Origin: a virus
IMG/VR virus record: IMGVR_UViG_3300042868_007692
Coordinates: 9,165-73,164 of that record
Strand: one strand, 5' to 3'
DNA: 64,000 bases
The notes under the pieces are model-generated. The model had not been told where the DNA came from, made no database searches, and saw nothing but the letters and a program-made list of their open reading frames with translations. The first letter of the stretch is position 1. Each line of letters opens with the position of its first letter. A program made the position numbers and the translations under genes. Below are positions 1-64,000 of this stretch, piece by piece.

Positions 1-18
1 GTGATGATATAGGTATTA

Positions 19-1950
19 GTGTATATGATGAATACTACAACAAAACATTTAACAAATAACATTATGAGATACTGCGTATTTGACATTGAAACAGATGGTT
101 TACTTGAACAACTAACTAGACTTCATTGCCTTGTAGCTCATGTTTATGAAGATAATCAATTTCTAAAAGAGTATGTTATTACAAATCCTTGGGAATTGGC
201 TAATTTCTTAAGTACACAAAAGATTCTAGTAGGTCATAATGTCAAAAGATATGATTTTCCTGCTATTAAAAAACTAACTGGATATGAACATAAAGGTAAA
301 GTAATAGATACTTTAGCTTTATCTTGGTATTTATATCCAGAAAGAAAAGAGCATGGATTAGAGTCTTGGGGAGTAGAGATAGGAGTAGCTAAACCTTTTA
401 TTTCAGATTGGGAAAACCTTAGTACTGAAGATTATGTTAACAGATGTAAGACAGATGTTATTATTAATACTATTCTCTTTGGAAATTTTATTTCTTATCT
501 TGAAGAACTGTATTCAGAATCTTCTTATGAAGGTATCATAGCATATTTAACTTGGAAGTTAGATTGTGCTGCAGAACAAGAAGCCAATCCTTTAACTATA
601 GACAGAGAACATTGTATAAATACTTTAGGTATTTTGAATACTCTTGTAGAAGAAAGAAAAGCTAATCTTGCCGCAGTTATGCCTAAAATTGAGAAATATG
701 CAGTAAAAAAGAAACCGGCTAAGATGTTTACTGTTAAGGGAGAATTGACTAAAGCAGGAATAGCTTGGTTAGAATTACTTGCAGACAATGATTTAGAAGC
801 AGATTTTGATGGAGAATTAAGCTTACTTAAATCTACAGAAGAACCTAATCCTACCTCAACAGCCCAATTAAAAGCTTGGCTTTTTCAATTAGGTTGGCAA
901 CCTACAGTGTTTAATTACACACCTAATAAACAAAGAGAAGTAAGACCTATTCCTCAAATCCAAACTAAAGAACAAAAATTATGTCCCAACATTTTAGTCT
1001 TAGCTGAAACTCATCCTGTTCTAAATGAACTTAAAGGATTATTCATGCTTCAACATAGAATTGGAATATTAAAAGGTTTCTTAGAATGTTCTGATGAATC
1101 AGGTAAAATGCAAGCTCAAATAGCAGGATTTACAAATACTTTAAGATTTAAACATAAAAAGCCAGTTACTAACTTACCTTCTGTAGAGAAACCTTATGGT
1201 AAAGAAATTAGAGGAGCTATTATCTCCCCTAGTGATAACCATTTATTTTGTGGTAGTGATATGAGTTCATTGGAAGACACTACTAAACAACACTACATGT
1301 ATTTTTATGATCCTGACTATGTAACACAAATGAGAGTGCCAGGGTTTGACCCTCATCTTGATATTGCTGTGTTATCAGGTATGCTTACACCTGAACAGGT
1401 TAATGAGCATAAGCTTTATGAAGCCACAAAAGGAGAACAAGGGACATCTTACAAGAAGGTAAGAAGTAAGGCTAAAGTAGTAAACTTTTCAGGTATTTAT
1501 GGTGCAGGTCCACCTAAGATTGCTTTAACTACAGGTATGTCTTTAGAAGAAGCTACTTTGCTACATAAGATTTATTGGCAAAGAAATAAGTCTGTAAAAC
1601 AAATAGCTAAAGATTGTTTAGTAAAGACTGTTAGAAAGCAAATGTGGTTGTATAATCCTGTAAGTAGCTTTTGGTATTCTTTGAGGACAGATAAAGATAG
1701 ATTTAGTACTTTGAATCAAGGTACTGGAGTTTATTGTTTTGATACTCATATTAGAAATGTAAGGAAACAAGGAATTGTTATTAACCTTCAATATCATGAT
1801 GAGATTGGGTTCTCTTTACTTAAACAAGACAAAGAAGTAACTTCAGCTAAGTTACATAAAGCCATAGAGTTAACTAATCAACAATTATGTTTAAATGTTC
1901 CTTTAGGAATAAGTATTGACTATGGAGACAACTATGCAGAGTGCCATTAA
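19..1950 (+). CDS. polA: Family A (T7-like) DNA polymerase with 3'-5' exonuclease; likely start ATG at 64
   Basis: Exo I VFDIETDG, Exo II GHNVKRYD, motif A GSDMSSLE, motif B RSKAKVVNFSGIYG, motif C QYHDEI. Confidence 0.95.
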   Translation: MYMMNTTTKHLTNNIMRYCVFDIETDGLLEQLTRLHCLVAHVYEDNQFLKEYVITNPWELANFLSTQKILVGHNVKRYDFPAIKKLTGYEHKGKVIDTLALSWYLYPERKEHGLESWGVEIGVAKPFISDWENLSTEDYVNRCKTDVIINTILFGNFISYLEELYSESSYEGIIAYLTWKLDCAAEQEANPLTIDREHCINTLGILNTLVEERKANLAAVMPKIEKYAVKKKPAKMFTVKGELTKAGIAWLELLADNDLEADFDGELSLLKSTEEPNPTSTAQLKAWLFQLGWQPTVFNYTPNKQREVRPIPQIQTKEQKLCPNILVLAETHPVLNELKGLFMLQHRIGILKGFLECSDESGKMQAQIAGFTNTLRFKHKKPVTNLPSVEKPYGKEIRGAIISPSDNHLFCGSDMSSLEDTTKQHYMYFYDPDYVTQMRVPGFDPHLDIAVLSGMLTPEQVNEHKLYEATKGEQGTSYKKVRSKAKVVNFSGIYGAGPPKIALTTGMSLEEATLLHKIYWQRNKSVKQIAKDCLVKTVRKQMWLYNPVSSFWYSLRTDKDRFSTLNQGTGVYCFDTHIRNVRKQGIVINLQYHDEIGFSLLKQDKEVTSAKLHKAIELTNQQLCLNVPLGISIDYGDNYAECH

Positions 1951-2188
1951 TTACACAAATTTTTTTCAATTCTTCTTACATATTCCTGTAGCAGTATTTG
2001 AAGATATAAGTGATGAAGAAATAATAGGAGATTGCTATGAAATGGCAGCTTATCCTATTGTTATTATAAGAAATCCTAAACATCCTTTATTTATTCAAAT
2101 AAAAACAGAATTTAAAAAGAAAGGAATAGAACAAGAACTTAAATGTATAGTCTTAGCAATAGGCTATAATAATCCGTATTTATCATGA
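1916..2188 (+). CDS. Hypothetical protein
   Basis: 90-aa ORF filling the gap between polymerase and helicase, ATGA overlap with the next gene. Confidence 0.6.
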   Translation: MTMETTMQSAINYTNFFQFFLHIPVAVFEDISDEEIIGDCYEMAAYPIVIIRNPKHPLFIQIKTEFKKKGIEQELKCIVLAIGYNNPYLS

Positions 2189-4425
2189 GAAAGTATTTTA
2201 GAGAGTTAGAGGAACTCTTTCAAAACCCAAAGTCAATTTTAACTTATATTGATAAAATAGAAGTTTTAAGAGAGAAAATTACAGAGCCCTTAGCTGTAGT
2301 TGAATTTGTAAATAAAGTTAGGGAAAAGGTACAGGTTGAAGCCATACAAGCTGTTGTAGATAATAATGGTGGCATGGTAGCTATGGCTACAGGTTCAGGT
2401 AAGTCTAGAGTAGCAGTTGAACTAGCTAAATTTTATTGTAAACCTTCTTCTAAATTTAAAGAAATTGCAGTTGTAGTTCCCACAGAAAAACTTAGAGATG
2501 AAAACTGGAAAGAAGAGTTTTATAAATGGGATGCTGCTGTAGAATGGAGTGCTGTAACAGGATTGTGTTATGCTTCTGGCTCTAAGATAGTCAATAAGAA
2601 TTTTGAATTAGCTATTCTTGATGAAGGACATAATATTACAGAACTTTCTTCAGAGTTTTTCTTAAACAATGAAGTAGAAAGAGCTGTATTACTTACTGCA
2701 ACTCCTCCTTCAGATCCTATTAAGAAACAAATCTTATCTGATTTAGGTATTGAGCTTGTTTATGAACTTACTTTAGATCAAGCTGTAAGATTAGGTTTTG
2801 TAGCACCATATAAGATTACTGTTATTACAGTACCTTTAGATGCTACAACTAAAAATATTCCTGGAGGAAATAAGTTGAGACCTTTTATGACTACTGAAGC
2901 AGCATGCTATGCTTATTGGAATAAAAGAGTTCAAGCTTGTTTTGGAGATACTACTGCTCAAGGTAAAGCTAAAATGAAGTTTGCTATTTTAGGTAGAATG
3001 CAATTTATTTATAAAATACCTTCTAAAACTCAAGTAATCAAGTATTTACTTGACAAAGTGATTCCTAAAGATGATAGAACCATAGTCTTTTGTGGTAACA
3101 TAGAACAAGCTGAAGAAGTTTGTCCTACTTATTATCACTCTAAGTCTGGTAATCAGTTCTATGATGCTTTCAAAGCAGAAAAGATTAATAGATTATCTTG
3201 TGTAAAAGCTGTGAATTAACCTTAGTTCACATTAAACCTCTTTAATTGCTGGAAACCCCTAAAGCCTTGTAAACTACAAAGTAAGATGAAAATCTAAGCT
3301 TGAATGTTTAAAAATTACAAGGATGGCTAATGGGCAATCAGCAGCTAAGCCCCTGTAAAATGGGGAAAGTTCAACGACTATCAAAACCACATGAGCTTTC
3401 ATGGAAGGGAGTAGAGTACAAATAATATAAATTATTTGGAAAAGGGAGGTATTTTATCTATATTTGTGTCCTAAAGCTAAGGACACAATGGTTAAAATTT
3501 ATGTATTAAAAGACCCAAGGACTAACATAGTCAGATATGTTGGTGCAACTACTCAAACTCTTAATAGAAGATTAGTAGGGCATGTATGGGATGCTAAAAA
3601 TCTTTCAGGAACAAGAAAAATAAACTGGATTAAACAATTACTAGAATTAGGATTAAAACCTATTATAGAATTAATTGAAGAAACAGAAGAGTGGATTGAA
3701 AGAGAAAAACATTGGTATAATTACTATAAAACAATTACAGAATTAGTAAATACCAATAATGGAGGGCAAGGAGTATTTAAAAAAGATGCAGATTCTATTA
3801 AAAGAACTACAGAAGCTAAATACACCCCTATAATCCAATATAGTTTAGCAGGAGAAGTAATACAAGAGTGGCTTTGTATAAAAGATGCTACAATAGCATT
3901 AGGATTAGCAAGAAACTCAATAAAAAATAACCTTAGAGGAAGATCTGCAAGTTGTGGAGGTTTTATTTGGAAATATAAAAACAAAGAAACTCCAGAATCA
4001 GGTAGAAAACCTTCTTCTAAACATAAAAAATGGATAAAATAATGATATAGTCTAATCTTTATGGAAACATAAAGTTAATAAAAATGGAAGGGCATAACTT
4101 CCCTGGAGTTGACTCAGGCATTATAGGTCAATTAAATTCTAAAGAGAAAGACTTGGTTCAAAGAATTGGTAGATTAATTAGGTTTAGACCTGGGCATGAA
4201 GCACACCTTTATATAGTAATCTCTGAGTCTACTCAAGATGAAAAATGGTTAGAAAATGCTACTGAAAATCTTAATCAATCTAAGATTGAGTATGTAAGAT
4301 TTCCTAATTTTAAACAAAGAATAGACACTTTTAAAGACATGCCAAAAGCTGATGAAAACTTAGATATGTTTAAAAAAGCTGGAGTAGAAAGTATTCAAAT
4401 AGGTAAAACTAATTATAAAATCTGA
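2185..4425 (+). CDS. SF2 (DExH) helicase, spliced: exon 1 2185-3216 + exon 2 4087-4425 (456 aa)
   Basis: Walker A ATGSGKS, DEGH, TAT motif III. Splicing restores motif V (AVN|EGHNFPGVD) and is followed by motif VI QRIGRLIR. Confidence 0.92.
3435..3466 (+). promoter_or_regulatory. Bacteroidota-type sigma70 promoter (-33 TTTG, -7 TAnnTTTG) for the intron endonuclease
   Basis: TTTG 3435-3438, 20-nt spacer, TATATTTG 3459-3466, ATG at 3488. Confidence 0.7.
3488..4042 (+). CDS. Intron-encoded GIY-YIG homing endonuclease with C-terminal NUMOD1-like HTH
   Basis: KIYVLKDP..VRYVGAT..RRL; C-terminal IKDATIALGL..IKNNLRG..CGGFIWKY. Confidence 0.88.
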   Translation: MVKIYVLKDPRTNIVRYVGATTQTLNRRLVGHVWDAKNLSGTRKINWIKQLLELGLKPIIELIEETEEWIEREKHWYNYYKTITELVNTNNGGQGVFKKDADSIKRTTEAKYTPIIQYSLAGEVIQEWLCIKDATIALGLARNSIKNNLRGRSASCGGFIWKYKNKETPESGRKPSSKHKKWIK

Positions 4426-4429
4426 TTTC

Positions 4430-4660
4430 ATGAGTCTAATTGCTTATTACAGACACTTAGGAAAAGGTAAGTTTAAGCAAATTACAGCAGAAGATGTTAA
4501 AAAGCTTAAAGAGATAAATTTAACTAGTGCAGTATTAACTATTGATAAGATTATGTTTATCAATAACTTTAATACTGCATTTAGTGTGACAGAATGTAAA
4601 CAAATATTAGAATTTGTAGAATCCTTAAAACAAAAAGATGACAGTAAATCCACAAATTAA
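4430..4660 (+). CDS. Hypothetical protein
   Basis: 76-aa ORF in a tightly packed + strand operon. Confidence 0.6.
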   Translation: MSLIAYYRHLGKGKFKQITAEDVKKLKEINLTSAVLTIDKIMFINNFNTAFSVTECKQILEFVESLKQKDDSKSTN

Positions 4661-5189
4661 ATCAGTTCTACAGCAATTTAATATTCCTGTAGAAGATGGC
4701 TTAGCTTATCTTTTGTCTATTTATTTTGATTGTAGACCCTCTTATACACCCACACTCTTAGTACAAAGAATGAATGTAACTAATATTCTTGGCATTGATG
4801 CTAATAGGCAAGTTATATGGCATATCCCTTTATTTGAAAAGGGAGATTCTGAAGACAAATGGCAATGGGTATTTGAGTGGAATGCAAATTTCAAAGCAAT
4901 AAATAAACTAAGAAAAGCTAGTGACAAAGATGTTCTTATTAGAATGAAAGCTTTCTTTGCTGATAACCCTGATGTAAGAAAAGAAGAAGTGATTGGAGCT
5001 ACTAAGCTCTATTTTAATTCTTTGACTAGTGCTGAGTATCTTATTACTTCTCACTATTTTATATCTAAAGGAGTAGGCAGAGATAGGACTTCTGCTTTAT
5101 ATGAATGGGTTGAAAAGTATAGAGATGCAATGACTGAAACAAAATCAGACAGTGCTTTTCCTACTGATTTAGCCACAACAATGCAATAA
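4638..5189 (+). CDS. Hypothetical replication-module protein preceding the DnaB-like helicase
   Basis: 183-aa ORF, TAATG overlap with the helicase start. Confidence 0.7.
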   Translation: MTVNPQIKSVLQQFNIPVEDGLAYLLSIYFDCRPSYTPTLLVQRMNVTNILGIDANRQVIWHIPLFEKGDSEDKWQWVFEWNANFKAINKLRKASDKDVLIRMKAFFADNPDVRKEEVIGATKLYFNSLTSAEYLITSHYFISKGVGRDRTSALYEWVEKYRDAMTETKSDSAFPTDLATTMQ

Positions 5190-6451
5190 TGAATTTTAGA
5201 GCAGCATTTGAAGCAGGTCAGAAAGGTAGTAATAAAGGTCTTCCTATGGGGGAGGGCCTTAAAACTATATCTCAAGCAGTGAATGATATACAAAGAGGAA
5301 GAATCTTTACAATAGCAGCAAGTCCCAAAGGAGGGAAGTCAACCCTAGTGGATGTTGGATTTTGTATAGAGCCTGCAATTTATGTATTGAGTTTTAATGC
5401 TAAATTAAAAGCTTCTATGGAAGCTATTGTTTCTAAGTTAGAGACAGAAATTGACTTTACAAAAAGAACAGCTCTTAATGAAGAGTATGAAAAATTGAAT
5501 GGTCAATTAATAGATTTAGAGTTTATCTACAACTCTTATGAGATTGACAGAGTAAGTAAAGAGTTTGATTTTGTTGCCCATTTCTTACACAGAGATTTTG
5601 GCATTTATCAAATATTTTTACCTGCTGGAAAGCTTTACAAAGGGAATAATTTTGTATATTTGTCTTCTGCTTTTCTGAAGGGAGAATTACATTATGATTC
5701 TCTAAATCCTAATGATCCAAAAGAAATTATTACAGTCCCTACAGACATTACTGATAAAGTAAAAATTGTCTATAAGACTAGAATAGTGCCTTTATTTGGA
5801 GAATTTAATGAGAAAGGAGAGAAGCTTTCTAAGGGTCTTATCAGATTTCTTGATAACAAAGACAATCCTACAGGAGTAAGAAATTATCTTATAGCTTATG
5901 CTAAAGAAAATGGAGAGTTTCTTTATAAAGAAACAACTAAAGATGGTCAAACTTTTAAAAGGATGATAGGCTATAGACCTAATAATCCTGCTAAATACAC
6001 CATAGTTATTACAGACCATTTAAGAAAATTGATTCCTGAAAGAGGTTTTTCAATGAAAGAAACTGTAGATAAGTTTTCAGACTATTGTGTAGAGCTTAGA
6101 AACACTTGTCAATTTACTTTTGTTCATATTATCCACCTTAATAGAGCAGTAAGTGATATTGGAAGAAGAAAACTGGATGATGATAATATTTATCCTTCTT
6201 CTGATGACATTAAAGACACAGGTAACCTTAGTGAAGATAGTAACTATATTTTTACCATGTTTAATCCTAATGATGATAAGTTTAACTTAAACAAGCATTT
6301 TGGAAAAGTCATTAGAAGACCAGATAGGTCATTATTATATCCTTACATGAAAACTGTACATTTAGTAGAGTCTAGACATTGCTTTTGTCCTCAGCATTTT
6401 AGAGTCAATATGTATGGTGATGTGAAGAAATTTGAACCCTTAACAATCTAA
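5189..6451 (+). CDS. DnaB-like (SF4) replicative helicase
   Basis: Walker A ASPKGGKST, Walker B VITDHL, HIIHLNR, DIKDTGNLSEDSN (DnaB H3/H4-like). Confidence 0.85.
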   Translation: MNFRAAFEAGQKGSNKGLPMGEGLKTISQAVNDIQRGRIFTIAASPKGGKSTLVDVGFCIEPAIYVLSFNAKLKASMEAIVSKLETEIDFTKRTALNEEYEKLNGQLIDLEFIYNSYEIDRVSKEFDFVAHFLHRDFGIYQIFLPAGKLYKGNNFVYLSSAFLKGELHYDSLNPNDPKEIITVPTDITDKVKIVYKTRIVPLFGEFNEKGEKLSKGLIRFLDNKDNPTGVRNYLIAYAKENGEFLYKETTKDGQTFKRMIGYRPNNPAKYTIVITDHLRKLIPERGFSMKETVDKFSDYCVELRNTCQFTFVHIIHLNRAVSDIGRRKLDDDNIYPSSDDIKDTGNLSEDSNYIFTMFNPNDDKFNLNKHFGKVIRRPDRSLLYPYMKTVHLVESRHCFCPQHFRVNMYGDVKKFEPLTI

Positions 6452-6454
6452 AAA

Positions 6455-6808
6455 ATGGCAAAATTAAATAAAATGGAGCTTCAAGCTGTAGCCGGATCTA
6501 TACTGAAAGAAGTAAAGGCAGTAAAACTTCCTCAACTTATTCAAGAATGGGAGCAGAAAAAACTTGAAGTAGAGTCCACAGAAGTTTACAAAGAACTTCA
6601 AGCTTGGTTAAAGAAATATTCTTTAGAAGAAAAACTAGTAATCAATGCTTATCAGTTAAATAGGGTTTTAGGTCTTAATCCAAAACCTACTTCAGTAAAT
6701 TTACCTTCAGTTCAAAGTATTGTTGATAAATTAATAATAGGTCAGATTACAGATTCTAATATTACCTCTTTAGCAGAAAGTATTGCCCAAGAATTATTAA
6801 ATGATTAA
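6455..6808 (+). CDS. Hypothetical protein
   Basis: 117-aa ORF with good start context (aaaaATG). Confidence 0.7.
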   Translation: MAKLNKMELQAVAGSILKEVKAVKLPQLIQEWEQKKLEVESTEVYKELQAWLKKYSLEEKLVINAYQLNRVLGLNPKPTSVNLPSVQSIVDKLIIGQITDSNITSLAESIAQELLND

Positions 6809-6818
6809 TTAAAAAAGA

Positions 6819-6853
6819 ATGGCTAAAATTTTAGTGCTTGCCCCTAGTGGGTT
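6819..6853 (+). repeat. Truncated duplicate of the AAA gene 5' end (MAKILVLAPSG); the other copy is at 7458-7492
   Basis: Both copies encode the same 11 aa and differ by 9 synonymous substitutions. Confidence 0.9.
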
Positions 6854-6870
6854 ATTTTCTAAAAATTGTG

Positions 6871-6878
6871 TATCTTTG
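6871..6878 (+). promoter_or_regulatory. TAnnTTTG -7 promoter element upstream of the free-standing endonuclease
   Basis: TATCTTTG 4 nt before ATG 6883. Confidence 0.55.
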
Positions 6879-6882
6879 TTCT

Positions 6883-7434
6883 ATGAAAATAGACACACAA
6901 TTAAAAACTCTAGTAGGTATTTACTGTATTGAAAATACAGTAAATGGTAAAAAATACATAGGCAGTTCAACTAATATTTACCAAAGAGGTCTTAAACATA
7001 GATCTCAATTAAGAAGTATTAGTCACCCTAATAAAAAGTTACAAAATTCTTATAATAAACATGAAGAAAAAAATTTTATTTTTTATGTAGTAGAACTTTG
7101 TTTAAAAAAAGACTTGATTAGATTAGAGCAGCACTATATAGATTTTTACCTTCCTTTTTATAATCTTATGTTACAAGTAGAAAGAAAAGATTTTTCAGCA
7201 GAAACAAAACTTCAAATATCTAATTCTTTAAAAAAAAGATATAGAGAAGGTTTGAGTAATAATTGTGAAAGAAAAGTTAATCTTTATACAGTAACAGGAG
7301 AATATATAAGAACTTATGATAGCATTACAAAATGTTCAAAAGATATTAAAGCAGATTTATCTAATGTAAAAAGAGTACTAAGAGGAAGACTAAAAACTTG
7401 TAAAGGTTTTAAAATTACTTATCACAATTCGTAA
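6883..7434 (+). CDS. Free-standing GIY-YIG homing endonuclease
   Basis: GIYCIENTVNGKKYIGSS..R; C-terminal NUMOD1-like HTH; no intron core elements nearby. Confidence 0.9.
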   Translation: MKIDTQLKTLVGIYCIENTVNGKKYIGSSTNIYQRGLKHRSQLRSISHPNKKLQNSYNKHEEKNFIFYVVELCLKKDLIRLEQHYIDFYLPFYNLMLQVERKDFSAETKLQISNSLKKRYREGLSNNCERKVNLYTVTGEYIRTYDSITKCSKDIKADLSNVKRVLRGRLKTCKGFKITYHNS

Positions 7435-7457
7435 AATCACTAATTAAAAATTAAATT

Positions 7458-10178
7458 ATGGCTAAAATTTTGGTGTTAGCACCGTCAGGTTTCGGTAAGT
7501 CCACCAGTATAGGACAGATTCCAGAATTAGGAATTAAAGGGTTAACTCCTGAAGAGACTTTTCTTATTTCAGTAACTTCTAAACCTCTTCCATTTAAAGG
7601 GAGTGGTGCAGCATATCCAATATGCCAACCTGGAGATTTAAAATCAGGTAGAAGAATTATTACTGATGATGCAAAAGCTATATCAGAAATCTTCTTAGCT
7701 TTAGTTGCAAGTCCTTACAAGAATATTGTATGGGATGACAGTAACTATGTTATGCAGAATTGGTATATGGCTAATGCTTTAGCTAAAGGTTGGGATAGAA
7801 TGGTGTCCTCTTTCTAAGAAATTAGAAAGTAATTAAATTGGGCAAAAACGGTGAAAAGATTATAGATTTTTCATAAAAAATGTTTATATTTGTACAAAAT
7901 AAAATTGTATGAAAATAAATAATTATAATAAAGACTTCTTTAAAGAAATTGACACAGAACTCAAGGCTTACATTTTAGGTTATATTGTAGCAGATGGTTG
8001 TATAACTATTGAACACAGACCTTTAAAACCCAATAATCCTATAAAAAGAGTTCAGTTTCAACCTTCTATAGATGATTTACAAGTAATTACTTTGATCAGA
8101 GATGTTATTGCACCTACAAATAAGTTGACTATTGTCACTAATAAAAGAGAAGGTAACAGAAAAGATACAGTAAAACTTAGACTTGCGTGTACTGAAATAG
8201 TTAAAGACTTAATGACCCTTTACAATGTAAAACCTAGAAAAACTTATGATACAACTTTTAGATTTCCTAATATTAGAGAAGATTTAAAAAGACATTTTAT
8301 AAGAGGTTTTATAGATGGAGATGGTAGTATAGGTACAAGACATTTTTCTATGATTTGCAACTCAAAATTATTTGCAGAAGATATTTTAAAAGAATTTTTA
8401 AAAGCTATACCTAATTTGAAATACTATATTTATGATGAAAATAGAAGTCAAACTACTTATTATTCTTTACACTTTAGTGTAAATAAAAAATCAAGAGTTG
8501 ATTTATTTAATTTTATCTACAAAAACTGTAATTTCAGGTTAAATAGAAAGTATGAAAAAGCTCTCAATGCCGTGTTAAACAGTAACAGTAAAGAGTTATT
8601 GTCAATGTAACGCATAGGAACTGAAACTCTTAATAAGAGAATATAATGTTCCCAAGAGTGTCCAATACCTGACCAAATAAAGTTGAAGGTAAAAATGTAT
8701 GCTGACCTTACAGGAGATATAAGTACTGTAAGAACTAGAGGATAAAAAGCCTTTAGGATAACAAGGGTGGCCCCTAAACAAATTGGTTTTATGATGGGTA
8801 GAATCTTTGATGCTATTGAGAAGTTAGATGCTGCAGGTAAAAATGTAATCATCTTAGCTCATGGTGACAGTGTTCCTGGACCTGATGGTAGAATCTATAT
8901 GAAGTACAAATCTACAGGTAAGATGGTTGCTTAACATCAGCCATTATCTATCTAACTGCTGGGATACCCTAAAGCTCTATAAGCTACAACATAATTTGAA
9001 AAAGTAAGTGTGAATGCTAAAAATTATAGAGATGGCTAATGGGCAATCAGCAGCCAAGACCCTAAGACTTAAGATGTTATGGGTAAGGTTCACAGACTAT
9101 CCTCTGTTGTGGAGGAGTACAGAGAAAAGTGATTATTTTCTTTGGAAATGGTAGACATAAGTTTTGCATATAACCAGATGTTTTGTATATTTGTACTATG
9201 AAAACAGTGAAAATATATAAGCTTATAGACCCTACTTCATTAGAAGTAAGGTATGTAGGCAAGACAGAAAAAACACTAAAGCATAGACTATCTATGCATG
9301 TTACTACTTCAATCAAAAACAAAAATAAAACTCATAAAGAAGCTTGGATAACCGGGTTATCTTTTATGGGTTTTAGACCCTTAATTGAACTTATAGAGGA
9401 AGTTAATTTTGAAGATTGGCAAGAAAAAGAGATTTATTGGATAACTCAATTTGAAAACTTAACTAACACTTGTAGTGGAGGCATAGGAGGAACAGGTAGA
9501 GTATATTCAGAATCAGAAAGATTGCAAAGGTCAATTACTATGAAAAAGCTTATTGGTGAAGGTAAAATAGATTATACAGAAAGGGCACTAAAAATTTCTC
9601 AATCTCATAAAGGTAAAATATTATCTGAAATGACTAAAGAAAAATTAAGACAGTGCAATTTAGGTAAAAAACAATCTAGGGAACAAAAATTAAAAACAGC
9701 TAGAAAAGTAATAAGAATTGATAAAGAAAATAACAAAGTAGTGTTTGACAGTCTTGCAGAAGCAAGTATAGCTTTAGGTGCAAATACACAAAAACAAATA
9801 AGTATTTTTAGAGGAAATATTTGTACTGTGTGTAAAGGCAATTTAAAAAGCTATAAAGGTTATAAATGGCAATATTATGAAGATATAGTCGATTCCTTAT
9901 AGAAATATAAGGGTATGTTGTGTTAAGGATAATCTCTTAACTGAATAGCAACTTACAAACAAAGTGATGAGTATTTGACTGTAGAGGGTAAAGTAGACGT
10001 AACTCTTATTGGTATTAGTAGATATGATGCTACTGATAAAAAAGCAGTAAAAGAGTTCTTAACCAATGAAAATGAGCAATATTCTTCAGCTAAATCTCCT
10101 ATTGGAATGTTTGATAAACAATTCATTCCTAATGATTTAGGACATGTAGTAGAAAAAATTGCTGAGTATTATGGCTAG
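7458..10178 (+). CDS. P-loop AAA ATPase (AAA_24/Sak4-like), spliced: exons 7458-7796, 8770-8927, 9965-10178 (236 aa)
   Basis: Walker A APSGFGKST, Walker B VWDD. Spliced product reads KGWD|APKQIG..IILAH..STGKMV|DEYLTVEG..AKSPIGMF..IPNDL. Confidence 0.88.
7885..7892 (+). promoter_or_regulatory. TAnnTTTG -7 promoter element upstream of the LAGLIDADG ORF
   Basis: TATATTTG 16 nt before ATG 7909. Confidence 0.55.
7909..8610 (+). CDS. Intron-encoded double-motif LAGLIDADG homing endonuclease
   Basis: YILGYIVADGCI and FIRGFIDGDGSI. Confidence 0.92.
   Translation: MKINNYNKDFFKEIDTELKAYILGYIVADGCITIEHRPLKPNNPIKRVQFQPSIDDLQVITLIRDVIAPTNKLTIVTNKREGNRKDTVKLRLACTEIVKDLMTLYNVKPRKTYDTTFRFPNIREDLKRHFIRGFIDGDGSIGTRHFSMICNSKLFAEDILKEFLKAIPNLKYYIYDENRSQTTYYSLHFSVNKKSRVDLFNFIYKNCNFRLNRKYEKALNAVLNSNSKELLSM
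9163..9193 (+). promoter_or_regulatory. Bacteroidota-type promoter for the intron endonuclease
   Basis: TTTG 9163-9166, 19-nt spacer, TATATTTG 9186-9193, ATG at 9198. Confidence 0.7.
9198..9902 (+). CDS. Intron-encoded GIY-YIG homing endonuclease with NUMOD3-like repeats and C-terminal HTH
   Basis: KIYKLIDP..VRYVGKT..HRL; KISQSHKGKILSEMTKEKLRQCNLGKKQS. Confidence 0.9.
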   Translation: MKTVKIYKLIDPTSLEVRYVGKTEKTLKHRLSMHVTTSIKNKNKTHKEAWITGLSFMGFRPLIELIEEVNFEDWQEKEIYWITQFENLTNTCSGGIGGTGRVYSESERLQRSITMKKLIGEGKIDYTERALKISQSHKGKILSEMTKEKLRQCNLGKKQSREQKLKTARKVIRIDKENNKVVFDSLAEASIALGANTQKQISIFRGNICTVCKGNLKSYKGYKWQYYEDIVDSL

Positions 10179-10365
10179 TTTTCCTTGGATTGCAACCCTA
10201 TTAATAGGCTTTGTTGTTGGAGCTGTAATAGGAGTAGGTTTAGTAGCTTTAGTTTTTGATAAAAAACCTACTGAAAATCTTTGTCCAAGATGTGAAAATG
10301 AAACTGAAGAAGAAAGACAGTTGAAACAAGATTGGGCAGATCAACAAAAAGGATATATAAATTAA
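10171..10365 (+). CDS. Small membrane protein with CxxC
   Basis: Hydrophobic N-terminal helix WIATLLIGFVVGAVIGVGLVALVF; CPRC. Confidence 0.65.
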   Translation: MASFPWIATLLIGFVVGAVIGVGLVALVFDKKPTENLCPRCENETEEERQLKQDWADQQKGYIN

Positions 10366-10383
10366 TTTAAAACAGATATTATT

Positions 10384-10773
10384 ATGTCACAAAATGCAGA
10401 GCAACAAGCTCCATTGAGAATCACTATTAGTGAAGTAAAAGGTCTTTTAGACTTAGGTAAAAGCAGAAAAGAAATTGCTGACCATTATGGTAAAAGTATG
10501 GCAGAAATGCAAAGAACTGTTTGGAGTCATCCAAAATTGAAAAATCTTAAAGCTAAGAAACAATACACAGGTATTGAGCTTGAAGATGATACAGAAGATG
10601 CTCCTGTAGCTGAAGTGAGTGACCAAATTACTGATGCAGTAACTCAAGAAGTGGCTCATGTTCCTGGACCAGAGGCTAACCATGCTTTTGAAAACCAAGA
10701 AGAAATGGGAACTCAAGCTGTAGAAGAAAATGCTCCTGTAGCTACTGAGACAGTAGAAGAAACTTGGAGATAA
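10384..10773 (+). CDS. Protein with N-terminal HTH-like region and acidic tail
   Basis: LDLGKSRKEIADHYGKS resembles an HTH; E/A/T-rich C-terminus. Confidence 0.65.
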   Translation: MSQNAEQQAPLRITISEVKGLLDLGKSRKEIADHYGKSMAEMQRTVWSHPKLKNLKAKKQYTGIELEDDTEDAPVAEVSDQITDAVTQEVAHVPGPEANHAFENQEEMGTQAVEENAPVATETVEETWR

Positions 10774-10803
10774 GAATTGTTTAATTAATAAAAATAGGCT
10801 AAT

Positions 10804-11577
10804 ATGTCACAATTACAAGGATACGGATTTGTATCAGATTCAGATGAATCATTGAAAACTAAAACAGGTGCTAAATTTGGTGGTAACTTTGGTGTTGCTT
10901 TCTTAACTAAATTTGCTTACAGTGCAAATGTAGCTAAAGCAGGCCAAGAAGCTAGAGAAGCTATTGAGTTAGAAGTAACTGTAGGAGAAAGAGGTTACAA
11001 AGAATGGATTAACCCTGTAGATCAAGTAAAGGATAAGAATAATGTAGTAATTACAGACAAAAACTCTCCTGAGTACATTGCTGGGTTTAATGCTCTTATT
11101 GTTCAACAAAATGCTACAGTGACTCACTACTTGAAAGCAGTAGGTGTAACTGAAGAGGCTTTGAGAGCAGCATTTACAACGGCTCCAGTAAGTTTTGCAG
11201 ATTATGCACAAAGAATTTGTTCACTTTTACCTATTGGTTATGATAAAAAACCACTAGATTTGTTCCTTGAATATCAATGGAATTTTGGTAAGAAACAAGA
11301 TGGGTCTTTAAATGATAAGACTTATCCAACTTTACCAAAAAACATGAAAGGTGGTTACTTTATTGTTCCTGCTCAACCTGGAGTTTGGGTAGAAGCTAAA
11401 AGTGAAGATGGAAGATTAAGTTACAACAATTCTAATGGACAAAAACATCCATTTGAAAGAGATGCTAACTTTATGTCTTCTCACAAAGGTACTCAACAAG
11501 TAATGGGAGCTTCAGTAGCTGCAGCTTCTCCAATGGGAGCTATGACAGCAGCAGCTCCTGGTAATGGTTGGTCATAA
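10804..11577 (+). CDS. Putative ssDNA-binding/replication protein
   Basis: Lies between the AAA ATPase and primase; low-complexity tail ending in W. Function inferred from position only. Confidence 0.5.
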   Translation: MSQLQGYGFVSDSDESLKTKTGAKFGGNFGVAFLTKFAYSANVAKAGQEAREAIELEVTVGERGYKEWINPVDQVKDKNNVVITDKNSPEYIAGFNALIVQQNATVTHYLKAVGVTEEALRAAFTTAPVSFADYAQRICSLLPIGYDKKPLDLFLEYQWNFGKKQDGSLNDKTYPTLPKNMKGGYFIVPAQPGVWVEAKSEDGRLSYNNSNGQKHPFERDANFMSSHKGTQQVMGASVAAASPMGAMTAAAPGNGWS

Positions 11578-11609
11578 TTTAACATAACTTAAAAAATCCT
11601 CTTCTAAAT

Positions 11610-12638
11610 ATGAGCTTATTTCAATACAATTCAGATAAACTTGATAGAAGAGGATATATAAGTAAGGAAAGTATTTTGTCTTTAGTTACTCAAGAAGATG
11701 TATTTGAGTTAGTGTTCAAATTTAAACCTGAAGAATTTGAGTATGTAGTATCTCCTTTAAGAAATGATGATGTACCAGGATGTTGGTTTTCTTATCATGA
11801 TAATGGTACTCTCTATTTTGTAGACTTTGGTAATTCTAGGACTCATAGTGATTGTTTTAATATAGTCCAGGACTATTACAAATTTCCAAACTTCTATTTG
11901 ACTTTAGAATTTATTCATAACTCTTTAATTAGAGGTAAGACTGAATTAAAGGAAATAGAACCTAAAAAAATAATCCAAAAAGTATCCAAAGAAGGAGTCA
12001 AACTCTTAATAGAAGCAAGACCATTTAGTGAGCAAGATGGTTATTTCTGGTCTAAGTATGGTATTAGTAAAGCCAATCTAAAAGAAGACAGAGTTTTTCC
12101 TATTCATAGATTATATGCTTTGAATACTAAAACAGGAAGTCATGCTATTGAATGCAAAGATTTAGCATACAGTTACACTGATTTTCCTGAAGCTAGAAAG
12201 AAAATCTATTTTCCTTTAAGACAAGGAAAGAATAGGTTCATTACTAATTGTAATAAAGATGATGTAGGTGGCATCAACTCTCTGTCTCAATATAGTAAGC
12301 AACTTATTATTTCTAAAAGCTACAAGGATTATAGAGTACTTAAAAATAATGGAAAAAATGTAGTTTGGTTTCAAAATGAAGGTATGATACCCAATAATGA
12401 AATTATAAACAAATTGGTTAAACTTTATTCAGAAATTATTGTATGGTTTGACAATGATCAGCCTGGAATTATAGCTTCAGAAAAAGTCAAACAACATATA
12501 AATTCCATTATTCCAAGTAGAGCTAAAAATCTATGGCTACCTGAGAGAGGGTTAGAAATAGGGGTTAAAGACCCTTCAGATTGTATAGCTAAAGACCCTA
12601 TTTATTTTCAACAATTCTTAAAAGACTTTACAAAATGA
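11610..12638 (+). CDS. DnaG-type (TOPRIM) primase
   Basis: SPLRNDDVPGC..VDFG..SDCF N-terminal domain; ISKSYKD, WFDNDQPG, KDPSD. Confidence 0.85.
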   Translation: MSLFQYNSDKLDRRGYISKESILSLVTQEDVFELVFKFKPEEFEYVVSPLRNDDVPGCWFSYHDNGTLYFVDFGNSRTHSDCFNIVQDYYKFPNFYLTLEFIHNSLIRGKTELKEIEPKKIIQKVSKEGVKLLIEARPFSEQDGYFWSKYGISKANLKEDRVFPIHRLYALNTKTGSHAIECKDLAYSYTDFPEARKKIYFPLRQGKNRFITNCNKDDVGGINSLSQYSKQLIISKSYKDYRVLKNNGKNVVWFQNEGMIPNNEIINKLVKLYSEIIVWFDNDQPGIIASEKVKQHINSIIPSRAKNLWLPERGLEIGVKDPSDCIAKDPIYFQQFLKDFTK

Positions 12639-13174
12639 ATTTCAATCATATTCATTATTCTTGGAAACCCCTTCTAAGAGAATTTAATACAGATGCTTTT
12701 CTTTACTTTAAAAATGAAGTCCTTCCAAAAGAAAAATATTACCCTGAAGCTGATAAAGTTTTCAGGGTTTTTTCTATGCCTGTGTCAGCTATTAAAATAG
12801 TAGTTATTGGCTCATGGAAACACCCTAATATCAGAGAAATAGAAAAGCAAGGCTTATTCTGGCTACCTATTTCCTTAACACAAGGTGTAGATGTGGACCA
12901 CACAGAATATTGGGAGCCCTTCATTAAAAAGGTAGTGTATTTTATATCCAAGAGTAACCCTACTATTTGGATAATGCCTACAACAGAAGCACAAAGATTT
13001 ACAGCTAATCTACCTGTCAAATCTATATTTAATGTGCTAAGATATGATGATAGCCTTATTAATCAGATTCCCATCAATGTAGATTACAATTATGTGTTTA
13101 AAGGTATTTATGTAAATACTGAACACATAAACATCCTCCTAAAGAGATTAGGTAGGGAAACAATTAATTGGTAA
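12635..13174 (+). CDS. Degenerate family-1 uracil-DNA glycosylase homolog
   Basis: HYSWKPLL..YYPEADKVFRVFSMPVSAIKIVVIG matches the UNG N-terminus, but GQDPY is replaced by GSWKH. Confidence 0.65.
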   Translation: MNFNHIHYSWKPLLREFNTDAFLYFKNEVLPKEKYYPEADKVFRVFSMPVSAIKIVVIGSWKHPNIREIEKQGLFWLPISLTQGVDVDHTEYWEPFIKKVVYFISKSNPTIWIMPTTEAQRFTANLPVKSIFNVLRYDDSLINQIPINVDYNYVFKGIYVNTEHINILLKRLGRETINW

Positions 13175-13193
13175 TTTAATCTAGAAAAAAATC

Positions 13194-13943
13194 ATGAGTG
13201 AAGTACAAGCTCCGGTTACTACTGAAAGAGAAGTAACAATTTATGCCACTAGAGGTGGTAACATGAAAAAAATCATGACATCTGTTAAAACTTGGGGAGA
13301 ATTACAACCCTTAGTTAGAGGAGAAGGTTTTGATTTAGGTTCATTATTAGCTGCTGAGAACATCAACAAGACAGACCTTGTTAATGATTTAGCAATATTA
13401 CCTGAAGGAAACTTCAGATTATTCTTAAGACCAAAACAAACTAAGTCTGGTGCAACTCCTGATAGAAAAGAATGTTTTGCTATTATCAAAGCTCATTTAG
13501 CTGTTTACCCTAATGATAAACAAAAGTTTATCATTGATGGTAAAAACATGACTCAGTTATCTACTCCTGTAGTACAGGATTTAGTGGCTAAGTATTGTAA
13601 AGGTACTGATATTGCATCTGCTGTTGCTGAAGCTCCAGTTAAAGAGAAAGCTCCAAAAGCTGAAGTTGTAAAAAAAGTAGAAGATGTTGTAGAGTCTGTA
13701 AAAGAATCTAAAACTGAAAATACTCCAGCTACACCTCTTACAGATGCTGTGAGAGTTGAAGAAGCTTTAAAACTTATTGCTCCTTTATCAGGTTATGACT
13801 CTTATGCTAAAGTAGAAAAGCATTTGAATAGACTTTCTGATGAAATAGCTATTGCAAATGCTCCTGCTCCAGAAATGAAAGAAGAAACTGAAGAAGAGGC
13901 TTTAGCTAGAGAAGCTAGAGAACTGTCTGCAGGTTACAGATAA
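13194..13943 (+). CDS. Putative ubiquitin-like (beta-grasp) domain protein; Ubl ends at KSG86, followed by a 163-aa extension
   Basis: Strand-strand-helix pattern EVTIYAT..KKIMTSVKTWGELQPLV, final strand FRLFLRPKQTKSG; adjacent to JAB and E1 genes. Confidence 0.65.
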   Translation: MSEVQAPVTTEREVTIYATRGGNMKKIMTSVKTWGELQPLVRGEGFDLGSLLAAENINKTDLVNDLAILPEGNFRLFLRPKQTKSGATPDRKECFAIIKAHLAVYPNDKQKFIIDGKNMTQLSTPVVQDLVAKYCKGTDIASAVAEAPVKEKAPKAEVVKKVEDVVESVKESKTENTPATPLTDAVRVEEALKLIAPLSGYDSYAKVEKHLNRLSDEIAIANAPAPEMKEETEEEALAREARELSAGYR

Positions 13944-13950
13944 TATTAAT

Positions 13951-13986
13951 AAAGGGCTTATGTAATGTAAGCCCTTTTAATTTTTT
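13951..13986 (+). terminator. Intrinsic terminator after the Ubl gene
   Basis: AAAGGGCTTAT..TGTAAGCCCTTT stem followed by TAATTTTTT. Confidence 0.75.
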
Positions 13987-13991
13987 ATATT

Positions 13992-15185
13992 ATGTATATA
14001 GATGATCATCAATTACCATTTTATGAAGAAGTAGGTCAAATACTTCATAATGCTTTATTAATGAATACTCATAAAAACAAAGAATTTTTACAGTTTTTGT
14101 TTGATAAAGGTAAACTACAATTACATGGCTACCCTAATCCTAATCAAAAAGCTATCAATGAATTTTTTAGACTTTTAGATTTATTTGAAGCTAAATACAA
14201 AAGTTTTTATGACCTAGGTTTTCATACTAAAGATGGATACTTACAACCTTACTTTAAAGTCTTATATCCCAAGTTTACTATTGAAAATAGTGCAGGAGAA
14301 AGCCATCAAATAAGAGATTTAATAGTAGTTCATAGAATAGCTTATAATACAAATGAAGAAGGTCATATCTATACTAGAAAACCTTTAGGAGGCAGACTAA
14401 GTAAATTTAAACTAGAAGTAGTAGGAGGTTATCAACAAAGTCATTTAGGTTCTCATTCAAATTGGAAAAATGACCCTTTTTATACTTCAGAATTTTGTGT
14501 AGGTGGAGATACTGATGTAAGTAGAATGATAGCTGAATTTAAAGTAGAGATGGATTGGGACAGATATGAATTATACTTATTTTGTGTTGATTCTATGGTT
14601 ACTTGGGAGTCTTTAGAAGGTGTTCCTTATACAAAAATAAGAAATATTAAGAATGCTCTTAATAACCAGGTTACTTCTGTAGATGCATCTTATGTAAGAA
14701 GAGTTGTTGATAAAATTACAAAAAATGAAATTGCTTTAGATTTAGACTTTTACATAGAGAATGGTTTATACAGAATTAGACCTAATGAAAAAGCTAATGA
14801 GTTTATTAAAAATATAGTTTTACAAACTCTTACTTTTGAGCAATACAAAGAAATCTTAGTTAGTAGAGTACCTAATACTTTCAATGAATTTCTTCAAATG
14901 AAAGCTGAGCAAGATGCTCAACAAAACTATAAAATAAGTTATCCTACTAGATACACTATTTTTAGAGGCAAAAAAGTCTTTGCCAAAATACTTAAAGAAG
15001 ACACAAGAAATGAACCTGTTGTCTCTTTAGAAAACCTTATTGTTTATCCTAATTTTTTAAAAGATGTCCTTAGTCAACTTGAGTCAAGAATCTATAGCAA
15101 AGCAGTTACCCAGAGTGGAATTAAAATCTACAATTCCCTTGGTAATGCCAATAGAAGTATTACATCAGATTCAGTATCTGTGTAA
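13992..15185 (+). CDS. Putative prokaryotic E2-like (Ubl-conjugating) protein
   Basis: QSHL..SEFCVGG resembles the E2 HPN..xCL active-site region, followed by helices; lies between Ubl and JAB genes. Confidence 0.5.
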   Translation: MYIDDHQLPFYEEVGQILHNALLMNTHKNKEFLQFLFDKGKLQLHGYPNPNQKAINEFFRLLDLFEAKYKSFYDLGFHTKDGYLQPYFKVLYPKFTIENSAGESHQIRDLIVVHRIAYNTNEEGHIYTRKPLGGRLSKFKLEVVGGYQQSHLGSHSNWKNDPFYTSEFCVGGDTDVSRMIAEFKVEMDWDRYELYLFCVDSMVTWESLEGVPYTKIRNIKNALNNQVTSVDASYVRRVVDKITKNEIALDLDFYIENGLYRIRPNEKANEFIKNIVLQTLTFEQYKEILVSRVPNTFNEFLQMKAEQDAQQNYKISYPTRYTIFRGKKVFAKILKEDTRNEPVVSLENLIVYPNFLKDVLSQLESRIYSKAVTQSGIKIYNSLGNANRSITSDSVSV

Positions 15186-16311
15186 AAATATACCAAAAGT
15201 AGAGTGGTCAGGTGCTCTATTTTATACTACAGAAGGTAGTATTGAAAAACCTGGAACATTCAAAATTACTTTAAAGACAATTCTTCCATTAGATATGGGT
15301 AGTTCAGCTTATACTGAATACAATCTTGATGAAAGATTTATGGATTTTATTGAAGAAGATTTTGAAGAAAGATGTACTTGGAAATTAGGTCATATTCATA
15401 GTCATAATGTAATGAGTGTTTTCTTCTCAGGTACAGATATGGCAGAGCTTAATGACAATGCTCCAGCACATAATTTTTATCTTTCTTTGATAGTAAATAA
15501 CTATATGGACTTTATTGCCAAAGTTGCTTTTATTGGAGAAGCTAAAAAAGATATTAAACAGGTTCCTTATACAGCTAAGAATGCTGAAGGCCATAATTAT
15601 ATCATTGAAAGACAAGACTTTGAAGTTAAGACTAAAAAGTTGTTTATTTATGATTGTGACATTGATACTCCTAAGAATACAATCTTAGTGACAGATCAAT
15701 TTTCTGCTCAAGTAGCTAAAATTATGGAGCCTAAACCTGTAAAAAAAGTAGAATCTAAATGGCCTGCTACTACTACTACTACTACTACAGGAAAGGGATG
15801 GCAAAGAAAGGATAATACCAGGCAATTCAAATCACAAGAAGACAGGGAAATGGAAAGTTGGAACAAAAGCTTTCAGAAAGAAACTAAAAAACCTTTCAAT
15901 AATTGGGAAGATTGGGAATTACCTATTTCTACTTTACTGGCTGAAGATTTAGAAGAAGAAGATTTAAAAGCAATGTATATTTATAATTTTGCTAAAGAAT
16001 TATTTGATTTTACAGGAGGTTCTACACAAGAAGAAACTTTAGAAGATGTTTTAGATATGTTAGTAGAGTTTAACTTAACTCCTTCTGAATTAGCTAAATC
16101 CGTAATTACAGAGTATGCTAAAGATTTTAATAAACATTTTCCTAAAGCTAATGCTACTGAATTTGTTCAGTATACCCATGAAACTTTAGATTTATTAGAA
16201 GATGTGAAACAACTTTATCCTGAAATTGGATTAACTATTAGAACTATTAGTTCTATGATTACTAAATTTATAGAAAATGAGACAGACAAGAGACACAACC
16301 CAGCAGTCTAG
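15064..16311 (+). CDS. JAB/MPN+ (JAMM) metalloprotease with long C-terminal extension
   Basis: EWSGALF (catalytic Glu) and GHIHSHNVMSVFFSGTD (HxH-x7-S-x2-D). Confidence 0.9.
   Translation: MSLVNLSQESIAKQLPRVELKSTIPLVMPIEVLHQIQYLCKNIPKVEWSGALFYTTEGSIEKPGTFKITLKTILPLDMGSSAYTEYNLDERFMDFIEEDFEERCTWKLGHIHSHNVMSVFFSGTDMAELNDNAPAHNFYLSLIVNNYMDFIAKVAFIGEAKKDIKQVPYTAKNAEGHNYIIERQDFEVKTKKLFIYDCDIDTPKNTILVTDQFSAQVAKIMEPKPVKKVESKWPATTTTTTTGKGWQRKDNTRQFKSQEDREMESWNKSFQKETKKPFNNWEDWELPISTLLAEDLEEEDLKAMYIYNFAKELFDFTGGSTQEETLEDVLDMLVEFNLTPSELAKSVITEYAKDFNKHFPKANATEFVQYTHETLDLLEDVKQLYPEIGLTIRTISSMITKFIENETDKRHNPAV
15769..15789 (+). repeat. (ACT)6ACA trinucleotide repeat encoding Thr7 in the JAB linker
   Basis: actactactactactactaca. 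Confidence 0.85.
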
Positions 16312-16978
16312 ATTTAAAGATGCTCCATGGTTTCCTAAAAACAATGAAGTGTGCATGGTAGGTGGAGCAGGTGGTATTGGTTCTTGGTTATGTTATTTCT
16401 TAACTAAGATTGGTTTTAGAGTTAACCTCTATGACTTTGATACTGTAGAAGACCATAATCTAGGTGGTCAATTATTTATGCAATCTGACTTAGGTCAACC
16501 TAAAGTAACAGCAGTAGCAAGAGTTGTAAACTCTTTTTGTAATACTCCTATAGCTACATTCAATGAAAGAATTGATATGAATACAATGACACATTACTTT
16601 ATGTTTTCTGCTTTTGATAATATGGAAGCAAGAAATGCATTGTTTCATGTCTGGAAAAAGTCCTGGGGCTCAGTTCCTTTAGCGGTGACTCCAATCTTCA
16701 TAGATGGTAGATTAGAGATAGAGCAATTACAGATATTTTGTGTTACTCCAGAGAATGCTGACAGGTATGAAAGAGACCATTTGTTTCATGATTCAGTAGT
16801 AGAAGAAGCACCTTGTACTATGAAACAAAGTTCTCATACAGCAGCTATGATAGGAACTCTTATGACTTCCTATTTTACTAATCATATTGCTAACATTTAT
16901 AGTGGAGAGACTATCAGAGAAGTCCCTTTCTACTATGAATTTGTAGTTCCTATGAACTACTCAGCTTCTGAACTATGA
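16277..16978 (+). CDS. E1-like ThiF/MoeB-family adenylyltransferase
   Basis: GGAGGIGS, DFDTVEDHNLGGQ, K, AFDN..AR, FIDGR; candidate catalytic Cys in EEAPCT. Confidence 0.93.
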   Translation: MRQTRDTTQQSRFKDAPWFPKNNEVCMVGGAGGIGSWLCYFLTKIGFRVNLYDFDTVEDHNLGGQLFMQSDLGQPKVTAVARVVNSFCNTPIATFNERIDMNTMTHYFMFSAFDNMEARNALFHVWKKSWGSVPLAVTPIFIDGRLEIEQLQIFCVTPENADRYERDHLFHDSVVEEAPCTMKQSSHTAAMIGTLMTSYFTNHIANIYSGETIREVPFYYEFVVPMNYSASEL

Positions 16979-17988
16979 GAGTAATATCCTCTACATTAGG
17001 AAGCTTAACCAATGATCCTTTTAAAATTACTGTATTAGCAGCTAATACCTACATTCCTATCTATGCTTTTCACACATATTATCAGGAAGAAGGTGTTAAA
17101 TTCTATAAAAGACCTTCTTTAGAGAAAGGTACTCTTAGAAAACCTAATACTTTAAAGCACATAAAGGATGCTCTAGAAATGGCTATTGCCCCAAGAAGAA
17201 TTCTTATAGGTAATAAAAATTATTACTTTATAAAAGGTGCAATGTACACTGAGGATGGGAATCCTCTTATGGTGTTAGGTATGTCTAAAGAAGCTTTTAA
17301 AAATCCTGATATTCCTAATTTCTCTGATAATTATGGAGAATCAGCTAGTCTTTTTGACTATAAAAATTTTGTTATGTTTTACTCCACATCTTTCTTTACT
17401 GAGCCTAGTCTTGCTCCTTTAAACAGAAGATTTCAAAAAGAAATATTAATGTCTTGCTATGAAAAAGGTATAGAGGTAAGAGTGATTACCTCATCAGAAA
17501 TTGAAAAGAATACCTTTGCAAACATTTTTGAAATCCCTAAAGCTAACTCTGTTAGTCAATTAGAGGAGTACATGAACAAAGTACTACCAACAATTTTATA
17601 CACAAAAGAAGAGGACACTTTTGTATTTGAAGAGTTGACAGTACCTGAAGTTGTTCAAAACCATGAATTATCTGTGGAAGAAGAAGCTCTACTATTTGAT
17701 TCTGAAACTAGTCAGGAGTTGCCTGGAGTTAATCCTACAACTTTTGATATTACTCTTAATACAGAAGAAGTAGTTGAATTACTTCCTATTTTTAGAGACC
17801 CTGAAATAGAAGAATTAGAAAGAGAAGCTGCAACTTGGGATTCTGCCCATACAGAACCTGCTTATGTAGCTCCTGAGTATCCTATAGTTCCAGAAGAAAG
17901 TATTATTCTAACACCTATAGGAGAAAGGGTAACTAATGTTTCTTTTAGAACCACTAGACCAATAGAGCTTATTGATGACACAGAATAA
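16975..17988 (+). CDS. Hypothetical protein with acidic C-terminus, translationally coupled to E1
   Basis: ATGA overlap with the E1 stop; last ~120 aa E/P/T-rich. Confidence 0.75.
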   Translation: MRVISSTLGSLTNDPFKITVLAANTYIPIYAFHTYYQEEGVKFYKRPSLEKGTLRKPNTLKHIKDALEMAIAPRRILIGNKNYYFIKGAMYTEDGNPLMVLGMSKEAFKNPDIPNFSDNYGESASLFDYKNFVMFYSTSFFTEPSLAPLNRRFQKEILMSCYEKGIEVRVITSSEIEKNTFANIFEIPKANSVSQLEEYMNKVLPTILYTKEEDTFVFEELTVPEVVQNHELSVEEEALLFDSETSQELPGVNPTTFDITLNTEEVVELLPIFRDPEIEELEREAATWDSAHTEPAYVAPEYPIVPEESIILTPIGERVTNVSFRTTRPIELIDDTE

Positions 17989-18035
17989 TTCCCAAAGGTA
18001 TTTAAGTTTTTTAGTTATAACCTTAAAAATCTTAT

Positions 18036-18548
18036 ATGGGATTAGGAGCCACAAACAAAAGAAAGGGTAGTACAGCAGAAAGGTATTATGCCAAATTCTT
18101 TAGAGAATTAGGCTTTGCATTCTGTGAGACTGCCAGATTTGGAAGTAAAAAACATGACAATGCAAAGATTGATCTATTGTATATTCCTTTTAATGTGCAA
18201 ATTAAAGCAGGTATCCAAAAAAATATGAATCCTGGGAAGGAATTATTTATGATGGCTACCTCTATTGTTGCAATGTTTCCCCCTGAAGATGAAGTTTCTA
18301 AAAGACCTTGTGTATTGTTTCATTACAAACAAGGTAAACCTGGAGCCAGAAGAACTCCAGATATGGAAATGGTGTATATGTCTATGATACAGTTTGATGT
18401 ATTCAAAAGTAAAAGTCCTAGTTTAGAGTATTCTATGCTTAAGGAATTTAAGTTTGATTTACAATCTGAATTTAAAAGTATTGTAGGTATGACACTTGAC
18501 CATTTTAAAGAAGAAGTAATCTTAAAACAATATGTAACATGCCAGTAA
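18036..18548 (+). CDS. PD-(D/E)XK nuclease, Holliday junction resolvase-like
   Basis: NKRKGSTAER..FRELGF..IDL..VQIK. Confidence 0.75.
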   Translation: MGLGATNKRKGSTAERYYAKFFRELGFAFCETARFGSKKHDNAKIDLLYIPFNVQIKAGIQKNMNPGKELFMMATSIVAMFPPEDEVSKRPCVLFHYKQGKPGARRTPDMEMVYMSMIQFDVFKSKSPSLEYSMLKEFKFDLQSEFKSIVGMTLDHFKEEVILKQYVTCQ

Positions 18549-19708
18549 TAGTAGCCACAAAAGAGGAAGTAAGAGAATACTATGAGTCAAGTGCTCTAGG
18601 TCAGTCAAAATTAAAAAAATTGTTAGGAGATTTAGGGTCTTTTAACAAAGAGGAAGATTCCTCAGCAGAACACTTTGTAATAGGCTCTGCAGTAGACTGC
18701 ATTTTAACTAATTCAAGAGAAGTCTTCAATGAAGAGTATTACATTTCAGAAGTTGAAAAATTACCTTCTGAAACTGTAGTAGGTATCTTGCAATCAGTTC
18801 ATAATGATTTACTGCAGGACTATGCAGAACATTTAGAAGTCATTTTAGGTCAGGGAGAGCCTGTACCTGTGACACCTTTTATAGAATTTGTAGGTGATTT
18901 AAAAGATCATGCTACTTATATTTTAGATGCTTGTGAAAGAGCAGAGTGGCAACCTAGATGGGGTGTTGATGCCAAGCTAAAAAATATCCTTGAGCCTGGA
19001 ACTGAGTATTTTATGGATTTATGTAAAGCCTTTGGGAAGAGGGTTATTAGCAAATCTCAAGCTAATATCATTAATGCTATTGTAGCATCTTTAGAAAATA
19101 ATCCAAGAACTGCAAGTTACTTTAATAGAGTATTCTTTGAATCATTACCAAACATAACAATTTACTATCAATTTCCTATTTACTTTGAGTACAGAGGAGT
19201 GCAATGTAAAGGATTGTTAGATATGGTTATTGTAGAAAGAGATGAAGAAGGAAAAATACTTTCTATTACAGGTATAGACTTAAAAACTATGAATGGAAAT
19301 ACTTATTATTTCCCTAGTAGTATTAAGGCTAGAAGATATGATATTCAAGCTGCTTGGTATACTCTTGCTTTAAGACAACATTTTGCAGTTCCAGAAGAAT
19401 CAGATGTAATTAGACCTTTCCAATTTGTAGTAGAATCTACTTCATATCAAGGAAAGCCTTTAGTTTATACTGTTGATACTTCCCTTTTAAACATAGGAAG
19501 ATTTGGTAGAAGAGCTATTTCTCTACATGATACAGATATGTTTAATGGAGAAACTATGGCAAGTGCCATTATTCAGTATGAAATCAAAGGTTTTGAACAA
19601 CTCTTAGATCTTTATATTTATCATTCAGAGAATGGTTTTAATGAAGAAAGAGAAATTCAAGAAGCAGGTTTAACTACATTATTGGTTAACTGGGATGGCA
19701 TTGTCTAA
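18539..19708 (+). CDS. PD-(D/E)XK exonuclease (RecE/DUF3799-like)
   Basis: GSAVD, CKGLLDMV, IDLKT, YDIQAAWY. Confidence 0.8.
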   Translation: MPVIVATKEEVREYYESSALGQSKLKKLLGDLGSFNKEEDSSAEHFVIGSAVDCILTNSREVFNEEYYISEVEKLPSETVVGILQSVHNDLLQDYAEHLEVILGQGEPVPVTPFIEFVGDLKDHATYILDACERAEWQPRWGVDAKLKNILEPGTEYFMDLCKAFGKRVISKSQANIINAIVASLENNPRTASYFNRVFFESLPNITIYYQFPIYFEYRGVQCKGLLDMVIVERDEEGKILSITGIDLKTMNGNTYYFPSSIKARRYDIQAAWYTLALRQHFAVPEESDVIRPFQFVVESTSYQGKPLVYTVDTSLLNIGRFGRRAISLHDTDMFNGETMASAIIQYEIKGFEQLLDLYIYHSENGFNEEREIQEAGLTTLLVNWDGIV

Positions 19709-20312
19709 TGTAGCAGAAACCGGTATGCAAATTGAGATAGGAAAGTTATATGTTAACAGAACTGTTAAATATCTAATTCCTGCTCTTAGTTACTATGGAT
19801 CCACTTTAAAGACTAAGTTAAACTTGGTCTTTAAATTGGCTTTTGGTGTACATGATTGTCTTATAGAAGGTACTCATTTAGAAGGTCAAAAGAATATTTT
19901 TATTCTTATAGATAAACTTGTGAGACCTGATTTATATCAAAACTTTATTGATTGGATAAAACATCAGGAATACTATGTTACAGACTATGCTTATGATTCA
20001 ATTCTTGAACACAATAGTAGAAAACAGATGTTAGTATTGGCATTTCCACCTGAATTAGCTGATGCTTATGACAAATTTTTACTGGGCAAGTATAGTCTAA
20101 TGTACACTAAAAATGAAGTAGAAACTTTCTTTGGAGAGGAAAACAAAGCTATTGCAAGACATGTACTAAGAAAAACTTATCATGCTAAATTAGAATTTAA
20201 AAGACTTGTAAAAGAAGCTTTTGGAACTGTTTTAGAAGAACAAGATTTTTTAGTAGGCTCTTGGGAATATGATTTACCTCCTAATAAAGAAGAAGAATTT
20301 TTTAACACTTGA
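19695..20312 (+). CDS. Hypothetical protein
   Basis: 205-aa ORF overlapping the upstream gene. Confidence 0.75.
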   Translation: MALSNVAETGMQIEIGKLYVNRTVKYLIPALSYYGSTLKTKLNLVFKLAFGVHDCLIEGTHLEGQKNIFILIDKLVRPDLYQNFIDWIKHQEYYVTDYAYDSILEHNSRKQMLVLAFPPELADAYDKFLLGKYSLMYTKNEVETFFGEENKAIARHVLRKTYHAKLEFKRLVKEAFGTVLEEQDFLVGSWEYDLPPNKEEEFFNT

Positions 20313-20346
20313 AAACCTTTGGGGAGTTAATCTCCCCTAAGTTTTC
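20311..20346 (+). terminator. Hairpin, probable terminator
   Basis: GAAAAC..GGGGAG-TTAAT-CTCCCC..GTTTTC right after the stop codon. Confidence 0.6.
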
Positions 20347-20365
20347 ATTAATACTTATAGAATAA

Positions 20366-20590
20366 ATGGCACACACATTAATTATTACAGCTTTTCAGCC
20401 TAACCTTAGTTTTTCTTTAAAGGGCAAGATACAAAAATACATTTCTCCTTCTATGGTAAGTTGTGATGATGAGAATGAAAAAGCCTATTTTTTAGATGCT
20501 ATAATATCTGAAATTGAAGATATTTCTTCTGAAGATCAGATTATTATTGCTGAATTACAATCTCAAAAAGTAGAATATGTCGAATTTTAG
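20366..20590 (+). CDS. Hypothetical protein
   Basis: 74-aa ORF in the operon. Confidence 0.6.
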   Translation: MAHTLIITAFQPNLSFSLKGKIQKYISPSMVSCDDENEKAYFLDAIISEIEDISSEDQIIIAELQSQKVEYVEF

Positions 20591-20927
20591 AACTTTAGGA
20601 CCTGATGAAAAAGTTTATGTAAATTACAAAAACTATAATCCAGCTAGAGTAGTGGCTGTTGAAAAAAGAGGAAGAAAACATTATCTACTTTTAAGATGGG
20701 AAAATTTTCCTGGATACAAAGGAAGGTATTTTGAAAAATGGGTTAGAGATACTTTTTGTGTAGAGTATAAACCTACAGGTAAGGGTACAACTTTAGCTGA
20801 GCTTAAAAGAAATGCTTTAAGTGTTTTTCCTACTTATAGAGCTAATAGAAAAGGAAAAGTTACTTTAGCCTGGTGGCAAAAATTAATTATTAAATTACAA
20901 AATTGGTGGTATGGAATCAAAAACTAA
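20577..20927 (+). CDS. Hypothetical basic protein
   Basis: 116-aa ORF overlapping both neighbours. Confidence 0.65.
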   Translation: MSNFRTLGPDEKVYVNYKNYNPARVVAVEKRGRKHYLLLRWENFPGYKGRYFEKWVRDTFCVEYKPTGKGTTLAELKRNALSVFPTYRANRKGKVTLAWWQKLIIKLQNWWYGIKN

Positions 20928-21261
20928 AGCTTTTATAACAGAAACACAATTTGACACTGTTGTAGATACAAGATGTCAACAAATTAAAAGAACTTTATTA
21001 GTAAAAGCTAAAGAGTACAGAAGAAACAATGACCCTTTACATAATTTTAGAGTAGCTGCTAAGGTGCAAAACACTACAGAAGAAAAAGCTCTTTGGGGTT
21101 TTGCAGTTAAACATTATGTATCTTTTTTAGATATTTTAAATGATATAGAAAAAGGTTTTCTTCCTAAAGAAGAAGTTATAGATGAAAAAATAGGAGATTT
21201 AATTAACTACTTGATTCTTTGTGAAGCAAGCATAAAAGAAAAAATAACAAATGAACAATAA
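20911..21261 (+). CDS. DUF1599/Nmad1-like all-alpha nucleotide-modification-associated protein
   Basis: KAKEY..DPLHNF..K..DEKIGDLINYLIL pattern. Confidence 0.6.
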   Translation: MESKTKAFITETQFDTVVDTRCQQIKRTLLVKAKEYRRNNDPLHNFRVAAKVQNTTEEKALWGFAVKHYVSFLDILNDIEKGFLPKEEVIDEKIGDLINYLILCEASIKEKITNEQ

Positions 21262-21880
21262 AATAGAATTTTTGACTAAACATTGTACTACTTCTAAAGA
21301 TGGAGTTATAGCATTGTCTAATACTTTAGTAGAGTTAGCTATTAAAGTTCATAATTGTCCAATTAAAGTTTCTTGTCCAGATTTTCCTGGAGAAGTCTCT
21401 ACTTATACTGTAGAAGAGTTACTAACTCCTAAGTTTACAGCAGGCCCTTACCCTAATAGATATGAAGAAGGTACTTATTACAGTCTTTGTATGTATACTT
21501 GGAAAGGAGTAAAAGCTACTGCTAAAGAATTAGAAGAAATTTGGACTGAAGCTCCTGGGATAAAACCTGAATTAGCTACAGAAGAAATTATTATTGAAAA
21601 AAGAGGTAAAAGTTATATTATTAAAACTCCTGTAGTAGTAACTACTTTTGAAGAAAAAGAAGTAAATCTTGTACAATATGTAGGAATGATTATTCATCAA
21701 ACAAGAGAAGCTAGAGGGTTGAATAAAACTGCTTTAGCTAATTTGACAGATAATAAAGTTTCTTCAACTTCTATTGGACAAATTGAAGCAGGTACAACAA
21801 ATCCTATTTTAAGTTCTCTAGAAGCTATTTGTGAAGCTTTGGGCTTACATATTACTGATTTATTTCCTCCTAAAAACTAG
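21251..21880 (+). CDS. Protein with C-terminal XRE-family HTH
   Basis: IHQTREARGLNKTALA..SSTSIGQIEAGTTNPILSSLEAICEALG. Confidence 0.85.
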   Translation: MNNKIEFLTKHCTTSKDGVIALSNTLVELAIKVHNCPIKVSCPDFPGEVSTYTVEELLTPKFTAGPYPNRYEEGTYYSLCMYTWKGVKATAKELEEIWTEAPGIKPELATEEIIIEKRGKSYIIKTPVVVTTFEEKEVNLVQYVGMIIHQTREARGLNKTALANLTDNKVSSTSIGQIEAGTTNPILSSLEAICEALGLHITDLFPPKN

Positions 21881-21885
21881 AAATT

Positions 21886-22122
21886 ATGACTCAAAGGATT
21901 AAAATGGGAACTCTTACTGTTGAAGTATTTTTCAATGAGTATGACAAAAATCTAAAAACTAGAAAACAAATTCCAGGGCATGAGATTACAAGACAAGATA
22001 GATTAGCTATTGATAGAGGTCTTGATGATACTGATTTTGGAGAGTTTTATAGATATGAAGATAAAGACAAAGAAATCACTGGGATGTTCAATGTGGTAGA
22101 ATCTACAGAAGGAGATGAATAG
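21886..22122 (+). CDS. Hypothetical protein
   Basis: 78-aa ORF in the operon. Confidence 0.6.
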   Translation: MTQRIKMGTLTVEVFFNEYDKNLKTRKQIPGHEITRQDRLAIDRGLDDTDFGEFYRYEDKDKEITGMFNVVESTEGDE

Positions 22123-22309
22123 CTGGAAATTAAATGGAATGGCAGGCCACTTAACAAGGTCTGCTATTTGTAAGAGTTTAAATATACATCATACTGAAAT
22201 TTATAAAGTTGTAAAATATGTTCATGGAGATGTTATTGAAACTCAAGATGGCAAAAAGTATGAATTAATTTTAAAAGAAATTAAAGATGATACAAGTAAA
22301 ATTAGATAG
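22115..22309 (+). CDS. Hypothetical protein
   Basis: 64-aa ORF overlapping neighbours. Confidence 0.55.
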   Translation: MNSWKLNGMAGHLTRSAICKSLNIHHTEIYKVVKYVHGDVIETQDGKKYELILKEIKDDTSKIR

Positions 22310-22529
22310 AAAACCTTATGCTAAGCATACTTTCTACAAAGGAATTTATATTCATAAAAAAACAGAATATGATTTTGAATTAACTGTAGAAGAGTCTGAA
22401 AACAGTGCACAACCTGCTGTTTTAGTAGAATTTGGAGTAGACCATAAGTTTTTACCTTTTGATTATGGTAAAGCTTGTAAAGAAATTTTAGCAATTTATT
22501 TACCTGAAAAAAATGAAGACAAAAATTAA
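22287..22529 (+). CDS. Hypothetical protein
   Basis: 80-aa ORF overlapping neighbours. Confidence 0.55.
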   Translation: MIQVKLDRKPYAKHTFYKGIYIHKKTEYDFELTVEESENSAQPAVLVEFGVDHKFLPFDYGKACKEILAIYLPEKNEDKN

Positions 22530-23610
22530 TGCTCAAATAGTAGCACACTCAAAAAATGAGCAAGGAGATGAGTTAATCTCAGTCCTTGCTACATTTCCTA
22601 GAATTATCCTTGCTGAGGTAAACACCCACAGGATGCTTTCTAAGAACACTTCTAGCTCAAGAGCCATACCTTTTAATAAAATGGTAGAAACTATCCAGAA
22701 TGACCCTTTTATTCCTATTGCTTGGCAAAAAGAACATAAAGGTATGCAAGGAAGTGAGTATTTTGAAAACACAATGTTGCAACAAGCATTGTGGTTAGAA
22801 GCAAGAAATTCTGCTGTAGATTTAGCTGACAGACTTAATTCAGGCTGTGGAGTTACTAAACAGCTTTGTAACAGATTGTTAGAACCTTTTATGTGGACTA
22901 CAATGTTAATCACAGGGCCTAAATCAGGTTGGGATAATTTCTTTAATTTAAGATGTCCTCAATATGAGTATATTACAAAAGAAGATATAACATATTTCAA
23001 AAGTAAAAAAGACTGGACAAAGAAGTTTTATGAGAGTAAAGTTGTATCAAATACTTCTGCTACAATTGAAGATATTAATACTTATTCTTGGTTTAATAAA
23101 AATAAAGGTCAAGCTGAAATTCATATAATGGCTCTTGCTGAGTGTATATGGGATGCTTACAATGAAAGTACTCCTAAAATACTGATACCTGGAGAATGGC
23201 ATATTCCTTTCTTAGACAAAATTGAGACTGATTTTGAAGAAATTGCTGTTAAAGTATCTACTGCAATGGCAGCTAGAACTTCTTACACTGTGGTAGGTAA
23301 TGAAAAAGAAATTGACATTGATGCTATGGTTGTTTTACATGACAGACTTCTTGCTCAAGATCCTCCTCATAGTTCTCCTTTAGAGCATTGTGCTAGAGCT
23401 ATGAGTGAAGATGAATATAGAGGCAATATTAAAGGAAAAATTAATCTTATAAATGATAGAGAATTCCAGACTGAGTTTGCTGCAATGACTGGCTATACTC
23501 CTTTAAGTGGAGCTTGTGAAGAAAAAGCTTTAGGCTGGTGTAATAACTTGAAAGGGTTTATTCCTTATAGATACATGGTTGACAATGGAAATCAAACATC
23601 AAAAGACTAA
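22513..23610 (+). CDS. thyX: FAD-dependent thymidylate synthase ThyX
   Basis: RIILAEVNTHRMLSKNTSSSR (ThyX motif), NFFNLR, AQ-like QAEI, HSSPLEH. Confidence 0.85.
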   Translation: MKTKINAQIVAHSKNEQGDELISVLATFPRIILAEVNTHRMLSKNTSSSRAIPFNKMVETIQNDPFIPIAWQKEHKGMQGSEYFENTMLQQALWLEARNSAVDLADRLNSGCGVTKQLCNRLLEPFMWTTMLITGPKSGWDNFFNLRCPQYEYITKEDITYFKSKKDWTKKFYESKVVSNTSATIEDINTYSWFNKNKGQAEIHIMALAECIWDAYNESTPKILIPGEWHIPFLDKIETDFEEIAVKVSTAMAARTSYTVVGNEKEIDIDAMVVLHDRLLAQDPPHSSPLEHCARAMSEDEYRGNIKGKINLINDREFQTEFAAMTGYTPLSGACEEKALGWCNNLKGFIPYRYMVDNGNQTSKD

Positions 23611-24430
23611 AACTTTAACAACAAGAGATAATAGTAGGAGCAGTGATGCCATTGCTCCTAATTTCATTTATGGCTGTCTTGGTGGATGTATGAAATCATA
23701 TTGCTATGTAGGTAGATATAATGCTGACAAAGTTTATATCAATGATAATACAGAGCAAATACTGGCTTCTGTTTATGCTTGGGTTGATAAACAAGTGTGG
23801 CCTAAAGTTCCCAACCAAGTTGATGACACTTACTATTGTGTAGACATAGGATGTAGTACTGATGTGCCCTTACATAGTAAACACTATAATTGGCAACAAG
23901 TATTTGATTTCTTCAATACACAATACAAACTGAAGACAACTTTTGCTACTAAGTACCCTACAAAGTTTAAAGTACAAGAGTATAACTTGGCTCCAGGTAA
24001 GCATAGAATAAGAATTAGTCTTATGCCTCAGAAAATCTCTGATATTCTAGAGCCTAAGACAGATAGTATTGCAGATAGAATTGCTATGATTCCTATTCTT
24101 CAACAGAAAATGGAAGTTCATCTCAATTTTAGTCCTATTGTGTACTATCCAGGTTGGCTAGAAGATTACAGAGAGTTGTTTGAAATGTTGAAAGGTATTG
24201 AGTTTAAGTCAGAATGTATTTTTTTAACTTACAATAATATTCAACTTCAAAGAAATACTCCTGAAGTAAATAAAATGCTTAGCTTTCCTGCTTTTCAAGA
24301 AGCAAAAGACTCTCAATATGCTGCTGATAACATTAGGTATGAAAGATATTTTAAGAATGGATTAATATTAGAATTTAAAGATTTATATTCTCAATATTTT
24401 CCTCTTGAAACTATTAGATACATTTTTTAA
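23585..24430 (+). CDS. Spore photoproduct lyase-like radical SAM protein
   Basis: GCLGGCMKSYCY cluster motif, DIGCSTD (compare SplB EASCTSD), FATK, RISLMP, NFSPIV..GW..Y. Confidence 0.8.
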   Translation: MEIKHQKTKTLTTRDNSRSSDAIAPNFIYGCLGGCMKSYCYVGRYNADKVYINDNTEQILASVYAWVDKQVWPKVPNQVDDTYYCVDIGCSTDVPLHSKHYNWQQVFDFFNTQYKLKTTFATKYPTKFKVQEYNLAPGKHRIRISLMPQKISDILEPKTDSIADRIAMIPILQQKMEVHLNFSPIVYYPGWLEDYRELFEMLKGIEFKSECIFLTYNNIQLQRNTPEVNKMLSFPAFQEAKDSQYAADNIRYERYFKNGLILEFKDLYSQYFPLETIRYIF

Positions 24431-24446
24431 AGTAAAGATTTATCTT

Positions 24447-24454
24447 TATATTTG
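24447..24454 (+). promoter_or_regulatory. TAnnTTTG -7 promoter element upstream of the GroES-like gene
   Basis: Intergenic TATATTTG, ATG at 24474. Confidence 0.6.
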
Positions 24455-24473
24455 TAAACAAATTAATTTAATT

Positions 24474-24776
24474 ATGAAAATTATTGGTAAAAGAGTTCTA
24501 GTAGAACAAGTTAGTGTTAAGAAAGACACTAAAATCATAATGACTGAAAAGAATAAGAATGAAGGTATTTCTGTTTCTTTTAAAGTTCTTCAATTAGGAA
24601 ATGAATGTCCTGTAGGAGAAGGTCATGTACAAGTAGGAGATGTACCTGTATTTAGTGAAAATGTAACCTTTGATGGTTTCAAGATGATTAAAGCAGACAA
24701 AGCTCCTAATGGAGAAATTCTTAAAGCTGTAGCTCACACTATAGTTTGGTATGATGACATTATTGCTACTGATTAA
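24474..24776 (+). CDS. GroES/Cpn10-like co-chaperonin
   Basis: MKIIGKRVLVE..VLQLG..VQVGDVPVF..DDIIA. Confidence 0.75.
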   Translation: MKIIGKRVLVEQVSVKKDTKIIMTEKNKNEGISVSFKVLQLGNECPVGEGHVQVGDVPVFSENVTFDGFKMIKADKAPNGEILKAVAHTIVWYDDIIATD

Positions 24777-24982
24777 TGGATGATCAAAAGATTATAATTA
24801 TGGACTTTGCTACTAGTGAAGTCCATATTTTTTCCTATGACCCTAATATTTGGATAAGTGGAGAAGATTTCTTAACTGAACACTTCTCAGAACATGGTCA
24901 GACTTTTAAAGAAAGTCAATGTCAATGGATGATAGTAGACTTAGAAAAAACAGAGGGAAGACTTCCTCTTTATATTCATTAA
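24776..24982 (+). CDS. Hypothetical protein
   Basis: 68-aa ORF, TAATG overlap. Confidence 0.6.
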   Translation: MDDQKIIIMDFATSEVHIFSYDPNIWISGEDFLTEHFSEHGQTFKESQCQWMIVDLEKTEGRLPLYIH

Positions 24983-24983
24983 T

Positions 24984-25202
24984 ATGGCAGATACAGTAAA
25001 AGAGCTAAAAGCTCAAGCTAAAGAACTTATTAATTGTGGTAATTCTAAAGAGCAAGCTGAAGGTCATGGTATGATGAGAGTTCTTGATGAAATAGGTAAA
25101 TATTATTATGGATTTCAAGAATATGATTGTTACTTTGATAGTATTAGTGATGAAGAAAAACCTAAGTTAAACAAGAAACTTAAAAAACTTAAAATTTACT
25201 AA
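24984..25202 (+). CDS. Hypothetical protein
   Basis: 72-aa ORF, TAATG overlap with the ligase. Confidence 0.6.
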   Translation: MADTVKELKAQAKELINCGNSKEQAEGHGMMRVLDEIGKYYYGFQEYDCYFDSISDEEKPKLNKKLKKLKIY

Positions 25203-26302
25203 TGGCAATACTTTGTAAAAGAATCTACAAAAAAGATTCATCAGGAAAAATTAGATACTTAGAGATAAGTAATGATGGGCACTTTGTAGTGCAAGAATCA
25301 GGGGTAATTGGTACTAATAACCCAGTGATTAACAGAAGTGCTTGTGAAGCAAAGAATGTAGGTAAAAGCAATGCTACTACACCTGAGTCACAAGCTTTAA
25401 TTGAAGCTCAAGCTAAACTTACTGAAAAGATGAGATTAGGTTACTTCAATAGTATAGAAGAAGCTCAAGAAAAAGGAGGTAAGGATTTCTTGCTACCAAT
25501 GCTAGCCAAAGACTTTAAGAAAGAAATGAAGAAAGTTTCATTTCCTTGTTATGTACAACCTAAGCTAGATGGTATGAGATCTTTAGGTTCTGAAGATGAT
25601 GGGTTTATGTCAAGAACAGGAAAGGTTATAGATACTCTTGGTCATATAGTGTTGGCAGATCTTGAAGATGTGGTTTTAGATGGGGAGTTATATGCCCATG
25701 GCATTTCATTTCAGGAGAACATGAAACTAATCAAGAAATACAGACCAGGACAAACAGAACAGGTTAAGTACCATGTTTATGATATAGTTATGAATGCTCC
25801 TTTTAACCAAAGACTTGCAACTTTGCAAGAGTTGGTAGCTAAGATGAATAGTCCTCATATTGAAATAGTTCCTACTTACTTTGTACAGTCTAAATCTGAG
25901 ATTGATGTATTTCATCAACAGTTTATAGCTGCAGGTTATGAGGGCACTATGGTGAGACACTCTGAAGAAGGGTATGCTGTAAACAAGAGAAGTTCTCAAC
26001 TACTTAAATACAAAGATTTCTTAGATGAAACTTATGTAGTAGTTGATGTAGTCCCTTCTGAAAGCAGACCTGAGCAAGGTGTTGTAGTTTGTTCTAAGAA
26101 AATGGAACAAGCAGGAGATAATGTTTGGGTTCAAAACTTTAACTGTGGTATGAAATTTAGCCATGCTGACAGAGAAGAAATCTTAGCCAACAAGCAGAAT
26201 TACATTGGTAAAATGGCTAATATAAGATTTTTTGAATACACAGACTCGGGGTTACCTAGATTTCCTGTATGTTATGGTTTTTATCATCCTTTGGATAGAT
26301 AA
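25202..26302 (+). CDS. ATP-dependent DNA ligase with N-terminal WGR-like domain
   Basis: QPKLDGMR, LDGELY, YDI, EGTMVR, LLKYK, PRFP. Confidence 0.93.
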   Translation: MAILCKRIYKKDSSGKIRYLEISNDGHFVVQESGVIGTNNPVINRSACEAKNVGKSNATTPESQALIEAQAKLTEKMRLGYFNSIEEAQEKGGKDFLLPMLAKDFKKEMKKVSFPCYVQPKLDGMRSLGSEDDGFMSRTGKVIDTLGHIVLADLEDVVLDGELYAHGISFQENMKLIKKYRPGQTEQVKYHVYDIVMNAPFNQRLATLQELVAKMNSPHIEIVPTYFVQSKSEIDVFHQQFIAAGYEGTMVRHSEEGYAVNKRSSQLLKYKDFLDETYVVVDVVPSESRPEQGVVVCSKKMEQAGDNVWVQNFNCGMKFSHADREEILANKQNYIGKMANIRFFEYTDSGLPRFPVCYGFYHPLDR

Positions 26303-26338
26303 AAAGCAGAGAACAGATTTTTGTAATAATATTTTATG

Positions 26339-26346
26339 TATTTTTG
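26339..26346 (+). promoter_or_regulatory. TAnnTTTG -7 element upstream of the endonuclease
   Basis: Intergenic TATTTTTG, ATG at 26361. Confidence 0.5.
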
Positions 26347-26360
26347 TATAAAATATTTTT

Positions 26361-26993
26361 ATGAAAATCGTAGAAGAGTTTAAAGTAAAAGGTAGAAAAT
26401 ATCTTATAGTAAAGACTGAATTTGGTTTATGTAGGATTTACAAGCAAGATTTTAAAAGAGGAGTTGTTCCTAGTATTCAATCTGCTTTAGATAAAAGATT
26501 ATATTTTGAAAGACAAGCTAAAAAAGTACATGGTAATAAATACTCTTATGAGTTAGTTGATTACTTAGGATTTGAAAAAAAGATTAAAATTTTATGTAAA
26601 ATACATGGAATATTTGAACAAACTCCTCATAATCATTTGAAAGGTAATAATTGTACTCAATGTGCAAGAATAGCTTCTTCTAATACAAGAATAACTTATA
26701 ATAATGGAGTAGGAAATGCTATTGTATATTGTCTTAGAATAAAAGACTTAGATGGAAAATATTTTTATAAGATAGGTTTTACAAAACACTCTATAAAATA
26801 TAGATATTCTAGATTTTATCAGTCTAAAATGCCTTATGAGTCTTTTGAAATTTTATGGGAAAAAGTTTATGATCAAACACAAGCTTCAATTATAGAAAAT
26901 AAGTACCACAAAATTCTAGGTAAATACCATTATTTACCTAAACTACCTTTTGCAGGTTCTAAAAGTGAATGTTTTAGAATCTTAGATAAATAA
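26361..26993 (+). CDS. Free-standing putative homing endonuclease (Zn-binding domain + GIY-YIG/T5orf172-like domain)
   Basis: CKIHGIFEQTPHNHLKGNNCTQC; VYCLRI..YKIGFT..R..IE..H..SECF. Confidence 0.75.
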   Translation: MKIVEEFKVKGRKYLIVKTEFGLCRIYKQDFKRGVVPSIQSALDKRLYFERQAKKVHGNKYSYELVDYLGFEKKIKILCKIHGIFEQTPHNHLKGNNCTQCARIASSNTRITYNNGVGNAIVYCLRIKDLDGKYFYKIGFTKHSIKYRYSRFYQSKMPYESFEILWEKVYDQTQASIIENKYHKILGKYHYLPKLPFAGSKSECFRILDK

Positions 26994-26994
26994 T

Positions 26995-27002
26995 TAACTT
27001 TG
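26995..27002 (+). promoter_or_regulatory. TAnnTTTG -7 element upstream of the MazG-like gene
   Basis: TAACTTTG, ATG at 27015. Confidence 0.5.
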
Positions 27003-27014
27003 TAAAAAACTAAA

Positions 27015-27596
27015 ATGAGTAAAATTCAAACTATCCCTGAGTATCAGGGACTGGCAGCCAGAACCTGCCCAAATTTACCCGGAGAACATGAGAATGAAAG
27101 ACACATGAATCTTGGTGTTATTACTGAAATTGGAGAAGTCCTTGACATCTTTAAGAAAAACTTAGCTTATGGTAAAGCTATTGATGTAGTTAACCTTGGA
27201 GAAGAGTTAGCAGATATCTCTTGGTACATTGTAAACAAATGTAGATTTCAAGAAATTTCTTTAGAAGATGCTTTTAATACAGTTAAAGCTGAAGTAAAAG
27301 ATTTACTAGATACTCAGATGTTTAGTGAAGAAGGATTATCTAAAGAGCTTAAAACTAAAGCTTTAATGCACCCTTTACTTCAAGCTTATTGTGGACCTAC
27401 TAATTCTATTTTTAGTGCTCCTATTGTACAATTAGCTATCTTAGCTAATATTGCAGAGTGGTTTGAATTAGACTTTTTCCAGTGCCTTACTAATAACATT
27501 GACAAGTTAAAGGTAAGATATCCTGAAAAATTTACTGAAGAAGCTGCTTTAAACAGAAATCTTGAAGCTGAAAGAACAGAATTAGAAAAAGAGTAA
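27015..27596 (+). CDS. MazG-like nucleoside triphosphate pyrophosphohydrolase
   Basis: LGVITEIGEVLDIFKK..EELADISWY..NIDKLKVRYP. Confidence 0.85.
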   Translation: MSKIQTIPEYQGLAARTCPNLPGEHENERHMNLGVITEIGEVLDIFKKNLAYGKAIDVVNLGEELADISWYIVNKCRFQEISLEDAFNTVKAEVKDLLDTQMFSEEGLSKELKTKALMHPLLQAYCGPTNSIFSAPIVQLAILANIAEWFELDFFQCLTNNIDKLKVRYPEKFTEEAALNRNLEAERTELEKE

Positions 27597-27598
27597 CT

Positions 27599-27640
27599 AA
27601 ATTTGTGAGGCTTATAATGAGTCTCACAAATTTTAATTTA
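27599..27640 (+). terminator. Intrinsic terminator-like hairpin
   Basis: AAATTTGTGAGGCT..AGTCTCACAAATTT followed by TAATTT. Confidence 0.65.
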
Positions 27641-27646
27641 ATCCTT

Positions 27647-28396
27647 ATGGAAACAAATGTAATTTTCTCTAAAAAATCAGATGCAAATTTAATCAAGATT
27701 TGCCTAGTAGTAATTGGAATACTGTTATTTTTATTGTTTAGGAGTTGCAATGCAAATGGAGAACTTCAGATAAACAAGGATGCCTATAAAGCTTTAAATG
27801 ATAGCTTAAAAACTTGGCAGGACAGCCAGGGGCTATCCCACTCTGAAAAACAAATTATTGAAACTTCCAATCCTAAATCTTTTCTAGAAATACAGACTAA
27901 AGACAAGGAAATCTTAAGGTTACAAAAAGTAGTTTCTCAGTATAAAAAAGAATTAGGTAAAAAAGGTTCTATAAGTTATGTAGAAGGAGAGACTGTAATA
28001 GATACAGTTTATACTAAACCTGTAGTAGTTTATTTAGATAGGTCTTTTTATAAGGACTCTTTAAGCAATAAATGGGTAGATTGGAAATACTCAGTAAAGA
28101 GAGATACTCTTACAAATAAAGACCAAGTAGACTTTAAGTTAAAAATGCATTATGAATATGCCATTATTAATAAAGAGAAATCTAATGGATGGTTTAAGAA
28201 ACCTACTCCTTATGCAGAAGTGGTTAATTATAATCCATATTCTAAAACTTTGTCTTTAACTACCTATAGAGTTATTAATGATGTAAGACCTAAGAAAATA
28301 GGAATAGGCCCTGTATTATCTTATGGGATAGGTACAGAATTTATTCCTCAAGTTTTTGTTGGAGTTGGAGTAAGTTATAATTTAATAAGATTTTAA
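27647..28396 (+). CDS. Membrane-anchored coiled-coil protein, candidate spanin-like lysis protein
   Basis: N-terminal TM ending LFRSC, coiled coil, C-terminal Gly/aromatic beta-hairpin ending in F. ATG 27647 preferred because upstream starts lie in the hairpin. Confidence 0.55.
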   Translation: METNVIFSKKSDANLIKICLVVIGILLFLLFRSCNANGELQINKDAYKALNDSLKTWQDSQGLSHSEKQIIETSNPKSFLEIQTKDKEILRLQKVVSQYKKELGKKGSISYVEGETVIDTVYTKPVVVYLDRSFYKDSLSNKWVDWKYSVKRDTLTNKDQVDFKLKMHYEYAIINKEKSNGWFKKPTPYAEVVNYNPYSKTLSLTTYRVINDVRPKKIGIGPVLSYGIGTEFIPQVFVGVGVSYNLIRF

Positions 28397-28397
28397 A

Positions 28398-28547
28398 ATG
28401 AGTTATAAAATTAATAAAATCCTTTGTTTTCTTTTTGGACATAAGACTAAGTATAGTGTTTTTAACAGAAGGTATAAAAAATGTACTATATGTAACACTA
28501 AATGGAATAAAGTTCAAAAGAAATGGGTCAAAATAAAAAATGAATAA
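28398..28547 (+). CDS. Small Cys/His protein (DUF1660-like), not in the ORF track
   Basis: MSYKINKILCFLFGHKTKYSVFNRRYKKCTICNTKW.. (49 aa) fills the gap exactly. Confidence 0.65.
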   Translation: MSYKINKILCFLFGHKTKYSVFNRRYKKCTICNTKWNKVQKKWVKIKNE

Positions 28548-28854
28548 TATACCTTTATTCCCAGAATTTGTAGTAGAAAAAGAAAATGAAATCTATACTT
28601 TTAAAAGTAACTTTCATGTTCATAAAGACTTAGAAGATACAGTTAGAGTATATCTTTACCCAGTTACAAATCAATTTATCATAAAGAATAAGACTGCAGA
28701 AAAACAAGCTTCTTTAGTACACCTTAAAGAATGTTTTAGATTAAGCAAGTACATTAATGCTGATAAATTAGACTTTATGCCTTTAGAATTTGTAATATCT
28801 TTAAATAAAGATGCTGAAGACTTCCTTGAAAAAATCCACTATCAATACCCATAG
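28540..28854 (+). CDS. Hypothetical protein, last gene of the + strand arm
   Basis: 104-aa ORF ending at the terminator. Confidence 0.65.
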   Translation: MNNIPLFPEFVVEKENEIYTFKSNFHVHKDLEDTVRVYLYPVTNQFIIKNKTAEKQASLVHLKECFRLSKYINADKLDFMPLEFVISLNKDAEDFLEKIHYQYP

Positions 28855-28890
28855 AGTGAAGCTGAAAAGCCTCACTCTATTTTTATTTTT
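28851..28890. terminator. Terminator hairpin at the convergence of the two arms
   Basis: ATAGAGTGAAGCT-GAAA-AGCCTCACTCTAT followed by TTTTATTTTT. Confidence 0.8.
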
Positions 28891-29005
28891 ACTTAAATTT
28901 TTTAAGTTGCCCTGAACTAGGCTTTTTAGGTTTAGCTCCTAAACTTCCTTTTTCAGGTCTAACTCCTTTTTCAAGAGTTTTTTGTTTAGGTAGTTTACTT
29001 TTCAT
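28889..29005 (-). CDS. Small Lys-rich protein (38 aa), not in the ORF track
   Basis: MKSKLPKQKTLEKGVRPEKGSLGAKPKKPSSGQLKKFK; starts 1 nt after the upstream stop and ends at the terminator. Confidence 0.55.
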   Translation of the reverse strand: MKSKLPKQKTLEKGVRPEKGSLGAKPKKPSSGQLKKFK

Positions 29006-29006
29006 A

Positions 29007-32000
29007 CTATTCTTGTTGTTGAGCACTGTTATAAAGACTTCTATTTGGATAAGGCATTCTAGCTGCAGCTTCTTCTTGAGAAAGGCTTTTTATGTGATCT
29101 TCAATTTCTTTTAAAACTGAAGGATTATCTTCATATTTTTTTAAAACTTTTTGAAAATGTTTTTCCCAATATTTAATTCTACTCTCTTTATATTCTTTTC
29201 TTGCTTGTTTAGATTTTTTTAAGTCTGCTTTATAATCAGACACATACCAAGTGTCTATTAATTCTTTTTTATCATATTCTTGTCTCATTGAATTGCCAAA
29301 ACCAAAAGCATAAGGTTGTAATTCTTCATCTCCAGAATGTAAAGCCCACTCTCCTACAATACCTGGCAAGAAAGCTTTAGCAGCAACTACTCCTATTCTA
29401 TTTTTACCTTTATCTGGACCAGAACTTAAATTTGGACCTACTGTAAAAGTTTTAATACTGGCTTCTGTTAATTTGCTTACAGTATTAAACCAACTCTCTA
29501 AAGATGCAGGATTAGTAAACAAATCCCAACTAGTGATAGGATTAAGATACTGAATACCACTTTGAATAAGTTCTGTAGTAGTATTTTCTATATAATTAGT
29601 AAAACCTGTTTTTTCATTTTCTTTGCCAAACTTAGGATTTAACTTAGCTTGACCTGTTTTAGGATCAATAAGGTACTGAGGTTCTTTTTCTTCATCATCT
29701 CCTGCCAAACTTTTAAATAATACCTTGATTAGTAAGATGTAACTTAGATTAGTTATTTCATTAATGATAAATTTTAGATTTTGTTTTTCTTGTTCTGACA
29801 GATTCAATTCATCAAAAGTGTGAGCTTTTACTATATTTTTTCCTGAAACAAGATTAACAGGTAGACCAATACCTCTTTTTAAGATAGCCTTACCTGTTGC
29901 AGCTAATTGAGCCATAGCTTGAGATTCTTCTTCAACTGCTTTATTATGAGCATAAGCTTTCTTAATACCATAACCTACCATACCTACAGCAAAAGCAGCC
30001 CCCAAAACAGGACCAAAAGTACTACTAGCTATAAATCCTATTGTGCCTACACCTATACCTATAGCTGTTCCTCCTGCTATTGCAGTCTTACCTTTTAAAG
30101 CTCCTGTGTAAGCACCATCAAAATCTTTAACTCCTAGATTAATATTAGTAGTGTTTTTAGCATATCTCACATAGTAATTCATAGCTGCCCAGCTTTTAAA
30201 AGTAAGCATAGATCTTCCTAAAGAACCTTTTTTAGCAAAAATAGCTGCATCTTTTCTATAATCTCCATTCATCTCTGTTAAAGCAGTGTCTATTTTATTA
30301 TAGACTTGTTTACCTTGTAGAGAAGAAAAAGTTTTCCAAGTTTTTTCATTTTCTTCATTTAAAAACTCATCTTTTAAAATAAGGTTACCATCTTCAATGT
30401 TATAAGCTGGAAAACCTTGTTCTACAGTATAAATAGAACCATCTTGTAACTTAATAGTATAATCATGAGGATTAAAGATAGGTATTTCAATAGCTTCTCC
30501 TTTATCATCTAAAAGAGTTTCACTTTTTATTTTTTGGTCAGAAAGCATAGCTAACACCATTGGAGTTTGATTATGCCATTCAGTATATTCTGTTAAATAA
30601 TAAGGATTTAATTTTTTAGTAGCTCCTGTAAGACCTGAACTATTTTTAGCTCTGTCTAACTCATTTGTAGCATCTTGAAGAATACCTAGCATTTCTATAA
30701 ACAATCTAGTTTTTTTAATCTCTTGTTTATAAGAATTCATTCCTGGCACTCTTCTTAATCCTTTTCTATTTATAAAAGCCATAGCTGGATATATAGCTCC
30801 TTCTGTCCAGTATTTTCCAGTATCATGTAACATAGCTGAATAAATTCCTTGAAATCTATTCATAATTTGAGCTTTAACATTCCAAGCTAATCCCTTAAAG
30901 ATAGTAAGTTTACTTGCCACAGTATCATAGACAGCAGAAATAGCATAATAATGCCCAGAGTTATCTATAATATCTTGGATAACAATTTTTTCATTTATAA
31001 GAGTATTTTTAATTTCTTCTAGCTCAGCCAAAGTTTCTATGTTAACATTAGGGTCAAAATTATCAATATCTTGTTGAGTAGCATCTATTCTATTAGATAG
31101 GGAGTTTAAATATTCTTGAGCCTGTTTTATAAAATCTTTTTCTTCTACAGTATAAGTTCTACCTAATTTTCCCCAATAGTAACTTAACTCAGACATATCA
31201 TCTTCTCCTCTATTTTTTACAGCTTTGTTAACCCAATAATTCATTCTTTCTTCTGCATTAATTCTTCTGTCAGAAATATCATTGGACTTAGTTTTCTTAC
31301 CAGTGTATTTAAGAACCTTAGAAGTTAAAGTAGAACCTTGTTTTTTCTCTTTCTTAATAGTTTCATATAAATCTTTAAGAATACTAATTTTAGGTAAAGA
31401 TTTTTTTTGTGCCTTATAAGTCCCTGTTGCATCTAAATAAGCTCTCAACATTACAGGTAAGTTAAAAGTCTGTTCTTCCATTACTTGATTAGTTAATACT
31501 TCTCTTAAGGCACTTACAGGAAAATCTTTTCCAAAAGTTTGAATTAAATCATTAATAGGAACTTCTGTAATTTTTTGAATTAAATCTACTGTTTCAGAAT
31601 TTAATAAAGTTAAATCTACAGTGCTATTTTCTTTTACCCCTCTTTTTTCAGCATTAGCTATAGCAAAAAGAAGAGTCTTAAATCTTTTATTAACTGTATC
31701 TTGAATAGTCTGAACATTAGTTAAAGCTACTTTATCACTTTCAGAAATATTTCTGACTGGTTTTGTAAACCAACTTTTTAAAACTTTAGCTGTTGATTTT
31801 TTTAAAAAGACTGCCTTGTTAGTTAAACTATTATTTTTACTTAAAAGAATATCTAAAACAGATTTCTCCATTCTTAAAATTGAGTTATGACTCAAAGGAG
31901 TATTAGAATCATTTAAAGTGTTATTCATCCACTCTGTAGCTTCACTAATAGTTTCCCAAAATTTTAAGAGAGTGGGGTTATTTTCAATAGTACTAAAATT

Positions 32001-34064
32001 TTTATCATAATAACCAGACTCTGAAATGTTAGTATCTCCTGTCAAAGTATTATAAGTTTCAACATCTTTTTTAGGTATAAAAGTATTAAATCTTAATAAA
32101 GATTGATACTGATTACCTTGAGATCCAATTTGATAGTCTACTCTACCTTGTTGTCCTGAATTATGGGCTTTAATAAACTCAAAAGGATTTCTTCTTCTAG
32201 CTCCTATATTATAACTATGTAAAACATCTAAAGGTAATTCTGAAGGAAGGTTAACTTTATAATCTAGTAGAAGTTCATTTAAGTCTTGGTTTAAGTTGTA
32301 CATATAAGTTTCTAATAAACTAGTTTGATTTTCTACTAGTTTATTATACTCATACTCTCCTATATTTTTCTTTAGTTCTTCTCTGTAAACTTGAGATTCT
32401 GCAAGGTCAAAATACTGAGAAAATACTGCAAATTCTGGATTGTCTATTATTTCAGGTAATTTTTGAAGTTGAATAAAATCTGTTTTTTCATTTAACCAAT
32501 TGTATTTTTCAACTAAGGTTTCATTGGCTTCTATAAAATTTTCTTGAGCTATAGCTGTATCTAATTTTGCAGAGTTTTTTGACATAAAAGAAGATACCTC
32601 ATGAAACCATTTATGAGAAAACTTACCTATTAACCTTCCTGTCTTATTATCTTTAGAAGTTTTTTGATAAAAAAGGTCATAAGAAACTTCAGATATATGT
32701 TTACCTAAAAGAGGAAGTTTATTAAAATAAGTAATGCCAAAATTTAATTTAAGTAATTCTTCTTTTACTTTTTCTTCTATTTCAGATATAGATTGTATAA
32801 AAGTATTAGCCTCTACTCTAGAGGTAGCTTTTTTCTCTTTTAAGACATTAACTATTAATTGCCCTAATAAATCTTGGGTTGTAAAACTAAAGTCTGCAGA
32901 AAGAAGATATTTACTTAACTTATCTAAATCTTGTTGACTTTGTTCTTTACTGGTAGAATCTATAGCTAAGATGATATCTCTAATATCTTCAGAACTGTTA
33001 CCAAACATTGTTTTTAAAACGTCAGAATCTCCTATTATTTCTAATAGATACTCTTTTTTAGCTTTCATGATAGCTCCTTCAGCATTTTGAACTACTACAG
33101 TTAATTCATCTAGTTTTTTCTTAATATCCGGGTCAATTAAATTAGGGTCTGAGATGTCTACTAAAGTATTAGTAATATTTGTTCCAGAGTAATTAGAAAT
33201 ACTCTTAAAGTAATTAATATAGCTCTCTGCTAAATGGAGATTTTCTAAAGTAGGTTTCTCAATAAGACTTTGCATAAAAGCTATATCATTATTAAAAATA
33301 GACATAGTTTTACTAAAAATATCTGGGTCATTAATAAGACTATTAATATCTTTATTAAGTTTAGCTTTTAAATCAGTTAGTTCTCTAAGTTCTTGTTTAA
33401 CCTCTACAGACTTATCTGTTCTAGTTTTTTGTTGAGCATCTTTTAATTTTTTTTCTGTTTCTTTTAGAATATTCTTTTTAAATTCAATTACAGAATTGTA
33501 GTTAGTAGGAGAATATACAAGACCTGAAGGCATAAATAAAGTAAGTTGCTCTCCTTCTGCAGTGTCATCTTTTTTAATTTCTTTAATTTCTATAGGGGAT
33601 ACAGGACCTCTATACTTATAACTAGCATCAGCATTTCTATTAGCTATTTCTTGTTGTTGTCTTTTAAACCCTGTAACAGCTAAAGGAGATACACTATATT
33701 TGTATACATACTCTCCAGTATTTTCATTAAATAATGTAGCTTTATATTCAATTTTATGGTCAGTTTGTTTTTTATTGTACCTAATAAGAGCATAAGCTTG
33801 TTCTTTACTTAAAATGTTTCCCCTTTTAGTTGAAGGCATATTTTGTTCTAATAAAGCAGAAACTTTATTTTTAGAAATAGGTCCAATCTTAATCTCTTCA
33901 GGTAAAAAATTTACATTTTGAATTTCTTGCACAGTAGGAAATTTATCTAAACCATTAGATTCTTGCCACAAAGAAACCTTTGCAGCAAGAACTATAGGAT
34001 TAATATTAGATTGTTCAGCTAAAGCTTTAAATTCTTTTGAATTTTTATTTACACAATTTGCCAT
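29007..34064 (-). CDS. Large virion cargo/ejection protein (1685 aa)
   Basis: Immediately downstream of the vRNAP; mostly helical, with a Gly/Ala hydrophobic hairpin (IAGGTAIGIGVG..GAAFAVGMVGYG). Confidence 0.7.
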   Translation of the reverse strand: MANCVNKNSKEFKALAEQSNINPIVLAAKVSLWQESNGLDKFPTVQEIQNVNFLPEEIKIGPISKNKVSALLEQNMPSTKRGNILSKEQAYALIRYNKKQTDHKIEYKATLFNENTGEYVYKYSVSPLAVTGFKRQQQEIANRNADASYKYRGPVSPIEIKEIKKDDTAEGEQLTLFMPSGLVYSPTNYNSVIEFKKNILKETEKKLKDAQQKTRTDKSVEVKQELRELTDLKAKLNKDINSLINDPDIFSKTMSIFNNDIAFMQSLIEKPTLENLHLAESYINYFKSISNYSGTNITNTLVDISDPNLIDPDIKKKLDELTVVVQNAEGAIMKAKKEYLLEIIGDSDVLKTMFGNSSEDIRDIILAIDSTSKEQSQQDLDKLSKYLLSADFSFTTQDLLGQLIVNVLKEKKATSRVEANTFIQSISEIEEKVKEELLKLNFGITYFNKLPLLGKHISEVSYDLFYQKTSKDNKTGRLIGKFSHKWFHEVSSFMSKNSAKLDTAIAQENFIEANETLVEKYNWLNEKTDFIQLQKLPEIIDNPEFAVFSQYFDLAESQVYREELKKNIGEYEYNKLVENQTSLLETYMYNLNQDLNELLLDYKVNLPSELPLDVLHSYNIGARRRNPFEFIKAHNSGQQGRVDYQIGSQGNQYQSLLRFNTFIPKKDVETYNTLTGDTNISESGYYDKNFSTIENNPTLLKFWETISEATEWMNNTLNDSNTPLSHNSILRMEKSVLDILLSKNNSLTNKAVFLKKSTAKVLKSWFTKPVRNISESDKVALTNVQTIQDTVNKRFKTLLFAIANAEKRGVKENSTVDLTLLNSETVDLIQKITEVPINDLIQTFGKDFPVSALREVLTNQVMEEQTFNLPVMLRAYLDATGTYKAQKKSLPKISILKDLYETIKKEKKQGSTLTSKVLKYTGKKTKSNDISDRRINAEERMNYWVNKAVKNRGEDDMSELSYYWGKLGRTYTVEEKDFIKQAQEYLNSLSNRIDATQQDIDNFDPNVNIETLAELEEIKNTLINEKIVIQDIIDNSGHYYAISAVYDTVASKLTIFKGLAWNVKAQIMNRFQGIYSAMLHDTGKYWTEGAIYPAMAFINRKGLRRVPGMNSYKQEIKKTRLFIEMLGILQDATNELDRAKNSSGLTGATKKLNPYYLTEYTEWHNQTPMVLAMLSDQKIKSETLLDDKGEAIEIPIFNPHDYTIKLQDGSIYTVEQGFPAYNIEDGNLILKDEFLNEENEKTWKTFSSLQGKQVYNKIDTALTEMNGDYRKDAAIFAKKGSLGRSMLTFKSWAAMNYYVRYAKNTTNINLGVKDFDGAYTGALKGKTAIAGGTAIGIGVGTIGFIASSTFGPVLGAAFAVGMVGYGIKKAYAHNKAVEEESQAMAQLAATGKAILKRGIGLPVNLVSGKNIVKAHTFDELNLSEQEKQNLKFIINEITNLSYILLIKVLFKSLAGDDEEKEPQYLIDPKTGQAKLNPKFGKENEKTGFTNYIENTTTELIQSGIQYLNPITSWDLFTNPASLESWFNTVSKLTEASIKTFTVGPNLSSGPDKGKNRIGVVAAKAFLPGIVGEWALHSGDEELQPYAFGFGNSMRQEYDKKELIDTWYVSDYKADLKKSKQARKEYKESRIKYWEKHFQKVLKKYEDNPSVLKEIEDHIKSLSQEEAAARMPYPNRSLYNSAQQQE

Positions 34065-34065
34065 A

Positions 34066-37000
34066 CTAATTACATTCTTTAATTTTTTGTTTTTCTTCAG
34101 ATGTCAAACTATTCCACTCTTCTTCTGAAATATTTAAACTAGCTATTTTAGCAGAATAAGGTAAAAGATTTACTTCAGGAGTTAACTCAGAATCTGTACT
34201 ATAATCCTGACTAGGAGCATTTTCAGTATCTTCTTGTTCTATTAAAGCTCTATCTGCTATCTCTTGCTCTAATGCAGATACATCTACATCTGTTGTAGCA
34301 AAGATATCATTTTGTTTTTTAATTTCAGTTTCACTTTCAATAAAATTCAGAACATTGTTTAAAGAAGTTTCAGCTAAAGTGCCAGCTTTAATCTCAATAC
34401 CTAATTGAGCTAAAGTATTCTTAATAGCTTCTACAAACTTATCTAATAAATTAACTCCAGAGTCTGTTTTAAGAGTACTCAAATATTTTTGAAAACTCTC
34501 TGATTCAAAAGCTACAGCTACAAACTCAAGAATATCTACAGCAGGGTATCCAATCTCTAATTCTTCTGAAGTCATTAAAGTAGGTATCTTAGCTCTTAAA
34601 TCTAAAGTTTTTTGTTTAGCTTTTTCTATTAAACTAGCATCTGTTTTTGAAATAAAATCTTGCCAAACTTCATGTAAAGCAACAACATGTCCAGGAGCTG
34701 AAGGAGAAAGAACAGAGTAAAATCCATCTTTATCTTTACTGTAGTACTTTAATAAATCTCTATGTGTTAAAGCATGCATTACTTCATGCATAAACACTCT
34801 TTCTCTTTTATCTAAAGGTGTGTTTTGATCAATATAAATAACTCCTTCCAGGTAAGCTCCAGAAGTAGTTACTCCAAAGATAGATTTAGTATCTACTATT
34901 TTTACTTGAGTATTACTGGCAAAAGGAATTAGAACTTCAGCTAAAACTTTATGTCTTTTAGAGCTTTCTTTTCCTGAGTTAGCTATCCTTTTCAAAGTAT
35001 CTGAAACACTAGAATCATTTTGGACTGTCCCTAATTTTGGATCAAAAACAGTATCAAACTCTGTTTTAACTCCTGTAACTGCAGGTTGATTTTCCACAGT
35101 TTTAGAAGGAGCATTTTCAATAATAGATTTTGCACTTTTGACTAGTGCTTGATATTCATTCATACCATGAACTCCTAAGACATTAATTCTTTGATAAGTA
35201 TTATTTCCTATATGTTCATAAAGTTGATATTTGTTTTGTTTTAATTTGCCTTGTTTACCTTTACTGGATTTTCTAATAGTAATAAATTTAGGAGATTCTG
35301 GCTCATTTAAAATGAAAGTATCTGCATTATTTTTATTTACATCATCAGGAAAAACTTTAGCTTCTTGAGGATTGTGTTGGAAATATTGTTTTATAAAAAT
35401 ACTTTTCTCAACACTGTTTTCTCCAGGAGCCCCTAGTAATTGTGTAAAAATAGCAGGATTTCTCTTTACATTTATTCTTTGCATAATAGTAGCTGCAGAT
35501 ACAAAACCATCTTTAGTTTTAACTCCTACTTGTGAAAGATATTCTACAGGAATGTATTTAATAAACTGAATAGCTTCTTGAACTCCTCCCTCTAAATAAG
35601 CATAAGTAATTAACTCTTGAGCCAATTGTTTTGTAGAAAAAGGTTGCCCATTCCAATTTGGAAGAGGTTTATCCTGAATAATCAATTCTGCTAAAGAATT
35701 GTAGAGATATTTTTCTTCTAAGTTATCACTAATAGTGTTATTGTATTTTACAAAAGAAGGACTTACTCCATCTACTTCTACTTCATAAGTAAACCTGTTT
35801 AAAAGTTTGTTGTTTACAATAGCTTCTTCATTAGTGTTTTTACTTAAATACTCTGCTAAAGAAGTATTAGATGCACTACTAATGAATAATCTCTTTCTTT
35901 CTACTGCAGTATCTTCTGTATATAGACCCAACCCTTTCCAAGAATAGATATACTTTTTAACTTCTTTAATAATACTTAAAGTTTTTTCTATGTTTTTAAA
36001 TTTGTTGGTAGCATCTACTTCAGAGATATTTAAAATTTCACTAATTACAGCTTGTAATCCTGGATCATTATAAGGAAAAAAGTCTGACCATAATGTTTGA
36101 GAAGTGTATACACCTTGCACTACAATTTGTCCTTGAGGTGTCTGAGGCTTTACATAATAGTCTCCTATTCTAACATAACCTGTTACATCTGATAAGGTAT
36201 TTATAGGTAAAAAATCTCCTATAAGACTAGACACATTAGCTACTTTACTATTTTCAGAAAATTGAGACAAAGAAGTGTGAACAATATTAGACTCTACTAT
36301 AGACTTTCCTAAATTACCTGTAAACAATACAGATTGTACTTTTGCTAAGTTTTTAGAGTAGTCATTTAATTCTAAGAATAATTTTAAAGAAGCTAACTGC
36401 ACAGCAGGAGAAGAACCATTAGTTGTTAAGCCTTCCATTAAAGCATCTCCTGTTAATATAGAGCTGTCTATTTTTAAATCTTCTTGAGTTGAGTCTGTCT
36501 TATATTTGTTTTCTAAAGCTTCAATTACTTCTTGTTCTAAGTTAGGGTTATATTTAGCAGTTAAACCTTTCCCTTTTTGCATCATTTCTACATAATCTTT
36601 AAGGATAGGTTGAGACAATAAAGCATAGGCTACAGATAAATTTTTAGTAGTTCCATTTTCTGTATAGGTAGTTTTATCAAAACCTAACAAAGTAAGTAAA
36701 GAATCTACTCCAATAGTTAATCCATTCACATTTACTCTACCTAAGATTTGTTCTTTTTCATTATCAGTAGCTGTATTTTGTCTTTCAGCAAAAACTTCAG
36801 CAATACTCCTAAAACCATCAAGAGTTCTTTCTTTTCCTAAAACTCCCTCAGAAGATAACTTTCCTATTGTTATAGAATAATTTTCTGGCCCTTCTTCAGT
36901 GCTTTTTAGTAGCCTTAAAGGAGCTGAAGTTTGTTGAGTTAAAGCATGAAATGTTACATAGTTAGAATAGATTCCAATAGCCATTTTACCTACAGAACCT

Positions 37001-40000
37001 AATCCCATTTTCTTTTTTTGATATTCATCAGATAAAATAGTGAAAGTAGGAACTATAGATTTTAAAGCTTTCTCAGTTTCTTTAATGCTTTCTCCTTCTT
37101 GAGCTAACATTTGAGTTTCTTTAAAAGTTTTACCTGTGCCTATAGATTCTTGAATTAAGTCAGCTTGTTGTCTAGCAAAATCCATAGAAAGAACTTTGTT
37201 AATTTTACCTTGAACTTTTTTAGAAGGGTTATTAAATACAGCAGTATGAATTTTTATAAACTCATTCTCTAAAAGTTTTTGATCTAATTTACTTGTTACA
37301 ATTTCTATTTGTTTTTCAATGTTACTTCCTTGGTCTTGTAACTCTTTAATTGTGTCTTCATCTAATTGAGAGCCTAATAAAGTAAAAAAGTCTTCCATAG
37401 AAGCTAAACCAAATTCAGACTTAAAAATATTATTCTCTTCTTCTAAGAGTTTTTTTAATCTAGCTAAAGCTTTTTGTTTATGTTTTTCATTCAATACCTC
37501 TATTTTACCAGTTTTGAAATCTACAATGTGATTTAATTGATAGACATTTTCTTTATCCACATCAAAGTCAAGACCTTTTTGTTTAGTAAAGTTTTTAGGC
37601 ACTATCATTAAATCTCCAACTTCAGGAGGTAAAATTCCAACTATCTCAATGCTAGAAGCAGATACATGAGAAGATGTAGGAGTTCTAAAACTAAATTGGT
37701 TTAACAACTCTGGAGAAATCATACCTTCTTTTAATTTCCAAGTTCCATTCTCTCTTTTTTCAATGTAAATAAAATCTCCTTCAGATTTAGCAAATAAATC
37801 TACTAATTTACCTTCTTTATTTTTAAATTTAGAAGGGGCTAAAACTTGAGCTTTTCTAAAACTTCCATCAGTATTTACTCCTGCTCCTTGAAGTTCTACT
37901 CCATTATAATTATCTAGATAAATAACTCTAGATTCTTGTACTCCAGATAAATTTTCTTGAAAACCAAAACCATTTTCAGAACCGGCTACAAAAGAGTTTC
38001 CAGGAATCTTATGATTCATTAATCTATTAGTTACAATAGCATTTAACAAAGACTCAAATCTATCACTGTTTGTAGTTAACCATAAAGGAATTTTAAAATC
38101 AAAATACTCATTTCCTTCTTTATCTACTTGAGTTTCTAGACCTAAGCTTTTAATGTCTTGGATTGGATAATTTCTATTTATAGCTTCTTTTTGTAAAAGA
38201 TTTTGTAACTTCTGCATAGTGACTTTTTCACTCACAGGAACTCCATTAGAGTTCAATCCTAGTTCTTTAAAAAGACTTTGTTTTTTATTTTCAACTAAGT
38301 TTGTAAAGACTTCATTGTATTTTTCATACAACTCTTTACCTGTCATAGATTTATCCTCATAATTAAATCCAGATAAATTTAACATACCGTCTCCAAATAA
38401 CAGTTTAAAAATTTGAGTTCCCATTGCAACTTTATCTTCTTTTTTTAAGTCAGATTTAAAAGGTACATCTTGTTGAATTCTAAAGTCTTTTCTATTAAGA
38501 GTTAACATAGCAGTCTCTATACCTTTTAGACTTTCTACATCTAAAGGATCTATTGTTTGACTGTCTATTTTAGCTCCCACTTTATTTGCAGTTTGATAAG
38601 AAGCTCTTACAGTTGTATCATATTTAGCCTCTAAAGCTTCTAAAGAAACTCTTAAGTTTTCTAATTTAGTTCCTGCAGTAAGTTCAGGAATTAAAGGAAA
38701 AGAAGAAGATTTAATATAAACTGTTCTAGCTACATCATTTTTAATATTTCCTTGCTCATCTTTATCAAATAATTGACCTGTGTATACAGGTTTAATAGGT
38801 TGTAAAACAATGCCTAACTCTTCTTTAGTTAAGGTAATACCTTTAATGGCTTTTTCTGTTAAGTCTTTATATTTACTTTCAGAAAGTTTACCATCATGAA
38901 ATAAAATATATAAATGCTCTTTTAAAGTAGTGTACTCTTGAGCATCAGTAGATTCAATATCAAAGTAATCACCTAACTTTTCAATGTCTTTAAATTTATC
39001 TTTTAAAGCTTTTCTAATAACAGTCTGTCTTGTTTTGTTAGCTGTTTTATACTCTGTCAAAGCTTCTTTTATTGTTTGAGAAGCATTTTCAAATAAAGTT
39101 CCATTTAAAGCTTCTTCTCCTTCAAATAAAGAAATAAGGTATTCTGCATTTTCTGTAATATCTACAGAATCTTTTAAAAAGATTTGTTTATAAGTTTTAT
39201 TTGCAGATTCAGCTAAAGTTCTACCTGGAGCAATTAATAAAGCTAATCTTTTTCCTATGTTAATACCTTGTTTTTCAGATAAGGTAGTATAGAAAGTATC
39301 ATTAGTAGCAAAATAAGGTTTGTCTACTTCTTTAAATAATTTATCTTGAGAGTATAAAGCTGGGTCCCCTGCAATTACAGTAAACATATCTGCATTGTTA
39401 AGAACAGAATTTAATACATAATCATAAACAGCTATCTCAAATTTTTCATCAAGATTACCTTTACCAGAGTTTAAATATTTACTATCAAAAACATTAATTT
39501 TTATAGTCTGTCCTGATTTATCTTTTTGTTTAAATTCTTCCCAAACTTCAGATTTTTCTGTTACTAAATTGTGCATAGTAGTTTCTACAGCATCTATTAA
39601 AGCCTCTTTAAAAAGAATTTCTGTAGCTTTAATATCTCCAGTAACTAAATGCTGTACAACTCTGTCTCCATTCTCATCTACTAAAGTATTTAAGACAGGA
39701 AAGAAATTAAATAGTTGAGCCGCATTATCATAGTCTTTAATATCAGTAGCTTTTACATTTTTATGAAAATTAGCTATTCTTTTCATTTCAGGAAGGATTA
39801 ACTTTTGATATAAAAGCTCTCTTAAATCTTCAGTAAAAGTTACTCCATCTTCTTGTCTGTTAAAAGCTATAGCACTTTCTGCCATAAAATTAAAAGCTCC
39901 TGTTGCTACAGTAAGCATTTGAGATTTATCTGACATAGTAGGTAAAAACATTCTTGCTACTCTCATAGTAAAATCTCCTACTTTATGAGCAATTGTACCT

Positions 40001-43000
40001 TGTTGGGTATCTTGAAACATACCTAATTTAGTGATATCATGATCTAAATTATTCAAGTCTGTGATACCAGCAAAGTTACTTGAAGCTTTTCCAAATTCTT
40101 TTAAAGCCTCTAAGCTTAAATAATTAGCCTCTAATTTTTTATAAAAGTTAGGGTCATTTTCTAGTAATTCTAGCAAAGTAGAATTAGAACTTATAGAAAT
40201 AGACTTTAAGTTTTTTATAAGTTCTCTATCTCCTGAAGAAATACTTTTAATTAAGTCATCAACTCTATCTGTAACAAAAGTAGGATTAGTGATACCTGAA
40301 ATATTTTTTCCAGCTACTCTAAAATTTTTAGATAGGATTTTACCTGAATATTTACTATCAGCTTTAGCTAAAGTTTTTATAACAGTCTGCATATCATTAA
40401 AAGGATGGGCTTTACTGTTCTCTTCAAAATTTAAGTTTTTTTGATTTTGAACTTTTCTTAAGTACTCTGCAAGTAATCCTATAGGAGTATTATTACCTTC
40501 AAAGCTTAATGCATAAGGTATAAATGTATTTTGATAACTAAATCCTATAGATTTTAATTCATTCCAATATCCTTTAGATAAGGTAATCCCAAAATTTTCT
40601 AACCAAGCCTGAACAGCTTCATCTGTTACATCAAAGTTTTTATCTTTCCAAGAAGAATATTCTCTAAGTAATTCCTCTGCTTTTTCTTTATTAATTAAGT
40701 ATTCTCCAGCTTCTACATTTACTAAAGGAGATGCTTTAAAATTATTTTTCCAAGAGTTCATAATTACTCTAGAAACTTCATTAGCATTAGTATCATAAAC
40801 TTGAAGTTTACTACCTTCAGGAGTAGAAATATACATTGTAAACTTCATATTCACAGCATGTTTTCTGTAGTTTACAACTAACTCATTTCTTAATTGAGCA
40901 TCAGCTTTATCAAATCTTTCCATTAACTCTACAACCCAAGGTTGAGCTTGTTTCATTTCAAGAATTTTAGCTTTCATCATTTCATAGTTAGAGTCTATAT
41001 AAACTCCAGAACCTAATAATTGATATAAAGTATCATAAACTTCATTGTAGTTAACATAAGTAGGAAGACCTAAGAATCCTTTAATTACATTTCCTTCTAA
41101 GTCTAATTTTTTAACACCTGACATAAATCTTCTTAATCTATAAGAAGTTTTATTTTTTCCACTTTCAGTTAAAGAAGCATTATCTTCAAAAGATTTGACT
41201 TTCATAGTCACATCTTCCTCTTCCTCTTCTTCTTCAAGATTATCTTTCTTTTCTTTGATATCTGAAGTTTGAGTAACTTCTTGCATAGCTTTTTCAATAA
41301 TCCCTGCTTGACCAGTATAAGCTTCTCCAGAAGCTTCTAGTACAGTTTTTATACTATCTGCATTCCAATGATTTTCAATATTAGTTAATACTCTTAGAAT
41401 ATTAATAAGATTCTCTTTTTGTGCAGTCACCTCTTCTGAGGCTTCTTGTATTTCAGCAAACTTTTCTAAAATAGCCTGTACTTTTTGTTTTGAAGGCTCT
41501 ACAATATCTTTATAAGAGTTGCTAATACTAGTTAAAAGCTGCTCTTTATTAATTTTAGTTTCTGGATTTAGATCAATAGCTGTATTGATGTAATTATAAA
41601 TGAAATCAATTAAATGAGCTTCTTGAGAAATGTCTAATCCTGGTACTAAGTTAAACAAATCTTTTAGAGCTTCAACATCTTCTAAAGTAGCAGGTAAAGC
41701 AGAAAAAGATACTCCAGGTTTAAAGCCTAACTCTTGTTGAATTTTTAAAGCTTCTTGTAAAAGTTGTTCTACATTAAAATTCTTATTTTTAATTTCTTCT
41801 GTTTCTGCTTTAACTACATCATTAATTTCAGCTATGGCAGTAATAGGAGTAACAACTTCTACTTCAGAAGTGTACTCAAAAACAATAGTAGGCTGTATAG
41901 AAGTTACAAATTTTGGATTATTTTCTGTTCCAATATTAAAAGACCTCACACCTGTAGTAAGCTTTTCTTTTAAAAAGTCTTGATAAGTTTTATTTGTATT
42001 TACTACTGTACCATTCTCAATAAGAGGTACTTGCATATTCTTATCTAAACCATCTCTTGAAACATTTAGATAAAAATCTTTTTCAGAAGCAATATACAAT
42101 TGTCTACCAAACTCAGCTCTAGAGTTTCCTGTTTTAGGATGAAAGAAAAGACTAAAGAAAGCATCTGCATCTTGATATCTCATAAGGTTATACCCTGTAA
42201 TATCTTTAATGTCTTTAATAATTTTTTTAGCTTGAGCTTCTGTCACATCATAATCTCCTCCTACTACAAACTTATTTCTAATTTCTTGGATAACCTGTTT
42301 ATTTTCTTTATCAACTTGAGTATCAAACATAGAATAAGCTGCCCAGGCCCACTTAACTGTTTCCAATTCTTGAGCTGGAGTTTTACCTATTTCTTTTATG
42401 TTTTTATAATTTGAAGTAAGAAAAGCTTGCCAAGTTTGTCTACCTTCAGAGTCAGTACCTATTCTTCTTAAATGCCATACTTTTCCTCTAGCTCCTTTTG
42501 CATTAATCATTTCTTTATTAATGACAACTCTTGTACTATCTTCAAAGTACTTATTCATACCTACTTCTAACATATTCTGGTTACCTTGAACCACTATGAC
42601 AGATTGAGGATTTGCTTCTTTAATAGATAACAATTCTATAAAATTACCCTCTGCATCTTTTATTTTTTCAATTGTATAAAAAGCACCATTATTTTTTTCT
42701 TTAATAGTAACCTTATTTACTCCTTGATTAATAACAGCTTTTCTAAAACTAGAAATAGTATTTTGAGATTCCTCAATAGCTTGTCTGTGACTAGAACTAA
42801 TACTACTAGGGTTCACACTATTATCTTTTCTATTAGGGTCAGCTACATTCCAAGGATTGTACCAAGAAGTTTCATGAATATAAGCTACAGGTTGCCCCTC
42901 ATTATTATAAGCAACTACAGGCACTGAATTAATAAAATCTTCTGAGTTTCTGTAATCAGGATTTGCATTTAACTTCTCTTGAAAAATTTCAGAATAGGGT

Positions 43001-46000
43001 TTAGTAATAGGTTTATTTTCAGAATCTCTTCCTACATAAACTCTAATATTACTCCACTCAGCTTCTGGAACCATACCTACATTAACTTTAGAGCCAGGTA
43101 AATACTTGTCCCAATCTAATAATTCTCTATAATCTATAGCCCCTTCTTCATAATTTAAGGTGTCTGTTAAAACAGGTTGTCTAACAAAAGTACCTGTCTT
43201 TTTACCTTGAGCATCTAATATTTCTATTTCTTCATATTTAATTGCATTAAAGCCAAACCTTAAAGCTAGACTAGTAATTCTTCTATCATTTAAAGATTTA
43301 ACAGGAACATTTTCATCATTAAAAGTCACAGTTTTAACTTGAGCTTTTTCAGTAATTTTTAATTGTTCATTACCATCTGCAACAACTTCTTCTGCAGTAC
43401 TTACTTTAGTAGCTACATTTTTAAAAATGGCATCAATATGAGCTTGAGCTTCTTGAACTGTATTTTTTAAAGGTTCAAAAACCTCATCATAAATCTCTTC
43501 AAAATTAGTTTCTGCTAATCCAGCTACTTTCCAGCCTAATACATAAGCATCAAAAGACTCTTCTGCTTTTTCTTTAGTAGTAAACCTAATAAAATAATTA
43601 AGAAGATCTTTAAAAGTAGGTTCTTGCCCTGAAACTTTTTTCATATCTCCATAAACTTTTTTAACTACTGCTCCTACAATTTTAACTTGCTCTTCATTAA
43701 AAGCTCCAGTATCTGCAGGCATTAAAGATAGTGGATCTAAAAAATCATCTTGAGAAACTACAACAGCTTCTGCACTAATTTTAGTTACTTCAGGGGTTCC
43801 TTCTTTTTTAACTTCATTAGGTTTAGTAACAGCTTCAATTTGTTGTTGAGCTTCATTGATAGATTGAGAAATAGCTCCCATAGTCACTGGCAACTCTTCT
43901 TCAACAGCATCTTCTCTTAAAGAATTTTCTATAAACTTGCTTAGAGTTTCTGCAGTAATATCTGACTCAATATTAAATAATTCTTTAATAGTCTCAGGAT
44001 TAACTTTTTGATTAGCATTAAACTCTTCTAATAAAACAGGAGCTGCAATTTCTAAGGTATCAAAATACTCATCCTGAATCTCTTCATTATCCAAAATAAT
44101 AGGATGTAATAAGCTTTGTTTAACAGTCTCTAATTGAGTTTGATGTTTTGTAATATCTTCTGCTGTAGCTTCTTGTACATTTTCATTTTCTATTGCATTT
44201 TCAGTGGCATTAATAAGTTTTACTTTTTCTTCTGACACTTTTTTAGCAGTCTCTTGAAGCAAAGCAATTCTATCAAAAGAACCAGTTTGTTTTTGTTTAG
44301 CTTGTAGTTTTGCTATTTTTTTATACTTCTGTTTGATTTCTTCAACTTTTTGAGCTGATAAACCTAGAGTATCTAATCTTACAAAAGCTTGGTCTATAAA
44401 TTTATCATTTAAAATAACTTCCCCTGTAGAATCAAATTCTAATCCGGCATCTGTTAAATTATTTTCTTGAATGTATCTGACAGAGTCAGAAAATTGAATC
44501 TGAACATTTTTAATTTTTTGTAAGGTTTCCTCATACTTAGGACTGACTTGCTCATTAAAAGCTTTAACAGTCATTTTTCTAGCTGAGTCTATATTATTTC
44601 TTGCAGCTTTTAAGCTTACATAAGTCTGTACAGCAGGTAATTCAGCTTTATCTAAAGCTTGTTTAAACTTTTCTAACTTTTCTGCTTCTTCTGCATCTAC
44701 AGGTTCTATTTCTAATAAAGTATCTGGGTTACTTACTACAGGCATTAAAGAGGCCTCTACATTAATTGTAGATAAGTAATCTTGGTATTCTTGATTTGCA
44801 AGTTCTCTTTGAGTCAAAATCTCTTTATCTAATTGCTCTAAAGATTGTCCAAGGTTAAGTTTAGAAGCTGCTAAATCTACAATTTTATCTATGTTACTTC
44901 TAGTCCCATATTTTTTATAAGTTTTATTTAAATCTGAAATCTTACCTTTAGCTAAAAGAATATTCAATGCAGTTTCTTCACTAAACTTAGTGTTTTTATT
45001 TTCAATAACTTTATCTAAAGTTTTTTCAAATTCATCTAAAGTATTAGTTTTAATTGCTTTTATGGCTAAATTAAAAAACTTCTTTTGTTCAATAGTATCT
45101 GCAGCCTCAAGAGATTCTGGAGTACCCTCTTCTCTTAAAGCTTGAATTTTATGATCATAGTCTACTTGACTAAAAATAGTTCCTCCTGAAGCCATTAAAA
45201 CAGTTTCAGCTAAGTCTTCATCAGTCATAGAATTATCAATAGCTTTATACATATCTCTAATAGCAGCTCTCTCTTCATAAAACTCTTGTCTTTTTTTATA
45301 ATTAGCTACATTTCCAACAGCCCCTAAAGCTGTAGTGTGACCACTCATTAATAAAGTTTGTCCAGCTACATCTGCATAAAAATCAGGATTAGCTAATTCT
45401 TCAAGTTGAGTTAAGTACTGAGAAGTAAAGTTTTCAAATCTAAGAGTTGGAGTAGCTTGTACTACAAGCTCTTCAATAAATTCTCCAGGTAAACCATCAT
45501 AAATTTTATTAGCTCCTGTGTGGTATAAAGCTTTACTACTAAGTTTACCTATTCCTAAGTTGTTTACATAGTTCTGGCCTTGTTTAGGTATCTCAGAAAG
45601 AAATTTTCTAGTCTTTTGAAAAGGTAATTTAGATATCCAACCTTTTGTAGTTTTATTATTTAATAATCTATTACCTAATTTTCCTACATACATTTCAGAA
45701 CCAAACTCTTTTACAGTCTCTGTATAACCATACAAATAAGATTCTTCCCAAGACTTAGGTCTTAACATTTCTTTTTCTCCTTCTAAAGAAGATAGGTAAT
45801 TGTTTAATTCTTCTAATTGAGTCTTATCTTGATTTGATAAGTTAGTCTTATTTTCTAGTTTAGAAATTGCATATTCTAGATTACTTTTTTTAAGGTCATA
45901 CTCTTTCATAAATTGAGTATAAGCTGCATCATTAGTTACAACTTTTTTAGACCCATCTTTATCTACAACTAATCTCACATCTCCTACTTGCTGTCTTAAC

Positions 46001-47358
46001 ATTGAAGCATAAGTAGTAGGAGAAACTGCAGCTTGAGTTCCTAAGCCTACTGCTCCAGGAATAACTTTTTCTATTAAACCAATCTTTAATCTTTTTTTAA
46101 GGCTATTCTTTAAAGTTTTTTTAATGACATTTTTAGTAACTTGTTGCATTCCTGTTTTTGCTAAACTCCCTGCTCCTCCTGTTAAAAAAGTAGACCCTAT
46201 AAAAATTAAAGAAGACCCTGTACCTTCTCCAGTTTTATACCAAAAGGCATCTCTCTTACCTGTTTTTTCAACTACATCATTGAATTCAGCATAAGACCTT
46301 AAAAAGTCATTTTCTTCAGGAGTTCTCTCTTGCTCTTTTTTATCAATGACTTTTAATAAAGACATATCTGTAAGCATTCCTTGTACTCCTAGAGTTCCTA
46401 TGTTTCTCCAATCATTTTGAAGCCCTGACCAAGCATTTCTTTTATTTGCATTGTAGTCTTCAAGTAACTCTAAAGATTTATTATGTTGAGTTAAAGTAGC
46501 TCTTTTTAAATCTCTTTTATACCTAACTTCTTTAGCCTGAGTTAATTTATTTTGTTGATCTATTTGTTCTGGAGTAAACTCATTTCCAAGTAGACTTGTT
46601 TTTTCTTTTTTAGGAGAAATTAAATCTGCAAAACTTTCTAATAAGTCATAACTAAATTTTTGAGAGGGAGTCAAATCATCAGAAGCATCTATACCAATAA
46701 GAGAATCATGCTCTTTACTTAAAGCATCAATCTCTTCTTTGCTTTTTAATACTAGCCCAGCTTTATACTCTTCATACCTTTTAAGAGAAGGAGCTTGAGT
46801 TTTGTTAACAACCTCTTTTAAATCTTTAATTTGAGAATCTATTGCTGCAATTTGTTTTTGAGGAGAAGTTAACTCCTGTCCCATAATATTTTGTACTACA
46901 GGAGAAACAAAATCAGTTATATTAGAAACTATATCTGATATAAGTCCAGAAGCATACTTGTTTTTATTTAAGTTTGCTTTTTCTTTTTCTAATTGTAGTA
47001 ACTTCTCTTCTTTAAATTTAAAGTCAAGAAACTTTTTATCATCTTTTACATCTAACTTAATAACTTCATCTAAAGAACCTTTTTCAGGATTAAGATAAAA
47101 CTCTTCTTTTTGTTTTTTAAGTTCTAAAGCTGCATTTCTGGCAACAACTAATTTATCTAATTGTAAACTAGATTCAGACTGTTCATTTAAAACTTTATCA
47201 AATTGACCTGCAGGGGCTGAAGCAGCTTTACCTACTTGCTTCATAGAAGTAGTTGTACCTGGTTGAAACTTAGTCAACTCATTAGTCTTATACTCTTTTT
47301 GACTGTCAACTAACTTTGTAAATCTTTCTAAAGGAGTTAAATTTTTTTTTCCAGACAT
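34066..47358 (-). CDS. Giant virion-associated RNA polymerase (crAss-like) with C-terminal zincin domain, 4430 aa
   Basis: FRTPTSSH..GLDFDVDK (DxDxD at 37555-37569), STDAQEY, KPVY..YIKSS; HEVMH at 34774-34788. Confidence 0.9.
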   Translation of the reverse strand: MSGKKNLTPLERFTKLVDSQKEYKTNELTKFQPGTTTSMKQVGKAASAPAGQFDKVLNEQSESSLQLDKLVVARNAALELKKQKEEFYLNPEKGSLDEVIKLDVKDDKKFLDFKFKEEKLLQLEKEKANLNKNKYASGLISDIVSNITDFVSPVVQNIMGQELTSPQKQIAAIDSQIKDLKEVVNKTQAPSLKRYEEYKAGLVLKSKEEIDALSKEHDSLIGIDASDDLTPSQKFSYDLLESFADLISPKKEKTSLLGNEFTPEQIDQQNKLTQAKEVRYKRDLKRATLTQHNKSLELLEDYNANKRNAWSGLQNDWRNIGTLGVQGMLTDMSLLKVIDKKEQERTPEENDFLRSYAEFNDVVEKTGKRDAFWYKTGEGTGSSLIFIGSTFLTGGAGSLAKTGMQQVTKNVIKKTLKNSLKKRLKIGLIEKVIPGAVGLGTQAAVSPTTYASMLRQQVGDVRLVVDKDGSKKVVTNDAAYTQFMKEYDLKKSNLEYAISKLENKTNLSNQDKTQLEELNNYLSSLEGEKEMLRPKSWEESYLYGYTETVKEFGSEMYVGKLGNRLLNNKTTKGWISKLPFQKTRKFLSEIPKQGQNYVNNLGIGKLSSKALYHTGANKIYDGLPGEFIEELVVQATPTLRFENFTSQYLTQLEELANPDFYADVAGQTLLMSGHTTALGAVGNVANYKKRQEFYEERAAIRDMYKAIDNSMTDEDLAETVLMASGGTIFSQVDYDHKIQALREEGTPESLEAADTIEQKKFFNLAIKAIKTNTLDEFEKTLDKVIENKNTKFSEETALNILLAKGKISDLNKTYKKYGTRSNIDKIVDLAASKLNLGQSLEQLDKEILTQRELANQEYQDYLSTINVEASLMPVVSNPDTLLEIEPVDAEEAEKLEKFKQALDKAELPAVQTYVSLKAARNNIDSARKMTVKAFNEQVSPKYEETLQKIKNVQIQFSDSVRYIQENNLTDAGLEFDSTGEVILNDKFIDQAFVRLDTLGLSAQKVEEIKQKYKKIAKLQAKQKQTGSFDRIALLQETAKKVSEEKVKLINATENAIENENVQEATAEDITKHQTQLETVKQSLLHPIILDNEEIQDEYFDTLEIAAPVLLEEFNANQKVNPETIKELFNIESDITAETLSKFIENSLREDAVEEELPVTMGAISQSINEAQQQIEAVTKPNEVKKEGTPEVTKISAEAVVVSQDDFLDPLSLMPADTGAFNEEQVKIVGAVVKKVYGDMKKVSGQEPTFKDLLNYFIRFTTKEKAEESFDAYVLGWKVAGLAETNFEEIYDEVFEPLKNTVQEAQAHIDAIFKNVATKVSTAEEVVADGNEQLKITEKAQVKTVTFNDENVPVKSLNDRRITSLALRFGFNAIKYEEIEILDAQGKKTGTFVRQPVLTDTLNYEEGAIDYRELLDWDKYLPGSKVNVGMVPEAEWSNIRVYVGRDSENKPITKPYSEIFQEKLNANPDYRNSEDFINSVPVVAYNNEGQPVAYIHETSWYNPWNVADPNRKDNSVNPSSISSSHRQAIEESQNTISSFRKAVINQGVNKVTIKEKNNGAFYTIEKIKDAEGNFIELLSIKEANPQSVIVVQGNQNMLEVGMNKYFEDSTRVVINKEMINAKGARGKVWHLRRIGTDSEGRQTWQAFLTSNYKNIKEIGKTPAQELETVKWAWAAYSMFDTQVDKENKQVIQEIRNKFVVGGDYDVTEAQAKKIIKDIKDITGYNLMRYQDADAFFSLFFHPKTGNSRAEFGRQLYIASEKDFYLNVSRDGLDKNMQVPLIENGTVVNTNKTYQDFLKEKLTTGVRSFNIGTENNPKFVTSIQPTIVFEYTSEVEVVTPITAIAEINDVVKAETEEIKNKNFNVEQLLQEALKIQQELGFKPGVSFSALPATLEDVEALKDLFNLVPGLDISQEAHLIDFIYNYINTAIDLNPETKINKEQLLTSISNSYKDIVEPSKQKVQAILEKFAEIQEASEEVTAQKENLINILRVLTNIENHWNADSIKTVLEASGEAYTGQAGIIEKAMQEVTQTSDIKEKKDNLEEEEEEEDVTMKVKSFEDNASLTESGKNKTSYRLRRFMSGVKKLDLEGNVIKGFLGLPTYVNYNEVYDTLYQLLGSGVYIDSNYEMMKAKILEMKQAQPWVVELMERFDKADAQLRNELVVNYRKHAVNMKFTMYISTPEGSKLQVYDTNANEVSRVIMNSWKNNFKASPLVNVEAGEYLINKEKAEELLREYSSWKDKNFDVTDEAVQAWLENFGITLSKGYWNELKSIGFSYQNTFIPYALSFEGNNTPIGLLAEYLRKVQNQKNLNFEENSKAHPFNDMQTVIKTLAKADSKYSGKILSKNFRVAGKNISGITNPTFVTDRVDDLIKSISSGDRELIKNLKSISISSNSTLLELLENDPNFYKKLEANYLSLEALKEFGKASSNFAGITDLNNLDHDITKLGMFQDTQQGTIAHKVGDFTMRVARMFLPTMSDKSQMLTVATGAFNFMAESAIAFNRQEDGVTFTEDLRELLYQKLILPEMKRIANFHKNVKATDIKDYDNAAQLFNFFPVLNTLVDENGDRVVQHLVTGDIKATEILFKEALIDAVETTMHNLVTEKSEVWEEFKQKDKSGQTIKINVFDSKYLNSGKGNLDEKFEIAVYDYVLNSVLNNADMFTVIAGDPALYSQDKLFKEVDKPYFATNDTFYTTLSEKQGINIGKRLALLIAPGRTLAESANKTYKQIFLKDSVDITENAEYLISLFEGEEALNGTLFENASQTIKEALTEYKTANKTRQTVIRKALKDKFKDIEKLGDYFDIESTDAQEYTTLKEHLYILFHDGKLSESKYKDLTEKAIKGITLTKEELGIVLQPIKPVYTGQLFDKDEQGNIKNDVARTVYIKSSSFPLIPELTAGTKLENLRVSLEALEAKYDTTVRASYQTANKVGAKIDSQTIDPLDVESLKGIETAMLTLNRKDFRIQQDVPFKSDLKKEDKVAMGTQIFKLLFGDGMLNLSGFNYEDKSMTGKELYEKYNEVFTNLVENKKQSLFKELGLNSNGVPVSEKVTMQKLQNLLQKEAINRNYPIQDIKSLGLETQVDKEGNEYFDFKIPLWLTTNSDRFESLLNAIVTNRLMNHKIPGNSFVAGSENGFGFQENLSGVQESRVIYLDNYNGVELQGAGVNTDGSFRKAQVLAPSKFKNKEGKLVDLFAKSEGDFIYIEKRENGTWKLKEGMISPELLNQFSFRTPTSSHVSASSIEIVGILPPEVGDLMIVPKNFTKQKGLDFDVDKENVYQLNHIVDFKTGKIEVLNEKHKQKALARLKKLLEEENNIFKSEFGLASMEDFFTLLGSQLDEDTIKELQDQGSNIEKQIEIVTSKLDQKLLENEFIKIHTAVFNNPSKKVQGKINKVLSMDFARQQADLIQESIGTGKTFKETQMLAQEGESIKETEKALKSIVPTFTILSDEYQKKKMGLGSVGKMAIGIYSNYVTFHALTQQTSAPLRLLKSTEEGPENYSITIGKLSSEGVLGKERTLDGFRSIAEVFAERQNTATDNEKEQILGRVNVNGLTIGVDSLLTLLGFDKTTYTENGTTKNLSVAYALLSQPILKDYVEMMQKGKGLTAKYNPNLEQEVIEALENKYKTDSTQEDLKIDSSILTGDALMEGLTTNGSSPAVQLASLKLFLELNDYSKNLAKVQSVLFTGNLGKSIVESNIVHTSLSQFSENSKVANVSSLIGDFLPINTLSDVTGYVRIGDYYVKPQTPQGQIVVQGVYTSQTLWSDFFPYNDPGLQAVISEILNISEVDATNKFKNIEKTLSIIKEVKKYIYSWKGLGLYTEDTAVERKRLFISSASNTSLAEYLSKNTNEEAIVNNKLLNRFTYEVEVDGVSPSFVKYNNTISDNLEEKYLYNSLAELIIQDKPLPNWNGQPFSTKQLAQELITYAYLEGGVQEAIQFIKYIPVEYLSQVGVKTKDGFVSAATIMQRINVKRNPAIFTQLLGAPGENSVEKSIFIKQYFQHNPQEAKVFPDDVNKNNADTFILNEPESPKFITIRKSSKGKQGKLKQNKYQLYEHIGNNTYQRINVLGVHGMNEYQALVKSAKSIIENAPSKTVENQPAVTGVKTEFDTVFDPKLGTVQNDSSVSDTLKRIANSGKESSKRHKVLAEVLIPFASNTQVKIVDTKSIFGVTTSGAYLEGVIYIDQNTPLDKRERVFMHEVMHALTHRDLLKYYSKDKDGFYSVLSPSAPGHVVALHEVWQDFISKTDASLIEKAKQKTLDLRAKIPTLMTSEELEIGYPAVDILEFVAVAFESESFQKYLSTLKTDSGVNLLDKFVEAIKNTLAQLGIEIKAGTLAETSLNNVLNFIESETEIKKQNDIFATTDVDVSALEQEIADRALIEQEDTENAPSQDYSTDSELTPEVNLLPYSAKIASLNISEEEWNSLTSEEKQKIKECN

Positions 47359-47392
47359 GATAATTAATTTAGAATTGTAAAATTAGTAAAAT

Positions 47393-49414
47393 TTATTCAG
47401 AAAGTATCAGATCAGAAATAATATCTAAAGTATTTACATCTTTTATATTAGAAGTTCTTCCATTTCCAACTACATCTCCTTTTTTATGTAAAAGAGTTTT
47501 TTTACCATTAATAGTTTGATAGTAGTCTTTACCATAATAAGTAAGACCATTGCCTAGTGGAATAACAGCATTACTTTTACTTAACTTTCTTTCTGTTCTC
47601 ATTCTTCTACCCTCTTGACTATTTAGAATTTCATTAACAGGACCTGTTTCAATATTACTAATTCTTCCTATTACTTCTTTACCTTGTACATTAATTTTAA
47701 TGCCATAATCCATTTTGTCTGAATCATTCATTGCCCAAATAGGAGTAACTCCTGATTTATCCGTATTAAAATTAACTATGTTAGTACCATCTGTATATAC
47801 AAAAGTTTGCTTTCCTAATTCCCCTGTTTGAGAGCCTCCTGTTACAGGAGTCTTTTTATAAAAACCATATTTGACTAAATCATTCATAGATACCTGAGTT
47901 CCTCCTATGTCTCTAAAAGAAGTAACTCCATTTTGAACTACTTTAATTTTAAAACCTGAAGGTAGTGTCATTTTTACATTCATGTGTAAACCATTATTAA
48001 AAACATGGTCAGCAACTTTTTGTTGTTGTTTAGTAGTTAACCCTGTTTTTTCCCAAGACATATTAGTATCTCTAGTGGTAATATAGTTAGAATCTAAATG
48101 TAAATTCCAAGCCTCTTGAGCTTTAGGGTCAGTACTATTAGCATCAAAACCAGTCTCTCTTTTAAAGTCAGCTTTTGTAGCTTGTAACACTTTATTTTTA
48201 TAAGAAGCATCTTGGTACTGTTGATAAATTTCTTTACCTGCTGCAGTATTTTTTACTGCACTAAAGTCTCCTTTTTCAATAGCTTTTATAAGAGAAGCAT
48301 TATCAGGATTTTTTATAAACTCACTGTAACTAGAAGCTCCACTTTGGTCTACAAGTAATTGAATAGCTTGAACTTTAGATTGTTTAATACCTGCATAAGC
48401 TTTTTCTAAATTTGCATTGAAAGTTTTAGAATCTTTACCTGCATAAGCAGTGTAAGTTGCTCCCTCTTTTCCTCCTTCTAAGGTAGCTCCTACATATACA
48501 GTCTCCATTTTATCCATTTCTTTAGCAGCTCCAACTGTGTTCATTATCTTTCCTCCTCCAATAGAAGTTTCTTTTCCTCCATATTTTTGTTGAAGTAAAT
48601 TTAAACTGCTACCAAAAAATGAACCTGCCTCAGTATTTAATCCTTCAGGAGTAATACTATTTTCATAACCATACATATCATATTTTTGTCTTTGAGCTAT
48701 CCCTTGTAAGTAATTTGGAGTAGTCTCTAAAAAGTTTTTATACATTGATTGAAGTTGGTCAGGAGTAAAGAATTTTTCACTACTATTACTTTTTACTCTC
48801 CATCCTCCTCTATCATTATCCCAACTCGTAGAATGATTAACTCCTGGAACTGCTCCTTTCATTATATCTTCTAAAACTATTAATGTGTCTTTAACTCCAA
48901 TAGTTTCTTCTGTTTGAAAAGTATTAAAAACCCCAGGAGACTTATAATCTACTCCTGAGTATTCTTGCATCTTAGTTGCTTTTATTTTATCAAACAAACC
49001 TGGAGCATAAAGATTAGGATCTTTTTTAATTTTTTCTTCTTCTGCTGTTACCCAATCATCATAAAGTTTTTTATTATGTTGCATGCTAGCTACTTTACCT
49101 AAAGACCAATCTTCATTAATTCTTTTCTTTAAACTGTAAAGAGTAGTCTTATCATAACTCATAACATTATTTAAAATAGAGTTTACACTAGTATCTATTT
49201 CATCTTCATATTGTTTAATAAGTTTTTGTAATTCTGGTTTGTCAGGATCTAAAACTTGAGCTTTAAGAGTTTCTCCTAAAGCTGTTCTTGCATCTATATC
49301 TCCTTGAATTTCTTGGTCTTTTTTTGCTATAGCTCCAGCCATTAATTCATAGGGAGCTTGGTACATTGCATTGTCTAAAAAAGTGGCTTCTGTACCTTTG
49401 TAAAATTGTCCCAT
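47393..49414 (-). CDS. Putative virion cargo protein
   Basis: 673-aa ORF between cargo and vRNAP genes; N-terminal YQAPYELM plus coiled coil. Confidence 0.65.
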   Translation of the reverse strand: MGQFYKGTEATFLDNAMYQAPYELMAGAIAKKDQEIQGDIDARTALGETLKAQVLDPDKPELQKLIKQYEDEIDTSVNSILNNVMSYDKTTLYSLKKRINEDWSLGKVASMQHNKKLYDDWVTAEEEKIKKDPNLYAPGLFDKIKATKMQEYSGVDYKSPGVFNTFQTEETIGVKDTLIVLEDIMKGAVPGVNHSTSWDNDRGGWRVKSNSSEKFFTPDQLQSMYKNFLETTPNYLQGIAQRQKYDMYGYENSITPEGLNTEAGSFFGSSLNLLQQKYGGKETSIGGGKIMNTVGAAKEMDKMETVYVGATLEGGKEGATYTAYAGKDSKTFNANLEKAYAGIKQSKVQAIQLLVDQSGASSYSEFIKNPDNASLIKAIEKGDFSAVKNTAAGKEIYQQYQDASYKNKVLQATKADFKRETGFDANSTDPKAQEAWNLHLDSNYITTRDTNMSWEKTGLTTKQQQKVADHVFNNGLHMNVKMTLPSGFKIKVVQNGVTSFRDIGGTQVSMNDLVKYGFYKKTPVTGGSQTGELGKQTFVYTDGTNIVNFNTDKSGVTPIWAMNDSDKMDYGIKINVQGKEVIGRISNIETGPVNEILNSQEGRRMRTERKLSKSNAVIPLGNGLTYYGKDYYQTINGKKTLLHKKGDVVGNGRTSNIKDVNTLDIISDLILSE

Positions 49415-49416
49415 GA

Positions 49417-52041
49417 TTATTGCTTATTAGTTTTTAATTGTTTTAATAACTCATTGATTTGTCCTTGAGTTAACTTCATTTTTTTACCTGTTGCAGGGTC
49501 TGTAAAATCTATGGTCTTAGCTGAAAGATCTCCATTATTTTCTCCTTGTACATAAGTACCAGAGTTTTTAACTAAATTCCATTTAGCTTTATTAGATTTC
49601 ATATCATTAAAATCTGCTCCAGCCTGCATAAGACCTTCAGCAAATTGATTTCTTCCTAATCCTAAAGCAGTGTAGTAAGCATCCTTAGCAGCTTCATTAG
49701 CAATAGCAGCATCATACTCTCCTTTACCTTTAAGTTGGTCTGCATTCATAGCCACTCCTGATTTTTGTACATCTATCTGAGATAGTTGTCCTGCAGCATT
49801 AGCACTGATTTCTGCAATCTGTTGATTTAAAGCTGTATCATAAAGCCAATCCATAGCTCTCATTTGGTTTACTCCTCTAGCACTTCCTCTAGCACCTTTC
49901 TTACCTCCTCTACTTGTAGTAGAAGCTTTAATAATAGCTTGAGCTTTTTGACCTTCTATAGAAGCTTTAGCATTATCAAGTAATTTTTGAGACTCTTTTC
50001 CAGCATTTTTATAAACATTAGTATGAGTTACATCAGTACTTCTCTGTTCAGCAGCATTCTTCATACCTGCTGTCATCCCTAGATAATTACCAATAAGTTT
50101 AGTCATATCTCCTGTAGTAGGCATATTATCTCCTAATGCTTTCATAAACTTATTTTCTCCTGGAGTTTTCATCTCACCTGTAAAATGTTCAGGAGTATCT
50201 CCTTTAAATTTACCAAATTGTCTAGGAGAAGTTTGAGTGTTGCCAGTATTTTCTAAAGGAACAAAAGTTGAAATAAAATCTCCAGCTCCATAATCTTTAG
50301 CTATCTCTGGTTTTTCTCCAAAGTTATTTGCCATACTCAGTACTGGAGAAGGCTCTAGATTTTTCATATAATCAGGAGCTGTAGGCTTTGGAGTAGCCAT
50401 TGCATATTTTTTATTTATACTTTTACTAGTTCCTATTACTCCTGGAGTTTGTAGCATAGAAGCTATATCTACAATAGGGTTTCCAAATTCATCATATTGA
50501 ATTTCTCCTACTGTACCACCATTAGCCATTTTTTGAATACCTTCTACACCTGTACCAAAAGCTTTAACCATAGTATCAGCCATAGCTTGCATATTATTTA
50601 CTTGCTCTTGGAATTGTAAGTCACTAGCTTCTTCTTTTTGAACAGCTTCCATTCTTCTTTTCAAAGCATTCTTAGTAGCAACATCTACTAACTTATCAGA
50701 AGCAGCTTTTTCAAGATTAGCTATTTTTCTTTCTCTGGCTTCTTTTCTTTCAGCTAAAGTTTTACCTCCTACTTTTAATCTGTCTGAATATACTTTAGTC
50801 CCCTCTTCTACATCTTGTCCTACTTCTAATGGAATACCTCCTTGTTCATGGCTAGGGCCTTCAAATTCTCCTACTTCTCCTTGTGGAGTTTCATACATTT
50901 CTCCTCCTTCTACTTCTACATCTTCTTGAACATCATTCATTCCCATAGCTGCAGTAGCTCCTGCCATAACTCCTTTAGCACCTGAAGGATTTGGAGTAGT
51001 CCCTCCTCCTTTTCCTCCTCCTGTAAAGCTACCTGCCATGCCTATACCTTGTTGCATAAGTCCTCCAACCATAGCTGTAATAGGTAACCAAGGATTTGAC
51101 AAAGCTTCAGATTCAGCTTTAGCTAACATGATATTGTAATCATTCATAGCTTCAGCAGGAGAGATTATATAGTTATTAGGATCCATGCCATTAGAGTTAG
51201 TTCCATTAGCATATTTTTTTCTAGGGTTCATTTTTGATTTCATAATTCCTTGGGAGTTAGTGCCATAAGCTAATTGTTGTTCTTTCCACTTTTTAAGTTG
51301 GATAGAGTTAGTTATAGGAGTGTAAGAAGTGTTAGACTCTGTACCTGGTTTTTCTACTTTACCATGTTTAGGATTTGTGTTATAGTAAATTACTTTTTTA
51401 GGTACAGGTTGATATTCTTTTTCTTCTTGTTTCTGTAAGATAGGATCTATTACTTGATTTTGTGTAGCTCCTGCTACATCACTTAAAGTATTGATAGTAT
51501 TTAAAGTTGCTGCTGTTGTATTAATAGCATCTTGTTTTGCAGGAGCTTTTGCTGTAATTTTTTCAACTATTTTAGCAGTACCTTTTTCAACTCCTTTAAT
51601 CCCTTTTTCAAAAGTTTTTGCTCCTTCTCCAACAACAATAGAAGCTGCTGCTATAGGATTAGCTTTACCTCCTTTACTTACTTTTTGAGCTGCTTTACCA
51701 AAAGTAGTCCCTTCTTTTAAAATTGTAGGTACTACTTTTTCAGTTTTTGCTACAACTTTGTTTACTTTATTTAAAGCTTTAATATACTTATTTGCTGTTC
51801 TTACCCCTTTAATAGCTTTACCTGCTTTTCCTATAATAGGTAAAGCTCCTAAAACTTCTAACCCAGTTTCTAAAGAAAGTAATCCATTCTTTTTGTAACT
51901 TCTATAAACATCATCATAAGATGAGATTCCTGTAGGATCAAAGATTTCAAAAATATCTTCAGCCAAAGAATCTTTTGAAGAAGTCTTTTTATACTTCTTA
52001 GCAGGGTTAGGTTTCTTATTAGATTTTTTAGGTGGTAACAT
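49417..52041 (-). CDS. Putative virion cargo/ejection protein
   Basis: VEVEGGE..GPSHEQGGIP motif recalled from crAss-like virion proteins; Gly/Ala/Met-rich helices; follows the muzzle gene. Confidence 0.7.
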   Translation of the reverse strand: MLPPKKSNKKPNPAKKYKKTSSKDSLAEDIFEIFDPTGISSYDDVYRSYKKNGLLSLETGLEVLGALPIIGKAGKAIKGVRTANKYIKALNKVNKVVAKTEKVVPTILKEGTTFGKAAQKVSKGGKANPIAAASIVVGEGAKTFEKGIKGVEKGTAKIVEKITAKAPAKQDAINTTAATLNTINTLSDVAGATQNQVIDPILQKQEEKEYQPVPKKVIYYNTNPKHGKVEKPGTESNTSYTPITNSIQLKKWKEQQLAYGTNSQGIMKSKMNPRKKYANGTNSNGMDPNNYIISPAEAMNDYNIMLAKAESEALSNPWLPITAMVGGLMQQGIGMAGSFTGGGKGGGTTPNPSGAKGVMAGATAAMGMNDVQEDVEVEGGEMYETPQGEVGEFEGPSHEQGGIPLEVGQDVEEGTKVYSDRLKVGGKTLAERKEARERKIANLEKAASDKLVDVATKNALKRRMEAVQKEEASDLQFQEQVNNMQAMADTMVKAFGTGVEGIQKMANGGTVGEIQYDEFGNPIVDIASMLQTPGVIGTSKSINKKYAMATPKPTAPDYMKNLEPSPVLSMANNFGEKPEIAKDYGAGDFISTFVPLENTGNTQTSPRQFGKFKGDTPEHFTGEMKTPGENKFMKALGDNMPTTGDMTKLIGNYLGMTAGMKNAAEQRSTDVTHTNVYKNAGKESQKLLDNAKASIEGQKAQAIIKASTTSRGGKKGARGSARGVNQMRAMDWLYDTALNQQIAEISANAAGQLSQIDVQKSGVAMNADQLKGKGEYDAAIANEAAKDAYYTALGLGRNQFAEGLMQAGADFNDMKSNKAKWNLVKNSGTYVQGENNGDLSAKTIDFTDPATGKKMKLTQGQINELLKQLKTNKQ

Positions 52042-52068
52042 CTTGCTTTAATTTATTAAAGGTTAAAC

Positions 52069-55000
52069 TTATCTTTCTGATATATTTTTATTTAAACTAG
52101 AATAGTAGAAAGTCAGCCTTTTATTGGTATCAAAAGTATCAAAAATTAATCTGACTACCAAGAACTTGTCTCTGAAACTTTCTAATTCATTCCAACTCTT
52201 AGTATAAGAAAGACATGCCGGGTTTACAATTTTGTCTATGTAATAGTTAGATTGTAATGCATTCAATTCTTTAATAAACATAGGAACTGCTACAGTAGTT
52301 CTAATATCTCTCATATCATTTAAAGTCCAATCTCTTTCATTTCTATCAGCTAGAATAGAGCCTGAGCCTAAAGTATTTTGAGTTTGTTGTAATAAATAGT
52401 TACTAGAGTCATTAGACTTAGTTGTAATATTTAAGATACCACTTATTTGTTCTGTATTATAAAATAAAACTTTATTGAAAGTAGTATTTCTAATATCATT
52501 ATACTCTTGAGTAGTTGCATCAAATTGTTTAGCTTCAGTTTGAAACATCATATAATTCCAAAGTTTAGTTGATAACAACTGAGGGTTATCTACATACTCC
52601 ACAATAAAAGGATAAGTAGTTCCATAAAAAGTTCTGTAGTGGCCTTGTCTATTATGTCTCCATAAAGAATTAGATCCTTGAGGCCATGAATAAAACTTCT
52701 CTTGATTATGTAAATAGAAACTAGGTAAATAAGGATGCCAACTTCTCCACTCTTGTCTTTTTAAAGAGTAACTCATAGTCCAACTATTATTAACTAAGTT
52801 AGCAGCTAAGTTATAAGGAGTTCCAGAGATGTAATCATACTCTACAGTTTCAATTTCTACTTCTTCTGTCACTGTAGTTGTTTCATAGTATCCAGGTATA
52901 TCTACAGCAGGAGCACAGTTTTGACTTAAATCATAAGTGTAATTTGCAGTAGTAATTTCAAAAGTGTAACCAGCTTCAATCATAATTAAAAAGACTCCAG
53001 CAGTACAGTCATTTACATCTAATAATAATTCTACATAACCTACAACAGGAATTACTCCAGTGTATAATACTACAGTGTTTCCTTCACAGTTTATGTAACC
53101 TACTACATAAAAACCTGAACCAGGAGGAACATACTCAGACTCTGTAGATTGTATTATGATAGCAGCTTTTTTAATAAAAGAGTAAGGTGAAACACACTCA
53201 TCACCTCCAGGCACAGGAGGAACCCAAGTTTGAATTTCTCTTGTTATAGTTTCTGTAGTAATAACTTTTCTTTGAAAAGCTAACTCACAATCTTGTATAC
53301 CTATGTAATCCCAACCATCAGCTACTTTATCTGCAATAGTTTCAGAAATGTTTTCAAAAATTACAGGTGTAGAAGACCCTAAACATAATTGATAATCTTG
53401 AGCAGGAAGATTTAATAATTTAAAATCTTTCTTAGTTACAATTAACCTCTCCTTATTAGTATCATAAGTGGATATAAAACCTACTCCTAAAGGATTAGAA
53501 GGGTTATTAGAATAAGGATATTGCTCTCTGTTAGCATTATAGTAATCTTGCTCAACTAGGAAATCCATGTGAGTTTTAAACCAAGAAGAATTACCATTAT
53601 CACTAATAGGCTGTAACTGCTCTCCATTAAATAAGTACCATTTCTTTTCTTTTACAGAAGGAAATAATACTCCATACTTAGTTTTAGTTCTACCCCATTT
53701 GTGTTTATTACCAGCAGAAGAGTTATTGTCATCTACCATTTTTCTTGGGGGAATAGAAAAGTAATCTCCAGTCCCAATGAAAGAAATGACATCTCCTGTA
53801 ACTCTTTCTTGAAAACTCTGAGGACAATGCCAAAGACCTTCTTCAGTGTGAATGTAAAGATTATTTTGTATTCTAAAGATATCAGTTATTTTTCCTGTTT
53901 CAGCTTCAAGGTCTTTGTAGTTGTTAGGTAAAAACATTCTAAAGTTATCTGTAATTTCTTCTTGAAAAGCTTGCTCTGACCAATGCCATCTATGAGGAAA
54001 CTTTTCAGTACAATCTGAACAGCAATCATATTCTAAAGCTAAATGGTTAAAGAACTTTTGTTTATTTCTTCTAGTATAATCTGGATTTAAAAGATACATT
54101 TCTGCAGCAGCTAATCCAATATAACTTTTATATCCTTTTCTTTTAGCATCAAAGAAGGTAAGTTTATTTACCATGTGACTATCTAAAGAAGTGGTAGGTT
54201 TAATATTTTCTGTAGTAACAGAGTAGATATCAAAGTATTCCCAACTTCCTTCAGGGACATTAGTGCCTTCTTCTCTATTCTTAGGGGCCCCTAAAAAATC
54301 AGGAGTACTGTCTGTAGCTCCATGTCTTAAATTCATATTAATTGAAGATTCAAACCATAAGTTAGCACATTCTCCTAACCATTGAATTTCATCATCAGAT
54401 GGATTTTTTCTAAAACCTCTTTCTTCTCCAGATACAGGATCTTTATCTACTAACACATAGTGGTCAGTTACAGTGTCCCTAAGACCTGCGTTATACAATT
54501 CATTGTAAGCTTTGTTCCAAGCATCTTGTTTAATTCCTGACATAACTAAAGAAGTAGCTACACCTACTGCTGCTGCTGAAGCAGCTAAACCTGCAGAAGC
54601 AACTATTAAAGGAGTTCCTGCACCAAGACTAAAGATAGTCACTACAATAGCAGCTACTACAAGAACTGCAGCTATAATAAAATTCCAAGCATTAGTTTTA
54701 CCTGCTCTTTTTCTCATTCTAGTATCATGATAAATACTATTTACATATCTCATAGGACATATATAACTATCTCCATTAAAGATTTCACAAGTACTTGTAG
54801 TAAAAGATTCAGGATTTCTACTTTCTTTATAGTAAGGGTCTAATCTAAAATTAGAGTAAGGATTAGTTTGTTGTCTAAAAAGATAGACATAAGGTAAACT
54901 ATTAACTACTCCGAAATCATAGTTTTCTCTTAAAGACAGTATTCCTATTTTATTATCACAAGCTAAGTTAAATACATCTACAGGTTTATCTTCTCTATCT

Positions 55001-57540
55001 AAGAGTTCTTTATCTTCTAAGGCATTAAGGTAGAATACACTTCTTAAACTATCTGAGTCAAAATTGATATCTGTAGCATCTTCAAATACAGTTCTATTAT
55101 CTCTAGTTTTAATGTGTAAAGAAAAACCATCATCATCTCTCATTCCTCTTTTATGCTTTCCACTTACATAACCAGAGCCATCAGCTACATCATTTATCTT
55201 AGTTCTGCTATAGATAGCTTCTTCTTTTGTAAACTTACCTTGTTGAATAATTTTATAAAAAGAAGAGTATTCTTCTCCCTTAAATTTATGTTCCGGAGAA
55301 ATAAATCCTACAAAGTCTTTTTTAATTTTAGTGTTAAATTGAGATGAGAACTCAAATTGAGGAAACAATAATCCTTGAGAAACAAAATGTTTTTCTTGGA
55401 TAGTAGGAGTCAATACAGCACTACCTACAACAGTTCTATCTGATTCTTTTCTTTCATTTCTAACTATGTAATATCCAGTGATTTCTTTACCATCTACTTC
55501 AGCAGGTTCTGGTAACACTATGTTAGAAAATTTAACTCCAAGAATAGTACTTACATAACTATCTTGAGAAGTGTTAATTACTCCTTCTAAAACAGTTATA
55601 GTATAAGTTAAATCTGTAAGAGTTGAGACTACAGTGTAAACATCCATACCTGAAGAAGACACAGAAGTAGGACCAGTTAAAGCTGTAGTAGCTGTGGTGC
55701 CATCTGCTAGAGTTTCTACTATTTCTAATACTTCTACTACATCAGCAAAAATATTAGAAGAATTAAAATCAAAGATTAAATCTGCAGTAGTGTCTTCATC
55801 AGGCCCTACTACATAATCTTCTAAAGATAAGGGCTCTGTAAAAGTATCTTCTACAGTATCCTCTGTATATTTTATTTGTACAGTTAAAGGGTATCTAAGA
55901 TCTCCTTCACTATATTCAGCACAAGTTGTATCTGTTTCATCTTCACAAACTACAGGTACTGATATACCAGTAGCAGTAGCTTTAATACTGATAAGTTTGT
56001 TTAACTCAGTTAGATTTTCTGAAGTTTGCTTTTCTACAAAAGGAATACCTATATCAGTTCTTAAAGGGAATCTATGATGTCTTACAGGAGTATTAGTTAA
56101 AAGATTACCATTGCAATCTTTACCCCAATAATTATCTACTCCACAACTTTCATCTTCTATATATTGAGTATCTTGACAAGCATTTTCTATAATAGCCATA
56201 GGATAAACATTCTCAGCAGGAGAGTATACCATTTCAGCATCTCCACTTTTTCCTGGAATATGATATGCAGGGCTAACTGTGTTATCTTTAAAAATATAAA
56301 CAATACCAAAAGAATAGATTTCTCCTGGTTGATATCCTACACCATTAAAATGAACTGAAGGATTCTTAGAGTTAATGTCATCTAAAGAGTTTAAAGAAAC
56401 TTGTCTTACAACAACATCAGCACTAATTTTAGAAGCATATTTTTGAAGTTTACAAAAGTTAATTTGAGGACCTTCTACATCTCCTAAGATTAATCTGTTT
56501 TCAATCTGTTCTATGCTTTGAGCTTTTTCAATAATGTTATTGAAAATAGTTAATTCTTCTTGGCTAATCTCAGATTCAAAATTAGTACCTGTATAATAAA
56601 AGGTACTATTTTGAGTAGAGATTTCTTGAGTTAATTTAGTAGCAGAAATTAATCCTCCTCCTGCATTAGCTTCAGTAATAGCAATTTGATAGAAAGGATA
56701 ATTAGTATCCAAAGTATTTGGATCTAATACAATCTTGATAGCTTTGTTACTATTAGGATAATTTAGGTAACTATCATTGACTTCTTTAGTGGCCCCTTCA
56801 ACATCAGGGTAATCTAAAGTGGATGCAGAATTGTATATCATAATAGTTTCTGTACTACTTATGAATTCTGTTGGATTAAAATCCTCATCTAAATATCTGA
56901 TAGAAAAATTATAAGAACCTGGAGGCAAACTACCTCCATTATCTAACACTAGTATTTGCTCAAAGTGTGGAATCTTTTTGTAACTCTTAAAAAGATTAAA
57001 TCTATCTACATCCCAAGCTCCTAAGTCTGTTTTAAAATCCTCAGGTTTATCCAATATAAAAAGCCTAGGTTTAGGGTCAACCCAGTACACAGTTCTTTCA
57101 CAACCTCTTCTTAATCTAAAAGTGGCATCTATTTGTTGGTCTAATCTAAACCCTAATTTATCTACTTGTTGAGAGTCATCTACATGCACTATTAAGTTAC
57201 ACTCTTTATCTAACTCACAGATAATAGAATTACCTGAAGTATGTCCTAAAAATAAAAGAAAATTATCTTCTCCAATATAAACTTTACCTAAAGGAATATA
57301 CGGAGTACCTGAAAAATTATTAGGATATTTAGGCAAAGTATAACAAGCCTCATTAGATTCTTCAGTAGAAATAGTACCTAAATCTCCTTCTTTAGTTTCA
57401 TCTACTCCTGTCATTACAAATCTCGTAGTGCCTGGTGGTTGATTTACTAAAGAAGAATCTGTATTTAGTCCTCCTCCTATTTGAACATTACCTAAACTTT
57501 GGTCTATATTTGGTTCTTGATCATTTTCTTTCTTAGCCAT
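52069..57540 (-). CDS. Tail stabilisation/muzzle protein (P22 gp10-like, crAss-type)
   Basis: N-terminal GGLNTD, beta-rich body, C-terminal WTMSYS..WRSWHPYLP and FRDKFLVVRL. Confidence 0.75.
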   Translation of the reverse strand: MAKKENDQEPNIDQSLGNVQIGGGLNTDSSLVNQPPGTTRFVMTGVDETKEGDLGTISTEESNEACYTLPKYPNNFSGTPYIPLGKVYIGEDNFLLFLGHTSGNSIICELDKECNLIVHVDDSQQVDKLGFRLDQQIDATFRLRRGCERTVYWVDPKPRLFILDKPEDFKTDLGAWDVDRFNLFKSYKKIPHFEQILVLDNGGSLPPGSYNFSIRYLDEDFNPTEFISSTETIMIYNSASTLDYPDVEGATKEVNDSYLNYPNSNKAIKIVLDPNTLDTNYPFYQIAITEANAGGGLISATKLTQEISTQNSTFYYTGTNFESEISQEELTIFNNIIEKAQSIEQIENRLILGDVEGPQINFCKLQKYASKISADVVVRQVSLNSLDDINSKNPSVHFNGVGYQPGEIYSFGIVYIFKDNTVSPAYHIPGKSGDAEMVYSPAENVYPMAIIENACQDTQYIEDESCGVDNYWGKDCNGNLLTNTPVRHHRFPLRTDIGIPFVEKQTSENLTELNKLISIKATATGISVPVVCEDETDTTCAEYSEGDLRYPLTVQIKYTEDTVEDTFTEPLSLEDYVVGPDEDTTADLIFDFNSSNIFADVVEVLEIVETLADGTTATTALTGPTSVSSSGMDVYTVVSTLTDLTYTITVLEGVINTSQDSYVSTILGVKFSNIVLPEPAEVDGKEITGYYIVRNERKESDRTVVGSAVLTPTIQEKHFVSQGLLFPQFEFSSQFNTKIKKDFVGFISPEHKFKGEEYSSFYKIIQQGKFTKEEAIYSRTKINDVADGSGYVSGKHKRGMRDDDGFSLHIKTRDNRTVFEDATDINFDSDSLRSVFYLNALEDKELLDREDKPVDVFNLACDNKIGILSLRENYDFGVVNSLPYVYLFRQQTNPYSNFRLDPYYKESRNPESFTTSTCEIFNGDSYICPMRYVNSIYHDTRMRKRAGKTNAWNFIIAAVLVVAAIVVTIFSLGAGTPLIVASAGLAASAAAVGVATSLVMSGIKQDAWNKAYNELYNAGLRDTVTDHYVLVDKDPVSGEERGFRKNPSDDEIQWLGECANLWFESSINMNLRHGATDSTPDFLGAPKNREEGTNVPEGSWEYFDIYSVTTENIKPTTSLDSHMVNKLTFFDAKRKGYKSYIGLAAAEMYLLNPDYTRRNKQKFFNHLALEYDCCSDCTEKFPHRWHWSEQAFQEEITDNFRMFLPNNYKDLEAETGKITDIFRIQNNLYIHTEEGLWHCPQSFQERVTGDVISFIGTGDYFSIPPRKMVDDNNSSAGNKHKWGRTKTKYGVLFPSVKEKKWYLFNGEQLQPISDNGNSSWFKTHMDFLVEQDYYNANREQYPYSNNPSNPLGVGFISTYDTNKERLIVTKKDFKLLNLPAQDYQLCLGSSTPVIFENISETIADKVADGWDYIGIQDCELAFQRKVITTETITREIQTWVPPVPGGDECVSPYSFIKKAAIIIQSTESEYVPPGSGFYVVGYINCEGNTVVLYTGVIPVVGYVELLLDVNDCTAGVFLIMIEAGYTFEITTANYTYDLSQNCAPAVDIPGYYETTTVTEEVEIETVEYDYISGTPYNLAANLVNNSWTMSYSLKRQEWRSWHPYLPSFYLHNQEKFYSWPQGSNSLWRHNRQGHYRTFYGTTYPFIVEYVDNPQLLSTKLWNYMMFQTEAKQFDATTQEYNDIRNTTFNKVLFYNTEQISGILNITTKSNDSSNYLLQQTQNTLGSGSILADRNERDWTLNDMRDIRTTVAVPMFIKELNALQSNYYIDKIVNPACLSYTKSWNELESFRDKFLVVRLIFDTFDTNKRLTFYYSSLNKNISER

Positions 57541-57542
57541 AA

Positions 57543-58559
57543 TTATAACATAAAGGATGAATTACCTGATGTGTATCTGTATTTGTTTGTAAAATTAGGA
57601 TCATTAAATATCCTATTCTCAGCTCTACCTAATTTACCAAAGAAACCATAATATCTTTTTTGATTAGGAATCAAGTAATTAGATTGTTCCATAAGATTCT
57701 GATATTCATCAGTACCCCAAGGCATCTTAGCTTTGTTCTTAAATTGTTTGACATATTTTAGCCATCTTGCTTCAGCTACTTGGGCTAATTGCATAGCACC
57801 TTCTCTGTGGTTCCAAGCTTCTCTTTCTTTTACTTTCCAACCTAAGTAGTAAGTAATAGCTGCCTTAGCTGATTCATCATCAGGAACCATAGGGTAACCT
57901 GTTTCAGGGTCTACTTTACTTCTTAAATAAGCTAGAGCTACAAACCCATCTTTAAAACTAAATCTAAGTTGGTCTTGTACTACAGTGTATTCTTCATGTA
58001 CTACAGTATTTGTACTATATAAACCTTCAGTATCTGGAGTTTGACAAACTAGAGAATTAAAGAAAGTGTGGTTAGCTAACCTTACCGGGGTAAATTTAGA
58101 TTGATGTAGTTTAGAATGAACCCAACCTAAGTACTCATATTGTAAATCAAAGTAAGGTCTATAGTAAGCCAATTCCTGATCTGCTATGGGGTCTCCATGA
58201 CAATCCACAGCCACCAAACTAGAATCATAACCTCCACAAGTATCACACTCTGTAGTACTAGGAGTAACCAACTCTTCTAATAAAACTTCTGGAGTGCAAT
58301 TAGTTTCTTCTGATGCAGTCCAAGCATTATTTTTAGCCACTTGAATTATGTGTTGTAATCCATTAGGTAAAGCTGCTTGATAGTTTTTTACTTCTAAAAA
58401 AGCAATAGCTTCTTCAGAATTAGAAGTCATCTTCATGTGCCCTAAAGCTTCTCCTATCCATTCAATAGCCTCATCTTCATTAAGCTCATTGCCTCTGAAG
58501 TCTCTTAGATACTTAGATAGGATTGTATCTACTGTTACATATTGAAATCTTTGTTGCAT
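57543..58559 (-). CDS. Tail tubular/ring protein
   Basis: IEWIGEAL..EVKNYQAALP..LAY..YPMVPDDES..AITYY; directly upstream of the muzzle gene. Confidence 0.7.
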   Translation of the reverse strand: MQQRFQYVTVDTILSKYLRDFRGNELNEDEAIEWIGEALGHMKMTSNSEEAIAFLEVKNYQAALPNGLQHIIQVAKNNAWTASEETNCTPEVLLEELVTPSTTECDTCGGYDSSLVAVDCHGDPIADQELAYYRPYFDLQYEYLGWVHSKLHQSKFTPVRLANHTFFNSLVCQTPDTEGLYSTNTVVHEEYTVVQDQLRFSFKDGFVALAYLRSKVDPETGYPMVPDDESAKAAITYYLGWKVKEREAWNHREGAMQLAQVAEARWLKYVKQFKNKAKMPWGTDEYQNLMEQSNYLIPNQKRYYGFFGKLGRAENRIFNDPNFTNKYRYTSGNSSFML

Positions 58560-58565
58560 CTTAGT

Positions 58566-58829
58566 TTAATTTAATAGTTGTATTGCCCCTATAATAAGTC
58601 CTCCAAATATACTTAAAAATATATCTTTTTTTGAGTATTGAGCTTTATAATTTTTTACTTGTTCTATTTCCCATACATGGCCCACTATGGCACATAGCCA
58701 ACATCCTACCAATAGTCCTAATACATTATTCAAAACTAAGTTAGGAATTAATGCAATTAGAAAACCTCCTACAATATGCAAAAGGTTTCTATGTTTCCAA
58801 CTCTTAGTTAACTCAATTAAATATTTCAT
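58566..58829 (-). CDS. Small membrane protein (3 TM)
   Basis: LHIVGGFLI..GHVWEIEQ..DIFLSIFGGLIIG. Confidence 0.65.
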   Translation of the reverse strand: MKYLIELTKSWKHRNLLHIVGGFLIALIPNLVLNNVLGLLVGCWLCAIVGHVWEIEQVKNYKAQYSKKDIFLSIFGGLIIGAIQLLN

Positions 58830-59068
58830 TATAAGAATTTATGATTTGGGCTATTTGGAAAAATTTCTTTATCTCCAAAGTTTATTTCTATTGCACTAAG
58901 AATATCATAGTGATAACCTTCAATAGATTCTATTTCTCCTATTTCTACAACACATAAAGAACCCTCATTTAAAATGTAAGTTTCTTCTTCAATTACATAA
59001 ACTTGCTTTAATACTAAATCTTCTAAAGCTTGTTCTTTTGTTGTATATTTTAATTTATACTCATACAT
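58829..59068 (-). CDS. Small fibre-associated hypothetical protein
   Basis: ATG at 59068, 2 nt after the fibre stop; GYHYDI..PNSPNHKF. Confidence 0.6.
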   Translation of the reverse strand: MYEYKLKYTTKEQALEDLVLKQVYVIEEETYILNEGSLCVVEIGEIESIEGYHYDILSAIEINFGDKEIFPNSPNHKFL

Positions 59069-59070
59069 AA

Positions 59071-61002
59071 TTACAAAGTTGTTAAGGCTAAACATTCAGC
59101 ATCACTCAATTGAGTATTAAATAAAGCCATTGATTTTATATTAATAAATGGAGTTTCTGATACAGAGGGAGAAGTTCTTGTTCCAATATAAGTTAAAGGT
59201 AAAGTACCTATAAAAGCACTAGCTGTTACAACCTTCACTCCATTTTCAAAAACATCAAAACTTCCAACAACACCAATACTATATTTAATTACAAGTTTTA
59301 CTTCATTAGCAGAAGTTGTATATATATTTTGAGTTATAACTCCTCCTATAGATTTAGTAATTTCTGACCTTCTTAAAGTTCCAGATGTTGACCTTCTTAT
59401 TGCAATACCATTAAAATTTACTGTAGCAGTATCAGATATTCCTAAACCTCTATCTATAGGTGTTGCCGCTTCTCTAGTTATTGGAATATTATCTACTATA
59501 TGAATAAACCAAGTTCCTCCTGTTGCAGAAACTATATTGTTTGCCACTAAATTTGAAAGAGCTAATCCTTCATTTGCTCTTGTAACTGCTGTTCCATAAG
59601 TAGGAATATAAGAAGTTGCGTTAAAAACACTTGTAGTTGTAAGTCCTGCTCCTGGCCATTGTTCAAATTGCCAACCCCATAAAAATAAACCATCAGTACC
59701 ATTTCCTGCAAAAGCTATATTTCCTGAATTATCTGTTAGTAAAGTATCAGCAACAGAACCCGCTGTTCCTGTAACAGAACATCTATACCATCCATTTGGA
59801 TAAGCAGTTATTCTACCTATACCTGTACTAATGTTGGTAAAAGTTCCATTGTCTAAATCAAATAAAGCTCCAATTGCTGCTGCTGCACTTACCCCTAATC
59901 TAAATTTTGTTAATTCTCCTTTTTTTGCAAAAACTGAAACAGTAACTGTTGAAGCTGTTGCATTATATCCATAAGTGTTTAATCTAATTCTATGATTACC
60001 ATTAACAACACTTGGTATAACTTTGTCTGCTGTTGTATTACCATCAGGAGCTACAATTTGATTAACAGAAATACTGACCTCTGAAGGTGTATATACACTT
60101 GCTTGAGTCATATCTTCACTGAATGTAATCAGGTTAGTTCTTGAAGGTTCTATTTCTATTAGAGGACAAGTTCCTAAAGTATAATCTAATCTAGGTATAT
60201 TAGTTCTATCACTTGTTCTTACATAAGGTTTAATATAACCTTTGTCAAATTGAGCTCCCCAAACATAAACACTATCATTTAAATTTGCAGCAAACATATT
60301 AAGTAAGAAGGGATTAACTGCTACTGAAGTATTAGCTGTTAAATATAATCTTATCCAACCACTACCTACATTTTCAGCTCCGTAAGCTAAGATAGTACCC
60401 TGAACATCAGAAAAAGCACCTGTAGTAAAATTGTAGTTAAATTGTGTACCAGAAACAAGTCTTATACCAACTAAATCTCCTACATTTTTTTTAACATATA
60501 AACTTATTGTTACAATTCCTAAATAAAAAGTTGTTGAAGTTCTGCTTATATTTGAAGTTTGATTGATGTTAGCTGTTTTAGTAAATAAATCTGCTGTTAA
60601 AGTTCCATCAGGTGCTGTAGTTACATTGGGAGTAAGTGTTCCAGCAGATTTAAACCAATAGCCATTAGAAAATTCCTCACTAAATTGAAATAAGTTATAA
60701 GGAACATCTTCTACTAATCCATTTGGCATAGTTTCAGTAGCACTCCCTGCTCTTGAAAATGTAAAATCTCCATTTCCATTAGAGGGAATAATGCTGTATA
60801 ACTTAGCCATTTTAATAGCATTAGGAGCTACTAACAAAGAAGCTTGTTGTAATACAGCTAAACTATTTAATGAAGTTAAGGAAGATTTTAAACAAGACTC
60901 TGCTTCAAAAGTTCCTCCATCTGAAGTAACTCTTGTTTTAAATTGTTTTATAAGTCTTACAACATAAGAAATAGAGGGAAGTTTAAATAGACCTATACTC
61001 AT
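59071..61002 (-). CDS. Fibre/spike protein with two tandem beta-sandwich repeats
   Basis: Repeats NLFQFSEEF..APDGTLTAD..VWGAQF and NLITFSEDM..APDGNTTAD..LWGWQF; S/T/G-rich. Confidence 0.75.
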   Translation of the reverse strand: MSIGLFKLPSISYVVRLIKQFKTRVTSDGGTFEAESCLKSSLTSLNSLAVLQQASLLVAPNAIKMAKLYSIIPSNGNGDFTFSRAGSATETMPNGLVEDVPYNLFQFSEEFSNGYWFKSAGTLTPNVTTAPDGTLTADLFTKTANINQTSNISRTSTTFYLGIVTISLYVKKNVGDLVGIRLVSGTQFNYNFTTGAFSDVQGTILAYGAENVGSGWIRLYLTANTSVAVNPFLLNMFAANLNDSVYVWGAQFDKGYIKPYVRTSDRTNIPRLDYTLGTCPLIEIEPSRTNLITFSEDMTQASVYTPSEVSISVNQIVAPDGNTTADKVIPSVVNGNHRIRLNTYGYNATASTVTVSVFAKKGELTKFRLGVSAAAAIGALFDLDNGTFTNISTGIGRITAYPNGWYRCSVTGTAGSVADTLLTDNSGNIAFAGNGTDGLFLWGWQFEQWPGAGLTTTSVFNATSYIPTYGTAVTRANEGLALSNLVANNIVSATGGTWFIHIVDNIPITREAATPIDRGLGISDTATVNFNGIAIRRSTSGTLRRSEITKSIGGVITQNIYTTSANEVKLVIKYSIGVVGSFDVFENGVKVVTASAFIGTLPLTYIGTRTSPSVSETPFINIKSMALFNTQLSDAECLALTTL

Positions 61003-61385
61003 TAGTTAAAGATATTAAAGGTTACTGTGAAAGTACTTGTAGGAATATTTGCTGCAAAGATTTTTACACTTCCTGTAGAACTTTCAGTTCTAGGATAGAT
61101 TTCAGCATTTTGAACAATATTGTAAGCACTATTATCAGGCACTATATAAACTATAGAAGTAGCCGTAATATTAGAGTTAGTCAATACTTTTTCATATAAA
61201 CCTGAAACTAAAGTCCAACCTGAAGTAGTAACAGAAACCCCTTGTACTACAATAGGGCTGTCTGCTTTATCTTCTAAAGTAGTTTCTATAATCTCAACTC
61301 TTTCTATTAGTTTAAAGAGTTTATTACAACAGGCTCTAAAGGTGTTCTCTAGTTGCTTTAATCTTTCTTGTATTGACTTTGACAT
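61002..61385 (-). CDS. Putative fibre-associated structural protein
   Basis: N-terminal coiled coil, T/S/V-rich beta domain. Confidence 0.6.
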   Translation of the reverse strand: MSKSIQERLKQLENTFRACCNKLFKLIERVEIIETTLEDKADSPIVVQGVSVTTSGWTLVSGLYEKVLTNSNITATSIVYIVPDNSAYNIVQNAEIYPRTESSTGSVKIFAANIPTSTFTVTFNIFN

Positions 61386-61387
61386 AA

Positions 61388-61654
61388 TTAATCTAATTTA
61401 TCAGCTAAGGATTTTTCCTTTGGCAAGTTAATTTTTACAGGATTTTCTTTTTGATACCATTCTTTAGAAAAGTAATCATATTTAGTTTCAGTACTTCCTT
61501 GAGGAGTCCATTGAATATCATAAGATTTTCTAATGATAAAACCATTCTCAATTTCTCTTACAGAGATATCTGAACTTTTTTTTACTATTGTTGCTCCTTC
61601 AGGTAAATTAAATTCTTTCTTACCTTCTACTCTAGCATTCATTAATTCTGACAT
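61388..61654 (-). CDS. Hypothetical protein
   Basis: 88-aa ORF in the packed operon. Confidence 0.65.
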   Translation of the reverse strand: MSELMNARVEGKKEFNLPEGATIVKKSSDISVREIENGFIIRKSYDIQWTPQGSTETKYDYFSKEWYQKENPVKINLPKEKSLADKLD

Positions 61655-61658
61655 ATTT

Positions 61659-62129
61659 TTAAGTTTTAATTAAATACTCTTTCTTTTGTTTAATACTCTT
61701 GTGAATATTTCTCTTATTATTCCTTGTGAGAATAAAATTGTAATACAGTTTGTTTTCAATAGGCACTCTATTCTTAGACCAAACCACTTTATAAACTATA
61801 CCATCTGTTTCTTCATTTAAGCAATACACTATCTTCTTAGTTTGTTTTGCTTCAGGATTACTATCCCATAATTTTTTAGTAGCTGCCCAATTAGGAGGTA
61901 ACATAGGTATTCCTTTTTTATTAAAAGCTAACTTCTTTTTAGTACCTTGAATAAACATAGTTCCCATTCTAGCTGGCAAAGTTATCTCTTCTCCTTCTAT
62001 TACTTTATTCATCAAGAACTCCATGTACTCATTAGAAAGAGATATAAACTCTTTTATTTCTACAGGCTTTTCAGATTCTTCTTTGTATCTTTTAAAAGCA
62101 CTTCTAATATTTAAGGTTGTCTTTATCAT
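61659..62129 (-). CDS. HU/IHF-like DNA-binding protein
   Basis: EYMEFLMNKVIEGEEITLPARMGTMFI matches the HU/IHF helix2-beta1 pattern; basic. Confidence 0.7.
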   Translation of the reverse strand: MIKTTLNIRSAFKRYKEESEKPVEIKEFISLSNEYMEFLMNKVIEGEEITLPARMGTMFIQGTKKKLAFNKKGIPMLPPNWAATKKLWDSNPEAKQTKKIVYCLNEETDGIVYKVVWSKNRVPIENKLYYNFILTRNNKRNIHKSIKQKKEYLIKT

Positions 62130-62830
62130 TATCTTCCTTCAGGTCTTTGAATATCTCTTGAATTATTTTGAATATCTTCACTTCTTTGACCAAATACTCC
62201 AATAATTTCTTGTACACAAATATCAATTAAAGGTTCTATTAAGTCTCCATCAATATCAAATTCATGGTCATAAGCTGGAATACAATCTGTACAATCTTGG
62301 CAATCATCACATAAAGAAGGGTAATGCTTAGCTTCTAAAGGATCTTCAGCTAATAGTTTTATCTTAACTACACCTGGAGATTTTTTTAATGGAAAATAGA
62401 AATACCCATTTTCAAAAAGGTATTTAGGTTTAGTTCCAGTATACTTGTTTCCTTTTAAGTAAAGAACCCCTTGTCTTGATACCTCTTCTATTCTTTGACC
62501 ATTCTCTACAGTCATTACATATTCTACATAATGTCTATTAGAATCTGTCAATACTCTTGGAACTTTAAACTTAGTTCTATAAACATCACAGCCTAAGTCT
62601 CCAAGGCAGGAACATTCATGGTTAGGTACTTTAATAAGTTCTACACAAGGTAAAACAGAATAGTTCCAATCACTTACTCTTTGTTTCTTTTTTAATTGTT
62701 GAGAAATAAGTTGCATTCTCACAGTAAGAATCTTGTTATAGACATGTCTGTCTGATAACCTAGACTCATCACTAGATACCCCTTTAGAATAAAGAGATTG
62801 GATTCTTTCTATGACTTCTTTTATATACAT
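62129..62830 (-). CDS. Conserved structural (ring/connector-like) protein
   Basis: SDESRLSDRHV..LPCVELIKVP..EDP pattern; located in the structural block. Confidence 0.6.
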   Translation of the reverse strand: MYIKEVIERIQSLYSKGVSSDESRLSDRHVYNKILTVRMQLISQQLKKKQRVSDWNYSVLPCVELIKVPNHECSCLGDLGCDVYRTKFKVPRVLTDSNRHYVEYVMTVENGQRIEEVSRQGVLYLKGNKYTGTKPKYLFENGYFYFPLKKSPGVVKIKLLAEDPLEAKHYPSLCDDCQDCTDCIPAYDHEFDIDGDLIEPLIDICVQEIIGVFGQRSEDIQNNSRDIQRPEGR

Positions 62831-62831
62831 C

Positions 62832-63197
62832 TTATACTATTTCAAAAATAATGTTGTGTTCTTTTTTTACTATTTCTATAAGACCAGAATAAGTCTGCAC
62901 TTCTTCTGCTGTCAAATCTTTAAGAACTTCTTTAGGAAATTCTCCTTCTTTAACAAAATCAGTACTTTTCTTAACTGTCCAATTTGTGTATTGCTTTACT
63001 AATTTAGAAGCCACAGTTAATTTACCTTCAGGTACTACTACTAAGTTTAAAGTTATACTTACTACATCTTCTGCTAAAGTAGTTTCCACTTTAACTGCAG
63101 GTTTAGTAGTTAGTTGTTTACTTTCTTTTTTAAAAAAAGTGTTAAAAGAAATATCTCCTAATGTCTTTTTTAATCTTTTAAGTTGACCTGTATTCAT
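62832..63197 (-). CDS. Protein with ribosomal protein bL12 C-terminal-domain-like region
   Basis: GKLTVASKLVKQYTNWTVKKSTDFVKEGEFPKEVLKDLTAEEV parallels bL12 [36 protein letters not shown]. Confidence 0.55.
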   Translation of the reverse strand: MNTGQLKRLKKTLGDISFNTFFKKESKQLTTKPAVKVETTLAEDVVSITLNLVVVPEGKLTVASKLVKQYTNWTVKKSTDFVKEGEFPKEVLKDLTAEEVQTYSGLIEIVKKEHNIIFEIV

Positions 63198-63200
63198 GTC

Positions 63201-63905
63201 TTAATTTTTTAAAGTTTGTTTTAATATGTCAGTAACATCCTCAGTATTAAATAACTGATAGTTGCCATCTAAACCTAACCATATAATAACTCTCTTACTT
63301 ACTTTAACTCCTACTTGTTCAAGTAGTAATTGATAGTAAGATAACTGAATTACATAATGATTTAAAGGATGGTCTAAGAAAGTTTCAAAAGGGGCCAACA
63401 TAGTCTTACCTTGATAATTCTTAAACAAGTCTTTATTAGTCTTGTAATCAGCAATTATATATGATTGAGTTTTAGTATCAAAAAGAATGATATCTGCTGT
63501 ACCTGCAAATAAGTGTTGAAAGTGGTACATTCTAAGCTCTGCAGCTACTGGTAAAATGTGTTCTGGAACATCTTGCCAGAACTTTACAATAGCTTCTTCT
63601 TGAGGACAAGAAGGTCTTAAGTTTCTGTTGAACTGATAGATTTCTCCAAAGTTGTGTACTCTGTGTCCTCTATCTCTAGACTCTTGGTTAATCTGAGCCC
63701 ATTGAGCTAGCATTTCTTCTGTACTTATCCCTGCTTTCTTAGCAGAGAAAGGGGCAACTTGCTGAGCATCAAAGTGCTCATAAAAATTAGAAATCAGTCC
63801 TGAAACTGAAGTCTTTAAAGGTTCCCCTTTTACATAGTACTTATGTTTAGCCTCTTCAAACTCAAGACTATTAAAAGGTTCTTTTATTTTACTTAGTAAT
63901 TCCAT
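63201..63905 (-). CDS. PD-(D/E)XK exonuclease (Cas4/RecB-like)
   Basis: RGHRVH..E, AELRM, FAGTADII, IADYKT, QLSYY. Confidence 0.85.
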   Translation of the reverse strand: MELLSKIKEPFNSLEFEEAKHKYYVKGEPLKTSVSGLISNFYEHFDAQQVAPFSAKKAGISTEEMLAQWAQINQESRDRGHRVHNFGEIYQFNRNLRPSCPQEEAIVKFWQDVPEHILPVAAELRMYHFQHLFAGTADIILFDTKTQSYIIADYKTNKDLFKNYQGKTMLAPFETFLDHPLNHYVIQLSYYQLLLEQVGVKVSKRVIIWLGLDGNYQLFNTEDVTDILKQTLKN

Positions 63906-63909
63906 ACTA

Positions 63910-63917
63910 CAAATGTA
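63910..63917 (-). promoter_or_regulatory. TAnnTTTG -7 element at the head of the minus-strand block
   Basis: TACATTTG on the minus strand, 4 nt before ATG 63905. Confidence 0.55.
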
Positions 63918-64000
63918 TAAAATTAATTTGTAAAATGATGAGAGTTAAATAGTTTGTTTTATTTTTTAGTCTCAGAAATCATCTTCTTTACTCCTCTTAC

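What the first reader, a model, noticed from the sequence alone, without database searches (positions are those of the whole stretch)
13194..17988. Phage-encoded ubiquitin-like conjugation cassette: Ubl - E2-like - JAB - E1 - unknown
Seen: consecutive co-oriented genes encoding a clear ThiF/E1 enzyme (GxGGxG, DxDxVExxNL, Cys in EEAPCT), a clear JAMM protease (E..HSH-x7-S-x2-D), a protein with an E2-like His..Cys motif (SHL..FCVG), and a protein whose first 86 aa look beta-grasp-like and end in Gly. Known: Ubl+E1+E2+JAB is the minimal set of prokaryotic ubiquitination-like systems (Bil anti-phage system, CBASS Cap2/Cap3, PRTRC cassettes), which are characterised as cell- or plasmid-encoded. No ThiS/ThiG or Moco genes are present here. 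Inference: this lytic phage carries its own protein-conjugation pathway inside the replication module. It could tag host or phage proteins, or reverse or compete with host Ubl-based defence.
Basis: partly seen in the sequence, partly recalled or inferred. Interest (0 to 1): 0.93.

Follow-up and report, generated by a model that had tools for sequence, protein, structure and literature searches.

The report
Phage ubiquitin-like protein-tagging gene set
A crAss-like phage, like its cultured relatives crAss001 and FpV4, carries among its DNA-replication genes a complete-looking kit for attaching a small ubiquitin-shaped tag to other proteins; what it tags is unknown and no activity has yet been tested.

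Summary

- **Tag (gene A):** residues 12-80 fold as a ubiquitin-like beta-grasp (best Z 9.2). Its tail ends in K-S-G, invariant in 18 of 18 relatives, and similarity collapses right after it. That fits a precursor cut after Gly86.
- **E2-like (gene B):** it belongs to no sequence family, but its model matches UEV/E2/RWD folds (46 of 50 rows, best Z only 6.6). Ser150-His151 and Cys169 are invariant in 41 of 41 diverse relatives.
- **Peptidase (gene C):** it has a full, invariant JAMM motif.
- **E1 (gene D):** it is a minimal ThiF-type E1 with a conserved Cys180.
- **Gene E:** nothing links it to the other four.

All four genes recur in this order in 25 of 38 related loci, including crAss001 gp79-76. 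The order matches bacterial BilABCD, but the tested membership criteria for Bil and PRTRC are not met.

Conjugation remains an inference, and the one co-folding job gave no verdict. This scan found the same family earlier on other DNA (e1-6052272). The papers I could search do not describe it.

The parts
13194..13943 (+). Gene A: precursor of the ubiquitin-like tag (249 aa). Residues 1-86 (13194-13451) form the beta-grasp plus a flexible tail ending K84-S85-G86 (Gly codon 13449-13451). Residues 87-249 are a helical C-terminal extension.
   Evidence: The AlphaFold model has strands 12-18, 24-29, 51-55 and 74-80 and helix 34-43, with pLDDT 81-94. The tail at 81-90 drops to pLDDT 63. VIA-align gives Z 9.2 to FAT10 (rmsd 2.6, 78 aligned), 33 chains reach Z>=8, and the matched range is 7-84. 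Foldseek finds UBX, SUMO, ISG15 and ubiquitin at prob 1.00 and TMt 0.6-0.69, but no E-value reaches 1e-3. K84, S85 and G86 are invariant in 18 of 18 and kept in FpV4 and crAss001 gp79.
13951..13987 (+). Terminator-like hairpin (12 pairs, loop of 3) with a T-rich tail, lying between the tag gene and the enzyme genes. It is probably a partial terminator.
   Evidence: Found by the scan. The region holds 8 terminator-like sites against 2.8 +/- 2.1 in shuffles. A strong hairpin plus T tract sits in the same spacer in 19 of 20 loci folded, with unrelated stem sequences in FpV4, L015, L018, L019, L026 and crAss001.
13992..15185 (+). Gene B: E2-like protein (397 aa). The UBC/UEV-like core spans about residues 25-217 (14064-14642). 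Candidate active-site residues are S150-H151 (14439-14444) and C169 (14496-14498). A C-terminal domain of unknown role covers residues 230-377.
   Evidence: The model has pLDDT 80.9 and pTM 0.70. Its topology is helix 52-72, four strands at 73-139, a loop carrying SHL and FC, then helices 175-185 and 189-204. In pdb_via, 46 of 50 rows are titled UEV, E2, RWD, UFC1 or Atg10; the best is Tsg101 UEV at Z 6.6, rmsd 3.7, 135 aligned. pdb_via_wide gives Z 6.0 and below. S150, H151, C169, G171, E206, S207, G210 and P212 are invariant in 41 of 41. There is no Pfam, NCBIfam, PADLOC or PDB-profile match.
15064..16311 (+). Gene C: JAB/JAMM (MPN+) metallopeptidase (415 aa). The catalytic domain spans about residues 22-165 (15127-15558), followed by a Thr-rich linker and a helical C-terminal half. 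It overlaps gene B by 122 nt (15064-15185).
   Evidence: E47, H112, S113, H114, S122 and D125 are invariant in 22 of 22. Pfam Prok-JAB is matched by 21 of 22 relatives at E<=1 (best 4.9e-6), but the window protein scores only 13.2 bits against a cut-off of 25. The PADLOC JAB model gives E 0.013. crAss001 gp77 is annotated as a metalloprotease. Codon-position variability in the overlap follows the C frame.
16277..16978 (+). Gene D: minimal E1-like adenylyltransferase of the ThiF/MoeB type (233 aa), with one adenylation domain. The candidate catalytic residue is Cys180 (16814-16816).
   Evidence: Pfam ThiF gives 8.8e-16, 58.2 bits against a cut-off of 28.1. PDB matches are NEDD8 E1 UBA3 at 5.7e-6 and MoeB at 2.2e-4. 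G30, G32, G35, S36, D53, D55, N61, K76, D114 and R145 are invariant in 22 of 22; C180 is present in 20 of 22. PADLOC gives E1-E2 at 8.6e-8 and BilD at 0.0014.
16975..17988 (+). Gene E: unknown protein (337 aa) whose start overlaps the stop of D by 4 nt. It has a conserved N-terminal domain (1-215), a variable acidic linker and a conserved acidic C-terminal tail. Membership in the system is not shown.
   Evidence: Alignment of 13 sequences. A profile of it finds homologues only in the window's clade and FpV4 (7.6e-15), not in L001 or L018-L026. There is no family match. hhalign against the gene in the same position in other clades gives prob 2.6%. The protein atlas has no usable hit.

Best explanation
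This is a phage-encoded ubiquitin-like protein conjugation module with four working parts in the order tag - E2-like - JAB peptidase - E1.

Proposed mechanism:
1. Gene A is translated as a 249-aa precursor.
2. The JAMM peptidase (C) cuts it after the invariant Gly86, releasing an 86-residue beta-grasp tag with a free K-S-G carboxyl end.
3. The minimal E1 (D), probably a homodimer like MoeB/ThiF and Bub E1, adenylates that glycine and takes it onto Cys180.
4. The tag passes to the E2-like protein (B), onto Cys169. Ser150 next to His151 is a possible alternative acceptor, as in the oxyester Bub systems.
5. B, whose C-terminal domain may choose the target, transfers the tag to lysines of still unknown phage or host proteins early in infection, when the replication genes are expressed.
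6. The peptidase may also remove the tag.

A partial terminator after gene A would make the tag in excess over the enzymes.

Shown here: the folds of A and B, the catalytic motifs, their invariance, and the conserved gene order. Inferred: every chemical step, the cut site, the targets and the timing.
For: **Tag**
- A has a beta-grasp fold.
- Its tail is six residues long after the last strand and ends in invariant K-S-G. The alignment degenerates immediately after the glycine.
- The same K-S-G is found in FpV4 and crAss001 gp79.

**Peptidase**
- C has a full JAMM motif, invariant in 22 of 22.

**E1**
- D is a ThiF-family protein above the Pfam cut-off.
- Its nucleotide-loop and Asp residues are invariant, and Cys180 is present in 20 of 22.

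**E2-like**
- The B model has UBC topology.
- 46 of 50 pdb_via rows are UBC-superfamily proteins, and bacterial BubB appears in the wide search at Z 4.6.
- His151 and Cys169 lie in the loop between the fourth strand and the next helix, and are invariant in 41 of 41 relatives of 19-31% identity.

**Conservation**
- All four genes, in this order, are recognised by sequence in 25 of 38 related loci, including crAss001 and cr111_1.
- More distant phage contigs keep JAB + E1. In the same positions they also carry a 79-aa protein with ...E-S-G plus 9 residues, and a large protein with an HPH...C-x-G motif.

**Precedent in passages I read**
- BilC exposes the glycine of BilA, and the Bil order is bilA-B-C-D (PMC10557695).
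- The JAB domain of BubCD cuts the BubAB pre-protein after a conserved Gly (PMC11601596).

**Against a sulfur-carrier role**
- The record has no sulfur-transfer partner genes.
Against: - No biochemical step is shown.
- B matches no E2 sequence family. That holds for 0 of 18 and 0 of 36 relatives in Pfam and for the PDB profile search.
- B's structural Z scores (at most 6.6) lie in a range the tool warns can reflect a common arrangement. Its best hits are catalytically dead UEV domains.
- I could not verify residue by residue that Cys169 sits where the E2 cysteine sits.
- In D, the Arg of the NLxRQ motif seen in UBA3 is replaced by Gly (alignment).
- The tag gene is separated from B-C-D by a terminator-like hairpin, so the four genes may not form one transcription unit.
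- The part of A after Gly86 is itself conserved (G116, N118, T120), so A could act uncut.
Confidence: 0.65

Rival explanations
1. E2-independent tagging. The tag, E1 and JAB work as in archaeal SAMP/UbaA systems, where the E1 alone suffices (recalled). B is not a carrier enzyme but a UEV-like tag-binding adaptor, or an unrelated Cys/His or Ser/His enzyme built on a UBC-like scaffold.
For: The best structural matches of B are non-catalytic UEV domains. B has no sequence link to any E2 family. hhalign finds no link between B and the proteins at the same position in distant cassettes (prob 0.2% and 0.15%).
Against: UEV and RWD domains lack a conserved cysteine (Iyer 2006, section 14, read). B keeps His151 and Cys169 in 41 of 41 relatives, and B is always present between the tag and JAB genes.
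Confidence: 0.12
2. Sulfur-carrier pathway. A(1-86) is a ThiS/MoaD-like carrier that D adenylates and converts to a thiocarboxylate, with JAB exposing the glycine as in CysO/Mec+ or QbsE/QbsD (recalled). The sulfur would go into a nucleotide, cofactor or DNA modification made during replication.
For: D's best NCBIfam hits are ThiS adenylyltransferase models, at 2.5e-14 but far below their cut-offs. MoaD chains are among the structural matches of A, at Z 8.3 and 7.9. The cassette sits among nucleotide-metabolism and replication genes.
Against: The 73-kb record has no ThiG, ThiS, MoaE, rhodanese or PP-loop thiolase family, though it is only 77% complete. D has no rhodanese domain. The tail ends in Ser-Gly, not the Gly-Gly that I recall as typical of sulfur carriers. 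The hypothesis also leaves the invariant UBC-like protein unexplained.
Confidence: 0.1
3. Processing or chaperone module without conjugation. As proposed for lambda TAPI/TAPK, the beta-grasp is a detachable folding or targeting domain of a larger protein, here A residues 87-249. JAB merely releases it, and the E1-like enzyme adenylates something else.
For: A has a conserved C-terminal part beyond Gly86 (G116, N118, T120, L130). Iyer 2006 describes phage Ubl-JAB pairs without E1 or E2, in passages read.
Against: An E1 with a conserved Cys and a UBC-like protein with a conserved His and Cys travel with the pair throughout. In distant relatives the tag is a stand-alone 79-aa protein with only 9 residues after the glycine, or a 140-aa protein ending in S-G-G, so the C-terminal domain is dispensable.
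Confidence: 0.08

Closest known systems
Bil systems (BilABCD, types I and II), bacterial anti-phage ubiquitination-like operons. Passages read in PMC10557695 and PMC11601596.
   Same: The four parts and the gene order are identical: Ubl, E2, JAB peptidase, E1. In Bil, the JAB pre-processes the Ubl to expose a conserved Gly that is not the last residue. There is no E3.
   Different: This cassette is phage-borne and lies inside the replication module, not in a bacterial defence locus with CapH/CapP. The E1 is a 233-aa single domain, whereas BilD has tandem adenylation domains plus a mobile CYS domain. No PADLOC BilA, BilB or BilC model matches, and BilD gives only E 0.0014. The extension after the Gly is 163 aa, against up to 9 residues in type II BilA.
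Type I Bub operons (BubAB, BubCD, BubE). Passages read in PMC11601596.
   Same: The tag is made as the front of a larger pre-protein and cut by a JAB after a conserved Gly. The E1 is a homodimeric single adenylation domain whose acceptor residue lies on the crossover loop. The E2 has an invariant Ser next to a His; B has invariant S150-H151.
   Different: In Bub the tag is fused to the E2 and the JAB to the E1; here all four are separate genes. Bub works through Tyr/Ser oxyesters and lacks catalytic cysteines, whereas D and B both keep a conserved Cys. No DUF6527 protein was found among the 11 proteins scanned.
PRTRC cassette (NCBIfam TIGR03734-03742). This lead came from earlier scan notes e1-5852365 and e1-5853975.
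   Same: It is a mobile-element-borne set with a ThiF-type E1 and small partner proteins. D hits the PRTRC_ThiF model at 1.6e-11, and so do 19 of 22 relatives (best 3.4e-13).
   Different: D scores 44 bits against a cut-off of 144.75. A, B, C and E match no NCBIfam model, PRTRC or otherwise, at E<=0.1. No ParB-like gene was found in the flanks.
Lambda/T1 tail assembly pair TAPI (Ubl plus C-terminal domain) and TAPK (JAB + NlpC/P60). Iyer et al. 2006, PMC1779556, passages read.
   Same: It is phage-encoded. A beta-grasp with a conserved terminal Gly is fused to a C-terminal domain, next to a JAB predicted to release it.
   Different: The tail-assembly pair has no E1 or E2 and sits in the tail module. 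This cassette has both enzymes and sits in the replication module.
Type II CBASS Cap2 (E2-E1 fusion) and Cap3 (JAB)
   Same: It combines E1, E2 and JAB logic. PADLOC E1-E2 models match D at up to 8.6e-8, and a PADLOC JAB model matches C at 0.013.
   Different: There is no CD-NTase or effector. Here the thing conjugated is a dedicated beta-grasp tag, not a cyclase (recalled). E1 and E2 are separate proteins.

Membership tests
ThiF/MoeB/E1 adenylyltransferase superfamily (Pfam PF00899) | Profile match above the curated cut-off | tested here: met
   58.2 bits against a cut-off of 28.1, E 8.8e-16, residues 26-128. All 22 relatives hit ThiF models in NCBIfam.
ThiF/MoeB/E1 adenylyltransferase superfamily (Pfam PF00899) | Gly-rich nucleotide loop and conserved Asp/Lys/Arg of the adenylation site | tested here: met
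   G30, G32, G35, S36, D53, D55, N61, K76, D114 and R145 are invariant in 22 of 22. The roles of single residues are recalled, not tested.
ThiF/MoeB/E1 adenylyltransferase superfamily (Pfam PF00899) | Arg of the NLxRQ motif | tested here: not met
   The window has N-L-G-G-Q where UBA3 has N-L-N-R-Q, in the HMMER alignment. No relative has Arg there.
Ubl-activating E1 (as opposed to a plain adenylyltransferase) | Conserved acceptor Cys on the crossover loop | tested here: inconclusive
   Cys180 is present in 20 of 22; the other two have a Cys three residues later. Its place on the crossover loop is inferred from its position in the sequence. No model of D was made.
JAB/JAMM (MPN+) metallopeptidases | E ... 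H-x-H-x7-S-x2-D metal and catalytic motif | tested here: met
   E47, H112, H114, S122 and D125 are invariant in 22 of 22.
JAB/JAMM (MPN+) metallopeptidases | Profile match to Pfam Prok-JAB (PF14464) above the cut-off | tested here: inconclusive
   The window protein scores 13.2 bits against a cut-off of 25 (E 0.087). 21 of 22 relatives match at E<=1, best 4.9e-6. The PADLOC JAB model gives E 0.013 over residues 24-136. The PDB profile hit to an Rpn11-like protein is only E 0.12.
JAB/JAMM (MPN+) metallopeptidases | MPN fold | not tested
Ubiquitin-like beta-grasp modifiers | Beta-grasp fold | tested here: met
   Z 9.2 (FAT10, rmsd 2.6, 78 aligned). 33 chains reach Z>=8. All 50 rows shown cover residues 7-84 and are ubiquitin-like domains by title or by my recall. 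Foldseek gives prob 1.00 and TMt up to 0.69.
Ubiquitin-like beta-grasp modifiers | Conserved Gly at the end of a flexible tail, free at the C-terminus | tested here: inconclusive
   G86 is invariant in 18 of 18 and lies in a low-pLDDT tail. It is internal, however, so a free end requires a cleavage that cannot be tested here.
Ubiquitin-like beta-grasp modifiers | Sequence-family match (ubiquitin, ThiS, MoaD or other Ubl families in Pfam) | tested here: not met
   0 of 18 relatives match any such Pfam family at E<=1. The ThiS model finds nothing in the record. The PDB profile search gives nothing relevant.
UBC/E2 superfamily | UBC fold: helix, four-strand meander, active-site loop, then helices | tested here: met
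   The topology is seen. In pdb_via, 46 of 50 rows are titled UEV, E2, RWD, UFC1 or Atg10, and the best is Z 6.6 with rmsd 3.7 and 135 of 144 residues aligned. In the wide search about 31 of 50 rows are of this kind by title, best Z 6.0. Z is middling, and Foldseek alone gave nothing at E<=1e-3.
UBC/E2 superfamily | Conserved His followed by the catalytic Cys in the loop after strand 4 | tested here: inconclusive
   H151 and C169 are invariant in 41 of 41 and lie in the loop 146-174 between the last strand and helix 175-185. Residue-level equivalence with the E2 cysteine could not be checked, because no coordinates or residue alignments were available.
UBC/E2 superfamily | Sequence-profile match to UQ_con or the Prok-E2 families | tested here: not met
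   0 of 18 and 0 of 36 diverse relatives match. The PDB profile search found nothing at E<=10.
Bil (BilABCD) | Gene order Ubl - E2 - JAB - E1 | tested here: met
   The window's order is seen. The Bil order is stated in PMC10557695.
Bil (BilABCD) | Matches to the BilA-D models of PADLOC | tested here: not met
   Only BilD matches, at E 0.0014 and 15.4 bits. A, B and C match no Bil model at E<=0.1.
Bil (BilABCD) | [quoted passage not shown] | tested here: not met
   D is 233 aa with one ThiF domain. The Bil feature is as stated in PMC11601596.
PRTRC | PRTRC_ThiF (TIGR03736) above the cut-off, and matches to the other PRTRC proteins | tested here: not met
   D scores 44 bits against 144.75. A, B, C and E match no NCBIfam model, PRTRC or otherwise, at E<=0.1. 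19 of 22 relatives hit PRTRC_ThiF at E<=0.001, best 3.4e-13; the call gives no scores for relatives to compare with the cut-off.
ThiS/MoaD sulfur-carrier systems | Partner genes (ThiG, MoaE, rhodanese or a PP-loop thiolase) in the genome | tested here: not met
   0 matches for each of the five families in the 73-kb record, which is 77% complete.

The most novel reading that the evidence does not exclude
crAss-like phages of the Steigviridae type, including the culturable gut phage crAss001, run their own complete ubiquitin-like conjugation pathway as a weapon or regulator during early infection. They would tag host proteins, such as defence or replication factors, or their own replisome, using an E2 family that has diverged beyond sequence recognition. 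If so, this would be, as far as my paper searches show, the first bacteriophage-encoded E1-E2-peptidase-tag system described as acting for the virus rather than against it.
Probability: 0.3. Interest if true: 0.9.

Novelty: new variant of a known kind. Interest (0 to 1): 0.7.

Why it matters
Ubiquitin-like tagging in bacteria has so far been characterised as a host defence against phages (Bil, type II CBASS) or as operons of unknown role (Bub, PRTRC). Here the same logic is a core, conserved part of the replication module of a large phage group.

- The E2-like family alone has 3036 representatives at 50% identity clustering.
- E1 homologues occur in 79 phage records, including crAss001, the PhiCrAssBcn isolates and the FpV4 group.
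- In the four public records I opened, the two enzymes that are recognisable are named 'thiamine biosynthesis protein' and, in crAss001 only, 'metalloprotease'. The genes at the tag and E2-like positions, checked in the three crAss-type records, are 'hypothetical'.

Because crAss001 and its Bacteroides host are culturable, the question of what a virus does with its own ubiquitin-like system is directly testable. The finding also supplies a new, very divergent E2-like family and a minimal E1 for studying how these enzymes evolved.

Tried and rejected
**Co-folding**
- A job with D + A(1-86) + B(1-377), B as partner, gave score 0.00 and the verdict 'no answer'. Controls were not run. It counts neither for nor against binding.

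**Database searches**
- Megablast of the cassette against phage records: no match.
- Foldseek of B against the PDB: nothing at E<=1e-3.
- BFVD: only 6 hits at E<=1e-3, all uncharacterised crAss-like or podovirus proteins.
- Pfam, NCBIfam and PADLOC for A, B and E: nothing.
- PDB profile searches with A and B: nothing useful.

**Profile-profile comparisons (hhalign)**
- B family against the proteins at the same position in the L027-L030 and L035/L036 cassettes: prob 0.2% and 0.15%. The shared '[S/P]-H-x ... C-x-G' look is by eye only.
- E against the position-5 genes of other clades: prob 2.6%.

**Other**
- Protein atlas for E: no usable hit.
- RNA libraries: contigs 90-95% alike, so from relatives, in four freshwater metatranscriptome runs cover parts of A, C, D and E. 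The tool states that this does not show transcription.

**Paper searches that found no description of this cassette**
- crAss-like/ThiF/JAB
- Crassvirales + ubiquitin (4 unrelated papers)
- crAss001 + ThiF (0)
- crAssphage + ThiF (0)
- phage/ubiquitin-like/E1-like/JAB/E2-like
- crAss + 'thiamine biosynthesis protein'
- Flavobacterium psychrophilum + phage + ThiF (0)

Subscription papers and supplements, such as gene tables of the crAss-like phage surveys, were not searchable and could hold an annotation that I missed.

A caspase-like reading of 'SH ... C-x-G' in B was considered and dropped, because the model is a UBC-type meander, not a caspase sheet.

Full report
**What is there.** The window is part of a 73,164-base virus record rated 77% complete. 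Its + strand carries DNA polymerase, helicase, primase, a UDG-like gene, a RusA-like resolvase, an exonuclease VIII-type nuclease, thymidylate synthase and ligase. The - strand carries structural genes and a 13.3-kb ORF. That is the layout of a crAss-like phage. All named motifs were confirmed by translation.

**The tag (gene A, 13194-13943).**
- An alignment of 18 homologues from IMG/VR contigs shows invariant K84-S85-G86 at the end of a well conserved N-terminal block. The sequences diverge abruptly after it.
- The AlphaFold model built on that alignment gives a strand-strand-helix-strand-strand unit at residues 12-80 with pLDDT 81-94. A low-confidence tail covers 81-90, and helical domains follow.
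- VIA-align against 48,161 PDB representatives puts only ubiquitin-like domains on top. FAT10 scores Z 9.2 with rmsd 2.6 over 78 residues, and 33 chains reach Z>=8.
- Foldseek agrees (UBX, SUMO1, ISG15, ubiquitin; prob 1.00, TMt 0.6-0.69), although no E-value reaches 1e-3.
- No sequence family matches.
- A tag with a six-residue tail ending in an invariant glycine, followed by a 163-residue extension, is what a precursor cut after Gly86 would look like.

**The E2-like protein (gene B, 13992-15185).**
- No library recognises it.
- Its family is large and apparently viral. There are 130 clusters in the 90% collection, all unnamed and all on contigs of at most 117 kb. The 50% library holds 3036 representatives at E<=0.001. 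None of the 36 representatives I scanned hits an E2 Pfam family.
- The model (pLDDT 80.9, pTM 0.70) has one long helix, a four-strand meander, a long loop and two helices.
- Foldseek found nothing significant. The two VIA-align runs are dominated by the UBC superfamily.
  - In the wide search the top is Tsg101 UEV at Z 6.0. GCN2 RWD, many E2s and bacterial BubB (Z 4.6) follow.
  - In the re-alignment of Foldseek's top 1000, 46 of 50 rows are titled UEV, E2, RWD, UFC1 or Atg10. Two more are kinetochore chains that I recall to be RWD proteins. The best Z is 6.6 with 135 residues aligned.
- The tool warns that Z below 8 can be a common arrangement, so I rate the fold call as good but not certain.
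- In an alignment of 41 diverse relatives (19-31% identical to the window protein) only eight residues are invariant: S150, H151, C169, G171, E206, S207, G210 and P212.
- The His and Cys lie in the loop after the fourth strand, where E2 enzymes carry their His-Pro-Asn and cysteine (recalled; also described in Iyer 2006, section 14).
- I could not check the spatial equivalence.

**The peptidase (gene C, 15064-16311).**
- E47, H112, S113, H114, S122 and D125 are invariant in 22 of 22 relatives, including very distant ones.
- Profile support is weak for the window protein itself: Prok-JAB 13.2 bits against a cut-off of 25. It is consistent across the family, with 21 of 22 matching and a best E of 4.9e-6.
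- Its start overlaps the end of B by 122 nt in 12 of 14 loci and by 134 nt in two. In the overlap the third positions of the C frame vary most (0.198 against 0.105 and 0.099). So the upstream start of C is real, and the disordered tail of B is the less constrained frame.

**The E1 (gene D, 16277-16978).**
- It passes Pfam ThiF and resembles UBA3 and MoeB.
- It is one adenylation domain of 233 residues, with no rhodanese domain, zinc motif or second domain.
- The nucleotide-loop and acidic residues are invariant, and Cys180 is kept in 20 of 22.
- It lacks the Arg of NLxRQ.

**Gene E (16975-17988).**
- It is translationally coupled to D (4-nt overlap) but is found by profile only in the window's clade and FpV4.
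- It has no family match and no detectable relation to the genes at the same place in other clades.
- I do not count it as part of the system.

**Conservation.**
- The E1 finds 79 of 50,697 phage records: Flavobacterium phages 29, Bacteroides phages 29, uncultured 12, Xanthomonas 4 and others.
- In FpV4, crAss001 (gp79-gp76) and cr111_1 the same four genes follow the primase in the same order. BLAST or my profiles recognise all four.
- crAss001 keeps K-S-G in gp79, and S-H, C-x-G and E-S-x-x-G-x-P in gp78.
- Across the 38 related loci, all four genes are recognised by sequence in 25.
- The other 13 loci break down as follows.
  - Two, L024 and L025, lack upstream sequence.
  - Six, L027-L032, keep JAB + E1 by profile (L028 is cut just upstream of its JAB). 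Of the four I read upstream (L027, L029, L030, L031), all carry a 79-aa protein with ...E-S-G plus 9 residues and a roughly 700-aa protein with an HPH...C-x-G motif in the same positions.
  - Four, L033-L036, match the E1 profile. In the three I read (L033, L035, L036) the E1 is preceded by a Ubl-like N-terminus, a 410-455-aa protein and a protein with a JAMM-like motif (PNPHL...C-x-G was seen in L035 and L036; the motif scan ran only on L035). L034, 4.8 kb with the E1 near its start, was not read.
  - One, a Xanthomonas jumbo phage, has a 140-aa protein ending in S-G-G, an 892-aa protein with HPH...C-L-G, and the E1.
- Homology of these large proteins to B is not supported by hhalign.

**A regulatory detail.** The 48-nt spacer between A and B holds a 12-pair hairpin followed by a T-rich tract. 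The same spacer folds into a strong hairpin with a T tract in 19 of 20 loci, with unrelated stem sequences in the divergent phages. In crAss001 it reaches -28.4 kcal/mol. Only about a dozen bases separate the tract from the start of B. I therefore read it as a partial terminator that keeps the tag in excess over the enzymes. This is inference.

**Comparison with known systems.**
- The order tag-E2-JAB-E1 and the pre-processing logic are those of BilABCD (PMC10557695, passages).
- The precursor idea has a biochemical precedent in BubAB (PMC11601596, passages).
- The defining tests for Bil membership that I could run fail: the PADLOC models and the E1 architecture.
- The same is true for PRTRC.
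- No ThiS/ThiG/MoaE, rhodanese or PP-loop partner exists in the record, which weakens a sulfur-carrier reading.
- The system therefore works like a Bil- or Bub-type conjugation pathway but is a separate, phage-specific variant.

**What remains open.** No activity is shown. The only co-folding job gave no verdict and counts for nothing. The targets, the timing and the biological role (regulation of replication, attack on host proteins, or interference with host Ubl-based immunity) are unknown.

**Earlier notes of this scan.** They describe the same family on other DNA (e1-6052272, the TKSG|A precursor) and other phage Ubl cassettes. I reached the precursor reading independently, before looking. 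I then used those notes only as leads to the Bub paper and to the PRTRC test.

Noticed in passing
window 13951-13987; same spacer in L001-L026: A terminator-like hairpin with a T tract lies between the tag gene and the E2-like gene. Its position is conserved in 19 of 20 loci, but the stem sequences are unrelated, which points to selection on the structure.
   Followed up: partly
window 15064-15185: The E2-like and JAB genes overlap by 122 nt in different frames. The length is the same in 12 of 14 loci and is 134 nt in two. Variability by codon position follows the JAB frame.
   Followed up: yes
L027:1604-5480, L029:3724-7759, L030:890-4938; L035:4041-7603, L036:4636-7606; L038:1739-5615: More distant phage contigs, and Xanthomonas jumbo phage PhiXhv-12, carry position-equivalent cassettes. 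These have a small protein with ...E-S-G plus 9 residues or one ending in S-G-G, a large protein with an HPH...C-x-G motif, usually a JAMM protein, and the E1. No JAMM protein was identified in PhiXhv-12.
   Followed up: partly
window 16975-17988: Protein E ends in a conserved acidic tail (…IELIDDTE) after a variable acidic linker. This recalls the C-terminal tails of phage single-strand-binding proteins (my recall). It is also the only one of the five genes limited to the window's clade and FpV4.
   Followed up: partly
window 12635-13174: This 179-aa protein matches uracil-DNA glycosylase models only over its first 60 or so residues, at 26.8 bits against a cut-off of 162. The FpV4 counterpart, annotated as UDG, is 249 aa. 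It may be a shortened or diverged UDG.
   Followed up: no
L001:5545-6696 (crAss001 gp76): The crAss001 E1 is 383 aa. The part that matches the window's 233-aa E1 is its C-terminal 230 residues, so crAss001 has an extra N-terminal region of about 150 residues with unknown role.
   Followed up: no
window 15730-15800: A run of seven threonines and a low-complexity linker separate the JAMM domain from the helical C-terminal half of protein C. The read-laying tool skipped 15759-15798 as a repeat.
   Followed up: no
window 34066-47358 (- strand): A single ORF of about 4430 codons, typical of the giant proteins of crAss-like phages (my recall). I did not scan it.
   Followed up: no

What the first reader, a model, noticed from the sequence alone, without database searches (positions are those of the whole stretch)
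13194..13943. Ubl made as a precursor fusion with a buried C-terminal glycine (KSG86|A)
Seen: the Ubl-like domain ends RPKQTKSG (Gly at 13449-13451) and continues into a small helical domain, an A/E/K/P-rich linker and an acidic helix. Known: E1 needs a free C-terminal Gly, and JAB proteases mature Ubl precursors. Eukaryotic ubiquitin is likewise made as fusions. Inference: the neighbouring JAB cuts after G86, releasing a ~9.5 kDa modifier and a 163-aa second product that may have its own role or act as a safety cap.
Basis: inference. Interest (0 to 1): 0.75.

Follow-up and report, generated by a model that had tools for sequence, protein, structure and literature searches.

The report
Phage ubiquitin-like protein made as precursor
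A phage related to the crAss-like gut viruses encodes a ubiquitin-like tag as the front part of a longer protein, and related phages indicate the chain is divided right after one unchanging glycine, although the cut itself has not been shown.

Summary
Gene 13194-13943 (+) encodes 249 aa, and G86 is codon 13449-13451. An alignment-based AlphaFold2 model (pLDDT 86) gives a ubiquitin-type beta-grasp at residues 12-80, a tail ending T-K-S-G86, a helical domain (91-134), a disordered A/E/K/P-rich linker and a helical C-terminal part.

In 143 diverse homologs only K84 and G86 are invariant. A variable, gap-prone linker follows G86.

Natural variants place the boundary at this glycine:
- 3 of 71 complete homologous genes end one residue after it and are followed by a terminator-like hairpin.
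- 10 of 71 carry unrelated tails.
- In crAss-like phage cr106_1, an HNH endonuclease gene splits the homolog of crAss001 gp79 two residues after the glycine.

A JAMM peptidase gene with all five catalytic residues invariant, an E1-like ThiF gene and an unknown 397-aa gene follow in 52 of 52 loci with enough flank.

Cleavage, the protease responsible and conjugation remain unshown.

Closest proven precedents are BubAB cut by BubCD and BilA trimmed by BilC. This scan noted the same module earlier on three other genomes. I rate it a new variant of a known kind.

The parts
13194..13943 (+). Precursor gene, 249 aa plus stop (PHROG phrog_15560; homolog of crAss001 gp79)
   Evidence: ORF. phrog_15560 at E 1.7e-32. 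No Pfam, NCBIfam or PADLOC family. hhalign of crAss001 gp79 against alignment A2: probability 99%, E 2.3e-18.
13194..13451 (+). Ubl part, residues 1-86: ubiquitin-type beta-grasp (12-80) plus tail ending T83-K84-S85-G86
   Evidence: AF2 model. Ubiquitin-superfold matches only. K84 and G86 are the only invariant columns of 143 sequences.
13443..13451 (+). K84-S85-G86 codons. The proposed scissile bond lies between 13451 and 13452 (G86|A87).
   Evidence: Sequence. Of 146 representatives covering the site: G 145, K 143, S 120 and A 20 at position 85. The residue after the Gly takes 16 different identities.
13452..13466 (+). Variable linker, residues 87-91
   Evidence: Mean top-residue frequency 0.35 and gap-prone, with insertions of 0-12 residues in homologs. 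pLDDT dips at 81-90.
13464..13595 (+). Helical domain D2, residues 91-134 (conserved G-K-N-x-T-Q-L-S-T stretch). Function unknown; a helix-extended-helix DNA-binding role is only a guess.
   Evidence: Helices 91-104, 106-112 and 124-134. N118 and T120 are at least 90% conserved. No Pfam family in any consistent way among 143 members.
13596..13739 (+). Disordered A/E/K/P/V-rich linker, residues 135-182
   Evidence: pLDDT 46-60. Mean top-residue frequency 0.19, gaps 0.39.
13740..13940 (+). Helical C-terminal part D3, residues 183-249, ending in an acidic helix and a G-Y/F motif
   Evidence: Helices 184-198, 204-222 and 233-246. E233, L237, E240 and G247 are 73-76% conserved. C-terminal ends are listed.
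13951..13977 (+). Terminator-like hairpin (12-bp stem, then a T run) directly after the precursor gene
   Evidence: 7 such sites in the region against 2.5 +/- 1.6 in shuffles; this one has the longest stem. Equivalent hairpins follow the three stand-alone Ubl genes.
13992..15185 (+). Conserved 397-aa partner of unknown fold (X397; phrog_15310) with invariant S150, H151, C169, G171, E206, S207 and G210
   Evidence: Present in 52 of 52 loci with enough flank. No Pfam, PDB-sequence or Atlas match.
15064..16311 (+). JAMM/JAB metallopeptidase (N-terminal about 230 aa) with a helical C-terminal extension. The ORF overlaps X397.
   Evidence: Motif E47...H112-x-H114-x7-S122-x2-D125 is invariant in 50 sequences. 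46 of 50 members hit Pfam Prok-JAB at E <= 0.1, best 1.9e-4, all below the gathering score. PADLOC JAB E 0.013.
16277..16978 (+). E1-like adenylating enzyme (ThiF family, 233 aa, single domain)
   Evidence: Pfam ThiF 8.8e-16. Best PDB sequences are NEDD8 E1 UBA3 at 5.7e-6, then MoeB, SUMO E1 and MccB. NCBIfam ThiF 2.5e-14 and PRTRC_ThiF 1.6e-11. Nucleotide-loop glycines, D53, D55, K76, D114 and R119 are invariant; C180 is kept in 98% of 46 sequences.
16975..17988 (+). Conserved 337-aa neighbour of unknown function (Y337)
   Evidence: phrog_15446, 2.3e-7. Found in 46 loci by iterative search.

Best explanation
The gene encodes a precursor of a phage ubiquitin-like protein (Ubl).

Shown here:
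- Residues 1-86 fold as a ubiquitin-type beta-grasp whose tail ends in an invariant Lys-Ser-Gly.
- The family's domain boundary lies exactly at this Gly.
- The gene always travels with a JAMM peptidase gene and an E1-like gene.

Inferred mechanism:
1. The neighbouring JAMM peptidase cuts the G86|A87 bond.
2. This frees an 86-residue Ubl with a C-terminal Gly, plus a 163-residue second protein (helical domain, disordered linker, helical acidic C-terminus) that has its own role.
3. The E1-like enzyme adenylates the freed Gly. Its near-invariant Cys180 may take the Ubl as a thioester.
4. The Ubl is passed to protein targets, possibly through the conserved 397-aa protein, which carries an invariant Ser-His and Cys.
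5. No homolog seen ends exactly at the Gly. Every form is capped by at least one residue, so the peptidase would gate activation.

The module sits in the replication gene block, so the targets are most likely replication or host proteins handled early in infection. That last point is a guess.
For: Fold:
- AF2 model at pLDDT 86.
- Only ubiquitin-superfold matches.
- G86 falls within about one residue of the terminal Gly of ubiquitin, MOCS2A and ISG15.

Conservation:
- K84 and G86 are the only invariant columns of 143 sequences.
- Gly is present in 145 of 146 representatives covering the site and in 119 of 119 close homologs.
- The next residue takes 16 identities.

Boundary at the Gly (71 complete ORFs among 80 viral loci):
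- 3 end one residue after the Gly (L059, L075, L081). Each is followed by a terminator-like hairpin and then directly by the X397 gene.
- 10 carry unrelated 64-99-aa tails.
- 41 have the full three-part form.

Natural split:
- crAss001 gp79 (225 aa) is a fusion.
- Its relative in cr106_1 is 82% identical over residues 1-90 and stops two residues after the Gly.
- An HNH endonuclease gene follows, then a separate 130-aa gene whose last 50 residues match the gp79 C-terminus (38% identity, E 3e-8).

Partners:
- X397, JAMM and E1 are present in 52 of 52 loci with at least 3.6 kb downstream.
- The JAMM catalytic residues are invariant in 50 sequences, including those from the three stand-alone loci.

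Complex prediction, JAMM 1-235 + Zn + precursor 1-140, verdict 'weak support':
- Score 0.60; best of 3 controls 0.01.
- The mark was reached by 58 of 80 solved complexes and 2 of 110 mismatched pairs.
- A score of 0.60 or under was seen in only 7 of those 80 solved complexes and in both mismatches that passed.
- Runs agree in at least 82% of contacts; partner pLDDT is at least 80.
- The calibration holds only roughly, because I used my own alignments and a riding zinc.
- JAMM-Ubl complexes are solved, so the pass may reflect likeness only.

Precedent:
- JAB enzymes cut BubAB after G229 (PMC11601596, passages read).
- JAB enzymes cut BilA after G97 (PMC10557695, passages read).
Against: No experiment or read-out here shows a cut, an adenylate or a conjugate.

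Conservation and sampling:
- Residues 92-134 are well conserved in this clade, so there is no lasting drop after G86.
- The 80 viral loci were retrieved with a pattern that contains K-[SA]-G. They cannot be used to measure conservation of the Gly.

Family and fold searches:
- The Ubl matches no Pfam, NCBIfam or PADLOC family.
- Fold-search scores are middling: Foldseek E >= 2.8e-3 and Z <= 8.4.
- JAMM assignment by profile stays below Pfam's cut-off.

Enzymes:
- No E2 was recognised.
- The E1-like protein has an invariant Gly where UBA3 has the Arg of N-L-N-R-Q. From recall, that Arg contacts ATP in MoeB/ThiF, so catalytic competence is unverified.

Tail chemistry: the tail ends Ser-Gly, not Gly-Gly.

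Complex prediction: the verdict is only 'weak support' and gives no contacts.
Confidence: 0.62

Rival explanations
1. The protein is cut as proposed, but the Ubl is a sulfur carrier of the ThiS/MoaD/QbsE kind. The E1-like enzyme adenylates G86 and a thiocarboxylate is formed. The sulfur goes into a small molecule or a nucleic-acid base rather than the Ubl being attached to proteins.
For: The E1-like protein's best curated families are ThiF (2.5e-14) and MoeB, and it is a minimal single-domain enzyme of 233 aa. No E2 was recognised. JAB enzymes are linked to ThiS/MoaD-like sulfur carriers in gene neighbourhoods (Iyer et al. 2006, PMC1779556, passages). MOCS2A is among the fold matches.
Against: The tail ends Ser-Gly (S 120, A 20 and G 3 of 146 at position 85), not the Gly-Gly usual for sulfur carriers (recalled). 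No rhodanese, cysteine desulfurase, PP-loop or synthase partner appeared in the Pfam scan of eight neighbours. The best PDB sequence match of the E1 is a true Ubl E1, UBA3. A 397-aa partner with invariant Ser-His and Cys is always present.
Confidence: 0.13
2. The protein is never cut. The N-terminal beta-grasp is a built-in docking domain, as in UBX or Rad23-type Ubl-domain proteins. It tethers the helical C-terminal part to the E1-like or JAMM protein, and the invariant K-S-G is a binding loop or hinge.
For: Most homologs keep the fusion: 58 of 71 complete ORFs keep at least one of the two downstream domains. The best fold matches include non-conjugated UBX and UBL domains. Rad23-like multi-domain proteins of giant viruses appear in the viral fold search.
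Against: Three genes end one residue after the Gly with nothing else attached. Ten swap the tail for unrelated sequence. cr106_1 encodes the two halves as separate genes broken at Gly+2. An adenylating E1-like enzyme and an intact JAMM peptidase accompany the gene in 52 of 52 loci, which a docking domain would not require.
Confidence: 0.13
3. The precursor is cut at G86, but by a host protease or another phage protease. The neighbouring JAMM enzyme acts only to remove the Ubl from its targets.
For: JAB/JAMM enzymes in Bil systems both pre-process and deconjugate (PMC10557695, passages). The complex prediction gives only weak support for JAMM-precursor binding. X397 has an invariant His and Cys that could belong to a thiol enzyme.
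Against: JAMM genes with intact catalytic residues are kept even where the cap is a single residue. The two proven bacterial cases use the operon's own JAB enzyme.
Confidence: 0.08

Closest known systems
Type I Bub pre-protein BubAB, cut by the JAB domain of BubCD (Ye et al. 2024 preprint, PMC11601596; passages read)
   Same: A prokaryotic Ubl is translated as the front of a longer protein. The operon's own JAB/JAMM peptidase cuts immediately after a conserved internal Gly (G229, by Edman sequencing). This exposes the Gly for a ThiF/UBA5-like homodimeric E1, and the released passenger is itself functional.
   Different: In Bub the passenger is the E2 (BubB), the JAB is fused to the E1, and a DUF6527 serine protease (BubE) is present. 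Catalysis there runs through Tyr/Ser oxyesters, and the operons are bacterial and linked to defence regulators. Here the passenger is an all-helical protein with no detectable E2 likeness, and JAMM and E1 are separate genes. The E1 keeps a near-invariant Cys. No DUF6527 appeared in the Pfam scan of eight neighbours. The system is encoded by the phage, in its replication block.
BilA (Ubl) pre-processed by BilC (JAB) in Bil/BilABCD systems (Chambers et al. 2023 preprint, PMC10557695; passages read)
   Same: The JAMM peptidase removes residues after a highly conserved Gly (G97|A98). Homologs carry short caps of up to nine residues, like the one- and two-residue caps of L059, L075, L081 and cr106_1. 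An E1 then adenylates the Gly.
   Different: Bil has a recognisable E2 (BilB) and a large E1 with tandem adenylation domains plus a Cys domain. Here the E1 is a 233-aa single domain (PADLOC BilD only E 0.0014 over part), and no BilB-like protein was detected. Bil is a bacterial anti-phage system; this module is in the phage.
Lambda/T1 tail assembly protein I (TAPI) with the JAB domain of TAPK (Iyer, Burroughs and Aravind 2006, PMC1779556; passages read)
   Same: A phage-encoded Ubl with a conserved Gly at the end of the beta-grasp, fused through a linker to a small C-terminal domain. It is predicted, not shown, to be released by a neighbouring JAB peptidase.
   Different: TAPI lies in the tail-assembly block beside TAPK and TAPJ and has no E1. 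Here the gene lies between primase/UDG-like genes and an E1-like gene, in the replication block. The C-terminal domains are unrelated as far as tested.
Eukaryotic ubiquitin fusion genes (ubiquitin-ribosomal protein fusions; recalled, no call)
   Same: The modifier is made as an N-terminal fusion to a functional passenger protein and released by cleavage after the terminal Gly.
   Different: The proteases differ and the passengers are ribosomal proteins. No sequence relationship was found (Pfam ubiquitin family not hit).

Membership tests
Ubiquitin-like modifiers activated by an E1 (functional class) | Ubiquitin-type beta-grasp fold | tested here: met
   AF2 model at pLDDT 86. All listed fold matches are ubiquitin-superfold domains, though with middling scores.
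Ubiquitin-like modifiers activated by an E1 (functional class) | Conserved Gly at the end of the tail after the last strand | tested here: met
   G86 is invariant in 143 aligned sequences and present in 145 of 146 representatives covering the site. It aligns within about one residue of the terminal Gly of ubiquitin, MOCS2A and ISG15.
Ubiquitin-like modifiers activated by an E1 (functional class) | The Gly becomes a free C-terminus (processing) | not testable with these tools
   Indirect only: stand-alone genes end at Gly+1, and there is a split gene at Gly+2 in cr106_1.
Ubiquitin-like modifiers activated by an E1 (functional class) | Cognate E1-like adenylating enzyme encoded alongside | tested here: met
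   ThiF-family gene at 16277-16978, present in 52 of 52 loci with enough flank.
Ubiquitin-like modifiers activated by an E1 (functional class) | Adenylation, thioester and isopeptide conjugation | not testable with these tools
   No biochemical read-out is available.
Pfam/NCBIfam Ubl sequence families (ubiquitin, ThiS, MoaD, Prok_Ub) | Profile match above threshold | tested here: not met
   0 families for the window protein. No Ubl family among the 25 most frequent hits of 143 members.
JAMM/JAB metallopeptidases (neighbour 15064-16311) | E ... H-x-H-x7-S-x2-D motif | tested here: met
   E47, H112, H114, S122 and D125 are invariant in 50 sequences.
JAMM/JAB metallopeptidases (neighbour 15064-16311) | Pfam Prok-JAB above the gathering score | tested here: not met
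   Window protein E 0.087, 13.2 bits against a cut-off of 25. 46 of 50 members hit at E <= 0.1, best 1.9e-4. Profile against PDB sequences found no JAMM entry.
Type I Bub (BubAB/BubCD/BubE) | Ubl fused to an E2 (UBC-like) passenger | tested here: not met
   The passenger, residues 87-249, is predicted all-helical and disordered with no strands. There are no family hits.
Type I Bub (BubAB/BubCD/BubE) | JAB fused to E1, and a DUF6527 protease present | tested here: not met
   JAMM and E1 are separate ORFs. No DUF6527 appeared in the Pfam scan of eight neighbours.
Bil (BilABCD) | E1 with tandem adenylation domains plus a Cys domain, and a BilB E2 | tested here: not met
   The E1 is 233 aa with a single domain. 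PADLOC BilD scores only E 0.0014 over residues 47-122. No PADLOC hit for X397, Y337 or the Ubl.
Lambda TAPI/TAPK tail-assembly Ubl | Location in the tail-assembly block beside TAPK and TAPJ | tested here: not met
   Neighbours are primase, a UDG-like gene, E1 and a PD-(D/E)XK nuclease.
ThiS/MoaD sulfur carriers | C-terminal Gly-Gly and a sulfur-transfer or synthase partner | tested here: inconclusive
   The tail is Ser-Gly. No sulfurtransferase was recognised among the neighbours, but two neighbours have unknown folds.

The most novel reading that the evidence does not exclude
A large lineage of Bacteroidota phages carries its own ubiquitin-like conjugation system inside the replication module. 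The lineage includes cultured crAss-like phages such as crAss001 and the Flavobacterium FpV4 group. The modifier is translated in one piece with a second, possibly DNA-binding, protein, so the two are made in equal amounts and the modifier is armed only when the phage JAMM peptidase cuts. The always-present 397-aa protein, with invariant Ser-His and Cys, would then be a new kind of E2-like transferase. The system would tag phage replication proteins or host proteins, for example to regulate replication or to blunt host Ubl-based defences. That would mirror the bacterial Bil and Bub systems, with the phage as the user.
Probability: 0.3. Interest if true: 0.85.

Novelty: new variant of a known kind. 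Interest (0 to 1): 0.7.

Why it matters
Ubl conjugation in prokaryotes has so far been described as a bacterial defence against phages (Bil, Bub, type II CBASS). Here the same kind of machinery (Ubl, E1-like enzyme, JAMM peptidase) is a fixed part of the replication block of a widespread phage lineage. That lineage includes cultured crAss-like phages of human gut Bacteroides.

The genes are annotated only as 'hypothetical protein', 'metalloprotease domain' and 'thiamine biosynthesis protein ThiF'.

The precursor form gives a simple, testable handle: one bond, G86|A87, and two products. The natural variants (capped stand-alone Ubl, split gene, swapped tails) are ready-made controls.

If the system conjugates proteins, it would open the question of what a phage tags during infection. 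It would also supply a new Ubl family and possibly a new transferase fold.

Tried and rejected
True C-terminus as the E1 substrate. I considered G247 followed by Tyr-Arg and rejected it. G247 is only 73% conserved, and the tail after it varies from 0 to about 6 residues, with Asp or Asn in some clades. The stand-alone forms lack this end altogether.

Single-sequence AF2 fold. It gave a poor model (pLDDT 49) and was discarded in favour of the alignment-based model.

Stand-alone or fused forms by word-indexed search:
- 'shorter' gave 5 hits, all fragments or frameshifted records, none ending at the Gly.
- 'longer' gave none among 7987 scored candidates, which that tool itself calls weak evidence.
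- The stand-alone forms came only from the viral-contig scan.

Identity of X397. All of these found nothing:
- Pfam on 50 members
- PDB sequence profile
- PADLOC and NCBIfam
- ESM Atlas

An E2-like or thiol-enzyme role rests only on the invariant residues.

Identity of the 163-aa passenger:
- ESM Atlas on residues 87-249 gave nothing.
- Pfam on 143 members showed no consistent family.
- hhalign of the cr106_1 second ORF to the family profile was weak (probability 9%, E 0.0035), although it aligned to positions 89-133.
It is not a tool result.

Literature. Searches found no paper describing this phage module. The terms included crAss-like with ThiF (0 papers), crAss-like with ubiquitin (13 papers, listings seen), and crAss001 with gp76-gp79. 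One 2026 preprint (10.64898/2026.03.05.709809, passage read) mentions a gut-phage protein family with a UBA5-like fold in passing. The library lacks most subscription journals, and supplements were not seen.
Full report
WHAT IS THERE

The window is phage DNA. The region around the finding reads, all on the + strand:
- a phrog_15339 gene (10804-11577)
- primase (11610-12638)
- a UDG-like gene (12635-13174)
- the target (13194-13943)
- a 397-aa unknown gene, X397 (13992-15185)
- a JAMM-type peptidase (15064-16311)
- a ThiF/E1-like gene (16277-16978)
- a 337-aa unknown gene (16975-17988)
- two nuclease-like genes

The nearest named relatives are the Flavobacterium psychrophilum phages of the FpV4 group, which have the same gene order. 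More distant relatives are crAss-like phages (Crassvirales), which carry the same block.

THE OBSERVATION

The ORF gives 249 aa, and G86 is codon 13449-13451, followed by A87.

A single-sequence fold was useless (pLDDT 49). With a 143-row alignment, AlphaFold2 gave pLDDT 86.1 and pTM 0.61:
- a beta-beta-alpha-beta-...-beta unit at 12-80
- a confidence dip at 81-90
- three helices at 91-134
- a low-confidence A/E/K/P/V-rich stretch at about 140-182
- three helices at 184-246

Fold searches agree on a ubiquitin-type beta-grasp:
- Foldseek against PDB returned only ubiquitin-fold domains (UBX, DWNN, Hub1, SUMO, archaeal ubiquitin, MoaD). E was 2.8e-3 or weaker, and target-normalised TM was 0.59-0.72.
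- VIA-align against 48,161 chains listed 50 rows, all ubiquitin-superfold, with Z 6.8-8.4.
- These scores are middling, and the tool warns that Z under 8 can be a common arrangement. The uniformity of the list and the secondary-structure order make the assignment safe enough.
- Ubiquitin 1-75 maps to model 12-84, MOCS2A 5-88 to 12-85, and ISG15 80-154 to 13-85. G86 therefore falls where Ubls have their terminal Gly.

CONSERVATION

The family is large. There are 618 proteins at E <= 1e-3 in the word-indexed search. The exhaustive search found 655 representative clusters at E <= 1e-3, of which 272 are at <= 1e-10.

I aligned the query with 142 of the best 150 representatives. Eight outside 185-300 aa were dropped. 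Findings from that alignment:
- Only K84 and G86 are invariant.
- R12, T19, W34, L37, L62, L69, P70, F74, N118 and T120 are at 90% or more.

A separate pairwise check used all 150 representatives:
- 146 cover the site.
- Gly is present in 145. The exception is P0261, a 124-aa aberrant record.
- Lys84 is present in 143.
- Position 85 is Ser in 120 and Ala in 20.
- The residue after the Gly takes 16 identities.

Mean top-residue frequency by segment:

| Segment | Mean top-residue frequency |
|---|---|
| Ubl part | 0.59 |
| Linker 87-91 | 0.35 (insertions of 0-12 residues) |
| Helical domain 92-134 | 0.45 |
| Low-complexity stretch | 0.19 |
| Last helix | 0.42 |

Conservation therefore drops right after G86 but recovers. 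In this clade the tail is a conserved protein in its own right.

NATURAL VARIANTS FIX THE BOUNDARY

A scan of viral contigs gave 80 loci. The scan pattern contained K-[SA]-G, so these loci say nothing about conservation of the Gly.

Of 71 complete ORFs (9 more are cut by contig ends):

| Form | Count |
|---|---|
| Full three-part form | 41 |
| Ubl plus the first helical domain | 16 |
| Ubl plus the C-terminal part | 1 |
| Ubl plus unrelated 64-99-aa tails | 10 |
| Ends one residue after the Gly (L059, L075, L081; 77-82 aa) | 3 |

Each of the three short genes is followed by a G+C-rich hairpin with a T run. The X397 gene then starts 58-95 nt later, with no room for a separate tail gene. The window's own gene is followed by the same kind of hairpin at 13951-13977.

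Among named phages:
- crAss001 gp79 (225 aa) is a homolog of the fusion (hhalign probability 99%, E 2.3e-18, with K-S-G aligned).
- In the related cr106_1, the first gene is 82% identical to gp79 over residues 1-90 and stops two residues after the Gly.
- An HNH endonuclease gene follows 2 nt later.
- Then comes a separate 130-aa gene whose last 50 residues match the gp79 C-terminus (38% identity, E 3e-8). Its N-terminal part aligns only weakly to the family's helical domain.

So the two halves can exist as separate polypeptides, the tail can be exchanged or lost, and the break is always at the invariant Gly. No form seen ends exactly at the Gly. Every form carries at least one capping residue.

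THE PARTNERS

Iterative searches of the locus ORFs:
- X397, JAMM and E1 are present in 52 of 52 loci with at least 3.6 kb downstream of the Ubl gene.
- Primase is present in 78 of 78 loci with at least 2.5 kb upstream.
- The UDG-like gene is present in 61 of those 78.

JAMM protein:
- E47, H112, H114, S122 and D125 (the E...HxH-x7-S-x2-D motif) are invariant in 50 sequences, including those from the three short-Ubl loci.
- 46 of 50 members touch Pfam Prok-JAB at E <= 0.1 (best 1.9e-4), all below the curated cut-off.

E1-like protein:
- Pfam ThiF 8.8e-16.
- Its best solved relatives are the NEDD8 E1 subunit UBA3, then MoeB, the SUMO E1 and MccB.
- It is a 233-aa single domain with the nucleotide-loop glycines, D53, D55, K76, D114 and R119 invariant, and C180 kept in 98% of 46 sequences.
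- One oddity: an invariant Gly stands where UBA3 has the Arg of N-L-N-R-Q.

X397 has invariant S150, H151, C169, G171, E206, S207 and G210, but matches nothing.

A complex prediction of JAMM 1-235 with zinc and precursor 1-140 returned 'weak support':
- Score 0.60 against a best control of 0.01.
- The mark was reached by 58 of 80 solved complexes and 2 of 110 mismatches.
- A score of 0.60 or under was seen in only 7 of those 80 solved complexes and in both passing mismatches.
- Runs agree in at least 82% of contacts; partner pLDDT is at least 80.
- No contacts were given. The calibration holds only roughly here, and likeness to solved JAMM-Ubl complexes may explain the pass.

HOW IT MOST LIKELY WORKS

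Shown:
- a ubiquitin-fold domain with an invariant tail Gly
- a domain boundary at that Gly
- constant company of a JAMM peptidase and an E1-like enzyme

Inferred: the JAMM enzyme cuts G86|A87, the E1-like enzyme adenylates the freed Gly, and the Ubl is passed on, perhaps through X397, to protein targets. The 163-aa product has a separate role. It is conserved and kept as its own gene in cr106_1, but it is dispensable for the Ubl system, since it is absent in three loci.

Rivals:
- a sulfur-carrier use of the Ubl
- an uncut docking-domain protein
- cutting by a different protease

COMPARISON WITH WHAT IS KNOWN

- The nearest proven case is the Type I Bub pre-protein BubAB, cut after G229 by the JAB domain of BubCD (PMC11601596, passages).
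- BilC trims BilA after G97, and homologs carry caps of up to nine residues (PMC10557695, passages).
- Iyer et al. 2006 predicted JAB release of the Ubl of lambda tail assembly protein I (PMC1779556, passages).
- The present system fails the defining features of each of these as a family. There is no E2 passenger, no JAB-E1 fusion, no DUF6527, no large BilD-type E1 and no tail-module context. It works like them.
- I found no paper on this phage module in seven searches.
- One 2026 preprint mentions a UBA5-like gut-phage protein family in passing.

EARLIER NOTES OF THIS SCAN

Three earlier reports on other genomes describe the same kind of precursor in crAss-like phages. They pointed me to the Bub and Bil papers, whose relevant passages I then read myself. 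My analysis was otherwise done before I saw them.

VERDICT

- It is a new variant of a known kind.
- Interest 0.7.

Noticed in passing
window 15064-15185 (X397 / JAMM overlap): The JAMM ORF overlaps the end of the X397 ORF. The median overlap is 122 nt across 60 loci, using first-ATG starts. The JAMM ORF lies in the +1 frame relative to X397 in 59 of 60 loci. This may be simple inheritance of an overlapping gene pair, a later true start (Met28 precedes the conserved M-P-x-E-V-L), or a programmed frameshift that fuses the two.
   Followed up: partly
L026 7001-7437: In this contig, which ends here, the reading frame runs from the Ubl part straight after K-S-G into sequence resembling the C-terminal half of the primase. 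It could be an assembly chimera or a rearrangement whose junction coincides with the Gly.
   Followed up: no
L084 1505-2020 (cr106_1): A free-standing HNH endonuclease gene sits exactly between the Ubl gene and the gene for the former C-terminal half. This is a homing-endonuclease insertion at a functional domain boundary.
   Followed up: partly
window 7909-8610 and 9183-9902: A LAGLIDADG homing endonuclease gene lies just upstream of the replication block (Pfam 7.9e-7 and 5.4e-6). A second ORF there looks GIY-YIG-like by eye but has no Pfam hit at E <= 0.01. cr111_1 has an annotated GIY-YIG endonuclease at a comparable place.
   Followed up: partly
L083 5045-6196 (crAss001 gp76) and L084 4985-6196: The ThiF-like proteins of crAss001 and cr106_1 are about 383-403 aa. 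The match to the window's 233-aa E1 covers only their C-terminal part. They therefore carry an extra N-terminal region of about 150 aa of unknown nature.
   Followed up: no
phage collection: Weaker E1 homologs (27.8% identity, E about 1e-7) occur in roughly 228-kb Xanthomonas and Erwinia jumbo phages. This is probably a different Ubl/E1 cassette.
   Followed up: no
BFVD hit A0A7M1RYT6 (cr126_1, 308 aa): A crAss-like homolog is labelled as containing a ribosomal bL12 C-terminal domain. This suggests yet another kind of passenger fused behind the Ubl.
   Followed up: no
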